IMG/VR virus record: IMGVR_UViG_3300029822_000049
Location: 1-32,077 of that record
DNA from: a virus
DNA: 32,077 bases
Reading direction: 5' to 3' (one strand)
Part shown: positions 1-32,077 of the stretch, in pieces
Layout: every line of letters begins with the position of its first letter
How positions within the stretch are numbered: position 1 is the first letter of the stretch
Notes under the pieces: model-generated
The model's input: the letters and a program-made list of their open reading frames with translations, nothing else
Database searches by the model: none
Told to the model about the DNA's origin: nothing
Program-made: the position numbers and the translations under genes

Positions 1-99
1 AAGCCAAGATTTTGGGGAGTAGAGGGAGCGTTCCGAAATGATTAGATACGACCTCAACCGGTTTTGGGCGGACGGAAGTCGTATCGACCTATTCGCTGC
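1..99. repeat. terminal direct repeat, copy 1 (identical to 31979-32077); circular-closure overlap
   Basis: The 99 nt aagccaagattttgggg...ctattcgctgc recur exactly at the 3' end of the window. Bases 1-45 duplicate the 3' end of the 29531-32023 CDS. Confidence 0.95.
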
Positions 100-1135
100 C
101 GCTGAAAAAATCCATGCCACAAGAGTTGTAAATGGTATCGGAAAAATCGTATGCACAATACCATTTAATGAACAATATCTTGACTCGCTTGAAAAAGGAC
201 AAATGGTTGGATTATGGCGAAACGACCGTCATCAATTCAAAACGTTTTACACAATCTTAGACTGGAGAGCCACGACAGACGAAAAAGGACTTAAAAAGAT
301 TGAGTATTATGGAGAATGTCTTAACAGGTTACTACGCACTCGTATTGTTGCCTACCCTGCTAATAGTCCGCAGTCACAAAAGACAGGCAAAGCGGACAAC
401 ATTATCAAAGCGATTGCACGTGAGAATTTTGGTGACTTAGCGATACCAGACAGACGAATAACAAATATCACCATTGAACAAGATTATGACCAAGGAAGCC
501 AGAGCATTACGAAAAGTTTTGCATGGCGCAATGCACTTACAGTTTGCCAAGAAATAAGCGACCTAACACTAAAAGACGAAACGCCAGTTTATTTTGACAT
601 CTTTGCAAGCAATGTAACAAACTTACATTTTGCCACGTACCCAACAATGGTAGGGCAAGATAGAACCAGAGCATCAGGAGTGCCAGCCTTGATAGGTGAG
701 CAATATGGCAACCTAAAAAACGCAACAACGGAATGGATTAATAGCGAAGAAGCAACCGTCATTTATGCAGGTGGACAAGGTCAAGAAGAAGACCGAGTTA
801 TCAAAGTTGCAGAAGATATCAAACGAATAGCATTAGGCGCACCTTACGGACGAATTGAGCGTTTCAAAGACGCAAGAAATGATGAGAACGAGGACAACAT
901 CCAAAAGCAAGCAGAGGAAGCGTTGAACGAAGCCAAACCCTATGTCAAGATTAGCGGAAGCCTATCGGAAACAAAAGGGTCAAGATATGACGTGCACTAT
1001 CATTGGGGAGACCTTGTAACCGTTGAAAGTTATGGCGTATCATTGGACTGCATGATAAAAGAAGTTGGGTTGACCTATGACGCAAATACAGGTATGGAAA
1101 GCATTGACGTAAAGTTTGAGGGAGTTGTAACATGA
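38..1135 (+). CDS. tail tip / baseplate hub protein (siphovirus Gp37-like, tentative)
   Basis: 365-aa ORF. Its ATG overlaps the end of the Dit-like gene (ATGATTAG, seen at 38-45 and 32016-32023), and its stop overlaps the next ATG (ATGA, 1132-1135). It sits in the order TMP, Dit, this gene, fibre. Family assignment is from memory only. Confidence 0.6.
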   Translation: MIRYDLNRFWADGSRIDLFAAAEKIHATRVVNGIGKIVCTIPFNEQYLDSLEKGQMVGLWRNDRHQFKTFYTILDWRATTDEKGLKKIEYYGECLNRLLRTRIVAYPANSPQSQKTGKADNIIKAIARENFGDLAIPDRRITNITIEQDYDQGSQSITKSFAWRNALTVCQEISDLTLKDETPVYFDIFASNVTNLHFATYPTMVGQDRTRASGVPALIGEQYGNLKNATTEWINSEEATVIYAGGQGQEEDRVIKVAEDIKRIALGAPYGRIERFKDARNDENEDNIQKQAEEALNEAKPYVKISGSLSETKGSRYDVHYHWGDLVTVESYGVSLDCMIKEVGLTYDANTGMESIDVKFEGVVT

Positions 1136-2043
1136 ACCAAGAAATAGAAAATATCCTCAAACGCCTTGAACGTCTCGAAGCTAAAGAAACACCAACCGTC
1201 AAACCAGTAGATTTATCGGCGTTTGTGGATCTAACCAGTAACCAATCAGTTGGAGGGGTGAAAACATTTACTTCAATACCATTATTGCCATCTTCTATGC
1301 CGACATTAAACAACCAAGCCGCGAATAAAGCTTATGTTGATAGTGTAGCAGGTGGCGGCGGTGTTACCGACCACGGAGCGTTGACAGGACTGGAAGATAA
1401 CGACCACCCTCAGTATCTGCTTACAACTGGCAAAGCGTCTGACAGCGATAAATTAGATGGTGTCGATTCTACCGGCTTTGTGAAAACGACTGGAACGCAG
1501 ACCGTAGGCGGTACAAAGACCTTCTCGTCTATTCCGGTCTTACCTGCCTCGAACCCTACCGCCGCAAATCAGGCTGTTAGGAAAGGCTATGCTGACGGGG
1601 CTTATTTAGGGATAAATGGCAAAGCGGCGGATTCTGACAAGTTGGACGGACTGGACAGTACGGCTTTTGGACGACCCGTATTTCTGACCACCCCTCTCAC
1701 ATCAACCTCGTGGGATGGCGACGCATACTCAACAACCGCAAAGACGCTGATTGACCTGTCAAGCGTGTTTGGCGCGCCGGCTGGAATTAAAGGCATTTTC
1801 GTTAAACTGGCAGCAAGAGATTCCGGAAGTTCAGCTGGATATTGCCAATTGGGTTTGTCACCGAACAGTACCGCCTACAGTATGGCTATACAGTGCTACT
1901 TGCAAGGTGTAGCAAACGATGTTTATGTTTCCGCAAATGGAATAGTTCCTTGCAACGCCAATGGCGACATTTACTATCAGATCACTGCCAGTGGGACTGG
2001 GACGCTTGACGCATTTATAGAAATCTGGGGCTACTGGCTATGA
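1132..2043 (+). CDS. tail fibre / receptor-binding protein
   Basis: 303 aa. N-terminal coiled coil (ILKRLERLEAKE). Internal repeats typical of phage fibres: SDSDKLDGVDSTGF and ADSDKLDGLDSTAF, each preceded by TF(T/S)SIP(L/V)LP...NQA(A/V)(N/R)K(A/G)Y(V/A)D. Confidence 0.75.
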   Translation: MNQEIENILKRLERLEAKETPTVKPVDLSAFVDLTSNQSVGGVKTFTSIPLLPSSMPTLNNQAANKAYVDSVAGGGGVTDHGALTGLEDNDHPQYLLTTGKASDSDKLDGVDSTGFVKTTGTQTVGGTKTFSSIPVLPASNPTAANQAVRKGYADGAYLGINGKAADSDKLDGLDSTAFGRPVFLTTPLTSTSWDGDAYSTTAKTLIDLSSVFGAPAGIKGIFVKLAARDSGSSAGYCQLGLSPNSTAYSMAIQCYLQGVANDVYVSANGIVPCNANGDIYYQITASGTGTLDAFIEIWGYWL

Positions 2044-2168
2044 CACTACCATTTGGCATTGACATCAGCAAACATCAAGGCACGAAAGCCGTCAAATTAT
2101 CAGGATTTTACGAGACCGGCTCGTCCGGCTTGATCATCGGCATTAATGGAAAGGAACAGGCGAAATGA
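2040..2168 (+). pseudogene. 42-aa remnant ORF carrying a GH25 muramidase N-terminal motif (MTLPFGIDISKHQG...)
   Basis: The ATG overlaps the fibre stop (ATGA). GIDISKHQG matches the catalytic N-terminal GH25 motif, but the rest is unrelated and short. Confidence 0.4.
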
Positions 2169-2245
2169 AACCCATTATCGACATTAGCGCATGGCAACGT
2201 GCCGGTTTTACCGACTGGTTGGGCACCTGTGTAAAACTAGTTTAA
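2165..2245 (+). pseudogene. 26-aa remnant ORF duplicating the endolysin 5' end (MKPIIDIS...)
   Basis: The first 24 nt are 20/24 identical to 2255-2278. All 4 differences are synonymous third positions. Similarity stops after codon 8. The ATG overlaps the previous stop (ATGA). Confidence 0.45.
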
Positions 2246-2254
2246 GGAGAAAAA

Positions 2255-3628
2255 ATGAAACCAATTATTGACATAAGTCATCATCAAGTATCAAACAAGA
2301 TTGATTACGACCTACTAGCAAGCCAAGTAGAAGCGGTCATCATCAGAGCATCTTACGCAACAGCAGTAGAACGTGAGTTTGAAAACCACTATCGAGAACT
2401 ATCAAAACGTGGTGTGCCAATGGGCGTGTATCATTATATTGTTGAGTATAGGTCAGTTGAAGCGCAAGTGGAAACATTCGCAAGTCGAGTAGCAGGAAAA
2501 GAGTTCAAACTTGGCTACTGGGCGGACGTTGAACTTGAACCAAACGCCACACCACTAACACGCCAGACCGTACACAAATTTATGCAACAAACAGAAGCAA
2601 GATTGAATACCGAGTTAGGGATTTATACAAGCTATTACATGTGGACACAAATCATGGGCGGTGCATATTACACTAACCGAAAATTATGGGTTGCACATTA
2701 CACCACAGGCAACGTGCCGATTTTACCGCCCGGGTGGCAAGATTGGTGGCTATGGCAACACACGTCAAAGGGCAAGCTACCGGGCTACAGTGGCGACCTA
2801 GACATGAACAAGTTTCGGTACGGGAAAGAAGTGTTTGACGCATGGATTGACAGAGAGCCAGTAGAAGAACCCGAACCAGAACCAGAACCAGAACCAGAAT
2901 TGGTACTGTACTCACCAGTCCCGAAAGGCACGAGAATAACACAGCGGTTTGGTATGAACCCTAGTTGGTATCCAACATCCAAAGGTCATAACGGTATCGA
3001 CTATGGCACTATGGTCGGCACGCCGATTACAGCTATGGCTGACGGTATTGTAGAAGTATCAAAAGAGCAAGTTGGGGGCTATGGCAGGCATATTAGAATT
3101 AGGCATGAGCATGGCGTATCCATTTACGGACACCTATCAAGACGAGATGTACAAGTAGGCGATAAAGTCATTGCAAAGCAACGCATTGGATTATCAGGCG
3201 GCAACCTTGAAGACCCTTACGCCGGTTTTAGTACCGGAGCGCACTTACATGCAGAATACCGCCAAGATAAGCCAGTTGTACCACTTGTACCCGGAAGCTA
3301 TGTTTACAATGCGATAGACCATTTACCGTTTATAAAAGAGGAAGAAGAAGAGGAGATACCCATGTTATATCAAGTTGAAGTAACAGTTTATGCCCTCAAC
3401 ATTCGAGCCGGAGTAGGAACACGTTATCCAATCATCCGAACGGTGTTGAAAGGTACAATCCTCAACGTTTACGCCGAAAGCCAAGAATGGCTGAAAGTTG
3501 GGGATAATCAATGGTGCAGTGGCGATAACCGGTACGTGAAACGCCTAGCCAATCCACCCTGTGAACCATGCGACAAAGAAGAAAAACTGAACAAACTTTG
3601 GGAAGCACACCCAGAATTGCATGAATAG
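2255..3628 (+). CDS. three-domain endolysin: GH25 muramidase + M23 peptidase + SH3b cell-wall binding domain
   Basis: GH25 motifs: IIDISHHQ, GVYHY, WADVE, WLWQHTSKGKLPGYSGDLDMNKF. A PEPEPEPEPEPE linker follows. M23 motifs: HNGIDYG (HxxxD) and GAHLHAEY (HxH). An EEEEEE linker follows. SH3b-like segment: LNIRAGVGTRYPIIRTVLKGTILNV...WLKV. Strong RBS (taaggagaaaaaATG). Confidence 0.9.
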   Translation: MKPIIDISHHQVSNKIDYDLLASQVEAVIIRASYATAVEREFENHYRELSKRGVPMGVYHYIVEYRSVEAQVETFASRVAGKEFKLGYWADVELEPNATPLTRQTVHKFMQQTEARLNTELGIYTSYYMWTQIMGGAYYTNRKLWVAHYTTGNVPILPPGWQDWWLWQHTSKGKLPGYSGDLDMNKFRYGKEVFDAWIDREPVEEPEPEPEPEPELVLYSPVPKGTRITQRFGMNPSWYPTSKGHNGIDYGTMVGTPITAMADGIVEVSKEQVGGYGRHIRIRHEHGVSIYGHLSRRDVQVGDKVIAKQRIGLSGGNLEDPYAGFSTGAHLHAEYRQDKPVVPLVPGSYVYNAIDHLPFIKEEEEEEIPMLYQVEVTVYALNIRAGVGTRYPIIRTVLKGTILNVYAESQEWLKVGDNQWCSGDNRYVKRLANPPCEPCDKEEKLNKLWEAHPELHE

Positions 3629-3635
3629 GAGAAGC

Positions 3636-4223
3636 ATGTACAGAGCAAACTGGCTAAGAAGCCAACGAATAAATTTTATGTGGGACATAATAAAATCCGT
3701 TCCAGAACCGAAACGCATCCTAGTAACATCAGAAGAAGACATTGACGTTATTGACGTATTATCCACAAGATTACAAAATGTGGAGTACGAAATGCTAATC
3801 ACTCACCCGGAACAGCGAAAAAACAAGGCAAAATCAAATTTTACACATGTACCCATATCAACAACCAAACGTTATAACATCATCGTGATTTTAGGCGGTT
3901 TTAACACTGACAATGATATGGAAGAAAAAATCAAAACCGTAAGCAAACTGCTTGCCAAAAATGGCATGTTGTACTTCGAAGCCCCAAATCATTTAGCGTA
4001 TTCGACCGGAGCATCCGGGTACAGAACAATTGCCGGAAACGGAACACAAAAAGGCTGGCACTTGACCCGAGTGGAATGGTCTGACATATTGCAAAAAACA
4101 GGACTAACGACTATCAGACAATATAGCGGTCATGCCAGTGTTTGGCAATTTATCTGGACGTTACAAAAAGAGAAAGAAACCAAAAAAGATGCTAAAATGG
4201 AGAAGTCAAAGAGCGAAAAGTAA
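3636..4223 (+). CDS. hypothetical protein with class I methyltransferase-like core but no glycine-rich SAM loop
   Basis: The ORF is open from 3621. The ATG at 3636 follows aggaga. RYNIIVILGGF...VSKLLAKNGMLYFEAPN parallels HYNLVVYTSSIEH...IIHPNGTLVLTCPN of the 16252 methyltransferase. The motif I position reads KRILVTSEEDIDVIDVL, with no GxGxG. Confidence 0.45.
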   Translation: MYRANWLRSQRINFMWDIIKSVPEPKRILVTSEEDIDVIDVLSTRLQNVEYEMLITHPEQRKNKAKSNFTHVPISTTKRYNIIVILGGFNTDNDMEEKIKTVSKLLAKNGMLYFEAPNHLAYSTGASGYRTIAGNGTQKGWHLTRVEWSDILQKTGLTTIRQYSGHASVWQFIWTLQKEKETKKDAKMEKSKSEK

Positions 4224-4248
4224 TTCGGTTCAGCAGGAACATCCACGA

Positions 4249-4530
4249 ATGAAAAACGCCAAAATTATTTTAGAACAAGCCAAGAAAGAAACCGATATTA
4301 GAGAAGCGTTTAACTTGTTAATCGACTTAATGATATCAGAATTTGAACACGAAAGGGATAAAATGGAAGCCTATGACAAGTTACTATTCGGGAACGGAGA
4401 CCCGACAAAAAGTATCCTATCAAGACTTGACCGCCTTGAAACAAACTTGTCAAACGCAGTCAAAGTTTTGTATGCAGTTGGTATCGCAATCTTGATTGAA
4501 ATTGTGATGCGGATTATCAAATTGATTTAG
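4249..4530 (+). CDS. tail-anchored coiled-coil membrane protein, XhlA-like lysis accessory (tentative)
   Basis: 93 aa from the internal ATG; the track ORF 4132-4530 overlaps the upstream gene. Helical N-terminus (SRLDRLETNLSNA) and a single C-terminal TM (VLYAVGIAILIEIVMRIIKLI). Lies between endolysin and holin. Confidence 0.45.
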   Translation: MKNAKIILEQAKKETDIREAFNLLIDLMISEFEHERDKMEAYDKLLFGNGDPTKSILSRLDRLETNLSNAVKVLYAVGIAILIEIVMRIIKLI

Positions 4531-4545
4531 AAAAAAGGAGAATAT

Positions 4546-4890
4546 ATGGCACAAGAAATTTTAGCGATTATCGCAGGACTAGCAGCACTTGGTACTATGA
4601 TATCGCTTGTCGTAAACGTATTGAAATATTTTAAGGTAGTCAAAGACGGAGACGCAGAAAAATGGGTACAAGGTTTAAACCTTGGAGCGTTCGTGATTGT
4701 AGCGATTGTCTATTTTTTGAACGTTGACCCAGATTGGGGAAAGATAAATGGCTACATCGAAGTTGCAGTAGTAATCCTTGGTTACCTCGTGCAAATTTTA
4801 GGTAGCAAGGTCGCCTACCCATTAATCAAGAACACCCCGGTCATTGGTTACAGTTACACCGAGCAGAAGAAGAAAGAGCCGGCTGGATAA
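4546..4890 (+). CDS. holin (three predicted TM helices)
   Basis: 114 aa. TM1 ILAIIAGLAALGTMISLVVNVL, TM2 LNLGAFVIVAIVYFLNV, TM3 IEVAVVILGYLVQILG, and a charged C-terminus EQKKKEPAG. RBS aaaggagaatatATG. Part of the lysis cassette. Confidence 0.8.
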   Translation: MAQEILAIIAGLAALGTMISLVVNVLKYFKVVKDGDAEKWVQGLNLGAFVIVAIVYFLNVDPDWGKINGYIEVAVVILGYLVQILGSKVAYPLIKNTPVIGYSYTEQKKKEPAG

Positions 4891-4919
4891 CCGCCCACAT
4901 TATCCAACACCAACCAACA

Positions 4920-4952
4920 CCGCCCGGACACCGCCCCCGGGCGGTTTATTTA
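4920..4952 (+). terminator. rho-independent terminator ending the late/lysis operon
   Basis: 8-bp GC stem ccgcccgg (4920-4927) / ccgggcgg (4937-4944), followed by tttattta. Confidence 0.75.
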
Positions 4953-4992
4953 TCCGTAAAAAAACTGCTTCAAAATTGCTATAAATTGACCC

Positions 4993-5021
4993 TTGACAAA
5001 AATCTGAACATCCCTTATAAT
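4993..5021 (+). promoter_or_regulatory. consensus sigma70/sigmaA-type early promoter P1
   Basis: TTGACA (4993-4998), 17-nt spacer, TATAAT (5016-5021). About 40 nt are nearly identical to 9261-9300. Phased AAATTG repeats lie upstream (4973, 4983). Confidence 0.8.
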
Positions 5022-5068
5022 ACCAATGTCATTCAGAAACAACTAACAAAAACAAGGAGATAAACAAA

Positions 5069-5503
5069 ATGAACACCAGCAAAGAAATCACAAGAGACCA
5101 TATAATCATCAAGGTCATAAACACAGCGAATAATTCATACGAATTAGAGTTTGCACAATATACTATCAAGTATCTGAAAAGAGAAAGCGATATTTACCCG
5201 ACCGCATACACCAGCCCTAAAAACCAGTTAGATAGAATGAAAGACGGAACATCATTATTCGTTATGAGCGATGATGAAAAAAATAAATACGAGAAACATT
5301 TTAGCCAAGTTTATAAATCTTTTGGAAGCAAATTCGAAAGCATGATAAATGACTTGCGCAAAACTTGGGGACAAGACGCACCAAAAAAACTAATACCTAA
5401 CTGGTCAGACGATAACCTAGAAACACAAAACCAAGCATTAATCGAACACTTGTTTGACCAATTCATCAAACGAGTTTATCAAGAATGTAAAGCAAAGAAC
5501 TAG
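5069..5503 (+). CDS. hypothetical early protein (first gene after P1)
   Basis: 144-aa ORF with RBS caaggagataaacaaaATG. No recognisable motif. Confidence 0.7.
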   Translation: MNTSKEITRDHIIIKVINTANNSYELEFAQYTIKYLKRESDIYPTAYTSPKNQLDRMKDGTSLFVMSDDEKNKYEKHFSQVYKSFGSKFESMINDLRKTWGQDAPKKLIPNWSDDNLETQNQALIEHLFDQFIKRVYQECKAKN

Positions 5504-5512
5504 CACAAGAAC

Positions 5513-5532
5513 GCCCGGGTTTTCACCCGGGC
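5513..5532 (+). promoter_or_regulatory. intercistronic GC stem-loop (no U-tract)
   Basis: gcccggg / ttttca / cccgggc, followed by an A-run rather than a T-run. Confidence 0.5.
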
Positions 5533-5558
5533 AATAAAAAAAACAAAGGAGAAACAAC

Positions 5559-5837
5559 ATGAAAGACAACACCAACCAACCAACAGAAAAGACCCTTGAC
5601 AACGAGATTTTAGAGGACTTCGCAGAACTAGAAGTACTGTTAGGAGAAATGCTCCAAGAAATCTTTGACAAAGGCAAAGAGGTCATCAACAACTTCGACA
5701 ATGCCGATATACCAACATTCGTGCAAATGAAAGACGAACTAGCTGAAAGACTTGAAATGTATTGCGGTATCACCCTGTTTTATGCAACGGTCAACAACAT
5801 CATGGAAGAAGAAGATGAGGAGGAAAACAAAGAGTAA
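5559..5837 (+). CDS. small highly acidic early protein
   Basis: 92 aa with about 26 Asp/Glu against 7 Lys/Arg. Ends in the tail EEEDEEENKE. RBS caaaggagaaacaacATG. Confidence 0.7.
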   Translation: MKDNTNQPTEKTLDNEILEDFAELEVLLGEMLQEIFDKGKEVINNFDNADIPTFVQMKDELAERLEMYCGITLFYATVNNIMEEEDEEENKE

Positions 5838-5853
5838 AAAAAACAATTAAATA

Positions 5854-5886
5854 GACACGCCGGGAAATTAGAAAACCCGGCGTGTC
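5854..5886 (+). promoter_or_regulatory. intercistronic stem-loop (11-bp stem)
   Basis: gacacgccggg (5854-5864) pairs with cccggcgtgtc (5876-5886), with an 11-nt loop and no T-tract. Confidence 0.55.
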
Positions 5887-5956
5887 AAACCAACAACAGG
5901 AGAGTAACATAAATAACAGAATTGTAACACAAACAAAAAAACAAGGAGAAAACAAC

Positions 5957-6757
5957 ATGGAAACCAAGAACCTAACAAAGGCACTCATCGAGTTCCAAAA
6001 CGCCGTAAAACCCGCAAAATTTGACGCTAATAACCCATACTATAACAGCCGATATGCCAGTTTAGGCGAAATCATCAACACCGTCAAAAGCGAAGCCGGA
6101 AATCACGGATTGACATGGATACAGCTACCGATATCAGAGGGAGACCGAGTAGGCGTTAGAACAATCCTAATGCACGAAAGCGGAGAGCAAATTGAGGACA
6201 GCATTTTGGTACAGTTACCGCCAACGTATGTAACCAACAGCAAAGGCATTGACGTACTGCAAAACCAAATCCAAGAGACCGGTAAGTACATAACCTATCT
6301 GAGACGTTACGCCCTTGCAAGCGTGTTCGGTTTATACGCAGAGGAAGATAATGACGGAAACCAAAGAGGTCACAGCCCAACACCGACAAGCACCCGACAA
6401 CCGTCAAAAGCCCCGGCAAAGAAAGCCACCTCCACCAAAGCCCCGGAACGTCCATACTCACCCAAAGACTTAAAGAAAGTATTAGTGGCATATGCACCAA
6501 AACTAGCATCAGCAACACCACACCAGAAGAGACAAGTTGTGGCGGTATTGTCACAGTACACGGAAAATGATGACGCCAGACACCTTGTGCAAAAATTGTT
6601 GTTTGGCTTCGACTCTATCGATGACGCAAACGATAAACTTGTCAACGCAACGCACCGGTGGCTAAACGCCAAATGGGACGGTGAAACCAAGCAATACTTG
6701 TTACCAGAACCACAAGCCAGTGAGCTTTTGGCAATAATTGAGGAAGCCACCAAATGA
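5957..6757 (+). CDS. erf: ERF-family single-strand annealing recombinase
   Basis: LTKALIEFQNAVKPAKFDANNPYYNSRYASLGEIINTVKSEAGNHGLTW matches the ERF N-terminal signature (from memory). ATG at 5957 follows aaggaga. The GTG at 5882 in the track lies inside the hairpin. Pro/Ser/Thr-rich linker. Confidence 0.8.
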   Translation: METKNLTKALIEFQNAVKPAKFDANNPYYNSRYASLGEIINTVKSEAGNHGLTWIQLPISEGDRVGVRTILMHESGEQIEDSILVQLPPTYVTNSKGIDVLQNQIQETGKYITYLRRYALASVFGLYAEEDNDGNQRGHSPTPTSTRQPSKAPAKKATSTKAPERPYSPKDLKKVLVAYAPKLASATPHQKRQVVAVLSQYTENDDARHLVQKLLFGFDSIDDANDKLVNATHRWLNAKWDGETKQYLLPEPQASELLAIIEEATK

Positions 6758-7518
6758 AAGCAAACCGGATTATCCGGGTTTCAAAACGAGAGCAATTCTT
6801 AGTCGTCCTAACCCAAACGGTACAGGACGACACGCTCTCATGGAAAGCCCGTGGGATTTTAGTTTATCTTTTGTCACTTCCAAATGACTGGCAGGTATTC
6901 GTAAGCGATTTAATAAACAGAGCACCTGACAAGGAAACGTCACTTCGAAGCGGATTAAGAGAATTAGAGAAAGCAGGTTACCTAACCAAGCAAAGAACCA
7001 GAGACAGCAAAGGCAAAATAACAGGTACAGAGTGGATAATCCACGAGAAAGCAGAAGTCCAGCCATATGGTGAAAACCCACATGTGGAAAACCCACATGT
7101 GGAAAACCCACATGTGGAAAATCAAGGACTAATTAATAAGAACTTAACTAAAGAAGTATCTGAAACTAAAAATAACTTAAATAAAGATACGCCCTCGCTT
7201 CGCTCAGGCGGTCACCGAGAAATGGTACAAGCGATTGAAAACCTAACCATGCTTGACATGAAAATCAAAAGCAACGCCGGTCAAATCGTAAGACTATCCA
7301 AAGAACTAAGGCAAGCCGGTTATGAAGCAGAACACGTCAAACAGTTTGGTGAACATTGGAAGACGGACTGGCGTTACAAGAAAGACCAGTCACCGCCAAG
7401 CATCACCGTATTACGCCAAGAAATTGGCAAAGTAAAGAACCACAAATCAACACCAACCAACAGCCTTGAAACATTCAGGCAATTGGCAAGAAAACAAAAA
7501 CAAGAAATGGAGAACTAA
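6754..7518 (+). CDS. replisome organiser / DnaD-like replication initiator (winged HTH N-terminus)
   Basis: LSWKARGILVYLLSLPNDWQVFVSDLI...LRSGLRELEKAGYL, then ENPHV x3 and an Asn/Lys-rich linker typical of Firmicute phage replication proteins. ATGA overlap with erf. Confidence 0.7.
   Translation: MKANRIIRVSKREQFLVVLTQTVQDDTLSWKARGILVYLLSLPNDWQVFVSDLINRAPDKETSLRSGLRELEKAGYLTKQRTRDSKGKITGTEWIIHEKAEVQPYGENPHVENPHVENPHVENQGLINKNLTKEVSETKNNLNKDTPSLRSGGHREMVQAIENLTMLDMKIKSNAGQIVRLSKELRQAGYEAEHVKQFGEHWKTDWRYKKDQSPPSITVLRQEIGKVKNHKSTPTNSLETFRQLARKQKQEMEN
7072..7122. repeat. 3.4 tandem copies of a 15-bp iteron gaaaacccacatgtg (each contains the palindrome CACATGTG); putative origin
   Basis: Exact copies at 7072-7086, 7087-7101 and 7102-7116, plus a partial copy at 7117-7122. 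An AT-rich tract follows at about 7127-7190. Confidence 0.6.
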
Positions 7519-7520
7519 AA

Positions 7521-7913
7521 ATGTATCACGAACTATCACTAATCGGAAGACTAGGGCGCGACCCGGAAGCACGCTACACCAAAGACATGCACGAGAGTAG
7601 CAGTTTCAGCGTAGCGGTAAATTCGTATGGAGAAGATAATCCTGTCATTTGGATAAACGTAACCGCATGGCGTGAAGCCGCACAATTTTGTAACAAATAT
7701 TTACGAAAAGGCGACTTGGTATATATCGCAGGAACGCTAAGAGCAGACAAAGACACCGGCGCACCAAGACTGTATCAAAAACGAGACGGAACGACAGGAG
7801 TCCAATTCGAAATCAATGCCAGAAACGTCATCGGATTAGCTTATGGCAGCAACAAACAAGAAAAAACAGCGGAAAATCAAGAGGGAGAATGGGGAGATGA
7901 TATTCCATTCTAA
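7521..7913 (+). CDS. ssb: single-stranded DNA-binding protein
   Basis: OB-fold start LIGRLGRDPEARYT, an acidic tail and the canonical C-terminal tip GDDIPF. Confidence 0.92.
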   Translation: MYHELSLIGRLGRDPEARYTKDMHESSSFSVAVNSYGEDNPVIWINVTAWREAAQFCNKYLRKGDLVYIAGTLRADKDTGAPRLYQKRDGTTGVQFEINARNVIGLAYGSNKQEKTAENQEGEWGDDIPF

Positions 7914-7969
7914 TTGAGTATGAAAATCGCAAAAAACATCGAAAAATCAACGCACAAAGGAGAATAACA

Positions 7970-8368
7970 ATGACAACCAACCAAATTATTGAACTAGAGG
8001 AAGTTTGCAAGGAATACCGAGTCAAAATTGAAGAAGTCGAACAACTAAAAAAAGAGCTGGAAGAGCAAATTGATACTATTTTGCCAGAACATGTCAAACT
8101 ATCAGTTAACGCAACAAGAAATGTTTTCAACGAACGCATCAAAAACGCAAAAGATAAAGCAAGCGAACTTGAAAAAACTATCAAAAAAGGCGTTCTGGAA
8201 CGTAAAGAAACTTACAAAACGAATGGAGTTACAGCAGTTTACAATGAGGGTCGTGTGTCATGGGACGACAAGTTTTTGAAAGGACTGGCAGCGACTGTAC
8301 CGGCAGTACTCCAAGGGCGAACAGAGGGAGACCCTTACGTAAGTATCAGAATGACAAAAATGGAGTAA
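7970..8368 (+). CDS. hypothetical coiled-coil protein (possibly Gam/Gp157-like, unverified)
   Basis: 132 aa. RBS caaaggagaataacaATG. Sits in the recombination module. Confidence 0.6.
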   Translation: MTTNQIIELEEVCKEYRVKIEEVEQLKKELEEQIDTILPEHVKLSVNATRNVFNERIKNAKDKASELEKTIKKGVLERKETYKTNGVTAVYNEGRVSWDDKFLKGLAATVPAVLQGRTEGDPYVSIRMTKME

Positions 8369-8370
8369 GC

Positions 8371-8598
8371 ATGTTGACGTACAGCGCATTAGATAAATTT
8401 ATTGACAACGCAAAAATTGACATACAAGACCAGTGCCGGTACTGGCTAAGCCTACTTGACCCATTTTTGCAAGGTTATGCCAAGATGTTATTCGACAGCT
8501 TAAAGGCAACCAAAATCAAAAACATAGGAGACGTATCGTATGCAGAACTAGCGTTGAAATTAGCATCCTACATGCAAGAAAAATCACTAGAAAACTAA
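8371..8598 (+). CDS. hypothetical protein
   Basis: 75 aa from ATG 8371 (ggagtaagcATG). The track ORF start at 8260 overlaps the previous gene. Confidence 0.55.
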   Translation: MLTYSALDKFIDNAKIDIQDQCRYWLSLLDPFLQGYAKMLFDSLKATKIKNIGDVSYAELALKLASYMQEKSLEN

Positions 8599-8607
8599 GA
8601 TAATCAC

Positions 8608-8636
8608 GTCCGGGTGGTCACCAACACCACCCGGAC
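8608..8636 (+). promoter_or_regulatory. intercistronic stem-loop, copy 1 of a 25-nt repeated element
   Basis: gtccgggtgg / tcaccaaca / ccacccggac. The core ccgggtggtcaccaacaccacccgg is identical at 10576-10600. Confidence 0.6.
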
Positions 8637-8653
8637 AAGAAAGAGAGTAAAAA

Positions 8654-9235
8654 ATGTTTAGAGTAGATAATTTTAGACAAAGCCTTGAATTACCAAACGT
8701 TACCGTATTACCAGAAGAAAGAAAAGAAGCTGAAGCCGAGTACAAAAAATTATATAGTGCTGAACCGGTACTCAACAACTTGACCGTGCACAAAAAAGAG
8801 GAAAGCCGATTCGCCGGTATCATTGGAGAATTAGTCTTCCAAAGGTTGTACCCGAAAGCAGGCAGAGTATCATTAATTGACCCCGGGTGTCCATATGATT
8901 TTAGGTACATTTACGAGAAAGTAGACGTGAAATGCAAAGTAAGAACAAAAGCACCAAAACTAGAATATGAAGGCAGTTTTTTTGCCTATCAATTAGATGA
9001 ATTAAAACGCCTAGACGTGTTACTGTATTTTATGTCCACCACCAAAGAGTTTGACCGGATATGGTTATGCGGTTACATGCCAACAGTTGGGTTTATGAAT
9101 CATCCAAGATTGCAAGTATGGCAAAAGGGAGAAATAGACCAAAGCAACGGTAAGAAATACCACGCAAAAACGTACGGATTAGCATACGAACACATGTACC
9201 CTGTAAACGTGAATAAGATACAAAAATGGCTTTAG
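8654..9235 (+). CDS. PD-(D/E)xK-type nuclease (tentative)
   Basis: 193 aa. GIIGELVF ... PYDFRY ... EKVDVKCK gives an E...D...(D/E)xK arrangement. Confidence 0.5.
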   Translation: MFRVDNFRQSLELPNVTVLPEERKEAEAEYKKLYSAEPVLNNLTVHKKEESRFAGIIGELVFQRLYPKAGRVSLIDPGCPYDFRYIYEKVDVKCKVRTKAPKLEYEGSFFAYQLDELKRLDVLLYFMSTTKEFDRIWLCGYMPTVGFMNHPRLQVWQKGEIDQSNGKKYHAKTYGLAYEHMYPVNVNKIQKWL

Positions 9236-9267
9236 AAAATTGGTCAGAAATTGGGTCAAATTGACCC

Positions 9268-9297
9268 TTGACAAAAACCACGAACATCCCTTATAAT
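9268..9297 (+). promoter_or_regulatory. consensus sigma70/sigmaA-type promoter P2 (duplicate of P1)
   Basis: TTGACA (9268-9273), 18-nt spacer, TATAAT (9292-9297). Three AAATTG repeats at 9237, 9248 and 9258. Confidence 0.75.
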
Positions 9298-9345
9298 ACT
9301 AGTGTGGTTCAAAAACAACCAACAAACCAAAGGAGAAAAAACAAA

Positions 9346-9636
9346 ATGAACACCATGAAACTATCAAAGCTAACAAGTAATCAGTACATCCTCGTTGATG
9401 CCAACAATGGTTGGTACACATTCGACCTAGGCAACGATGACATTGAATACAAGTACATTCAATCATATGCAGAAGGTCCTTACCCAAAAGTCTTCGAGCA
9501 CATGTCTGAACAGTTCTTCGAGGAAGTAGAAAGAGGCGGTGCTGAAAATCTTACTGGGAACGAAACCGCAGAGCTAATTACAATCCAATGTCAGTTTGGG
9601 ATTGTACATGTTTTCATCCCATCTTGGTGGCAATAA
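9346..9636 (+). CDS. hypothetical protein
   Basis: 96 aa from ATG 9346 (aaaggagaaaaaacaaaATG). The TTG at 9268 in the track is the -35 box of P2. Confidence 0.65.
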   Translation: MNTMKLSKLTSNQYILVDANNGWYTFDLGNDDIEYKYIQSYAEGPYPKVFEHMSEQFFEEVERGGAENLTGNETAELITIQCQFGIVHVFIPSWWQ

Positions 9637-9670
9637 AATCATTGGCGATAATCTACCAACACCAACCAAA

Positions 9671-9690
9671 GCCCGGGCGAAAGCCCGGGC
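9671..9690 (+). promoter_or_regulatory. intercistronic stem-loop with GAAA tetraloop
   Basis: gcccgggc gaaa gcccgggc, preceded by ccaacaccaaccaaa as at 4903-4919. Confidence 0.6.
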
Positions 9691-9717
9691 ACATCAAAAC
9701 CAAAGGAGAAAAACAAA

Positions 9718-10038
9718 ATGAACGCAAAGAAACAATACACCCAAGAAGTCATCAACAAAGTCAATGAATTAGGGTTCGAACTTAATTCAGTCCGACCAGA
9801 GAACACTTGGTCACGTCAAGTTATCGCCTACTCGTTAGACCGAGACCGAGAAATCACCGTTTATCGAAGCGTTGAAGAAACCACAACACATGCACACTTA
9901 AAAGCCTATCAAAGCATTGAGGAAGCCAAAGAAACTATCAAAGCATATGAGAGAGCAATCGCAGCAGCGGAGTACATCCAAAGCATTGACATAAACCAAA
10001 TGCTAGAAGTTGACTGCAATCGCATTATTGAAAGATAA
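9718..10038 (+). CDS. hypothetical protein
   Basis: 106 aa. RBS caaaggagaaaaacaaaATG. Confidence 0.65.
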   Translation: MNAKKQYTQEVINKVNELGFELNSVRPENTWSRQVIAYSLDRDREITVYRSVEETTTHAHLKAYQSIEEAKETIKAYERAIAAAEYIQSIDINQMLEVDCNRIIER

Positions 10039-10072
10039 GAAACCAACAACCAACAAAACCAAAGGAGAAACC

Positions 10073-10558
10073 ATGAAAGCAACAAAACAGGACACCAAAG
10101 CAAAGCAGAGCCTAATCAACGCAATCGCTAAAGCGGTCAAGATGACATACGAACAGTATAAAGACCACTCGGTCATTGCGAGGTCATTCGGGAGCAGTAC
10201 CTATGACATAATCGAAAGCCATAGCGAACAACAGACCCAGAACCCAGACACCTACGTCTGCACTACAACAGAAGATGACGTTATTTATTTAGCACAAGCA
10301 GTTGACGTTGACAACAGACAGGACATGTACTATGAAATCGCTGTCATCATTGCCAACAATCTGCACAAGTACAGAAAACCAGACACGGTTGTCATCAATG
10401 GAAGAACCGTTGATTGGGAAGTGGCGTTACGGTACATGGACGATGAAATCAGAGAAGCAGTCGCAAGCTATGAGACTATCACCTCCAACCAAGAATTCGT
10501 AGACGAATACGCCAAGCAACACTATTACGATTTCAAAGAGGTTTTTGAAATCAACTAA
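10073..10558 (+). CDS. hypothetical protein
   Basis: 161 aa from ATG 10073 (aaaggagaaaccATG). Confidence 0.65.
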   Translation: MKATKQDTKAKQSLINAIAKAVKMTYEQYKDHSVIARSFGSSTYDIIESHSEQQTQNPDTYVCTTTEDDVIYLAQAVDVDNRQDMYYEIAVIIANNLHKYRKPDTVVINGRTVDWEVALRYMDDEIREAVASYETITSNQEFVDEYAKQHYYDFKEVFEIN

Positions 10559-10574
10559 CACCAACGAACAACAC

Positions 10575-10601
10575 CCCGGGTGGTCACCAACACCACCCGG
10601 G
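10575..10601 (+). promoter_or_regulatory. intercistronic stem-loop, copy 2 of the 25-nt repeated element
   Basis: cccgggtgg / tcaccaaca / ccacccggg, ending 2 nt before the RBS of the next gene. Confidence 0.6.
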
Positions 10602-10615
10602 AAAGGAGAAACAAC

Positions 10616-11212
10616 ATGAGCGAAGTAAACAAATGCCCAAGATGCGAAGAGGTAAGAGAATATCATTTTTTGAAAAGTAACCAAGAGTTATATTGCGATA
10701 AATGCTTGTCCTCGTTTGACCCTATGTACCAAGAAAACCGACTTGGCAAAGTAGCTGATATTTTACTTGAAATCGACATGTCCGGAACATGCAGAGGAAA
10801 CATCATCATGCCAAACCGATTAGAACAGGTCATCAAGCACCATGAAAACCTGTATCAGTCTATATCCATCGAACTGGACGAGCAGCGGCAAGAAATAACC
10901 GATTACAAAGAAAGAACCAAAGATAAGAAATTCGTTGACAACAAAAACATTTTATGCCCGGAATGTCTGAATTATGAATACCTGTACGTTGGAGAAAGAG
11001 GTTGGTTCTACTGTGCCAAATGCGACCAAGATATTTTAGACGATGACATACTCACCGTTAGCAGGCACAATCCAATCTGCCACAGGTGCGGTCAAAAAAA
11101 AACCGTTGAACACTGGTCTGATGATAGACACGGAGACGACCGGTTACTAAGCGTTTGGTGTGCAGTTTGCAAAGACGAAGCATTACGCTCAGACGATGAC
11201 ATTCCATTTTAG
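10616..11212 (+). CDS. triple zinc-ribbon protein with an SSB-like C-terminal DDDIPF tip
   Basis: 198 aa from ATG 10616 (aaaggagaaacaacATG). Three CxxC...CxxC pairs: CPRC..CDKC, CPEC..CAKC, CHRC..CAVC. The last 7 residues are SDDDIPF. Confidence 0.7.
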   Translation: MSEVNKCPRCEEVREYHFLKSNQELYCDKCLSSFDPMYQENRLGKVADILLEIDMSGTCRGNIIMPNRLEQVIKHHENLYQSISIELDEQRQEITDYKERTKDKKFVDNKNILCPECLNYEYLYVGERGWFYCAKCDQDILDDDILTVSRHNPICHRCGQKKTVEHWSDDRHGDDRLLSVWCAVCKDEALRSDDDIPF

Positions 11213-11232
11213 GCGGAGCAAGGAAAAATCCA

Positions 11233-11400
11233 ATGAAAACACTAATTGACTTTGCAATCCTATACATTACATACATCGTGCCATTTATAGCGATTTTGAC
11301 CCTGTTTTACTTCGTAGAACAAACGATAATAAAAAGGTCAAATAGAAATAAAGCAGACCGTTACCCGGTCATCAAAACAGTAAGGAGAAAATATGAGTAA
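11233..11400 (+). CDS. small single-pass membrane protein (55 aa; below the ORF-track cutoff)
   Basis: MKTLIDFAILYITYIVPFIAILTLFYFVEQ followed by a basic tail. RBS aaggaaaaatccaATG. Its stop overlaps the next gene's start. Confidence 0.45.
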   Translation: MKTLIDFAILYITYIVPFIAILTLFYFVEQTIIKRSNRNKADRYPVIKTVRRKYE

Positions 11401-11635
11401 AGGAAAAGCCTATTTTAGCGTCCAACCGAAAAACGAATATTGGATGGCATCCGTCCAATTACGAGCAACCACCGGAATGACAAAAGCAGATGTAGCCAGA
11501 GCAGCCGGAGTAAACATCAAAACGATTGACAAATTCGAAGCTAATGGAGCAGAAAGAATGGTTGTCGGAACGTTACGTAAAATCGTTGAAGCAATGGGAT
11601 ATGAATTAGTCCTAACAATCAAAGACAAGGAGTAG
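11393..11635 (+). CDS. XRE-family helix-turn-helix DNA-binding protein
   Basis: 80 aa. The segment MTKADVARAAGVNIKTIDKFEANG is a classic HTH. Confidence 0.75.
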   Translation: MSKGKAYFSVQPKNEYWMASVQLRATTGMTKADVARAAGVNIKTIDKFEANGAERMVVGTLRKIVEAMGYELVLTIKDKE

Positions 11636-11637
11636 AC

Positions 11638-11817
11638 ATGAATGAAGAATATTTTAAGCCATGCCCATTTTGTGGAAGCAAAGAAGTACTGAAACGCAAG
11701 GTAATGCTAAACGAACAAGTTGAATATATTACCGAGTGTCAAAAATGCTTTTGCGTTGTCCAAGGTTGGGGAGAAACCAAAGACGATGAACCTTGGAATC
11801 AAAGAGCCAACGAATAA
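11638..11817 (+). CDS. Lar-family-like zinc-ribbon protein (restriction alleviation family, tentative; 59 aa, below the track cutoff)
   Basis: MNEEYFKPCPFCGSKE...ECQKCFC...PWNQRANE shows the CPFCG, CxxC and WNxR hallmarks of Lar-like proteins (from memory). Confidence 0.5.
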   Translation: MNEEYFKPCPFCGSKEVLKRKVMLNEQVEYITECQKCFCVVQGWGETKDDEPWNQRANE

Positions 11818-11888
11818 AAAACCAACACCAACAGGAGAACTAAAATGAACAAAAAAGAAACAGGAGCAAAAAGGAAGGAGCGTGGGGA

Positions 11889-12311
11889 ATGAAACAGATT
11901 AGCAACTATGCAGAAACCCTTATAGAGAGCATTGTGTTGGGGGCTTGGGAAAGGGGGGCATATGCCGACACGGTTCTTGGCTACGACGAGGAAGAGGAGT
12001 GGGACTACCAAAAAAAAGAGGTGGAACTACTAATGACTTACATCGCCGACCTTGAAGCCGAAGTCGAGGCGTTGCGACCGTATCGGGATGGGTGTGACCC
12101 GCAAGAGCGGTTGCCAGAAGTAAATAAATATGAACCGAACACCTCGGTTAATGTCGATGCATTAATCCTGACGGCCAGCGGTGTTGTTTTTTGGGGCACG
12201 TTATATTACCACTTCGACAAGAAAGAATGGTTAAGGATTCGAGACGATATGGTAATCCTTCGCTGGTATCCGCAACTGCCATATTCAGAAAGCGAGGTGA
12301 GAAATGAGTGA
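11889..12311 (+). CDS. hypothetical protein with DUF551-like C-terminus (tentative)
   Basis: 140 aa. RBS aaggagcgtggggaATG. ERLPE...VVFWG...ILRWYPQLP resembles the DUF551 pattern. Locally GC-rich. Confidence 0.55.
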   Translation: MKQISNYAETLIESIVLGAWERGAYADTVLGYDEEEEWDYQKKEVELLMTYIADLEAEVEALRPYRDGCDPQERLPEVNKYEPNTSVNVDALILTASGVVFWGTLYYHFDKKEWLRIRDDMVILRWYPQLPYSESEVRNE

Positions 12312-12717
12312 ATTGAAACGGTGTCCGTTTTGTGGGGGTAGGGCGGATTACATTCAAATATTGGGTAATTATGAACGTCCGCACGAAGTATATTGTTTTA
12401 CTTGTGATGGAGGAATAACAGAGGGCAGGTCAAAGGACGGCGTTATCCACAACTGGAACACCCGTCCGATTGAGGACGAACTCCGAAAGCGCATTGCCGA
12501 GCTTGAGGCGGCGCAACGCTGGACACCAGTGAGCGAGAGGTTGCCGGAGTGCGAGAAGGATGTTCTCGTATTCTGGGGAAAAGCATTGGACGGTTCAAAG
12601 ATTGATTGGTTTGGGACTGCGTGGCGAAACGATATCGATGATGGTAAATGGTGTACAGACCCGATTGTGCCCACCCACTGGATGCCACTTCCGCAACCGC
12701 CGGAGGTGCAGGAATGA
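12304..12717 (+). CDS. Lar-like zinc ribbon fused to a DUF551-like domain
   Basis: LKRCPFCGG...CFTCDG...HNWNTRP, then a coiled-coil linker, then WTPVSERLPE...VLVFWG...THWMPLPQPPE. Confidence 0.6.
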   Translation: MSELKRCPFCGGRADYIQILGNYERPHEVYCFTCDGGITEGRSKDGVIHNWNTRPIEDELRKRIAELEAAQRWTPVSERLPECEKDVLVFWGKALDGSKIDWFGTAWRNDIDDGKWCTDPIVPTHWMPLPQPPEVQE

Positions 12718-13082
12718 AGAGCGAAGGAATGAACAAAAAAGAAACAGAAGAAAAAACAGTTAACCAGTTCGAAAAAACAGTCAACCAGTTTGATAATGCA
12801 GTTTATAACGAGCGTATCAACAGAGGAAAAAACGGGTACAGTTACCACATGGAAGAGTATTACAGAACTAGAGAAAAAATACTCCACACAGGAAACATGT
12901 TATCAAAAACAATTGACTTGCTAGAAAAAACAAAGCAAAACCTAAGTAAAGCATTATTGACTTGTGAGTTACTTGTTCCACACAGCGAAGCGTTTCAAAC
13001 CTTACTAAAAAGACGCATTGAACAAATTGATGAACTCGTAAAAGAAGCCGGTCAAGAGTTTAACTATAATTGGAAACCATAG
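12714..13082 (+). CDS. hypothetical helical protein
   Basis: 122 aa from ATG 12714 (ATGA overlap with the previous stop). Contains an in-frame 21-bp tandem duplication (KTVNQFE/KTVNQFD). Confidence 0.6.
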   Translation: MKSEGMNKKETEEKTVNQFEKTVNQFDNAVYNERINRGKNGYSYHMEEYYRTREKILHTGNMLSKTIDLLEKTKQNLSKALLTCELLVPHSEAFQTLLKRRIEQIDELVKEAGQEFNYNWKP

Positions 13083-13092
13083 GAGAGAATAC

Positions 13093-13647
13093 ATGGAAAA
13101 GAGCTACGTTCTAGAACGCAACCAAACCACGATTAGACTAAAAATAGCTGATGAAATTTTAGACCGGTTCGTGTTATTGTTCGAAATTGCCAGAGATACA
13201 CAATTCACAATCGGCGACTTGTTAGAGGAAGTTATCCAAGCACACAGCCCACTATTCAGCAAGCAACAGATTATAAATTACATTGCAGGACATTTAAGAG
13301 TATCACCCGGGACATTGTACGACTATCACCGTATCGCAATGTTATGGACACCAGACTGGAGAGCGCAATATCAAAATCTTGACTGGACGTTTTACCGCAT
13401 GATTGACCCAACAGACCCGGACGATATCGAGCTACTTGAAACCGCCATTGATGAGGGCTGGAACGTCACCACGCTGAAAGAGGAAAAGTACCCTATCCTA
13501 AAATCAGCAGGCAGCCTGTTAGGACGCATAATATCACTGTGCCGAAAAGCAATTGAAGCAACAGACATTGATGAATTTGACCGGAACGCAATTGTCAAAT
13601 TCCTTGACGAAATTAAAACAACAGAGACAGGAGTAAACAATGAGTAA
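13093..13647 (+). CDS. hypothetical protein, possible HTH DNA-binding protein
   Basis: 184 aa. RBS ataggagagaatacATG. The segment SKQQIINYIAGHLRVSPGTLYDYHRIA looks HTH-like. Confidence 0.6.
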   Translation: MEKSYVLERNQTTIRLKIADEILDRFVLLFEIARDTQFTIGDLLEEVIQAHSPLFSKQQIINYIAGHLRVSPGTLYDYHRIAMLWTPDWRAQYQNLDWTFYRMIDPTDPDDIELLETAIDEGWNVTTLKEEKYPILKSAGSLLGRIISLCRKAIEATDIDEFDRNAIVKFLDEIKTTETGVNNE

Positions 13648-14008
13648 ACAAGAAAACCCATGGATTGACGCAAGTAAAAAACCGTTATTCCAACTGAGCG
13701 AAGCAAGAGACAGGATAATCATCAACAACAATGAAGAACGTCAAAGAACAGAGGACATCATCATCCTGTACTTATTCGTTGACGAACTAAAACCCGGAGC
13801 ATCAATTGATACAGTCATGTGGCGTTGGAGTTTTGGCGTTTACTATATTGACGAAATGAGGTATCGAAGCGATGACGGAACTGAAATCAAACTTGAAAAT
13901 AGTGTTTGGAAATGGAGCAAACCTAACATGCAACAACATCAAGTGTATATTACAGCGTATATGCTACTTCCAGAAGTAGACGGTATCGATTGGGATTTTA
14001 TACCATGA
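13640..14008 (+). CDS. hypothetical protein (weak DUF551-like pattern)
   Basis: 122 aa. Overlaps the neighbouring genes at both ends. Confidence 0.6.
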   Translation: MSKQENPWIDASKKPLFQLSEARDRIIINNNEERQRTEDIIILYLFVDELKPGASIDTVMWRWSFGVYYIDEMRYRSDDGTEIKLENSVWKWSKPNMQQHQVYITAYMLLPEVDGIDWDFIP

Positions 14009-14232
14009 GAAAATTAGCGTTTTCAAGCAGAGCAGAATACAGGAATTGGCGGTCATACAATTGCAATAAATGTAAGAAAGCATGGACACCAAAAAGCAAA
14101 GATTTTATAGGCGATTGCCCAATAGAATTCCTGCTCGATACAAGTCAACGTATTACAGAAGAGCAAATCAAAATCACCAACATTGGAACACAGGAGCGTT
14201 GTTCGTTATTCGAAGCACGAACCGATGAGTAA
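14005..14232 (+). CDS. hypothetical small protein
   Basis: 75 aa from ATG 14005 (ATGA overlap). The track start at 13990 is a TTG. Confidence 0.5.
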   Translation: MRKLAFSSRAEYRNWRSYNCNKCKKAWTPKSKDFIGDCPIEFLLDTSQRITEEQIKITNIGTQERCSLFEARTDE

Positions 14233-14241
14233 GTCGGTATA

Positions 14242-14250
14242 TGGTAGAAT
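14242..14250 (+). promoter_or_regulatory. candidate extended -10 promoter (TGgTAGAAT) without a -35 box
   Basis: Lies in the 54-nt gap before the VRR-NUC/modification/packaging gene block. Same architecture as 21762-21770. Confidence 0.3.
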
Positions 14251-14286
14251 GTAAAAAGCAAGTCAAATGTTAGGAGAGAATATTTT

Positions 14287-14652
14287 GTGAGTGAACATAG
14301 CGAACAAGTAGCCCTATTCGAAGCATTACAAATCCATTCAAAACAAGAGCCCATGTTGCAATGGGCTTTTGCCATTCCAAACGGATTTTATTCAACGCCG
14401 GCACAAAAACGTAAAATGCGCAATGAGGGATTAAAGCCCGGGGTGTGGGATATATTCCTACCCGTTCCGATGCGTGGATTTCATGGCATGTTTATTGAGA
14501 TGAAGTTCGGAAGAAATACACTCTCAACACCACAAATTGAATTTTACAAATTCGCCAAAGAGCACTATTGCATGGTAGTTACATACACTTGGTTAGAAGC
14601 CTATAAAGCAATATGCGATTACCTTGAAATAGAGCCATATTTTGAAATGTAA
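14287..14652 (+). CDS. VRR-NUC domain nuclease
   Basis: GTG start after taggagagaatatttt. EQVALFEAL...AFAIPNG...[14 protein letters not shown]...[20 protein letters not shown] matches the VRR-NUC pattern (PD-(D/E)xK with E-x-K). Confidence 0.75.
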
Positions 14653-14661
14653 GGAGAAAAC

Positions 14662-15399
14662 ATGGATAATAACATTATAAAAAATAGGATTATCGGCACA
14701 GGAGAAGAACCACTAGACCAAATCCTATACAATCCAAAAAACTGGCGTATTCACCCACGTTATCAACAAGACGCATTAGAGGGAGTACTAAAAGAAATTG
14801 GCATAGTCCAAACGGTAATTATTAATAACATTACAGGCAACTTAATTGATGGGCATTTACGCTGTCGCTTAGCTGAAAAAAACGGACAAACAACAATACC
14901 AGTAACGTATGTTGAATTATCGGAAGAAGAAGAGGAAATAATCCTTACCAGCTTTGACCCGATTAGTGCAATGGCAACAACAGATAAAGAAAAACTAACA
15001 GAATTAATAAATTCAATCGAAACAGAAAATGAAACAATCCAAAATATATTAAATTCAATCGAAGACATAAATAAATTAGGGAACAAAAACGAAGGAACAG
15101 CCTTAGATATACTAACGTTAAACATAGATGAACCACTTACAGAAGTACAACCCGGAGACATTTATTACCTTGGGAATCATGTCCTAGTATGCGCTTCAAC
15201 TATCAAAAATAGCGAAACATGGAGACCATACTTTAACGATAATATGATTTTAGTACCATGGGCTAATCCATTAACTTTATTATCTGACCTCGCAGAAAAA
15301 ACAACAGTATTAGCACTCAATCCTCAGCCTTATGTTTGCGGGCATATTATTGATAGATACAAGGAAACAAATCCAGACAAGGAAATTATAAAATTATGA
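14662..15399 (+). CDS. ParB/Srx N-terminal domain protein with a decayed methylase-like C-terminal stub (DpdB-analogous position)
   Basis: NPKNWRIHP...VIINNITGNLIDGHLRCRLAEKNG...IPVTYVELSEEEE. C-terminus GDIYYLGNHVLVCAS...MILVPWANP, where ParB-methylase fusions have G(D/N)HRLlCGD...DPPY. AT-rich. Its stop overlaps the next ATG. Confidence 0.65.
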   Translation: MDNNIIKNRIIGTGEEPLDQILYNPKNWRIHPRYQQDALEGVLKEIGIVQTVIINNITGNLIDGHLRCRLAEKNGQTTIPVTYVELSEEEEEIILTSFDPISAMATTDKEKLTELINSIETENETIQNILNSIEDINKLGNKNEGTALDILTLNIDEPLTEVQPGDIYYLGNHVLVCASTIKNSETWRPYFNDNMILVPWANPLTLLSDLAEKTTVLALNPQPYVCGHIIDRYKETNPDKEIIKL

Positions 15400-16223
15400 A
15401 AAAAACAGGAGGAGCCCACTACCAAAAAAACAATACTCAGCTATATTTTATGGCGATAGGTGCTGACGACGCTAAAATATTTAATAACGCAAAAATCGCA
15501 AAAAATACATTATTACCATTAAACGCAATCACGCAAAACAATTTAGAAACGATAAAAAACCTACCAAACTTAAACCTATTAATAGATTCAGGCATTTACA
15601 ATTTAGCGAACACGATATCAAAAAAAGAAAAACTAACATTCACTGAAGCATTAAATATAAATCCAGAAAGAATACCAAGCTTCGAAGCTTATTATTCTAA
15701 TTATATTAAAACCATAAAAGAACTAGAACCACACATATGGGGATATATAGAATTAGACATAGGTGGCGAAAAAATAAAAACAAAATTACGTAAACAAATA
15801 GAAAAAGACGGATTAATACCTATACCTGTATGGCACCCATTAATTGATGGATTAAATTACCTCCAACAACTATTAGAGGAATACGACAGAATCTGTATAG
15901 GTAACCTATCTTATACTTCCAACAACGAAAGAATGAAAATACTACAAACCGTATTTAATATTAGAAATAATATAAAAAACAAAACATGGATTCACGCATT
16001 AGGCATGACACCAAATACCTTGTTGTATACATACCCAGTAGAGTCATGTGACTCATCTGCATGGGTATCAGGCATTAGATTCGCGAACCTTAAGGTTACA
16101 GGCGGAGCTGAAAATTTTGGCACACTAAGTAAAAAATACTTATACAACAAGCAAAGTAAAAAACATTATGAAAAAGCAAAACTATTAGCTAATTACGAGA
16201 CATATTTTATGGAATTAAACTAG
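15396..16223 (+). CDS. dpdA: tRNA-guanine-transglycosylase-superfamily protein, DpdA-like DNA transglycosylase candidate
   Basis: 275 aa. Ordered motifs LLIDSGIYN, WIHALGMTP and VESCDSSAW resemble TGT/ArcTGT DSGG(F/Y)Q, HLFG(V/A)G and D(L/M)FD(S/C). No CxCxxC zinc site. Flanked by the ParB-like gene and near the YhhQ-like gene. Confidence 0.55.
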   Translation: MKKTGGAHYQKNNTQLYFMAIGADDAKIFNNAKIAKNTLLPLNAITQNNLETIKNLPNLNLLIDSGIYNLANTISKKEKLTFTEALNINPERIPSFEAYYSNYIKTIKELEPHIWGYIELDIGGEKIKTKLRKQIEKDGLIPIPVWHPLIDGLNYLQQLLEEYDRICIGNLSYTSNNERMKILQTVFNIRNNIKNKTWIHALGMTPNTLLYTYPVESCDSSAWVSGIRFANLKVTGGAENFGTLSKKYLYNKQSKKHYEKAKLLANYETYFMELN

Positions 16224-16251
16224 CAAAAATACACACAGGAGCAAAACAATT

Positions 16252-17076
16252 ATGGAAAAAATAGTATATAAAGTGGAACCCGGCATGGATAGAAAACTAA
16301 TAAAAGCAACAACCTACCAAATGCGAAATTTCTATCGACAGTTTGGAGACGGTTTCTTTGGCGTACTAGATGTTATGAATTACATTCAACACCAAGCAAT
16401 AGTTCAAATGGCACGTAAAGGAGACCATGTACTAGATGTTTGTTGTGGCAGAGGATTGTTATTACCAATGCTACGTTATGAACGAAAAAATATAGCTTCT
16501 TACACAGGAGTTGATATAGAACCTAAAAACGCAATATGGCAAACAAAACGAGTAACAGACAACAAACCAATTGAAAAAGATTATTACCCATTCGAAACAA
16601 AATTCATAAGGTCAAACGTCGCTACGATGTCGCCACTATTACAACAAAAACACTATAACCTTGTAGTTTACACTTCCTCAATTGAACACATGCAAAAAAT
16701 TGACGGATACAAGTCATTACAAGAAATTCGCAAAATAATACACCCGAACGGAACACTCGTTCTAACTTGCCCAAATACACCAGAACACAAAGACGGATAT
16801 GATACACAGTATGCAGCTCATGTTTACGAATGGAAACGAAGCGAACTACTCGAAGCATTTCAAGACATTGGATATGAAATACAAAAAGAATATTCAATAC
16901 TTACAACAAAACAAGATATTAAAAACGAAGTACCTGAAATATACAAAAAACTTGAAGACATCATTCCTACATCATGGATAATTGGCGTTCTATCACCACT
17001 TGTTACACCCATAAAATCAAAAGAAATAGCATTCATATTAAAACCATTGCAAAACAATGCTATAAAATCACCATAG
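16252..17076 (+). CDS. class I SAM-dependent methyltransferase (small-molecule type; no DNA-methylase motif IV)
   Basis: Motif I VLDVCCGRG, acidic post-I GVDIE, then YNLVVYTSSIEHM and IHPNGTLVLTCPN. I found no (D/N/S)PP(Y/F/W) and no PCQ-type motif. Confidence 0.8.
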   Translation: MEKIVYKVEPGMDRKLIKATTYQMRNFYRQFGDGFFGVLDVMNYIQHQAIVQMARKGDHVLDVCCGRGLLLPMLRYERKNIASYTGVDIEPKNAIWQTKRVTDNKPIEKDYYPFETKFIRSNVATMSPLLQQKHYNLVVYTSSIEHMQKIDGYKSLQEIRKIIHPNGTLVLTCPNTPEHKDGYDTQYAAHVYEWKRSELLEAFQDIGYEIQKEYSILTTKQDIKNEVPEIYKKLEDIIPTSWIIGVLSPLVTPIKSKEIAFILKPLQNNAIKSP

Positions 17077-17090
17077 AAAGGAAAAAACCC

Positions 17091-17759
17091 ATGAAAAACA
17101 AAGAAAGAAACATAGTCCTTATAATTGTCGCCTTAATCGGAATGTACATTGCTTCGCAGGCGATAGCGGACGTTGCAGCGACCCGAATGATTCAAATCGG
17201 AAAAATCGTATTACCCGGTGGCGTACTCATGTTCGCATTAACTTTCACGTTGCGAGACTTTATTCATAAGCGATTAGGTAAAAAATGGGCACGAGCAACA
17301 GTCATCATGGCAGCAGTAATGAATGTCGTCCAACTAGCGTACCTGTATTTTATCGGCAAGCTAGACACGCCTGTATTTTATGGTTTCAATGAAGAATGGC
17401 GAAATATCTTTGCTATTGTCCCAGCGGTATCAATCGCCAGTATTGTAGCTGAAGTATCCAGTCAACTAATTGACACGGAAGTGTATCAATTCATTATGGA
17501 CAAATATCCAAAATTGCCACAGATATTCAGAGTATTAATATCAAACTTCATCGCCTTACCATTCGACTCGTTAATCTTTGCGTTACTCGGTTTTGTTATT
17601 TTGCCACAATTGTTTGGCAGTACAAGTTACACATTTTTTGACGCAATAGCATTGACATCAGGACAGATTATTTACAAAGCGATAGTGACCATTTTATCTG
17701 CTCCAGCCATTTATTTAATCAAAGACGAGCCGATAAAGGTGTCCTTAATGACAGAATAG
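17091..17759 (+). CDS. yhhQ: YhhQ/VUT-family queuosine-precursor (preQ0/preQ1) transporter
   Basis: 222 aa from ATG 17091, polytopic. FALTFTLRDFIHKRLGKKWARATV, SQLIDTEVYQF and PFDSLIFALLGF align by eye with E. coli YhhQ (FLATDLTVRIFGAPLARRII, GQILDVHVFNRL, VSDTLAFFFIAF). Same length class. Confidence 0.75.
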   Translation: MKNKERNIVLIIVALIGMYIASQAIADVAATRMIQIGKIVLPGGVLMFALTFTLRDFIHKRLGKKWARATVIMAAVMNVVQLAYLYFIGKLDTPVFYGFNEEWRNIFAIVPAVSIASIVAEVSSQLIDTEVYQFIMDKYPKLPQIFRVLISNFIALPFDSLIFALLGFVILPQLFGSTSYTFFDAIALTSGQIIYKAIVTILSAPAIYLIKDEPIKVSLMTE

Positions 17760-17763
17760 TGGC

Positions 17764-18132
17764 ATGACAACACCAAAAAAAGAGCGGCGAAAGAAATACA
17801 CCAACGCTGAAATCAAAAATGCGTTAATAAAAACGAATGGATATATCACCTTAGCCGCTCGAATGTTAGGTTGCGAACCCAAAACCATTTATAGACGACT
17901 GGACAAAACGGAAGCATTAAGACAAACCCTCAAAGACATCAGAGAACAAGAACTTGATATCACGGAGCAGAAGCTACACCAAGCGATTTTGAACGGAGAG
18001 CCATGGGCTATCACCCTAAAGCTAAAAACGCTTGGCAAAAGCCGTGGATATACCGAACGAACAGAACTAACAGGACAAGGAAACAAGCCTATAACTTTTG
18101 TACTTCAACGCCATGAACCAGAAGAAGATTGA
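17764..18132 (+). CDS. terS: terminase small subunit
   Basis: 122 aa. HTH ITLAARMLGCEPKTIYRRL. Immediately upstream of TerL and overlapping it. Confidence 0.6.
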   Translation: MTTPKKERRKKYTNAEIKNALIKTNGYITLAARMLGCEPKTIYRRLDKTEALRQTLKDIREQELDITEQKLHQAILNGEPWAITLKLKTLGKSRGYTERTELTGQGNKPITFVLQRHEPEED

Positions 18133-19264
18133 CTTATACCCAGCGCAATATGATTTTGTGGTTTGCGAAGATAACCTAACCGGTTTTGTTGCCGGTATCG
18201 GAGCAGGAAAAACGTATGCCGGAGCATTAAAATCCGCAATATACTCAAACCGCCCCGGGTTAGGAATGATAGTTGCCCCAACCTATGGCATGCTTAGGGA
18301 TAGCACGCTTAGAACGTTCATGGATTTAGCCGGAGAAGCAATCGTTGACGAAGAACGGTCAAGTATGACACTATTCACCACCGGTGGCGGTGAAATCCTG
18401 TTACGGTCAGCAGACAACCCTGAAAAACTAAGAGGTCCAAACCTGAACTGGATATGGATTGACGAGGGTGGACTAACAAAAGAACTCACATGGCAAATCT
18501 GCATTGGTCGTTTACGTGCCGGCGGTAAGTTTGGTCATCTTTGGGTCACCACCACACCCAAAGGCAAACGGAATTGGGTTTACAAAATATCAAAAGAAAT
18601 GAAAGTATTCCGGGCAACAACTTTTGACAATCCATTCACATCCAAAGACTGGCAACGCCAACTGACACAATCTTATGTTGACGATTTCTTACGTCAAGAA
18701 GCGTATGGAGAATTCGTATCGTTTGACGGACTGGTATATCCACAATTCCAACCAGAACACATTGTCAAACGAGACCTGACACTGCTTGGAGAATTCGACC
18801 TTGGCGCTGACGAGGGTTACACCAATCCGGCGGTCATACTCAAAGTTTACAGTGACAATGACGGAGGCTACCACATCGCAGAGGAATGGTATGAACGTGG
18901 CAAATTACAATCCGAGCAAGTCGACAACGTAGTAAGAATGGCTGACAACCAAGACCCAGATATCGGAGTAGATAGTTCAGCCAGAGGACTAATCGCAGCC
19001 ATTCGAAATGAGGGATTAAGAGCCAAAGGCACAACCGGCAAAGTCTTACAGGGAATAAAAAACATTCAAGAGTTATTAGCAAATGGTAAAATCACAGTAG
19101 ACCCGTCTTGCGTAAGAACCATTGCCGAGTTTGAAAGCTACCAATGGAAACCCGGAACAGACGAGCCACAAAAAGAGAATGACCACGCTATGGACGCTTT
19201 AAGGTACGCTATCAACAAAAAGAAAGACAGCACACCACAAAAAGCACAGCAAAGGAGATACTAA
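18113..19264 (+). CDS. terL: terminase large subunit
   Basis: Walker A GIGAGKTY and Walker B NWIWIDEGG. C-terminal nuclease-type DLGADEG and DHAMDALRYA. The track start at 18098 is a TTG. Confidence 0.88.
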   Translation: MNQKKIDLYPAQYDFVVCEDNLTGFVAGIGAGKTYAGALKSAIYSNRPGLGMIVAPTYGMLRDSTLRTFMDLAGEAIVDEERSSMTLFTTGGGEILLRSADNPEKLRGPNLNWIWIDEGGLTKELTWQICIGRLRAGGKFGHLWVTTTPKGKRNWVYKISKEMKVFRATTFDNPFTSKDWQRQLTQSYVDDFLRQEAYGEFVSFDGLVYPQFQPEHIVKRDLTLLGEFDLGADEGYTNPAVILKVYSDNDGGYHIAEEWYERGKLQSEQVDNVVRMADNQDPDIGVDSSARGLIAAIRNEGLRAKGTTGKVLQGIKNIQELLANGKITVDPSCVRTIAEFESYQWKPGTDEPQKENDHAMDALRYAINKKKDSTPQKAQQRRY

Positions 19265-19265
19265 A

Positions 19266-20579
19266 ATGAACCCAGACGTGAAATTATGTTTTGACCTAAT
19301 CACCAAAAACGCCAGCGAAGCGAACTTGTACTTTAACTATTACAATGGCAAACACCAGCTAACGTTTTCAAGCCAAAAAATGAGAGAGATATTCAAGACA
19401 TCCGAATTGCAATTTACTCAAAACTGGTGCGCAGCAGTAATCGAAAGTACAGCGGATAGGTTGACCTTGCAAGGTTGGGATAATCCAACAGAAGAACTTG
19501 ATGACAGACTTGACACGTTTTACACCAACCGCAAGTTGCAAACACTAAGTCACCAAGTCCACAAAGACGCAATCATCACCGGCAACGGATATATTTTACT
19601 TGACATTGTGGACGGAGAGGTCATGCTATATCGCAATGACCCAAGAACAATATGTGTCATTTATTCCGAGGAACGCCCTGATGAAAAACGAGTTGCAGCC
19701 AAACTATACAAAGTCGAAAACACCCGAAAATTAATCCTGTACTATCCGGACTATATCCAAATATACGAAGCATCAGCTAGGAGCGAAAATACCGCTGATT
19801 TCAAGCTTACAGAGGAACTTAGAACGGACGGTATTCCACTTGTCCACTTTAGAACTATGCCGGAGCTAAGAAACATCATTCCATTGCAAGACGCTATCAA
19901 CAAGATTTACAGCGACATGATGGTGGTTAGTGAGTTCAATGCTTTCAGACAACGTTATATTGTTACCAACGCTGATATTTCAAGCCTTGAAGCAAGCCCC
20001 TCGTCTATCATGCGAATACCAAGAGGGGAAACAGACGGAATGGAAAATACCCAAGTAGGCGAATTCAGCGCAGCTGATATCGGACAATACCTTGACACTA
20101 TCGACAAACTAACGAACGCAATCGCTATTATCAGCAGAACGCCAAAGTATTATTTTATGAGTACAGGAGCGAACGTATCAGGTGAAACGCTTATGGTCAT
20201 GGAAGCACCGCTAGTCAAAAAAGTAAAGCAATTGCAAGAAAGCTTCGGTCAGTCATGGCTTGACTTAGCACGTTTAGCAATAGTCGATGACGTAGCAACT
20301 ACCGTAACTTGGGAGCGTCCTGAAAGTACGCAACCGTTATCAATCGCACAAGCGCAACAGGCGCAGGTCAGTATTGGAATTCCGCTTATTACCGTTTTGC
20401 GCAAAGACGGTTGGAGCAAGGACGAAATCGACCTACTAAAGCAAGACCGTATCGAGGAACAAAAGTGGCGTTTTGACAGTTCAGAATTGGCATTACAGGC
20501 AGCTATGCTAAGGGAGCGTCAAGCCAACAACCCACTTGAACCAACCCTAACCCAAACTGAAATTGGAGAAGCCGAATAA
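19266..20579 (+). CDS. portal protein
   Basis: 437 aa, directly downstream of TerL. Size and position fit SPP1 gp6-type portals. Confidence 0.75.
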   Translation: MNPDVKLCFDLITKNASEANLYFNYYNGKHQLTFSSQKMREIFKTSELQFTQNWCAAVIESTADRLTLQGWDNPTEELDDRLDTFYTNRKLQTLSHQVHKDAIITGNGYILLDIVDGEVMLYRNDPRTICVIYSEERPDEKRVAAKLYKVENTRKLILYYPDYIQIYEASARSENTADFKLTEELRTDGIPLVHFRTMPELRNIIPLQDAINKIYSDMMVVSEFNAFRQRYIVTNADISSLEASPSSIMRIPRGETDGMENTQVGEFSAADIGQYLDTIDKLTNAIAIISRTPKYYFMSTGANVSGETLMVMEAPLVKKVKQLQESFGQSWLDLARLAIVDDVATTVTWERPESTQPLSIAQAQQAQVSIGIPLITVLRKDGWSKDEIDLLKQDRIEEQKWRFDSSELALQAAMLRERQANNPLEPTLTQTEIGEAE

Positions 20580-20581
20580 CC

Positions 20582-21712
20582 GTGGCAGAAGAACCAACAG
20601 TTGTAAGACTAGCAAGGCAATTTAAGGCAAATATTGAGCACGGAGAACGCCTTATAGTCCAAAGCATGGCTAATACCTATGTGAACACTTACGGACTGTT
20701 AAATGACACGATTTTACGCTTAGCGAAAGAGATAGAAAACTTACCAGACAGCATACAAGGAGAATTGCGAGAGCAATGGATAAGAGAACTGCACTATTAC
20801 CAACGCTTACAGGCATTGACAGCTGAACAAATACCGCAATACTCACGCATTGCAGAAGATTACATCAAAAGAGAACAAGAAAGAGTGGTACTCCAAGGGC
20901 TTACTGACGCTGACACACTCATGCGATTTAGCATTGACCCATTAGGCAAGAACAGGTACACACAATTACCAACAGAGCCATTAACATTTCTGAAAGGCGT
21001 ATTAGGTCAAGAGCACGACCGCCACCCACTTGGCAAGTTACTAGACAGCATTGACGGAAACTTTGCGTCACACCTTGACAAAATCCTATTCAACGGGCTT
21101 GCACTCGGCAAACCAACAAGTATAGTTGCGCAAGAACTAATGAACGCATCATCAATGCCATTATCAAGAGCGACAACCATTGCAAGAACGGAATACAACC
21201 GGGCGTATAGAATTAGCACAGCCGAACGTTATCGCCAAAGCCCTTGGGTAAAATCCTACAAACGTATTGCCAGTAAGCAAGGAGCTTGCATGGCTTGTTT
21301 ACTGCTTGACGGAACAGAATACCCTATCAATGTATTAGAAGACCACCCGAACGGAGCATGCGCAATGGTACCAGTTGTTACAGGCGCAACGCCACCAGAA
21401 TGGGAGTATGGCAAGGACTATTTTGAAAAACTATCACCAGACGAACAACAAGAAAGAATGGGCAAATACTATTGGAAAGCATGGAAAGCCGGAGAGTTTG
21501 ACCTAACCGACATCATTGGCAAACAGCATAGCCCAATATGGGGAAATAGTCCTAAAATCAAAGCACTAAGAACACTTGTACCGGACTGGCACAAGAAGTA
21601 TTTTGAACTTCCACCAAAGAAACTAAAACCACCAACCGCACCACCTACACCAAAGGCAAGCCGGTCACCAAAAGAACGCCAGAGGGCGACAGGAAAAATG
21701 CGCTATACCTAG
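20582..21712 (+). CDS. Mu F / SPP1 gp7-like minor head (morphogenesis) protein
   Basis: GTG start. TIARTEYNRAYRIS and CMACLLLDG...HPNGACAM are typical of the Mu F-like domain. Pro/Lys-rich basic tail. Confidence 0.75.
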   Translation: MAEEPTVVRLARQFKANIEHGERLIVQSMANTYVNTYGLLNDTILRLAKEIENLPDSIQGELREQWIRELHYYQRLQALTAEQIPQYSRIAEDYIKREQERVVLQGLTDADTLMRFSIDPLGKNRYTQLPTEPLTFLKGVLGQEHDRHPLGKLLDSIDGNFASHLDKILFNGLALGKPTSIVAQELMNASSMPLSRATTIARTEYNRAYRISTAERYRQSPWVKSYKRIASKQGACMACLLLDGTEYPINVLEDHPNGACAMVPVVTGATPPEWEYGKDYFEKLSPDEQQERMGKYYWKAWKAGEFDLTDIIGKQHSPIWGNSPKIKALRTLVPDWHKKYFELPPKKLKPPTAPPTPKASRSPKERQRATGKMRYT

Positions 21713-21761
21713 AAGCCTGTAAAAGAATTGAAGAATGGAAAAGCAAAAATAACAAATAATA

Positions 21762-21770
21762 TGCTACAAT
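21762..21770 (+). promoter_or_regulatory. candidate extended -10 promoter (TGcTACAAT) without a -35 box
   Basis: Lies in the 77-nt AT-rich gap upstream of the scaffold and capsid genes. Confidence 0.3.
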
Positions 21771-21789
21771 AGAAAAGGAGATAGAAATC

Positions 21790-22344
21790 ATGAGCGATAA
21801 AGAAACAGACGCAAAAGAAATTGAAACTAATCCAGAGGAAAAGGAAACGACTTCGCCAACATTCGGCACGTTCGCAGAGTTTTTGAACGCCCAAGACGAG
21901 AGTGTCCGGGCATTATACGAAAGCGAAACATCAGGACTAAAATCAGCACTTGACAAAGAACGAGAAAGCCGAAAGCAAGCCAACGAGATGATTAATAATT
22001 TGCGTCCGTTAGTCGAAAAAGGTTCAGTAGCCGAGAAGCAACTGAATGAAACGTTATCCACCATGGAGCAACTAAAAGCACAAGCCGAGCGAGATGCCAG
22101 ACGTGCTAATTTTGCAGAGCAAGCAATTGCACCAGATGTCAATTGCATCAACATCAAAGCAGCGTTCGCACTAGCCAGCGCAGAAAATCTGTTCGATAAA
22201 GACGGTGTCCCAAATTGGACGGAGTTGAAAAAGCTCGCACCCGAACTGTTTGGCTCAAAAAGGAGCAACCATGCCGGAGCAGTCGGAGAACCAGTAGAAC
22301 AAGGCATGAATCAACTAATCCGTGAAGCAGCCGGATTTAAGTAA
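21790..22344 (+). CDS. scaffolding protein
   Basis: 184 aa, acidic and helical (coiled-coil-like), immediately before the capsid gene. Confidence 0.7.
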   Translation: MSDKETDAKEIETNPEEKETTSPTFGTFAEFLNAQDESVRALYESETSGLKSALDKERESRKQANEMINNLRPLVEKGSVAEKQLNETLSTMEQLKAQAERDARRANFAEQAIAPDVNCINIKAAFALASAENLFDKDGVPNWTELKKLAPELFGSKRSNHAGAVGEPVEQGMNQLIREAAGFK

Positions 22345-22359
22345 AGAAAGGACACCGAA

Positions 22360-23328
22360 ATGAGTATAATCACCAAAGCCAACACTACCGCACTTGTACC
22401 AGAGGACGCAACTCGAGAAATCTTGAAGTCTGTACCTCAACAATCCCAAGTGCTCGCCCTTGCCACCAGACTTGCCAACATGTCAGCAGGTCAACGCAGA
22501 ATTCCTGTAATGTCTGCTATGCCCCAAGCTTATTTTGTTGAGGGCGTTCCTAGTGCCGCTCCCAACAATACCGTTGGTTTTAAGAAAACCACCAAAGCCG
22601 CATGGGACAATGTCTACATCACCGCCGAAGAAATTGCCTGTATCGTACCAATTCCAATTAGCGTATTGGAAGATGCAGCCTATGATATCTGGGCTGAAAT
22701 CCGTCCTTATATCGCACAGGCGTTTGGCATTGTCATTGACGATGCCATTTTGAACGGAACTGACAAACCAGCAAGTTGGGCGGACGGTATCGTTACCCAA
22801 GCCAAAGCAGCCGGACACGAAATAGAACGTGGCGCAACCGGCGCAGAACTGTACCAAGCCCTGTTGGGTGAAACCGGCGTAATCAACATGGTTGAAAATA
22901 CCGGCTCGTTACCAAATGCGGTACTTGCGTCCACAAAAATGCGTGGCGTAATCCGTGGCGCAGTTGACACCCAAGGTCAGCCCCTGTTCCGCGCTACCGC
23001 ACAAGAAAGCCAACCATACGTTATTGACGGACTTCCTGTCCACTTTGACGAAACCAAGGTACTAACCGACCTTGCTGTAGTTGGCGATTGGAGCAAGCTT
23101 GTGTATGCTATCCGCACGGACATGACTTACAAAGTCTTGACTGAAGCAATCATCCAAGACCTTGCCACGAGCGAAATTATCTACAACCTTGCACAGCAGG
23201 ACATGGTTGCCTTGCGTTGTTACATGCGCATGGGTTGGGCATTGCCAAATCCTGTAAACATTGCCGGCAACGGTGTACCGTTTGCGGTACTCACGCCCGT
23301 AGCAGAAGAAGCATCAGGCGGAGAATAG
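22360..23328 (+). CDS. major capsid protein (HK97-fold type)
   Basis: 322 aa. High-GC, codon-optimised look, strong RBS, correct position, followed by a strong stem-loop. Confidence 0.85.
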   Translation: MSIITKANTTALVPEDATREILKSVPQQSQVLALATRLANMSAGQRRIPVMSAMPQAYFVEGVPSAAPNNTVGFKKTTKAAWDNVYITAEEIACIVPIPISVLEDAAYDIWAEIRPYIAQAFGIVIDDAILNGTDKPASWADGIVTQAKAAGHEIERGATGAELYQALLGETGVINMVENTGSLPNAVLASTKMRGVIRGAVDTQGQPLFRATAQESQPYVIDGLPVHFDETKVLTDLAVVGDWSKLVYAIRTDMTYKVLTEAIIQDLATSEIIYNLAQQDMVALRCYMRMGWALPNPVNIAGNGVPFAVLTPVAEEASGGE

Positions 23329-23356
23329 CCAGTCAACCAACGCTCTTTGACGAAAA

Positions 23357-23380
23357 CAGGACGGTGTAAAAACCGTCCTG
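23357..23380 (+). promoter_or_regulatory. stem-loop downstream of the capsid gene (9-bp stem, no U-tract)
   Basis: caggacggt / gtaaaa / accgtcctg. May act as an attenuator or mRNA stabiliser. Confidence 0.55.
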
Positions 23381-23395
23381 AAAAGAAAGGACACC

Positions 23396-23812
23396 ATGAC
23401 CATTGCCGACTTAATTGAGCAAGTGCGGAGAATGGTTGCAGAGCCAAACTCCAACATTTACACCAACGAAATTGTTGAGAAAATCATCAAAAGAAACGCT
23501 ATTAACGATAGCGATAATCGTACGCCAGACAACCCGGCATGGACACCAACCTATGACCTGAACGCCGCAGCATCAGACATATGGGAAGAAAAAGCCGGAG
23601 CAGTAGCGGACGAAATTGATTTTAATGCGGACGGTGGCTCATTCCAGAGAAGCCAAAAATTCACCATGTACATGCGCCAAGCAGCTAGATACCGGTCAAA
23701 ATCCAAAGCATCAAACATGAAACTTGAAGCAATGCGAGACGTGAATCATCTTGGTTGGGAAGATATACCGTATAAAGATTGGATTGACGAAAGAAATGAA
23801 AATCTGGTCTGA
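23396..23812 (+). CDS. head-tail adaptor (connector) protein
   Basis: 138 aa. The motif W(T)PTYDLNAAASDIWEEKAGA...DFNADGGSFQRSQ resembles head-to-tail adaptor families. Confidence 0.6.
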   Translation: MTIADLIEQVRRMVAEPNSNIYTNEIVEKIIKRNAINDSDNRTPDNPAWTPTYDLNAAASDIWEEKAGAVADEIDFNADGGSFQRSQKFTMYMRQAARYRSKSKASNMKLEAMRDVNHLGWEDIPYKDWIDERNENLV

Positions 23813-24173
23813 ACTTGAGAAACAAAAAATGCGCCATGAAGCAGAACAACACATGTCAGACAGGTGCATTATTCAAGACCGAGTTTACTCCACCAACCAG
23901 CTTGGCGAAGACACATCAACATGGGTTGACCGTGATAAAGAAACAATCTGCGGATTCGAAGCCAAACACGGAATGGAACAATTCGGAGACCAAATCCTAA
24001 CCACTTGGGAAGCTATCCTAAGGCTACCTGTAAACACCGCCCTAACCCAAGAAAACAAGGTAAAAATCACCGTACACCGTGGAGACCCTACCAATACCAC
24101 CTATGAGATAGTAAGCCCTATAACCATAGGAATTTCTGCCTTACAGGCGAAACTAAAAAGAGTAGAGGACTAA
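23796..24173 (+). CDS. head closure / head-tail joining protein
   Basis: 125 aa from ATG 23796 (the track TTG at 23751 overlaps further). Called by position and size. Confidence 0.55.
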   Translation: MKIWSELEKQKMRHEAEQHMSDRCIIQDRVYSTNQLGEDTSTWVDRDKETICGFEAKHGMEQFGDQILTTWEAILRLPVNTALTQENKVKITVHRGDPTNTTYEIVSPITIGISALQAKLKRVED

Positions 24174-24174
24174 C

Positions 24175-24615
24175 ATGGCTATCACCGTTGAGTTTGATAC
24201 AACCCAAGTAAAAGCAGCACTAAAGCGACTTGACGATACAGTTAGGGGTGAAGCAGCAAAGCAAGCCTTACAAACCGGAGCACATGTCATTGAAGCTAAA
24301 GCAAAGGTAAACCTATCAGGACACGGACTGCACAAAACCGGTAGACTAATCAACAGCGTAGAAGTGTTTAACGTTACTCCAAAACAAGCATTAGTAGGCA
24401 GTCGTGGTGTCATTTACGCACCTGTACACGAGTTTGGAACGGTCATTCGTCCAAAGAGAGCCAAGGTACTATCATGGATTGGACAGGACGGCGTTCGTAG
24501 GTTTGCAAAAATGGTTCGTATACCGGCACGTCCGTGGCTAAGACCAGCAGCTGAAGAAAGCAAAGCGGAAATAGCAAACGTCATGGCAATGGTTATCAGG
24601 AGCTTTTTGAAATGA
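24175..24615 (+). CDS. HK97 gp10-like tail completion protein
   Basis: 146 aa. The GHGLHKTGRLINSVEV pattern is typical of the gp10 family. Confidence 0.65.
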   Translation: MAITVEFDTTQVKAALKRLDDTVRGEAAKQALQTGAHVIEAKAKVNLSGHGLHKTGRLINSVEVFNVTPKQALVGSRGVIYAPVHEFGTVIRPKRAKVLSWIGQDGVRRFAKMVRIPARPWLRPAAEESKAEIANVMAMVIRSFLK

Positions 24616-25010
24616 CAGAACCTATCGAGCAAAGTATCAGAACGCACCTAATCACCCACCCGGAAGTGTTCGCCCTTGTAGGCGATAGAGTATATCCGGG
24701 CTACAAACACCAAGGCGTTGAAAGTCCTTGCATACTGTATCAAAGAGTAAGCACAGAACGAGCATTGACCCACGACCAAAAACCAAGCGGACTAACAACA
24801 GCACGTATTCAGTTTGACGTTTTAAGCGACACCCTTGACCAAGCCCTAACCATTGCAGATGTTATGCGAATTGCGCTTGTTGGCTATCGTGGAGACCTAG
24901 GTGAAAACTACGCCCAAATCATTTTGCCAGCGTTGGAAATGCACGGAGATAGAGAAGAAACAACCGCTCGTGTTATTATTGATTACAGCATCAGTTTTAC
25001 AGAGGAGTAA
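24612..25010 (+). CDS. tail terminator (DUF3168-like)
   Basis: 132 aa. IRTHLITHPEVFALVGDRVYPG...PCILYQRVS matches the DUF3168-type pattern. ATGA overlap with the previous gene. Confidence 0.65.
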   Translation: MTEPIEQSIRTHLITHPEVFALVGDRVYPGYKHQGVESPCILYQRVSTERALTHDQKPSGLTTARIQFDVLSDTLDQALTIADVMRIALVGYRGDLGENYAQIILPALEMHGDREETTARVIIDYSISFTEE

Positions 25011-25016
25011 AGAAAG

Positions 25017-25526
25017 ATGACAAAATTTGCAGCAACCGGCACCGGCTTATGGTGCGACAACATTGAACTAGCGCAAGTATCAAATATTACAGGACCAAAC
25101 CTGTCCGTTGACATGGTTGATGTCAGCACCCATGACGGAAACAATTGGGAAGAATTCGTACCAACCATTTTACGAACAGGCACAGTAACACTTGACCTGT
25201 TGTATGACCCAAGCAACGCAACACACGTTGAAGCGTTAAGAAAACTAGTTGACCGAGAAAAGAAAACGTATGAATTGCGATTTCCAGATACCGCCAGAAG
25301 CAAATGGATTTTTGATGCTTTTGTATCCGGGTTTACTCCAACCGCACCAGTAGCAGGAGTATTGACAGCTAGTGTTACATTCAAACCAACCGGAGAGCCA
25401 ACCCTAATAGGAAACTACCCGGCAAAAAGCGGTTCAGCTACTGAAACAACTAGAACAGAACCCAAAACAACTATAACCAAAGCGACACCAAAAGTCGCCA
25501 CAGACAAAGAAGAAACTAAGGAGTAA
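25017..25526 (+). CDS. major tail (tube) protein, paralog 1, with low-complexity C-terminal extension
   Basis: 169 aa. RBS gaggagtaaagaaagATG. Shares MTK(F/Y)AATGT, GPN(L/I)SVDMVDVS.HDG.NWEEFV and GFTPTAPVAGVLTASVT.KPTG with 25530-25961. Confidence 0.8.
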   Translation: MTKFAATGTGLWCDNIELAQVSNITGPNLSVDMVDVSTHDGNNWEEFVPTILRTGTVTLDLLYDPSNATHVEALRKLVDREKKTYELRFPDTARSKWIFDAFVSGFTPTAPVAGVLTASVTFKPTGEPTLIGNYPAKSGSATETTRTEPKTTITKATPKVATDKEETKE

Positions 25527-25529
25527 GAA

Positions 25530-25961
25530 ATGACGAAGTATGCAGCAACTGGAACAAAGCTCACCCGGGGAGCATATCCGGGCACAGAACTAGCACAAGC
25601 AACCAACATCAGCGGTCCGAACATCAGCGTTGACATGGTTGACGTATCAGAGCATGACGGCGGTAATTGGGAAGAATTCGTTGCCACCATTTTACGGTCT
25701 GGCAACATTACCGTTGACATCATTTATGACCCAGATGAAGACACACACACAAACGCAACCGAGGGTTTAATGCACGACCTTGTAAACCGCACCAAAAGCG
25801 TATGGAATTTAGTACTTCCTACCACGCCAGTAAGATATTTTAGTTTTGAAGCGTATGTGGCTGGTTTTACTCCAACCGCACCAGTAGCCGGTGTCCTAAC
25901 CGCTAGTGTAACACTTAAGCCAACCGGCGCAATAACACCACCCTTGACCACCACACCCTAA
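25530..25961 (+). CDS. major tail (tube) protein, paralog 2
   Basis: 143 aa. Has its own RBS (taaggagtaagaaATG). Roughly half the residues match paralog 1 by eye. Confidence 0.75.
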   Translation: MTKYAATGTKLTRGAYPGTELAQATNISGPNISVDMVDVSEHDGGNWEEFVATILRSGNITVDIIYDPDEDTHTNATEGLMHDLVNRTKSVWNLVLPTTPVRYFSFEAYVAGFTPTAPVAGVLTASVTLKPTGAITPPLTTTP

Positions 25962-25970
25962 GGAGAAAAA

Positions 25971-26324
25971 ATGCTAACACGTGAACAAATCCTAGCAGTA
26001 CAAGATATCACCCAAGAAACCGTTGAAGTACCAGAATGGGGCGGTTCGGTATACGTCCGTGGTATGACCGGTACAGAACGAGACGCTTTTGAACAAAAAA
26101 TACTTGTACAAAAAGGCAAGAAACGAGAAGCCAATATGGACATGTTCCGAGCAAAACTTATTGCTTATTCTGTCTGTGACGAAAAAGGCGAGCTACTGTT
26201 TGCTGAAGAAGATATCGAAGCGTTAGGTAAGAAGTCAGCAAGTGCCTTACAGCGCATTTTTGACGTAGCCATGCGTTTAAGTGGATTATCACCAGATGAC
26301 GCAGAGGAACTGACAAAAAACTAA
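25971..26324 (+). CDS. tail assembly chaperone (gpG analogue)
   Basis: 117 aa, acidic, located between the tube genes and the TMP. Ends ...ACA AAA AAC TAA. Confidence 0.8.
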   Translation: MLTREQILAVQDITQETVEVPEWGGSVYVRGMTGTERDAFEQKILVQKGKKREANMDMFRAKLIAYSVCDEKGELLFAEEDIEALGKKSASALQRIFDVAMRLSGLSPDDAEELTKN

Positions 26325-26653
26325 GAGAGGGCAGTCGGAGATTTTACTTCCGACTTGCCCTTAAACTCGGCATGACAGTAACAGAACTATTATCAAGAAT
26401 ATCAAGCCGAGAATTGACAGAATGGATGTCTTTTTTTGAATTAGAACCGTGGGGCACAGAGACAGAACTGCTCGGACACGCTATCACCAGCGCAACCATA
26501 GCCAACGTGAACCGGGACACCAAGAAAAGACCTAACCCATTCACAGCAAATGATTTTATACCAGAATTCGACCGGTACAAAGCAACTGAGAACCAAGCCC
26601 TGAAAATCCGTCAAATCAACGCCATGTTTGGCGGAAAGGAGATAAGCAAATGA
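25971..26653 (+). CDS. tail assembly chaperone frameshift fusion (gpGT analogue; -1 shift at 26321)
   Basis: The -1 frame is open from 26300 to 26653. The ATG at 26372 has no RBS. The stop overlaps the TMP start (ATGA, 26650-26653). Confidence 0.7.
26315..26360 (+). promoter_or_regulatory. programmed -1 ribosomal frameshift signal: slippery heptamer A_AAA_AAC plus downstream stem-loop
   Basis: The heptamer at 26315-26321 is in the X_XXY_YYZ register of the 25971 frame. A 7-nt spacer follows, then the stem gggcagtcgga (26329-26339) / tccgacttgccc (26349-26360) with one bulged T. Confidence 0.75.
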
Positions 26654-29529
26654 GTACAATTGCAGATTTAGCGGTAAAGCTAGGACTTGACTCTAGTGGT
26701 TTTAGTAAAGGCGTTGGACAAGCGCAAGGTGATTTATCCAAGCTTGAACAATCAGTCAACAAAGTTCGTGAAGCCGGTAAAAAAATATCAGACGTTGGCA
26801 AAGCTATTTCTATTGGCGTTACTGCACCTGTTACCGCCGCAAGTATCGCACTTTTGAAGTTTGGTTCAGACGCTCAAAAATCACTTCAAATTGAAAAAGC
26901 ATTTAATGATATTGCGTCCTCAGCCGGACGAATGGGAAGAGAAGTTTTGGCAGGACTGAAAATGTCAAGCCAAGGACTAATCACCAACACCGAATTAATG
27001 AAATCGTTTAACCTTGCTGCCAACTTAGTCAGCACAGATTTTGCACTTAAGCTACCAGAAGCCATGAAATATCTTGGCAAAGTATCAGCTGCAACCGGTC
27101 AAGACATGAGTTATCTATTGGATAGTCTTGTCAAAGGTGTTGGTAGATTATCGCCAATGATTTTAGACAACCTAGCGGTGCAAGTAAGCCTAACAGACGC
27201 TTATGATAAATATGCTAAAAGCATTGGCAAAACAGCAGACGAACTAACCAAAGCAGAACAGCAAACCGCAGTCATGAATGAAACCATGCGCCTATTAAAA
27301 CGCAACACCGCAAGCATGGGAGATGAATTCGGTACAACCGGCGACAAAATCAAAACCGCAATGGGTAACGCAAAAGACGCAATTGGAAAACAACTTGCCC
27401 CAGCACTAAAAGACGCAGGAGAAAGAATCATTCCGCTTGTCAATCGTTTTGCTGAATTATTCAAAGAGGGCAACTCACTGCACCCGATTATTACAGTGCT
27501 TGGAGACACTATCAACAAACTAATAGGACACGCAGAAAACCTTGTAAACTGGCTAAGCCAACTTAACCCACAAGTGGTAGAGAATACAGCCAAATTTACC
27601 CTGTTTTTAACTGTGCTAGGACCTGTACTGACCGTTGTCGGAAAACTAACAACCGGTTTTGGCAGTTTCATGGGCGTGCTAGGAAAAATAGGAACACTAT
27701 TCAAAAACACAATTATTGCGTTTGAGGGTGGCAACCTTGTATTAGCATCGACAGGGTTAGCCGCCAAAGGCGCAGCAAGCGGTGTTGCCACGTTATCTGT
27801 ATCGCTTAGCAAATTAGCCATGTTCGGCGGTTGGGGATTATTAGTAGGCGGTGCAATCGCACTCGGAAAATGGCAAAAAGAGCTTGAAAACACTAGTAAC
27901 ACTGTTGCAGATAGCATGAGAGATATTGACGGTGTTTTAATCAAAAGCGGACAAAGCTTTGATGATTGGCGTGAAAGTGTCAACAACGCATTAAAAGACA
28001 TAGAGCTTCCAAAAGGACTTTCAGAATGGGATATGCAAGTTGCATTTATCAAAACCCAAATGGAAGACCTTGTAAAAGCAGGCGTAATCACCGCAGACGA
28101 AATGGAAAGCCTATACTGGCGCATGCGTAACCCCGGTTCAGGTGGTGGCATGGCAGTTATGAACTACGTCCACGGTTTGGTAGAGGGATATGAAACCCTA
28201 AAGGAAACCATGTGGAGTATTGTTCCGGCAATGGAAGCGTATGATGACGCTATCGACTACCAAGAGGGTTTAGTCGGTGTTGGACGGACAGCAGAAGAAT
28301 TAGAAAAAGTTCGTGACAACGCAGAGGAAGCCACAAGCGCAGCCGCAGAACTAGCCGCGGAATTACAATCATTTACCGTTCAAGTAGATGACATTACAAG
28401 CCTAACAAAAAACTTCGGGAGTATCGTTTCTTTAGCGGAAAGCTACACCACAGAACTTGAAAATATTGCAAAGGTGCAAGAGCGAATTAAAGAGCTAGAA
28501 CCGTTCGAAGATACCGGCGGACGGATTGACGGTGTTTGGAGGTCAGCAGCGAAAGTCAAAGAAGAGCTGGAAAACTTGCGTGGTGAAGTATCAAAGAGCG
28601 AAGAAGCCATGCAACGTATGGCAGACCAAATGACCTTAAACATGCTACAAGCTACTATTGCAATCGGTGGCGTCACACAGGCAGAAGCAGAAGCATATTT
28701 CAAAATGGCAGTTGATATGGGCGTCATCAGTCAAGATGCAGCAGATAAAGCAATCGAAGCCTATGGCGATGCAGTAGACACTATCAATGACTATGTAATA
28801 GAAACAAAAACCGGCATAGTAGAAGCAAGCGCAGAACAGTACTGGCGTGTTATCCGAGATATTGAAAGTCAACAATTCCAAGATAAAATAGCCAACCTTA
28901 TTGCAGAGGCAGAACAGTTTGACGAAACATGGTCGAATAGGGACGCTTTAGAGTTCGGGCAAAAAGTTGCTGATACATTATTAGAAACCGGTCAGTTTGG
29001 AGAGGATTTCAGCGCAATTGACGCATTAGAATTCCTTGGAAAAACCATTCCAGTTGAATTGAAAAACGCCGCAATCGCACAAGACAATTTGGACAGATTC
29101 CAAAACTTCGAATTTATTCCAAAAACTATTGACTTTATTCTAGGCGATACATCAGAAATAGAGGGATACAATCCACCAACCCGAACCGGAACTGTAAATT
29201 ATCAGCTAGGCAATACTCCGACGTGGAATCCACCGTCTTATGGTCCAACACTAACACCAAGAGCAACAGGCGGTAGAGCAATTACAGATAGCGTTTACTT
29301 GGTCGGCGAGCGCGGGCCCGAGCTATTCATTCCTGATGTGTCCGGAAACGTTATTCCAAACTGGCAACTTGACGTATCAAGCACTTCATCATTTGATGAA
29401 AGAGCATTGGCTCGGGCTGTCGCAACCGCCATGAGAGAGGTATATCAGGAACAAGCCTTGCAAGATGAAATGAACACCACACAAAAAAGAAGTCGTAGAA
29501 GTGCTTTTGTAGAAGTAGAGGATTGGTAA
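26650..29529 (+). CDS. tape measure protein
   Basis: 959 aa, Ala/Gly/Leu-rich and helical with hydrophobic central segments. Canonical position. Confidence 0.9.
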   Translation: MSTIADLAVKLGLDSSGFSKGVGQAQGDLSKLEQSVNKVREAGKKISDVGKAISIGVTAPVTAASIALLKFGSDAQKSLQIEKAFNDIASSAGRMGREVLAGLKMSSQGLITNTELMKSFNLAANLVSTDFALKLPEAMKYLGKVSAATGQDMSYLLDSLVKGVGRLSPMILDNLAVQVSLTDAYDKYAKSIGKTADELTKAEQQTAVMNETMRLLKRNTASMGDEFGTTGDKIKTAMGNAKDAIGKQLAPALKDAGERIIPLVNRFAELFKEGNSLHPIITVLGDTINKLIGHAENLVNWLSQLNPQVVENTAKFTLFLTVLGPVLTVVGKLTTGFGSFMGVLGKIGTLFKNTIIAFEGGNLVLASTGLAAKGAASGVATLSVSLSKLAMFGGWGLLVGGAIALGKWQKELENTSNTVADSMRDIDGVLIKSGQSFDDWRESVNNALKDIELPKGLSEWDMQVAFIKTQMEDLVKAGVITADEMESLYWRMRNPGSGGGMAVMNYVHGLVEGYETLKETMWSIVPAMEAYDDAIDYQEGLVGVGRTAEELEKVRDNAEEATSAAAELAAELQSFTVQVDDITSLTKNFGSIVSLAESYTTELENIAKVQERIKELEPFEDTGGRIDGVWRSAAKVKEELENLRGEVSKSEEAMQRMADQMTLNMLQATIAIGGVTQAEAEAYFKMAVDMGVISQDAADKAIEAYGDAVDTINDYVIETKTGIVEASAEQYWRVIRDIESQQFQDKIANLIAEAEQFDETWSNRDALEFGQKVADTLLETGQFGEDFSAIDALEFLGKTIPVELKNAAIAQDNLDRFQNFEFIPKTIDFILGDTSEIEGYNPPTRTGTVNYQLGNTPTWNPPSYGPTLTPRATGGRAITDSVYLVGERGPELFIPDVSGNVIPNWQLDVSSTSSFDERALARAVATAMREVYQEQALQDEMNTTQKRSRRSAFVEVEDW

Positions 29530-29530
29530 T

Positions 29531-32023
29531 ATGCTTAAACCATTGAACGAAACCAAATTCAAGTTTTGGATTGTAGACCCAGTAGAGAGTATAAACCACG
29601 TTGAAAACCCACTTCCATGGACTTTAGAGGGATATTCAAAATCAAACCCTAATGGAAGTCTTGAAGTACGCACGGAACACATGCGCAATGGCGGTCCGTG
29701 CTTACGGGCTATTGATACAAGCATCAAATACACAAAACCAATGACCGAACTTGAAGCAGGCGAACAGTATGAGTTGCTTATTGACGCATACGCAGTAAAA
29801 GACACTATATTAACCGTGCACGTAGTAAAACACAATGGTCCGGCAATTAAGACAAAAAGCTTTCGTATGGGTGGTAATTGGCAATGGCTAAGAATACCGT
29901 TTATAGGTGTGCACGGAGTAACGTTTGAAATAGAGATGACAGACCAAGAAGGTGACATAGTTGACAACACGTTTTGGATTGATAGGTTATCAGTCCAAAA
30001 AGGTACTAACATGACTTGGTTCTGCGGATATGGCTTTAGCGCAGATACAAGTTTACACTTCCGTTGGGAAGGAGAGCCAATGAACAGCCGGTCAATTCAC
30101 AATGGACAAGACCGCAGAGCCGGCAAAATGTATGACCTTGATGATTACATGGAAGTTAAACGAGTGCTTGGTCTAGGCATGGGTGATTGGGAACAGCGCA
30201 TGACACCAGTTTTGACAGGTGGAGCGTTATATCAAGACATGATTGAGCAACCCAGACCGTTTAGTATTGTTGGCGTAAACAAAGCCACGAAAATGAAAGA
30301 CCTCATGCTGAAGCGCAAGATTATTAGCTTGCTAGTACGTCCTGATACCAACGAACACAGCCCACTTAATCTAATATTCCAAGCATTCAACAAAGTGCAT
30401 GGCTACCCAGAATCAGAGGAACTAACAATCGAATGTGTTTGCACCTCAGCCTTAAAAGACATGCCACACTATGACACCGTAGCAGACAGCGTTTTGACTT
30501 TTGTAAAACCAGACCCGTACCTGTATGGAAATTATTACAATGGATATAGGCAAGGGCAGGACATTGAAATCACCTCTGACAACATCATAATGAGGAAAAC
30601 GAACGGTGAATGGAAAGCATTACCCGGACTTGACGGACCAGTAAGAGCAGTCGCTTTTGACAGTTCAGGTCGCATATGGGCTGGCGGTGAATTTACTGGA
30701 AAAGTAAAAGTTTGGAATGGCTCGATGTGGACAAACGTACCCGGAGATACACGAATGCCAAACAATACCGTGTATACTATTACGTGTCTTCCAAACGGAG
30801 AAGTGTATATTGGTGGCAATTTTACGCAAATAGGACCTGCTCCAATACAACGAATCGCACATTACAGAAAATTAAGCGATAACACTTGGGCTTGGACAGT
30901 GCTAAAATCAGGAAATGCAGTTAGCAACGGAGACGTAAGAGCCATTCACATTGACGGAAACGGTCACGCAGTTATAGGTGGCTCGTTCAGCACAGTTGAC
31001 GGACAAACATCAAGAGCAATCGCAAAATACAACCCATTCGATAACACTTGGAAAACATATGGAAACGCAATATCAAGTGGGCAAATACTAAGTATATGTG
31101 ACGGCGGATTACCGCATCGAATTGCAATTGCCGGAGACTTCGATGTTTCAAGCAGTATCAGACACATAGCGTTTTTGTTTACTGATAGCGGTAATGTTAT
31201 GTCAATGGGAGACACCAGAACGTATCCGCAAAACTTCTTTGTAGCAAAACGCATTATAAAGCTAGCAGATTCATCTTTAGCCTATGTTGGCAGATTCAAT
31301 ATTGGACGCACTCATGGTGTTGGAAGATATAAAAACGCAAGAAACGAAGCATTAGCTACTAACCTAGGAAACGGAACACTTGACGGTATCGAACATATTC
31401 ATCAAAACGTAGATGGAACAATTGACGTATTTACAAACGAATATGATTTTGAATATAACGGAGAGGAAATAGGCAGGTTTATTCGCATCAGAAACAACAT
31501 TGTTGAACGAAACTTAGATGTTAATGTTATTACCGACAGCATTCCAAGCGCCCAATTTTACACATCAGCAACGACTATTTATGGAGATACTGTTTTGGGC
31601 GGTTGGTGGAGTGGCGTTATTAAAATGCCCGGACCACCCGATATTATTCCAATGGTGTCAGAAGCAACAGCAGGAACGTACCCAATTATCAGGGCGTTTG
31701 GGTTCAAACGAATGCGGTCAATTTACAACAGAAGAACAGGGAAGACAATCCAGTTTAGAGAAGCATTGCTACTCGAAAAACAATGGCTAGAAATGGCACT
31801 CATGCCAGACAACATCAGAGTTATGATTGACTGGAAAAACCGTCTTGACCTTGTAACAGTTGGGTCAAGCCTATCATCATTCGTTTTAGAACCCGGGCGC
31901 AATGAAATCCTAGTTGATACAACCCTATATGAAACAGATCCAAAGACCAATGAACCGGGTGATGTTTACGTGCTATGGAAGCCAAGATTTTGGGGAGTAG
32001 AGGGAGCGTTCCGAAATGATTAG
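29531..32023 (+). CDS. elaborated distal tail protein (Dit) with N-terminal CBM-like jelly roll and inserted beta-propeller-like repeats
   Basis: 830 aa, immediately after the TMP. The C-terminus (GKTIQFREALLLEKQWLEM...LDLVTVGSSLSSFVLEPGRNEILV) is typical of siphovirus Dit proteins. Central repeats GG(E/N/S)F(T/S)...(V/I)A(H/K)Y...W. Confidence 0.65.
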   Translation: MLKPLNETKFKFWIVDPVESINHVENPLPWTLEGYSKSNPNGSLEVRTEHMRNGGPCLRAIDTSIKYTKPMTELEAGEQYELLIDAYAVKDTILTVHVVKHNGPAIKTKSFRMGGNWQWLRIPFIGVHGVTFEIEMTDQEGDIVDNTFWIDRLSVQKGTNMTWFCGYGFSADTSLHFRWEGEPMNSRSIHNGQDRRAGKMYDLDDYMEVKRVLGLGMGDWEQRMTPVLTGGALYQDMIEQPRPFSIVGVNKATKMKDLMLKRKIISLLVRPDTNEHSPLNLIFQAFNKVHGYPESEELTIECVCTSALKDMPHYDTVADSVLTFVKPDPYLYGNYYNGYRQGQDIEITSDNIIMRKTNGEWKALPGLDGPVRAVAFDSSGRIWAGGEFTGKVKVWNGSMWTNVPGDTRMPNNTVYTITCLPNGEVYIGGNFTQIGPAPIQRIAHYRKLSDNTWAWTVLKSGNAVSNGDVRAIHIDGNGHAVIGGSFSTVDGQTSRAIAKYNPFDNTWKTYGNAISSGQILSICDGGLPHRIAIAGDFDVSSSIRHIAFLFTDSGNVMSMGDTRTYPQNFFVAKRIIKLADSSLAYVGRFNIGRTHGVGRYKNARNEALATNLGNGTLDGIEHIHQNVDGTIDVFTNEYDFEYNGEEIGRFIRIRNNIVERNLDVNVITDSIPSAQFYTSATTIYGDTVLGGWWSGVIKMPGPPDIIPMVSEATAGTYPIIRAFGFKRMRSIYNRRTGKTIQFREALLLEKQWLEMALMPDNIRVMIDWKNRLDLVTVGSSLSSFVLEPGRNEILVDTTLYETDPKTNEPGDVYVLWKPRFWGVEGAFRND

Positions 32024-32077
32024 ATACGACCTCAACCGGTTTTGGGCGGACGGAAGTCGTATCGACCTATTCGCTGC
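31979..32077. repeat. terminal direct repeat, copy 2 (identical to 1-99)
   Basis: Exact 99-nt identity. Includes a duplicate of the start of the 38-1135 CDS (ATG at 32016). Confidence 0.95.

Follow-up and report, generated by a model that had tools for sequence, protein, structure and literature searches.

The stretch of DNA analysed here, called the window throughout, is 32,077 nucleotides long and represents essentially the whole genome of a siphophage of ~32 kb; the longest sequence carrying the protein under study is 32,105 bp. The gene for this protein lies on the plus strand at 10616..11212 (stop codon included), and its translation yields a 198 aa product with three putative zinc ribbons and the C-terminus ...CAVCKDEALRSDDDIPF*. 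A preliminary description of the window had reported that the protein ends in DDDIPF, and the translation bears this out, with the stop codon directly after the tip.

Tail, baseplate and lysis genes occupy positions 38-4890. The first early region contains a perfect sigma-70 consensus promoter (4993-5021), an Erf gene (5882-6757), a gene for a DnaD/O-like initiator with internal iterons (6754-7518), and the phage's own OB-fold SSB (7521..7913, plus strand; Pfam SSB 2.9e-21, phrog_44). This SSB ends in GDDIPF (...EGEWGDDIPF*), as had also been described, and apart from it and the zinc-ribbon gene no ORF of the genome has an xIPF ending. A second perfect sigma-70 consensus promoter (TTGACA-N18-TATAAT; 9268..9297, plus strand) is a paralogue of the first, and the ~105 nt around the two promoters are ~80% identical. 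The second promoter probably starts the operon containing the zinc-ribbon gene, and early expression of the gene from this host-type consensus promoter is probable. Between this promoter and the zinc-ribbon gene lie small ORFs, followed by a gene for a 161-aa protein with an AcrIC5 domain in its C-terminal 50 aa (10073..10558, plus strand; PF22147 1.3e-14; PDB 7yhr 9e-7), which is directly 5' of the zinc-ribbon gene. On the other side follow a 55-aa ORF, an 80-aa HTH gene (11393..11635, plus strand), a 59-aa Lar-like protein and a Lar+DUF551 gene (12304-12717), whose Lar match (PF14354) of 39.2 bits is above the cut-off of 28.6. The HTH protein is of the Xre/HigA-HipB-like kind and is a candidate in an Aca-like position, although it resembles HigA/HipB-type antitoxins and not a named Aca. 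Beyond the Lar genes lie a VRR-NUC nuclease, a variable DNA-modification block, Vut_1, terminase, portal and capsid genes. The preliminary description had noted a genome without helicase, primase or polymerase, and we found none of these in the ORFs scanned, which comprised the non-structural region bar a few short ORFs; the largest non-structural ORF is 291 aa.

We take the ATG at 10616 as the start codon because a Shine-Dalgarno sequence, AAGGAG, is located 7 nt before it on the same strand (10603..10608). A longer ORF beginning with GTG at 10580 would have its start inside a GC-rich stem-loop (10575..10601, plus strand; 10-bp stem, -21 kcal/mol) that sits between the upstream stop codon and the ribosome-binding site. 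A second copy of this stem-loop is present at 8610-8634. The core of the stem in the window is a pair of CCCGGG motifs, and in two relatives, L005 and L006, such a pair is also present, as a sequence motif, just 5' of the homologue.

Domain composition and predicted structure

The preliminary description had counted three CxxC...CxxC units with spacers of 16-22 residues. The three units are indeed present, and the spacers are in fact 16, 15 and 23 residues long (a range of 15-23): C7xxC10-N16-C27xxC30, C114xxC117-N15-C133xxC136 and C155xxC158-N23-C182xxC185. An additional lone cysteine is found at C59. The generic pattern of a Cys4 zinc ribbon, two CxxC knuckles 15-25 residues apart, is therefore found three times by sequence and AF2 model, zinc binding being predicted.

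AF2 was run twice on a 5-sequence alignment and returned models of moderate confidence (pLDDT 74, pTM 0.52-0.58), with an ill-defined ribbon 1, a confident helical hairpin, two ribbons and a disordered tail. Strands are confined to the ribbons in this model and flank each knuckle of ribbons 2 and 3. On the plus strand, the predicted zinc ribbon 1 (10634..10705) has low AF2 confidence and is missing in one lineage of the family (represented by P0015, below). The helical hairpin (10721..10918; helices at residues ~36-56 and 66-101, pLDDT 80-92) is the part that differs most between lineages. The predicted zinc ribbon 2 (10955..11023) is a classical, TFIIB-like ribbon, and its match to the TFIIB-type ribbon 1pft (E 5.9e-5), a generic one, is the only match of the protein when a profile is searched against PDB sequences. 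The predicted zinc ribbon 3 (11078..11170) is the best-conserved module in the family and contains a divergent allele patch between the window and a close relative (L001). The SSB-type tip, D193-D-D-I-P-F198 (11192..11209), begins shortly after it. The tether between the last zinc ligand and the C-terminal Phe is 13 residues long in the window protein and 10 residues long in P0015, compared with ~27 residues in the phage SSB, counted from residue 103, where its Pfam OB match ends, to its own terminal Phe.

We detected no OB fold in the protein in Pfam, PHROGs, the AF2 model or its Foldseek matches, consistent with the earlier statement that no OB-fold-like sequence is present. Thus, although the protein has the acidic I/L-P-F tip that goes with the SSB family (PF00436), it cannot be placed in that family. 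Pfam retrieved zinc-ribbon models below threshold only; PHROGs, PADLOC, INPHARED (tblastn) and the GTDB genomes gave zero matches; and Foldseek searches of the model against PDB and BFVD gave nothing significant. A Lar-like restriction alleviation protein (PF14354) was considered and rejected at 11.8 bits against the cut-off of 28.6 (E 0.29), and no known Acr or other anti-defence family was matched in Pfam, PHROGs, PADLOC or PDB sequences. Neither PDB nor BFVD holds anything related to the modelled combination of ribbon, helical hairpin, ribbon, ribbon and tip.

The protein is acidic, with a pI of 5.0, a net charge of -12, and 39 Asp and Glu residues against 27 Lys and Arg. Every sub-domain carries net negative charge, ribbon 2 having a pI of 4.2. 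This composition is unlike that of a DNA-binding protein, and no DNA-binding family or fold was matched in Pfam, PHROGs, Foldseek or PDB sequence searches. The protein is also small and looks soluble.

Trp, Tyr and Phe are abundant in ribbons 2 and 3, and we therefore considered whether the tandem ribbons might grip ssDNA by their aromatic residues, in the manner of the C-terminal ribbons of type IA topoisomerases or the zinc-binding domain of T7 primase. On that view the phage would have two SSBs, of which this one lacks an OB fold but has a normal SSB tail. The best Foldseek match was the zinc-ribbon region of human TOP3B (E 0.014), and many non-canonical phage SSB families, found among the tip-bearing ORFs listed below, likewise end in DDDIPF. 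Nevertheless, the TOP3B match is non-significant with a TM of 0.26 and is a lead at most, not a relationship; all ribbons are net acidic; the aromatic positions of ribbon 2 are not kept in either of two divergent homologues, P0014 and P0015; and the phage has an SSB already. We regard an unconventional ssDNA binder as improbable.

A small family in related siphophages

In 1.84 billion representative proteins searched exhaustively with HMMER, the family formed two clusters, and single-sequence and profile searches of 5.8 billion clusters brought the total to three lineages, with no additional ones in scans of viral and metagenome contigs. All three belong to a single group of siphophages with genomes of ~30 kb, recovered from anaerobic or fermentation metagenomes. 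The first lineage comprises the window allele (C-terminus ...KDEALRSDDDIPF, with TAG immediately after) and an 88%-identical allele found in P0001 (...KQPAEIYDDDIPF) and others. The second is represented by P0014, a protein of 197 aa that is 47% identical to the window protein (...KAPAEMSDDDIPF). The third is represented by P0015, a protein of 190 aa (...QGEAETEIPF) in which ribbons 2 and 3 are homologous to those of the window protein and the N-terminal ~100 aa are unrelated; a search for homologues of this N-terminal domain found none.

No prophage relative was found among 185,579 GTDB species genomes with either a family profile or a tail protein profile, and a megablast search against phages gave zero matches. 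The nearest isolates by capsid protein are phages of Acutalibacter, Faecalibacterium and Clostridioides, at a weak 41-45% identity, and one relative originates in a 'fermentation metagenome'. From these sequence affiliations, the host is probably an anaerobic member of the Clostridia.

The genomic context of the gene differs within the family. In the phage encoding P0015 (L008), the homologue lies 5' of the Erf, DnaD-like and SSB genes at a distance of two small ORFs, and has no Acr neighbour. Erf and SSB genes accompany the family in all three lineages. When AcrIC5-domain genes in other viral contigs were inspected for tip-bearing neighbours, none were found, so that guilt by association with the AcrIC5-domain gene is weak.

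Conservation of the tip and divergence of the remaining protein

The preliminary description had named a lack of tip conservation among homologues as grounds for refutation, and by that measure its proposal stands, as the tip is conserved. Between the window protein and P0014 the tip is identical at 6/6 positions despite 47% overall identity, with 20/35 identical residues in ribbon 1, 26/75 in the helical region, 13/30 in ribbon 2, 20/36 in ribbon 3 and 2/4 in the pre-tip residues. These four pre-tip residues are variable throughout, with 1-2/4 identical between any two alleles. The architecturally different P0015 keeps an xEIPF ending, and in every homologue the C-terminal Phe is followed immediately by a stop codon. 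At the DNA level, ribbon 3 and the tip are the most conserved part between L001 and L005 (73-78%, versus 29-69% elsewhere), and they are the part common to all lineages. The comparison of the window with L001 is less informative, as their divergence is confined to the ribbon-3 loop and the pre-tip residues (a mosaic patch) and the tip codons adjoin identical downstream DNA. We therefore do not count tip identity inside the 88% cluster as strong evidence, and it is the 47% and P0015 comparisons that carry weight.

We roughly estimate the chance of a random protein ending in DDDIPF at ~1e-8, and all homologues keep an IPF-type tip; chance cannot account for it. As the tip is invariant at 47% identity, the adjoining linker varies, and EIPF is found in P0015, the sequence comparisons indicate that the tip is under selection. 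A functionless remnant, captured for example by recombination with the 3' end of an ssb gene, could have hitch-hiked with the identical DNA that borders the tip codons in the 88% cluster. Yet the tip is kept beside a variable linker in the 47%-identical protein and again within a different architecture, and homology to the SSB gene beyond the tip was looked for and not found, making a neutral origin very hard to credit.

Exactly two ORFs per phage of the group end in xIPF, namely the SSB and the zinc-ribbon protein. Across the group the phage SSB tips drift (GDDIPF, GDNIPF, DDDIPF and SDIPF), whereas the zinc-ribbon protein holds the bacterial consensus DDDIPF in the first two lineages. This bears on whether the tip might rival the phage's own SSB tail for Erf or another phage partner, and so time a switch between recombination and replication. 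Phage annealing proteins can need the last six residues of their cognate SSB, as for Sak4 and the SSB of phage HK620 (PMC5928155); moreover, Erf and SSB co-occur with the gene in 3/3 lineages. The rapidly diverging body of the protein, however, disfavours a conserved phage partner, and retention of DDDIPF while the SSB tip drifts to forms such as GDNIPF is more readily reconciled with a host pocket than with one specific to the phage. Regulation of the phage's own machinery therefore appears unlikely to us.

Gene-by-gene tblastn comparison of the window with L005 gave 47% identity for the zinc-ribbon protein, compared to 90% for TerL, 88% for SSB, 92% for Vut_1, 77% for the initiator fragment and 64% for the AcrIC5-domain protein. 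The zinc-ribbon protein thus has the lowest identity among the syntenic early genes, a position it shares with one unannotated ORF. In the comparison with L001 its identity is 88%, and most of its syntenic neighbours reach 92-100%. In L006, a 94%-identical AcrIC5-domain gene is found together with a 47% allele of the zinc-ribbon gene, and alleles of the latter have therefore been exchanged independently of its neighbours. On these sequence comparisons, such divergence is the pattern expected of an accessory gene facing a variable, possibly host, partner; a protein that partners the phage SSB or initiator, which are well conserved, would not be expected to show it.

DDDIPF on other viral proteins

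A scan of IMG/VR for DDDIPF followed by TAA or TAG retrieved at least 117 ORFs from at least 120 stretches. An iterated SSB HMM identified 38 of the 117 matches listed as canonical SSBs, and the other 79 listed ORFs fall into 42 clusters. Among the listed matches are several non-canonical phage SSB families (phrog_18154/7364, phrog_743, phrog_9002 and the gp2.5-like phrog_112), and another listed tip-bearing family matches phrog_1192, which PHROGs labels as SSB. The listed carriers outside SSBs include five phrog_16 DNA helicases, a DnaB_C helicase fragment, a phrog_947 polymerase processivity factor (clamp), an ERF protein with its own zinc ribbon, a CAP12/Pycsar-type TIR-domain protein, two Pam3_Gp34 proteins, a DUF6511 protein, four helical proteins of 73-75 aa (phrog_1811) and nine proteins of phrog_862, whose function is not known. 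A profile of ribbons 2 and 3 matched none of the other tip-bearing ORFs listed, which argues that the tips were acquired independently. The sequences thus point to repeated, convergent addition of the SSB tip to non-SSB phage proteins. This recurrence makes the single case in the window less surprising and the general phenomenon more interesting. We found no description of SSB-tip mimicry of this kind in the searchable literature.

Some of these carriers suggest that the tip could serve recruitment. Under such an arrangement, the ribbons or the hairpin would hold a phage protein or DNA structure, for instance the DnaD-like initiator at an iteron origin or Erf-coated ssDNA, and the tip would bring in host enzymes that partner with SSB (PriA, primase, a clamp-loader or polymerase contact, RecO and similar). 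This would make up for the helicase, primase and polymerase that were not detected in the phage. The identical tip on the five listed phrog_16 helicases, the DnaB_C fragment, the phrog_947 clamp and the ERF protein with a zinc ribbon is consistent with this, as are the position of the L008 homologue just 5' of Erf, initiator and SSB, and the paralogy between the promoter of the zinc-ribbon gene and that of the replication operon. There is also a parallel in T7, where the tails of the gp4 helicase and the gp2.5 SSB are both reported to touch the polymerase (PMC12593628). On the other hand, the phage SSB already puts such a tip on ssDNA, the zinc-ribbon protein is acidic and without a DNA-binding signature, it diverges far faster than the SSB, initiator and TerL with which an adaptor would co-evolve, and in the window lineage its gene sits amid accessory and anti-defence genes. 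We consider a recruiting adaptor possible but doubtful.

Proposed role of the zinc-ribbon protein

When SSB docks, its terminal Phe and carboxylate enter a hydrophobic, basic pocket of the partner protein. The SSB C-terminal tip is a central address label in bacterial genome maintenance, and the same label on a non-SSB phage protein would be a natural competitor or adaptor for the SSB hub. The preliminary description took DDDIPF to be the docking peptide of SSB, which is well founded in the literature (PMC5872125, PMC11981726; Shereda et al. 2008 as cited there), and the tip has been pursued as an antibiotic target (PMC5872125). The tails of phage SSBs, too, are needed for function (PMC5928155). 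The tip of the zinc-ribbon protein is quite likely to be a working docking peptide for one or more SSB-partner pockets. Our best reading is that the protein presents the tip to bind a host protein that partners with SSB, most likely blocking or redirecting it. It would draw on an already known principle, the use of an SSB-type tail for entry into the network of SSB interactions.

The preliminary description had offered competition with host SSB and recruitment of host factors as alternatives, and the choice between them is still one that we infer. The AcrIC5-domain neighbour, the Lar-like genes, the acidity and the rapid divergence tilt us toward competition or host takeover. A decoy or inhibitor that competitively occupies a host SSB-partner protein is, in our estimation, a plausible role, though one to which we would give somewhat less than an even chance. 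Such a protein would be expressed early as a zinc-stabilised, acidic scaffold that does not itself bind DNA, and would present DDDIPF, with its free terminal Phe, on a very short tether beside ribbon 3. The pocket entered by the tip would be the SSB-Ct site of a host protein that ordinarily docks on SSB and acts in genome maintenance or defence, with RecJ, RecQ, PriA, RecO, RecG and Ung as candidate partner classes. Ribbon 3, and perhaps ribbon 2, would add secondary contacts that confer affinity and target specificity. Competitive occupation would then uncouple the partner enzyme from SSB-coated phage or host ssDNA, and the net role would be host takeover or anti-defence. Docking, the identity of the partner, and inhibition as opposed to recruitment are the parts of this scheme that we infer.

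We favour blocking over recruitment because the protein has no evident route to DNA, because the phage replication proteins, with which an adaptor would partner, diverge far more slowly, because its neighbours are anti-defence-type genes, and because the short tether (13 aa, or 10 in P0015) would hold ribbon 3 pressed against the surface of the partner. As a lone SSB-Ct peptide binds its partners weakly, action as a decoy would need extra contacts or high expression. Other observations count against a decoy. The tips on the listed helicases, DnaB-like, clamp-like and Erf proteins often mark components of the replisome or of recombination, and the P0015 homologue lies near Erf, the DnaD-like gene and SSB without an Acr neighbour.

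A stricter version of this proposal is a dedicated jammer of the SSB interactome, that is, an early protein whose sole task is to present the tip, backed by a fast-evolving zinc-ribbon module for specificity. We hold this version to be conceivable rather than likely. If true, it would disable one SSB-docked host nuclease, helicase or defence effector that would otherwise attack SSB-coated intermediates of phage replication or recombination, and no anti-defence or host-takeover protein that mimics the docking peptide of the SSB C-terminus would have been described before it. The tip on many further phage ORFs outside the SSBs would then point to a broad and largely unrecognised strategy of hijacking the SSB hub. 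More generally, the zinc-ribbon protein would show how a phage without its own replication enzymes takes over or neutralises host DNA-processing proteins, and the occurrence of the same label on the listed helicases, clamp, Erf, TIR protein and small helical proteins suggests that tip-sharing may be a general phage tactic. We also considered a link to defence systems that sense phage SSB and set it aside, because activation of DARNA is reported not to need the terminal Phe of the SSB tail.

Comparison with known systems

The zinc-ribbon protein resembles the C-terminus of SSB in its identical terminal hexapeptide, its free C-terminal Phe and the acidic or variable residues before the tip, and it coexists with a genuine phage SSB bearing the same type of tip. 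It differs from SSB in having neither an OB fold nor a long disordered linker, in its three ribbons and helical hairpin, and in being acidic throughout. With the other listed DDDIPF ORFs it shares the presence of this tip on a protein outside the canonical SSBs. These ORFs are unrelated to it in sequence, however, and most have replication or recombination domains, whereas the zinc-ribbon protein has none. Compared with anti-defence proteins, it lacks homology to any known Acr or anti-restriction protein, its match to Lar being sub-threshold. Nevertheless, like the proteins of acr-aca-like operons, it is small, acidic, fast-evolving and patchily distributed, and in the window its gene stands behind a strong early promoter, adjoins an AcrIC5-domain gene and has an HTH gene after it.

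The closest functional precedent for sharing an SSB tail is the tail of T7 gp4. The tails of gp4 and gp2.5 resemble each other, end in Phe and share binding sites. The acidic tail of the T7 SSB gp2.5 is reported to mediate contacts with the polymerase and with the helicase-primase. The gp4 helicase also reaches the polymerase, where basic patches are bound by its acidic C-terminal tails (PMC12593628). Like the zinc-ribbon protein, gp4 is a non-SSB phage protein with an acidic tail, and that tail contacts the same polymerase as the SSB tail. In contrast to the zinc-ribbon protein, gp4 is an enzyme of known role, and the T7 tails are directed at the polymerase of the phage itself and do not have the DDDIPF consensus of bacteria, which the zinc-ribbon protein carries without any enzymatic domain.

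The SSB docking tip on other viral proteins

Within the IMG/VR sample of 117 ORFs ending in DDDIPF, we found the tip on several proteins of phage DNA metabolism. These include a 270 aa ERF annealing protein that carries a zinc ribbon at its C-terminal end and closes with DDDIPF (stretch L031, minus strand), a sliding-clamp-like processivity factor of phrog_947 (L087, 6511-7686, plus strand) and, among the matches listed, five phrog_16 helicases (L051, L090, L098, L050, and L094). The bacterial SSB tip thus recurs on phage replisome and recombination proteins. Also among the matches listed were 73-75 aa ORFs of phrog_1811 (L020, L037, L048, and L086), whose products have no recognisable feature but the terminal DDDIPF. 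Judging by sequence alone, these very small proteins are probably all-helical, and it is possible that they are minimal SSB-tip decoys or adaptors.

A further case is a 291 aa viral ORF in stretch L041 (plus strand, ending at 5748), whose product has the C-terminus ...FDSFDDDIPF and an N-terminal CAP12/Pycsar-type TIR domain (PF10137, 3.7e-32). The predicted architecture puts a defence-effector-like domain together with the SSB tip.

A putative anti-defence stretch and a variable modification block

The plus-strand gene at 10073-10558 encodes a 161 aa protein in which an AcrIC5 anti-CRISPR domain (Pfam PF22147, 1.3e-14; PDB 7yhr, 9e-7) makes up the C-terminal ~50 aa and is fused to an unannotated N-terminal region of ~105 aa. 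AcrIC5 domains, stand-alone or in other fusions, were found in about 20 further IMG/VR contigs. The presence of this domain suggests a type I-C CRISPR-Cas system in the host of the phage. On the plus strand at 11638-11817 and 12304-12717 are two restriction-alleviation genes of the Lar-like zinc-ribbon kind, of which one is a fusion with DUF551. With these and the AcrIC5-domain gene, 10.0-12.7 kb of the window looks like an anti-defence island. Gene content across this stretch varies among the relatives.

Before the terminase comes a variable block for DNA or nucleotide modification (window 14662-17759, plus strand; 13434-16269 and 8430-11492 in the related phage contigs L001 and L005, respectively). 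It contains two unannotated genes of 245 and 275 aa, which share just 38-44% identity among relatives, the former having a weak ParB_N match. This pair is followed by a SAM methyltransferase in the window and by QueC in L005, while L001 instead has a dCMP deaminase 5' of the pair. The final gene of the block is a conserved Vut_1 (queuosine-precursor transporter-like). Taken together, this gene content hints at a 7-deazaguanine-type DNA modification.

Promoters, repeats, and a candidate replication origin

Two plus-strand promoter regions with perfect TTGACA-N17/18-TATAAT elements head the replication/recombination operon (4961-5069) and the accessory operon (9236-9345). They are paralogous, with about 80% identity across ~105 nt, and L001 retains both. 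The palindrome GGGTCAAATTGACCC overlaps the -35 side in 9236-9345 and is reduced to a single half, AAATTGACCC, in 4961-5069. The placement of these paralogous regions at the head of the two operons suggests that a single repressor co-regulates them.

Strong, GC-rich intergenic stem-loops built on CCCGGG were found at 4919-4945, 5513-5532, 8608-8636, 9671-9690, and 10575-10601, with folding energies of -17 to -22 kcal/mol and z values from -2.6 to -5.8. None of the first four has a U-tract, and each lies directly 5' of an early-gene RBS; the stem-loop at 4919-4945 precedes a T-rich run and may serve as the terminator of the module before it. Two copies, 8610-8639 and 10576-10605, share 93% identity. 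As unfolded sequence motifs, CCCGGG pairs are also present just 5' of the homologue of the three-zinc-ribbon gene in the related contigs L005 and L006, and just 3' of the third-lineage homologue P0015 in L008. Possible roles of these stem-loops are to stabilise or process RNA, or to form boundaries at which gene cassettes recombine.

A 29-nt direct repeat occurs in three plus-strand copies (11844-11872, 12728-12756, and 13611-13639) that are 76-93% identical and spaced near-exactly, at 884 and 883 nt. The first and third copies lie just 5' of the starts of 11889-12311 and 13640-14008, respectively.

Finally, overlapping plus-strand repeats with a 15-bp period (7063-7121), comprising four palindromic CCA(T/C)ATGTGG cores separated by AAAA, lie within the DnaD/O-like initiator gene (6754-7518). 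This candidate region resembles an iteron-type replication origin inside an initiator gene, as in lambda O, where the origin is likewise embedded in the initiator gene.

Follow-up and report, generated by a model that had tools for sequence, protein, structure and literature searches.

Eight derivatives of 7-deazaguanine are known in phage DNA, and with each came enzymology not seen before and fresh patterns of escape from restriction and CRISPR. In the Queuovirinae – Escherichia phages 9g and CAjan (dG+/dPreQ0) – the transglycosylase DpdA1 exchanges G for a deazaguanine after replication; these phages carry FolE, QueD, QueE and QueC, together with, in CAjan, a YhhQ homologue. DpdA of phage 9g modifies plasmids alone, with no ParB-like partner (PMC6884629), and in CAjan deletion of dpdA abolishes modification while deletion of yhhQ leaves it unaffected, though CAjan makes its own preQ0 (PMC7544227). 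The "DpdA-only" phages (group 3 of Hutinet et al. 2019, for example Salmonella phage 7-11 and Mycobacterium phage Orion) have DpdA without genes for preQ0 or G+ synthesis; host preQ0 or uptake was proposed as their source, and YhhQ homologues were noted in phages (PMC6884629). In Cellulophaga phage phiST/phi19:2 (dDG; Cui et al. 2023) the gene logic is DpdL with FolE, QueD and QueE, without QueC, and the transglycosylase is DpdA3. The bacterial Dpd system of Salmonella Montevideo places a TGT-like transglycosylase, DpdA, beside the ParB-fold ATPase DpdB, which is required for insertion (PMC10164549).

The locus compared here with these systems belongs to a small gut-type phage. The window, that is, the whole stretch of 32,077 nucleotides that was analysed, had been described in an earlier note as closing on itself: an exact 99-bp terminal direct repeat is present, giving a genome of ~31,978 bp, and independent assemblies of the same phage yield contigs of ~32.0-32.1 kb in differing permutations, which supports closure. 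The four co-directional genes reported for 14662-17759 are all found as ORFs at these positions:

14662..15399, + strand: ParB-like accessory protein (ParBx), 245 aa; from the ORF and ParB_N/PHROG profiles
15396..16223, + strand: putative DpdA-family DNA-guanine transglycosylase (TGT superfamily), "family I", 275 aa; from phrog_887, AF2/Foldseek and the family HMM
16252..17076, + strand: class I SAM-dependent methyltransferase ("MTx"), 274 aa; from Methyltransf_23, motif I and AF2/Foldseek
17091..17759, + strand: predicted Vut_1/YhhQ-type queuosine-precursor transporter (COG1738), 222 aa; from Vut_1 and TIGR00697

The first two genes share the ATGA at 15396-15399 from which translational coupling had been proposed; gaps across the module are -4, 28 and 14 nt, and Shine-Dalgarno-like sites lie upstream of the starts at 14662, 16252 and 17091 (for the transporter gene a longer ORF starting at 16974 is also present). 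A diverged relative has all four genes too, at 43-69% amino-acid identity, with the Vut_1 gene relocated upstream of the ParB-like gene, yet still inside the module. We think it rather probable that together they constitute a salvage-type module for post-replicative modification of DNA with a 7-deazaguanine that the phage does not make; both the replacement of guanine in the DNA of this phage and the replacing base are things we infer.

The central component of such a module would be the product of 15396-16223. The three TGT-like motifs quoted for it in the earlier note (LLIDSGIYN, WIHALGMTP and VESCDSSAW) are all present and hold the family-invariant residues D64/S65/G66, H200/L202/G203 and S217/D219/S221/W223; indeed, the protein retains every family-invariant residue. 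Three active-site aspartates (general acid/base, base recognition and nucleophile) are found in TGT order: 44 family members without exception have D64 (DSG, followed at +4 by an aromatic residue), D121 and D219 (CDSSxW), and on alignment D64 and D219 fall within the DpdA1 motifs DSG and CDSSSW. By order and spacing, rather than by superposition, the three would be equivalent to D95, D130 and D256 of the bacterial DpdA active site (PMC10164549). Profile searches give phrog_887, "queuine tRNA-ribosyltransferase" (3e-26), but no match in Pfam (TGT, PF01702, included) or NCBIfam and no sequence-level match in the PDB, 7ui4 included. The AF2 model (pLDDT 92.7, pTM 0.90) finds as its best PDB matches TGT (5e-6 to 6e-5), DpdA 7ui4 (1.7e-4) and Cap10, interspersed with generic TIM barrels (TM 0.36-0.56). 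Among the 35 BFVD matches at E<=1e-3, 17 are phage or virus proteins named DpdA or "queuine tRNA-ribosyltransferase", or come from phages with known DpdA (nt-1, phiST); the other 18 are unnamed, and the top match has a TM of 0.79. An HMM of the family reaches the validated CAjan DpdA at 1e-16, with the DSG, H-x-G-x-T and CDSSSW motifs aligned, and the DpdA of Vibrio phage 83AMN at 6e-17. The predicted TGT/DpdA fold, the absence of which, along with that of a YhhQ match, had been named as grounds for abandoning the idea, is thus found, and assignment of the protein to the DpdA-family transglycosylases is supported.

If the enzyme acted on tRNA instead of DNA, the module would manipulate host or phage translation. 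The founding members of the TGT superfamily do act on tRNA, and the PHROG label says as much. Against this, the closest characterised relatives in both sequence and fold are phage DpdA enzymes that modify DNA, and the coupled partner combines a ParB DNA-binding fold with what appears to be the remnant of a DNA methyltransferase. Moreover, the zinc motif of TGT proper (CxCxxC...H) and its C-terminal tRNA-binding extension are absent from the 275 residues, which include only two cysteines, C167 and C218. A tRNA target is extremely unlikely.

On the basis of its homologues the DpdA-like protein is a member of a large unannotated family, here termed family I, with no member among cultured phages. 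Since the window protein scores 334 bits with the HMM of its own family, vs 55 bits for DpdA1, family I is treated as a separate subfamily. Its standard operon, as seen in ~88 loci, comprises genes for a ParB-like protein, DpdA, DpdL, QueD, QueE and FolE: QueD/QueE/FolE lie beside the DpdA homologue in 73-78 of ~88 loci, and QueC takes the place of DpdL in four. DpdL, a proposed CDG decarboxylase, bears the signature HRHxF in 73/73 sequences, and this DpdL family matches gp040 of phi19:2. The gene logic of most family-I relatives is that of phiST/phi19:2, whereas DpdL and the CDG pathway are both missing from the window phage. Membership of the window protein in DpdA3 was considered and rejected: the family-I HMM found no ORF at E<=1 in a 45-kb stretch of phi19:2 spanning the dDG cluster, and the DpdA3 reference from phiST (M4SLA5, CGPG_00065) matches the fold only weakly (7e-4, TM 0.45).

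Unlike most of its family-I homologues, the window DpdA gene has no synthesis genes as neighbours, and the claim that FolE, QueD, QueE and QueC are missing genome-wide is borne out. Neither these nor DpdL turned up when 38 + strand ORFs were scanned with Pfam; a six-frame, filter-free search of the window with HMMs of the phage proteins FolE, QueD, QueE, QueC and DpdL, which also covered the tail genes at 24175-32023 that lie outside the Pfam scans, returned a best E of 0.14, that is, noise. The comparison with the Queuovirinae is one of a shared proposed chemistry and opposite gene content: the transglycosylases are homologous (CAjan 1e-16; phrog_887) and the exchange proposed here is the same, but those phages have the four synthesis genes and lack a ParB-like partner and MTx, and the window phage is the reverse. 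With the DpdA-only phages the window phage shares a DpdA without genes for preQ0 or G+ synthesis; no dedicated methyltransferase has been described in them, however, and neither the window's DpdA subfamily nor MTx is found in cultured phages.

The ParB/Srx signature of the first gene is weak in Pfam (ParB_N 9.6e-5, 22.8 bits, under the 26.3 cutoff) and clear in PHROGs (phrog_498 9e-22; phrog_620 3e-15); NCBIfam gives no match. A predicted N-terminal ParB/Srx-fold domain carries the motif DGHLR – (A/D)GHxR across the alignment – and is followed by a C-terminal domain aligning as "GDxWxxGxHxL...CPYPGP...VQPDxYxAGxxLDRY". The latter seems to be what is left, in degenerate form, of a ParB-fused DNA methyltransferase, the start of which it resembles (phrog_498). 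In 83 of ~88 family-I loci a ParBx homologue immediately precedes the DpdA-like gene, usually overlapping it by 4 bp. The parallel drawn earlier with DpdB holds insofar as a gene for a putative ParB-fold protein adjoins a DpdA gene, as in bacteria; it fails as orthology, because the C-terminal domains differ. DpdB is a protein of ~40-47 kDa (half of a reported 80-95 kDa dimer) with DGQQR and an SspE-like alpha-helical C-terminal domain, whereas ParBx has 245 aa, DGHLR and a degenerate methyltransferase-like C-terminus. Lacking the SspE-like domain and the size, ParBx was rejected as a true DpdB and is, as far as its domains can be read, an analogue; none of the genes DpdC-K is present in the window phage.

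The third gene had been called a class I SAM methyltransferase, and Pfam (Methyltransf_23 at 6e-14; Methyltransf_23, _11, _31 and _25 all over cutoff), a glycine-rich motif I (VLDVCCGRG) and fold (AF2 pLDDT 93.5; >1,000 Foldseek matches to class I methyltransferase folds) agree. The fold neighbours are generic and fix no substrate, and the NCBIfam matches (UbiG, UbiE, BioC, CpaM) are all far under cutoff. MTx contains no (D/N/S)PP(Y/F/W) motif and matches no DNA methyltransferase family in Pfam. It was also rejected as DpdM (DUF3109), which converts dPreQ1 to mdPreQ1: DpdM, too, is a methyltransferase of a 7-deazaguanine in phage DNA, as is proposed for MTx, but has a metal-binding CxxxCxxCC and a different fold, whereas MTx is a Rossmann-fold class I protein with no DUF3109 match in Pfam, no such motif and no similarity to it, and is found mostly with pathways that stop at CDG.

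Judged from its distribution, MTx is a previously undescribed family, encoded beside base-exchanging enzymes in numerous uncultured phages. Its homologues number 736 (the 120 listed are 51-99% identical; identity across members is 45-69%) but none in 50,697 cultured-phage records. A DpdA-like gene adjoins MTx in 83 of 87 loci, where the partners represent two divergent subfamilies of DpdA and the phage backbones are many, and the two genes frequently overlap. Of the 22 MTx clusters left on dereplication, 20 include a DpdA-like gene, 11-12 have QueD/QueE/FolE, approximately three have QueC and none has DpdL; across 75 clusters MTx and DpdL never occur together. MTx would occupy the gene slot that in relatives is held by DpdL or QueC. 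The arrangement of ParB-like protein, DpdA, MTx and Vut_1 without synthesis genes recurs in ~8 lineages, and the MTx system is present in prophages of gut bacteria (Faecalibacterium, Gemmiger).

MTx is probably, on this evidence, a candidate tailoring enzyme for a 7-deazaguanine. Another account is that host preQ0 or preQ1 is inserted unchanged and that MTx serves some unrelated end, such as methylation of a small molecule, RNA or protein, or ordinary anti-restriction. There is precedent in the 76 DpdA-only phages already catalogued (PMC6884629), and nothing in MTx – generic in its fold neighbours, far under cutoff in NCBIfam – ties its chemistry to deazapurines. An unrelated job would nevertheless leave unaccounted for the adjacency to DpdA-like genes in two subfamilies and many backbones, the frequent overlap and the mutual exclusion with DpdL, and ordinary anti-restriction fits poorly with the absence of DPPY/NPPY motifs and the apparent absence of cytosine-C5 ones. 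We regard it as unlikely. MTx could alternatively act on guanine in DNA, for example by N7 methylation to create a better leaving group and an irreversible exchange. Similarity to mRNA cap guanine-N7 methyltransferases is weak but recurrent: PF03291 is matched at 3e-4 and is listed for many homologues too, and Ecm1, RNMT and vaccinia D1 are among the best fold matches. This similarity is no better, however, than that to many other class I methyltransferases; family-I DpdA paired with DpdL or QueC works without MTx, and MTx has no evident DNA-binding domain. Action on DNA guanine is highly unlikely.

The reading that MTx tailors a 7-deazaguanine leads to a broader and more tentative proposal, which we hold to be possible rather than probable: that the MTx system makes a further 7-deazaguanine derivative in DNA, inserted by DpdA with a ParB-like loader and common in uncultured phages and gut Clostridia prophages, the window phage being its salvage-only form. 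Because approximately half of the MTx lineages have FolE/QueD/QueE, ~3/22 have QueC and none has DpdL, the most natural chemistry under this proposal would be SAM-dependent methylation of 7-carboxy-7-deazaguanine (CDG), for example to a methyl ester; the alternative would be a deazaguanine methylated at a ring N, O or C. Because MTx is accompanied in most cases by pathways of the CDG-only type but in some by pathways that include QueC, genomic context by itself does not point to one methyl acceptor.

In the mechanism that we propose, the transglycosylase would remove guanine from phage DNA and put a 7-deazaguanine base in its place by TGT-type double-displacement chemistry, in which, from motif alignment, D64 would be the general acid/base and D219 the nucleophile. 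ParBx would load or position the enzyme on DNA, in parallel with the ATP-dependent requirement of bacterial DpdA for DpdB; as phage DpdA1 works without such a partner, we only infer the need for one here. MTx would methylate the deazaguanine, either as free base or after insertion, to give a derivative, and the modification may shield phage DNA against restriction and further defences that target DNA. The base would be drawn from the host pool, imported through the phage Vut_1 transporter, or both.

The YhhQ/VUT identity of that transporter had been named, together with the TGT fold, as a point on which the idea could fall, and the matches are well above cutoff: Vut_1 (PF02592) at 1.8e-23 (84 bits vs 27.2) and the TIGR00697 equivalog "queuosine precursor transporter" at 61.9 bits vs 50.95, in a polytopic protein with ~6 hydrophobic segments. 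By homology it is the probable importer of the base. The transporter might, however, have no part in supply, altering host queuosine-tRNA status or being dispensable, with the base coming from host de novo synthesis. The CAjan deletion (PMC7544227) is in line with this, as is the report of Hutinet et al. that YhhQ homologues are not correlated with any phage group (PMC6884629). Furthermore, the GC content of the Vut_1 gene is unlike that of the other three module genes, and most MTx loci have no transporter; as 51 of them show no synthesis gene and no transporter inside 10 kb, the subtype can do without Vut_1. On the other hand, Vut_1 is enriched in MTx-bearing clusters without synthesis genes (10/25 MTx-bearing clusters vs 3/50 of the others), it has been kept inside the module of the diverged relative despite relocation, and at another MTx locus an ABC importer occupies the equivalent position. 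A transporter unconnected with supply is rather unlikely.

The combination of transporter-only supply and an extra methyltransferase had been singled out as an unusual configuration. The methyltransferase is linked to DpdA across many lineages; the mode of supply by itself is not new, since DpdA-only phages proposed to use a host or imported base, and YhhQ in some phages, were described in 2019 (PMC6884629). The exact configuration recurs in metagenomes and so is not unique. The new element of the module is MTx: highly conserved and locked to DpdA genes, it offers experiments a candidate for the enzyme behind a further derivative. The large uncharacterised DpdA subfamily with its conserved ParB-like partner bears on why bacterial DpdA needs DpdB and some phage DpdA does not, natural salvage-only variants make the source of the base experimentally testable, and, as abundant gut commensals (Faecalibacterium, Gemmiger) have prophages that carry it, the system may be relevant to phage-host dynamics in the gut and to artefacts in the sequencing of gut viromes. 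A methyltransferase of a free deazaguanine is described in the huimycin pathway of actinomycete secondary metabolism, where HuiC is a SAM-dependent O6-methyltransferase of preQ0 (bioRxiv 10.64898/2026.04.15.718813); the activity is akin to the one proposed for MTx. If genomic DNA carried an O6-methylated base, its pairing would change.

The first 99 bases of the window match its last 99 exactly, giving a closed genome of ~31,978 bp, and independent assemblies of the same phage (contigs of 32.0-32.1 kb) differ in their circular permutation: the contig closes on itself, as the earlier note had claimed. Every plausible gene lies on the + strand. The four ORFs that the note had grouped as a DNA modification module are flanked by the genes for VRR-NUC and the small terminase; the first two are joined by ATGA at 15396-15399, and Shine-Dalgarno-like sequences lie upstream of 14662, 16252 and 17091. 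Each ORF was called at its greatest length, which places some starts too far upstream.

Features of the window phage (module genes, then other genes assigned by Pfam)
14662-15399, + strand: ParB-like protein (ParBx)
15396-16223, + strand: DpdA-like transglycosylase
16252-17076, + strand: class I SAM methyltransferase (MTx)
17091-17759, + strand: YhhQ-type queuosine-precursor transporter (Vut_1)
10010-10558, + strand: ORF with AcrIC5 domain
12304-12717, + strand: Lar and DUF551 protein
+ strand: VRR-NUC nuclease
+ strand: small and large terminase, SPP1-type portal, HK97-type capsid
+ strand: tail, baseplate and endolysin genes (endolysin with GH25, M23 and SH3)
+ strand: ERF recombinase, SSB, Cro/CI-type HTH protein

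A scan for promoters and terminators was uninformative (sites were rarer than in shuffles) and placed no + strand terminator-like site within the module. GC content is 31-34.5% (GC3 25-27%) in the ParB-like, DpdA and MTx genes, 39% in the transporter gene and 42.5% (GC3 ~43-47%) in the genome. In L001, a diverged relative of the window phage, the GC content of the module equals that of the genome. The low GC of the window trio possibly reflects recent replacement from a low-GC donor. Capsid relatives of the window phage point to gut Clostridia and, together with endolysin relatives, indicate that the host is probably a gut clostridial Firmicute; TerL was uninformative in this respect.

By TGT-type chemistry, DpdA enzymes replace guanine in DNA with a 7-deazaguanine. 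The candidate enzyme of the window has no sequence match in Pfam, NCBIfam or PDB, and profiles of its family retrieved only noise from the PDB (SarX HTH and BH3822), so that a comparison of folds was needed. An AF2 model built from a 44-sequence alignment (pLDDT 92.7, pTM 0.90) gave as best PDB matches Zymomonas TGT (5e-6 to 6e-5), the DNA preQ0 insertase DpdA 7ui4 (1.7e-4) and Cap10, with generic TIM barrels interleaved. Among viral models, 17 of the 35 matches at E<=1e-3 are named 'queuine tRNA-ribosyltransferase' or DpdA, or come from phages with known DpdA (nt-1, phiST); the remainder are unnamed, and the top match has a TM of 0.79. The protein also matches phrog_887 'queuine tRNA-ribosyltransferase' (3e-26). 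The TGT-like motifs read earlier from the sequence hold up: the family HMM matches DpdA of phage CAjan (1e-16), aligning 'LLDSG', 'HxxGxT' and 'CDSSSW' to the same motifs. Three aspartates – D64, D121 and D219 – are invariant in the 44-sequence alignment and follow the order of the three that are invariant across TGT and bacterial DpdA (PMC10164549); the TGT zinc motif was not found. In CAjan, deletion of dpdA abolishes dPreQ0 (PMC7544227).

Bacterial DpdA requires DpdB, a ParB-fold ATPase (PMC10164549). The ParB-like signature reported for the upstream gene was recovered from PHROG families (1e-15 to 1e-22), with Pfam ParB_N below threshold (9.6e-5) and no match in NCBIfam. The best PHROG match corresponds to the N-terminal region of a family of DNA methyltransferases fused to ParB. 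Twenty aligned homologues show a (D/A)GHxR motif in the N-terminal domain and a C-terminal domain, 'GDxWxxGxHxL...CPYPGP...VQPDxYxAGxxLDRY', common to most of them, the window protein included: judged from sequence, the latter looks like the start of a ParB-fused methyltransferase that has lost its DPPY motif.

YhhQ is an importer of preQ0 (PMC6884629, PMC7544227). The call of a YhhQ/VUT transporter at 17091-17759 is borne out by Vut_1 (1.8e-23), by TIGR00697 'queuosine precursor transporter' (above cutoff) and by about six hydrophobic segments. Precursor synthesis genes had been described as missing genome-wide, and so they are: Pfam found no GTP cyclohydrolase I, PTPS/QueD, radical-SAM QueE or QueC among 38 + strand ORFs, and HMMs from phage FolE, QueD, QueE, QueC (a model built from few sequences) and DpdL, run with filters off against six frames of the circularised genome, returned a best E of 0.14, which is noise. 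Models of the four module genes, run in the same search, recovered them at 1e-70 to 1e-137. L001, a 36.6-kb contig with a window-type backbone (43-69% amino-acid identity), carries the same four genes between its VRR-NUC and terminase genes. Its Vut_1 gene lies upstream of the ParB-like gene, in the window downstream of MTx, yet the module is intact: the four genes thus stay together through rearrangement.

Other layouts occur. A 9.7-kb contig, L012 (IMG/VR 3300027515_000041, 349-3426), has ParB-like, DpdA, QueC and Vut_1 genes without QueD, QueE or FolE, which suggests that 7-carboxy-7-deazaguanine (CDG) is imported and then converted to preQ0 – half-salvage in another arrangement. In L093 (a contig of NCBI GCA_054403375.1, ~1750-8450), MTx, ParB-like and DpdA genes are preceded 5' by VRR-NUC, a tRNA-synt_1c protein whose 249 aa match glutamyl-Q tRNA synthetase in size, and an ABC importer (permease and periplasmic binding protein); the locus may represent another way of supply by uptake, perhaps with aminoacyl-type decoration.

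The window transglycosylase belongs to a large unannotated family (family I), for which a word-indexed search gave at least 965 clusters (90% identity) and an exhaustive one 198 (50% identity, E<=1e-30); none of its members has a close relative in any cultured phage. On the family-I HMM the window protein scores 334 bits and other members up to ~510; DpdA1 (the CAjan/9g type) reaches only 55 bits and is distinct, as is DpdA3 (the phiST type), which gives no match; assignment of the window protein to DpdA3 was therefore rejected. The cultured phage with best coverage of the query, Bacteroides phage BS162P1, has a distant DpdA-like gene between QueC- and QueE-like genes and, unlike the window phage, neither ParBx nor MTx.

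Neighboring genes were labelled at 80 IMG/VR loci and at further loci from Logan and ENA, in flanks of up to 10 kb; many of the contigs are fragments. The canonical family-I operon comprises ParB-like (usually overlapping DpdA by 4 bp), DpdA, a ~117-aa protein, QueD, QueE and FolE. Two results identify the ~117-aa protein as DpdL, which is proposed to decarboxylate CDG in Cellulophaga phage phiST: it matches phi19:2 gp040 (2e-33), and it carries the published HRHxF signature in 73/73 sequences. QueC is found in four family-I loci, each without DpdL: the gene 3' of DpdA thus encodes the enzyme that determines what becomes of CDG. Family-I genes are duplicated in tandem in loci L006-L008 and L023, each copy in L023 being followed by its own QueC; such copies may provide two specificities in one phage.

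The predicted class I SAM methyltransferase at 16252-17076 was likewise confirmed (Methyltransf_23 6e-14, motif VLDVCCGRG, AF2 pLDDT 93.5). MTx, the METHYLTRANSFERASE, is, on comparison of sequences and gene neighborhoods, a DpdA-linked family. It has 736 homologues, none in cultured phages; the best 120 of these are 51-99% identical to it and ~270 aa long, and 58 columns are invariant in an alignment of 31 sequences. Fold neighbors do not discriminate a substrate, and membership of DpdM, the dPreQ1 methyltransferase, was rejected on fold comparison: this known deazaguanine methyltransferase is unrelated to MTx.

Loci were drawn from IMG/VR (80), Logan/NCBI/JGI (four) and bacterial genome assemblies (11). 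Nearly throughout these loci MTx adjoins a DpdA-like gene, in the viral set in 83/87. ParB-like, DpdA-like and MTx genes stand alone in 51, which represent many related contigs of a type also seen, in prophage-like form, in assemblies of Faecalibacterium and Gemmiger; Vut_1 is additionally present in 13, QueD, QueE and FolE without QueC or DpdL in 15, and QueC in 3. Dereplication at 80% identity left 22 clusters, with a DpdA-like gene in 20, QueD/QueE/FolE in 11-12, QueC in 3 and no other gene family comparably conserved in the neighborhood. Of 75 DpdA clusters (70% identity), 25 have MTx and 39 have DpdL, with no cluster having both, and Vut_1 accompanies 10/25 MTx clusters vs 3/50 others; since the two locus sets were gathered with different queries, these fractions are not population estimates. 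That all DpdA-like neighbors of MTx form one family was rejected, because bit scores on the family-I model separate family I (>=240 bits, window included) from family II (23-64 bits, and 1e-44 to 1e-58 on phrog_887), which is more DpdA1-like. Family-I partners of MTx are confined to the window, its relative L001/L002, and L093; the others are family II. Conservation is far higher in MTx than in its DpdA-like partners, which argues that the link is functional and not merely inherited.

We infer that the coupled ParB-like and DpdA pair would insert a base into phage DNA, drawn from the host pool and/or brought in by the phage transporter, and that MTx would methylate that base or the inserted nucleotide. 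Given that the pathway ends at CDG in about half of MTx lineages, and that methylation of carboxylates is common class I chemistry, the most natural guess for the product is a CDG methyl ester. MTx is also found with QueC, so methylation of a ring position is possible. That free deazaguanines are within reach of class I enzymes is shown by HuiC, which O6-methylates free preQ0 (bioRxiv 10.64898/2026.04.15.718813).

The earlier note had called this configuration unusual. Its salvage logic has been described: 'DpdA-only' phages and phage yhhQ genes were noted previously (PMC6884629, PMC7544227), a host or imported base was proposed for DpdA phages without synthesis genes (PMC6884629), and a possible ParB-like 'dpdB homologue' was noted upstream of a phage dpdA. 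The candidate tailoring enzyme, with probably its product, would be new: no class I methyltransferase tied to DpdA was found in the literature (coverage incomplete, absence unproven), nor was the window's DpdA subfamily with a ParB-like partner found described in the searchable part. No match to the module emerged from a nucleotide search of 50,697 phage records.

ParB-like/DpdA-like/MTx trios also occur in complete or draft genomes of Faecalibacterium, Gemmiger and a Barnesiella bin, presumably within prophages. These loci of gut commensals (L183, Faecalibacterium prausnitzii NZ_CP186691, 2,345,276-2,362,085; L181, L184, L185 and L187) provide cultivable sources for the chemistry. On a 98.7-kb contig (L094/L096; L094 ~3950-12320), ParB-like, DpdA-like, MTx, QueD, QueE and FolE genes in sequence are followed 3' by three additional class I methyltransferases and by a sulfotransferase-like protein, a GT2 glycosyltransferase and a nucleoside 2-deoxyribosyltransferase, which together may make up a cluster for hypermodification in several steps.

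Elsewhere in the window, a 200-aa ORF (3621-4223, + strand) directly 3' of the endolysin gene matches Methyltransf_23 below cutoff (1.5e-5) and could encode a further, unrelated methyltransferase-like protein. The last ~50 residues of the 182-aa ORF at 10010-10558 (+ strand) match AcrIC5 (1.3e-14, 54.5 bits; cutoff 27 bits), making it a possible anti-CRISPR fused to an N-terminal domain without assignment; the ORF at 12304-12717 (+ strand) combines Lar_restr_allev (restriction alleviation) and DUF551 within one 137-aa protein. With its modification module, AcrIC5-like ORF and Lar/DUF551 protein, the phage seems to stack counter-defence functions.

Follow-up and report, generated by a model that had tools for sequence, protein, structure and literature searches.

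A phage-borne, DpdA-linked methyltransferase family with a probable role in 7-deazaguanine tailoring

Introduction

Modification of DNA with 7-deazaguanines shields phages from restriction and (in vitro) from CRISPR-Cas9 cleavage, and eight such derivatives are known together with their enzymes. The only validated methylase of deazaguanine-containing DNA is DpdM, the dPreQ1 methyltransferase of the phages phiSM of Cellulophaga and VH7D of Vibrio, which is a DUF3109/YkgJ-like protein with CxxxCxxCC metal sites (PMC10516641). Bacterial DpdC hydrates the nitrile of dPreQ0 to a carboxamide (PMC10164549). Outside this group of modifications, CmoM offers a chemical precedent for the SAM-dependent methyl-esterification of a nucleobase carboxylate (PMC12783734). 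Here we describe a methyltransferase gene lodged between dpdA and a transporter gene in an uncultured phage, and its family, through which this repertoire would gain a tailoring enzyme that has no relation to DpdM and probably also a base not yet among the eight.

Genome context and the DpdA cassette

The window (i.e., the whole stretch of DNA analysed, 32,077 nt) is a complete circular phage genome of ~32 kb with a 99-nt terminal repeat. The cassette consists of four tightly spaced genes on one strand, in the order ParB-N, DpdA, methyltransferase and YhhQ, spanning 3.1 kb (14662-17759). A first-pass annotation of this DNA had called the neighbours of the methyltransferase DpdA-like and YhhQ-like, and profile and fold comparisons bear out both calls.

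The upstream neighbour (15396-16223, plus strand) is a DpdA1-like DNA guanine/7-deazaguanine transglycosylase, matching phrog_887 (E=3e-26) and aligning by hhalign with the DpdA of the 9g-like (Nonagvirus) phage JenP1 at 100% probability (E=3e-44), while TGT structures occupy the top 45 PDB matches in a fold search. Both D64-S-G and D219 (the aspartate of DS(S/T)xW) are invariant in the DpdA alignments, the latter aligning with the Tgt nucleophile D264, and phrog_887 is matched by 32/32 DpdA partners of the methyltransferase. The gene is a true phage DpdA. Its start is overlapped by 4 nt by the gene of a ParB-N domain protein (14662-15399, plus strand; weak ParB_N match, phrog_498/620), which retains a vestigial start of a DNA-methyltransferase domain. 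In PADLOC, this protein matched MTase_II, the N-terminus of a ParB-methyltransferase fusion (positions 24-186 of 436), and neither DpdB nor any other Dpd model. A ParB-N gene precedes DpdA in 55/55 DpdA-anchored loci, and the protein is possibly a DpdB-like accessory of DpdA. Directly upstream of the cassette lies a VRR-NUC-like nuclease gene (14287-14652, plus strand; weak PF08774 match, phrog_824 at 8e-28), which recurs in lineages L001 and L006; with the association seen in only three lineages, its membership of the module is uncertain.

Downstream, the queuosine-precursor transporter YhhQ/COG1738 (17091-17759, plus strand, 17091 being the real start) begins 14 nt past the methyltransferase stop and scores above cut-off with both TIGR00697 (61.9 bits, cut-off 50.95) and Vut_1 (84 bits, cut-off 27.2; E=2e-23). 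In a tree of YhhQ proteins, transporters partnered with the methyltransferase tend to neighbour those partnered with QueC; this pattern is heavily confounded by phage phylogeny and hence was left out as evidence. The transporter is the sole precursor-supply gene of the cassette, and profile searches of the whole phage genome found no QueC, QueD, QueE, FolE, QueF or DpdL, so that the earlier remark that the region lacks an amidotransferase or QueF-like gene holds for the complete circle. Neither a preQ1 riboswitch nor tRNA genes were found in the window.

Sequence, fold and family of the methyltransferase

The gene at 16252-17076 (plus strand) encodes a class I SAM-dependent methyltransferase of 274 aa, belonging to a phage-borne, DpdA-associated family. 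Its description as a non-DNA-type enzyme is upheld by the open reading frame itself, by Pfam and by the AF2 model. The four motifs are present (VLDVCCGRG at residues 60-68; GVDIE at 86, with D88 as the acidic residue; IEHM at 144; and HPNGTLVLTCPN at 164), and the motifs of DNA methylases are absent: the [DNS]PP[YFW] pattern has no match, and the protein lacks both a PC dipeptide and ENV. An N6-adenine or N4-cytosine DNA methyltransferase is rejected by the missing tetrapeptide and by the lack of any DNA-methyltransferase family among the Pfam, PHROG and PADLOC matches, and a C5-cytosine DNA methyltransferase by the missing PC catalytic dipeptide and ENV. The best Pfam match is Methyltransf_23 (E=6.4e-14; 52.4 bits, cut-off 27), followed by Methyltransf_11 (38.4; 21.2), Methyltransf_31 (35.6; 27) and Methyltransf_25 (34.1; 27), all above their cut-offs.

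The AF2 model displays the seven-stranded alpha/beta class I fold (pLDDT 93.8, pTM 0.91). It recovers >1,000 PDB matches at E<=0.001, the top ones being class I methyltransferases throughout (probability 1.0). Matches in PDB and BFVD are generic (TM 0.5-0.57), apart from one uncultured-phage methyltransferase at TM 0.74. Cap methyltransferases rank among the best TM scores (0.54-0.57 in PDB; also in BFVD), and the best PDB sequence match is the cap G-N7 methyltransferase Ecm1 (E=1e-5), confined to residues 43-95; the corresponding Pfam family PF03291 (cap guanine-N7 methyltransferase) reaches 20.4 bits against a cut-off of 26.6, over residues 42-131 only. Structure prediction and comparison, the check suggested in the first-pass annotation, thus yielded a confident class I fold, but fold searches of PDB and BFVD and sequence searches assigned no substrate class. 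The same annotation had set an rRNA or ubiquinone methyltransferase against a tailoring role. Neither assignment is borne out: curated NCBIfam equivalogs, with BioC and Hen1 among those considered, all fall far under their cut-offs (at best CpaM 37.4 vs 180, UbiG 31 vs 103, UbiE 27.9 vs 216 and PrmC 20.3 vs 199 bits), and the NCBIfam and PHROG matches include no family of carboxyl methyltransferases such as CmoM or Trm9.

Methylated dPreQ1 had further been cited as a precedent for this enzyme, which does not carry over: DpdM is a DUF3109 metal-cluster protein, and the methyltransferase has no DUF3109 match in Pfam, only three cysteines (C64, C65 and C173) and no CxxxCxxCC motif. It is therefore no DpdM homologue and not "the" mdPreQ1 enzyme.

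The family is previously undescribed, tightly conserved and phage-borne. An alignment of 32 members (A1) contains 56 invariant residues, among them an N-terminal block peculiar to the family as well as a distal CPNTPE...GYDTQYAAHVYEWKRSEL block, and the database holds 736 relatives, with >120 clusters of equal length at 50-69% identity; this conservation is far above chance. Mean column identity is 60% for the methyltransferase vs 20% for DpdA, and the pI is near-neutral (median ~6.5-7.1) vs a basic 8.8 for the DpdA partners. Neutral charge together with strong conservation fits a small invariant substrate.

Distribution and linkage to DpdA

The locus set comprised 179 loci from 78 lineages, with flanks of up to 10 kb on each side; the lineages are phylogenetically non-independent. 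A DpdA-type gene lies within ~3 kb of the methyltransferase in 26/26 viral lineages. In the enlarged set with flanks of at least 5 kb, DpdA was found in 23/25 lineages (22 of the window type and one of type c38), and one of the remaining two, L100, carries a Pfam TGT protein in its place. In 29/49 cases of the enlarged set, the two genes are immediate neighbours on one strand. This linkage persists even though the partnered DpdAs are mutually only 17-35% identical and gene orders vary.

The lineages represent uncultured phages of gut, rumen, sediment and freshwater, together with one Faecalibacterium prausnitzii prophage (strain 2, NZ_CP186691.1) carrying a three-gene ParB-DpdA-MT cassette. 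On the cellular side, a set of 185,579 species genomes yielded only 11 relatives, all on MAG contigs and prophages. Among 50,697 phage records (INPHARED, August 2025), tblastn returned two matches at ~22% identity and no close relative from a cultured phage, and blastn of the cassette returned no match. A family spread over hundreds of metagenomic phages, including those of the human gut, is thus missing from the GenBank phage records of that release.

Gene slot and relation to QueC and DpdL

The methyltransferase holds the slot that in sister cassettes is taken by QueC (nitrile synthase) or DpdL (proposed decarboxylase of 7-carboxy-7-deazaguanine, CDG). Cassettes with the methyltransferase are organised as ParB-DpdA-MT-YhhQ (the window), (ParB-)DpdA-MT-QueD-QueE-FolE and similar arrangements. 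Sister cassettes without it read ParB-DpdA-QueC-YhhQ (15 lineages), ParB-DpdA-YhhQ (12+1) and ParB-DpdA-QueC-QueD-QueE-FolE (7), and in the DpdA subclade of the window the methyltransferase-less relatives carry DpdL. QueC is correspondingly depleted: it occurs in 5/18 lineages with the methyltransferase vs 7/8 without it among de novo cassettes (Fisher p=0.009), and in 5/28 vs 22/36 among all cassettes (p=0.0008). No cryptic QueC-like PP-loop proteins were detected in the methyltransferase loci, and neither QueF nor Tgt occurs in any of the 179. Most de novo cassettes end at QueE, and published work on DpdL and DpdA3 phages has already reasoned in this way. DpdL is likewise found in 0/179 loci, where the QueD genes are canonical; decarboxylation followed by C7-methylation, with 7-deazaguanine (DG) as the substrate, is thereby rejected.

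The few methyltransferase lineages that retain QueC and a Val-type DpdA gain a DpdC-like (DUF6884) or DJ-1/PfpI gene, both candidate nitrile-converting enzymes. Such a gene is present in 7/8 methyltransferase lineages with QueC vs 1/70 without (p=2e-8), the sole QueC-less exception being L141, which has a Val-type DpdA and YhhQ. The DpdC-like gene adjoins the methyltransferase in L099, L100 and L141. The carboxamide made by DpdC would mark a return to the carboxyl oxidation level and not to the amine. A division into two substrate classes, for type I and type II methyltransferases, was considered and is unsupported, since their active-site columns show no systematic difference.

The DpdA specificity loop co-varies with the methyltransferase

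The 7-substituent is read by the beta6-alpha6 loop and its valine (PMC10164549, PMC3660597), and DpdAs partnered with the methyltransferase have recurrently replaced this valine. In the DpdA of the window, the loop after beta6 reads ICIG-N-L-S172-Y173-T and the pocket-restricting valine is missing; within its subclade, GN-L-S-Y accompanies the methyltransferase vs GN-I-V-Q with DpdL. In another subclade, methyltransferase-less DpdAs have a GG-I-V-[S/T/G] loop in 53/57 cases, and the reference preQ0-type DpdA of JenP1 has GG-L-V-G, whereas all 18 alignable partnered DpdAs carry GG-x-A-I/V or GG-Y-V-I, a change located at no fewer than five separate places on the tree. Many of the partnered DpdAs have GG-I-A-V/I, which resembles the GG-L-A-V loop of preQ1-accepting bacterial TGT. 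The scan used the subclade alignment, the full alignment of DpdA partners being too divergent. Since local hhalign alignments with E. coli Tgt were of low probability, the loop was mapped from AF2 secondary structure, alignment to the JenP1 profile and the literature, and not from the solved structure of a DpdA complex. The residue in the position of the valine appears to track the base inserted by phage DpdAs, and may help in predicting the type of modification from sequence.

Proposed role and alternative explanations

Equivalence of slot with anti-correlation to QueC, co-variation of the loop and the gain of DpdC-like or DJ-1-like genes in QueC lineages together tie the methyltransferase to the C7 substituent. 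A role in 7-deazaguanine tailoring with a possibly new product, as proposed in the first-pass annotation, is strongly supported by the linkage to DpdA, the equivalence of slot and the co-variation of the loop, whereas preQ1 as the substrate fared badly, with QueF in none of the loci and QueC depleted. The most economical reading, to which we would assign a probability of about 45%, is that the enzyme methylates a carboxyl-level group at C7, in the simplest case turning CDG into its methyl ester. The methyltransferase would tailor the C7 substituent of a 7-deazaguanine bound for phage DNA, offering a third option beside QueC (CDG to preQ0) and DpdL (CDG to 7-deazaguanine). The CDG carboxyl and SAM would yield 7-methoxycarbonyl-7-deazaguanine, which a co-adapted DpdA, aided by the ParB-like protein, would exchange for guanine in DNA; alternatively, methylation may take place on dCDG after insertion. 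In the phage of the window, we infer that CDG would be drawn from the host pool or brought in by the phage YhhQ, which would have the corollary that phage YhhQ transporters import CDG.

Methyl-esterification would be useful, as the DpdA2 of VH7D inserts CDG ~40-fold less efficiently than preQ1 (PMC10516641) and the ester would neutralise the carboxylate. Several observations nevertheless weigh against the CDG reading. Five cassette lineages with the methyltransferase also have QueC, so replacement is not strict; in type II lineages, an amide in DNA and not an acid would be expected from DpdC chemistry of the bacterial type, while the active-site columns match those of type I. The phage of the window encodes no CDG source, and E. 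coli YhhQ is documented for preQ0 and preQ1 but not for CDG. Fold and sequence searches failed to relate the enzyme specifically to any known carboxyl methyltransferase, and the GG-I-A-V/I loop is like that of a preQ1-accepting TGT. That the DNA of these uncultured phages contains a ninth, unreported derivative, 7-methoxycarbonyl-7-deazaguanine, made from CDG in a single ATP-independent step and inserted by DpdAs with a re-evolved loop, is slightly less probable than carboxyl-level methylation as such, and is put forward tentatively.

Among the alternatives, a non-homologous analogue of DpdM would N-methylate the aminomethyl group of preQ1 or dPreQ1 (from preQ1 that the host makes or YhhQ imports), with mdPreQ1 or its di- or tri-methyl forms as products. 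The handling of preQ0 and preQ1 by E. coli YhhQ, the frequency of amine N-methylation among class I methyltransferases and the TGT-like GG-I-A-V/I loops are in keeping with this. Furthermore, mdPreQ1 is present in phage DNA and host pools allow DpdA2 to insert preQ1 at ~2,800 per 10^6 nt (PMC10516641). Yet the loci lack QueF throughout, QueC is depleted and not enriched, most de novo cassettes end at QueE, and the nitrile-making lineages gain a DpdC-like or DJ-1-like candidate hydratase and no reductase; preQ1 methylation is disfavoured and we regard it as unlikely. N-methylation of the carboxamide of 7-amido-7-deazaguanine (ADG or dADG), in a PrmC-like manner, or some other action on the base already in DNA following a DpdC-type step, would agree with the DpdC-like gene adjoining the methyltransferase in three lineages, with the action of Salmonella DpdC on DNA to give dADG, and with a weak NCBIfam match to PrmC (E=3e-4). 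However, ~70 of the 78 lineages, the window included, are devoid of both QueC and a DpdC-like gene and hence of an encoded route to ADG, and the enzyme shows no NPPY-type motif such as amide and N6 methylases possess and has a neutral or acidic pI, which makes this route distinctly improbable.

A different atom may instead be the target, be it on the deazaguanine ring or an exocyclic position (compare HuiC at O6) or at N7 of the target guanine in DNA, where methylation would labilise the glycosidic bond for DpdA. The cap-methyltransferase likeness in both sequence and fold and the existence of HuiC, a class I enzyme acting on free preQ0, speak for this possibility, as does a function that would not have to rely on the supply module. 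It is weakened by the sub-threshold score of PF03291 and by the loss of base pairing on O6-methylation, and it leaves unexplained the depletion of QueC, the change in the 7-substituent loop and the QueC-bound recruitment of DpdC-like and DJ-1 genes. Moreover, >90% of closely related DpdAs manage without the methyltransferase, which is present in 3/55 of their loci. We hold it a little less probable than preQ1 methylation and a little more so than amide methylation. Lastly, the generic nature of its domain matches would suit an auxiliary methyltransferase for small molecules, tRNA or proteins that travels with the cassette outside the deazaguanine pathway. The pairing with DpdA in practically all lineages, across such divergent partners and shifting gene orders, the co-variation of DpdA residues with the methyltransferase and its near-absence from cellular genomes render such a passenger role very improbable.

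Comparison with known systems

Like the methyltransferase, HuiC, which methylates preQ0 at O6 in the huimycin pathway, is a class I SAM enzyme (PF08241), and its substrate is a free 7-deazaguanine base; compared by description only, it differs in its secondary-metabolite context without DpdA and in an O6 product unable to base-pair. Of the solved structures, the cap methyltransferases Ecm1 and RNMT (PF03291) come nearest in sequence-profile comparison, over the N-terminal helix together with motifs I-II, and present position 7 of guanine to SAM, but they align at TM ~0.55 and do not share the N- and C-terminal blocks of the family, while 7-deazaguanine has no N7. CmoM and Trm9 (cmo5U to mcmo5U and cm5U to mcm5U in tRNA) are class I SAM enzymes forming carboxylate methyl esters, the very chemistry proposed here; they act on tRNA uridines, and the likeness is one of proposed chemistry and not of family membership. 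DpdM is likewise a phage-encoded 7-deazaguanine-tailoring methyltransferase (a role that is proposed for the present enzyme) encoded beside dpdA and que genes. As a metal-site protein, it is unrelated in fold and cofactor set to the class I Rossmann SAM fold, and phages with DpdM carry both QueC and QueF and produce preQ1, whereas the present loci are without QueF and mostly without QueC. In position, the nearest counterparts are DpdL (a QueD paralogue and proposed CDG decarboxylase) and QueC (the preQ0 synthase), which occupy the same slot beside DpdA and process CDG, the product of QueE; DpdL phages, as most methyltransferase phages, have FolE, QueD and QueE but no QueC. The three differ in chemistry, DpdL being a T-fold decarboxylase, QueC a PP-loop ATPase and the enzyme described here a SAM methyltransferase, and also in the accompanying DpdA, whose loop is Val-type with DpdL or QueC partners but not with the methyltransferase.

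Genomic setting of the methyltransferase

The class I SAM-dependent methyltransferase (MTase) encoded at 16252-17076 on the plus strand (274 aa) is best regarded as a deazaguanine tailoring enzyme, as the first-pass annotation had proposed. This reading (probability about 0.8) is well supported by linkage to the DNA transglycosylase DpdA, by the slot shared with QueC and DpdL, and by co-variation of a DpdA loop.

The window represents a complete, circularly permuted circular genome (~31,978 bp) of a siphovirus-type phage, as it carries an exact 99-nt terminal direct repeat (1-99 and 31979-32077) and the same phage was assembled eight times (~32.08 kb each) with differing break points. It encodes a siphovirus-like tail protein (38-2043), endolysin (2255-3628), Erf (5882-6757), TerL (18098-19264), portal, MCP (22360-23328) and TMP (26650-29529). 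The ParB-N (14662-15399), DpdA (15396-16223), MTase and YhhQ (17091-17759) genes form one tightly packed plus-strand unit: ParB-N overlaps DpdA by 4 nt, and gaps of 28, 14 and 4 nt follow DpdA, the MTase and YhhQ, respectively. A Shine-Dalgarno-like sequence precedes each gene, and no plus-strand terminator-like site was found inside the cassette. The low GC content of the cassette (14662-17759; 34.6% vs 43.4% in the remaining genome) and its location immediately 5' of the terminase genes suggest a horizontally acquired module. The terS-like gene directly 3' of YhhQ (17764-18132) encodes a probable small terminase (122 aa, containing HTH_8) and overlaps the TTG start called for TerL by 35 nt; TerL may actually start further downstream. 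Profile searches of the complete genome found no FolE, QueD, QueE, QueC, QueF or DpdL, which extends the earlier remark on missing amidotransferase and QueF-like genes to the whole phage.

Identification of the upstream neighbour as DpdA-like is borne out by a phrog_887 match (3e-26), a TGT fold and a match to the DpdA of the 9g-like Nonagvirus JenP1 (100% probability, E=3e-44, for a profile of MTase-partnered DpdAs with the window protein first). The protein retains the DSG and DS(S/T)xW aspartates, the latter aligning to the Tgt nucleophile, and the top 45 PDB matches of its AF2 model (pLDDT 76.7) are tRNA-guanine transglycosylase structures. The downstream YhhQ-like protein exceeds the TIGR00697 'queuosine precursor transporter' cut-off, again in agreement with the earlier assignment. 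The ParB-N protein matches positions 24-186 of 436 of PADLOC MTase_II, and thus corresponds to no more than roughly the initial third of a ParB-DNA-methyltransferase fusion, with the MTase-domain start 'PGDIYYLGNHVLVC' and no catalytic motif; DpdB models gave no match to it.

A new methyltransferase family

All four class I SAM motifs described earlier were recovered (residues 60, 86, 144 and 164), and the sequence lacks (D/N/S)PP(Y/F/W), PC and ENV motifs, in line with the reported absence of DNA-methylase signatures. Methyltransf_23 is the best-scored Pfam family (52.4 bits vs a cut-off of 27); Methyltransf_11, _31 and _25 likewise exceed their cut-offs, and all are generic class I families. 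The protein falls far under every curated cut-off of the NCBIfam equivalogs (UbiG, UbiE, BioC, PrmC, Hen1 and others), so that an rRNA or ubiquinone methyltransferase, the assignment named as contrary to a tailoring role, receives no backing. The AF2 model, built from a 32-member family alignment (pLDDT 93.8, pTM 0.91), predicts a class I MTase fold. The family alignment holds 56 invariant residues, and family-specific blocks precede motif I and follow β5.

GenBank phage records yielded no relative (two matches only, ~22% identity), and a literature search found no description of a class I MTase associated with DpdA. Metagenomes show a large and strongly conserved family, with 736 matches and more than 120 clusters of equal length at 50-69% identity, while 185,579 species genomes held only 11 occurrences, all MAG contigs and prophages, one of them in a complete Faecalibacterium prausnitzii chromosome. 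In this cultured host (strain 2, NZ_CP186691.1; L094:8627-10837), a minimal ParB-DpdA-MTase cassette with the DpdA loop IGGFAIK was observed, and no supply gene lies within 10 kb of it. The lineage is the largest (47 IMG/VR loci) and offers a tractable experimental system.

Linkage to DpdA and the QueC/DpdL slot

MTase loci (179, representing 78 lineages at 90% identity) were gathered from viral, genome and metagenome contigs, and ORFs were called and searched with iterated profiles, the seeds being sequences of the window and E. coli K-12 QueC/D/E/F and Tgt; the statistics refer to metagenomic loci of ±10 kb at most and to lineages that are not phylogenetically independent. A DpdA-type gene lies within ~3 kb of the MTase in 26/26 viral lineages and was recognised in 23/25 lineages whose flanks reach at least 5 kb on either side; of the two exceptions, one (L100) encodes a Pfam TGT protein. 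In 29/49 lineages, DpdA is the immediate same-strand neighbour of the MTase. The MTases are 45-69% identical, while their DpdA partners differ very strongly (17-35% identity to the window's DpdA; mean column identity 20%), all 32 aligned partners matching phrog_887.

Two loci have unusual surroundings. Locus L001:4103-7817 (GCA_054403375.1) carries, 5' of an MTase-ParB-DpdA unit, a class I aaRS catalytic domain of 249 aa (GluQRS-like, tRNA-synt_1c), a GH42-like protein, and an ABC permease accompanied by a Peripla_BP_4 binding protein; these may represent a different salvage or decoration route. On a 98.7-kb viral contig (L003:10317-14321), DpdA-MT-QueD-QueE-FolE precedes three further class I methyltransferases along with glycosyltransferases, a nucleoside 2-deoxyribosyltransferase and a sulfotransferase-like protein, suggesting a larger hypermodification island.

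In a DpdA-anchored set (55 loci of one subclade with >573 IMG/VR relatives), the MTase occurs in only three loci; it is an optional occupant of the QueC/DpdL slot. Dereplicated MTase-less cassettes read ParB-DpdA-QueC-YhhQ (15 lineages among L181-L259, with no FolE, QueD or QueE), ParB-DpdA-YhhQ (12+1), ParB-DpdA-QueC-QueD-QueE-FolE (7) and ParB-DpdA-QueD-QueE-FolE (1). MTase cassettes read ParB-DpdA-MT-YhhQ (the window's order), ParB-DpdA-MT, (ParB-)DpdA-MT-QueD-QueE-FolE and QueD-QueE-MT-FolE-DpdA. Among cassettes making 7-carboxy-7-deazaguanine (CDG) de novo, QueC is present in 5/18 lineages with the MTase vs 7/8 without it (Fisher p=0.009), and among all cassettes in 5/28 vs 22/36 (p=0.0008), the lineages in both comparisons not being phylogenetically independent. 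Profile searches (±10 kb) found QueF and Tgt in 0/179 MTase loci, and no cryptic PP-loop protein had been missed there.

The window's own DpdA subclade is rare (nine database relatives), and its MTase-less members carry a 110-117-aa protein, located directly after DpdA in L261. By sequence, this is DpdL, since its closest match (42% identity, E=7e-22) is from Acidovorax phage ACP17, for which Cui et al. name a dpdL, and all three copies bear the published signature LxxxHRHxF. DpdL was found in none of the 179 MTase loci. Therefore, three enzymes, QueC, DpdL and the MTase, alternate beside DpdA. High-GC relatives of the window's DpdA show two or three tandem DpdA paralogues with DpdL (L263:6001-7943, L265:1-2365, L261:6909-7262); in L265, a phosphoribosyltransferase lies beside QueD.

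Co-variation of the DpdA loop

TGT-family enzymes read the 7-substituent through a Gly-rich β6-α6 loop, in which a conserved valine (aTGT Val198, bDpdA Val209) limits the pocket to the slim cyano group (PMC10164549); TGT Val233Gly indicates that the same position gates bulkier substituents (PMC3660597). Mapped through models and profile alignments, the corresponding segment of the window's DpdA lies between the sixth β-strand (165-168) and helix 176-191 of the AF2 model. In the tree of the densely sampled subclade, MTase-partnered DpdAs are found at five or more separate positions, and the two most discriminating columns are adjacent, within the motif AIGG-I-V-S-K-E. In MTase-less DpdAs, the first position is V (55/57), followed by S/T/G/A/D; partnered DpdAs have A (16/19), followed by I or V (18/18 alignable). 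The loop of JenP1 DpdA, from a genus inserting preQ0 (PMC6884629), is GG-L-V-G. In the window's subclade, the partnered pair reads GN-L-S-Y-T and the other seven relatives GN-[IVL]-V-[QMRH]-A; the three of these with checked context have DpdL and no MTase. When every subclade is considered, the valine position is taken by a small residue in partnered DpdAs that lack QueC beside them (GG-x-A-I/Q, GV-A-G-M/N, GN-L-S/A); a few read GG-Y-V-I. The base of the partnered enzymes probably bears a different, bulkier 7-substituent than preQ0 or 7-deazaguanine.

Cassettes combining the MTase with QueC

QueC accompanies the MTase in 8/78 lineages (type II), whose DpdAs, where recognisable, retain the preQ0-type loop (GG-M-V-G/P in L099 and L030); the TGT-like protein of L100 has GS-I-V-P. 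Seven of the eight carry an extra gene for a DUF6884-like (~167 aa) or a DJ-1/PfpI protein, as against 1/70 lineages without QueC (Fisher p=2e-8; lineages not phylogenetically independent). Such genes lie at L030:11864-12376, L099:9457-9954, L100:10813-11313, L141:844-1341 and L010:11193-11834. DUF6884 is the DpdC domain, matched weakly by the DpdC-like proteins; the DJ-1/PfpI protein comes with a 121-aa partner, directly after the MTase. The single exception, L141 (DpdA(GG-M-V-G-K)-DpdC-like-MT-YhhQ), pairs a preQ0-type DpdA with a preQ0 importer. MTase-less QueC cassettes have a DpdC-like gene in 1/42 loci and DJ-1 in none. In bacteria, DpdC turns dPreQ0 in DNA into the carboxamide by hydration (PMC10164549). 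These counts indicate that where a nitrile is made, a candidate nitrile-converting enzyme, and never a nitrile reductase, is recruited alongside the MTase. The phage DpdC-like and DJ-1/PfpI proteins may be nitrile- or amide-converting enzymes for deazaguanine DNA, and this architecture points to the carboxyl oxidation level of the substrate. Between the two architectures, 53/67 conserved MTase columns are identical, the others deviating in single sequences.

Proposed substrate and mechanism

The simplest model for the DpdA linkage, slot, loop and second architecture would have the MTase methylate a carboxyl-level C7 substituent. At slightly under even odds, the most likely substrate is CDG and not preQ1, and the predicted product is a methyl ester; type I cassettes, including the window's, would convert the CDG carboxylate to 7-methoxycarbonyl-7-deazaguanine. 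This would remove the CDG charge in one ATP-independent step; QueC uses two ATP-dependent steps. For one characterised DpdA, insertion of CDG is ~40-fold less efficient than that of preQ1 (PMC10516641). The window phage would obtain CDG from the host or via YhhQ. Import by the phage YhhQ is plausible because the abundant ParB-DpdA-QueC-YhhQ cassettes pair a CDG-consuming enzyme with a transporter only; since QueC consumes CDG, YhhQ of those 15 lineages may import CDG instead of or besides preQ0/preQ1, or host CDG may be used. The near-neutral pI of the MTase (vs basic DpdAs), its extreme conservation and the DpdA loop changes favour methylation of the free base; the type II architecture favours methylation in DNA, if the phage DpdC-like enzyme acts on DNA as that of Salmonella does.

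The first-pass annotation, which mentioned methylated dPreQ1 as background, agrees with these results as regards tailoring. N-methylation of preQ1 is a less likely reading. It draws on the likeness of GG-I-A-V/I, the loop of many partnered DpdAs, to GG-L-A-V of bacterial TGT, and on the import of preQ0/preQ1 by E. coli YhhQ; nevertheless, QueF is wholly missing from the 179 loci, QueC is depleted in MTase cassettes, and the genes recruited are DpdC-like, not those of a reductase. N-methylation of the amide of 7-amido-7-deazaguanine would fit the type II loci, but ~90% of lineages encode no route to that base. Weak cap-MTase similarity hints at ring or guanine-N7 methylation, which would leave the QueC and DpdA-loop patterns unexplained. 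The family may well give rise to a new DNA base.

Comparison with known systems

The MTase represents a novel enzyme family in an already known type of system. In 55/55 DpdA-anchored loci examined, DpdA is preceded by a ParB-N gene, an arrangement that recalls the DpdB-DpdA pair. Kinship with the dPreQ1 methylase DpdM, the sole deazaguanine-DNA methylase validated so far, was rejected: DpdM belongs to the DUF3109/YkgJ metal-cluster proteins (PMC10516641), and the MTase is unrelated to it. A precedent for a methyl ester on a nucleobase carboxylate is provided by the SAM-dependent CmoM (PMC12783734). For QueC and DpdL, action on the CDG carboxyl is known or proposed (conversion to a nitrile and to hydrogen, respectively), and the MTase would be the third such enzyme.
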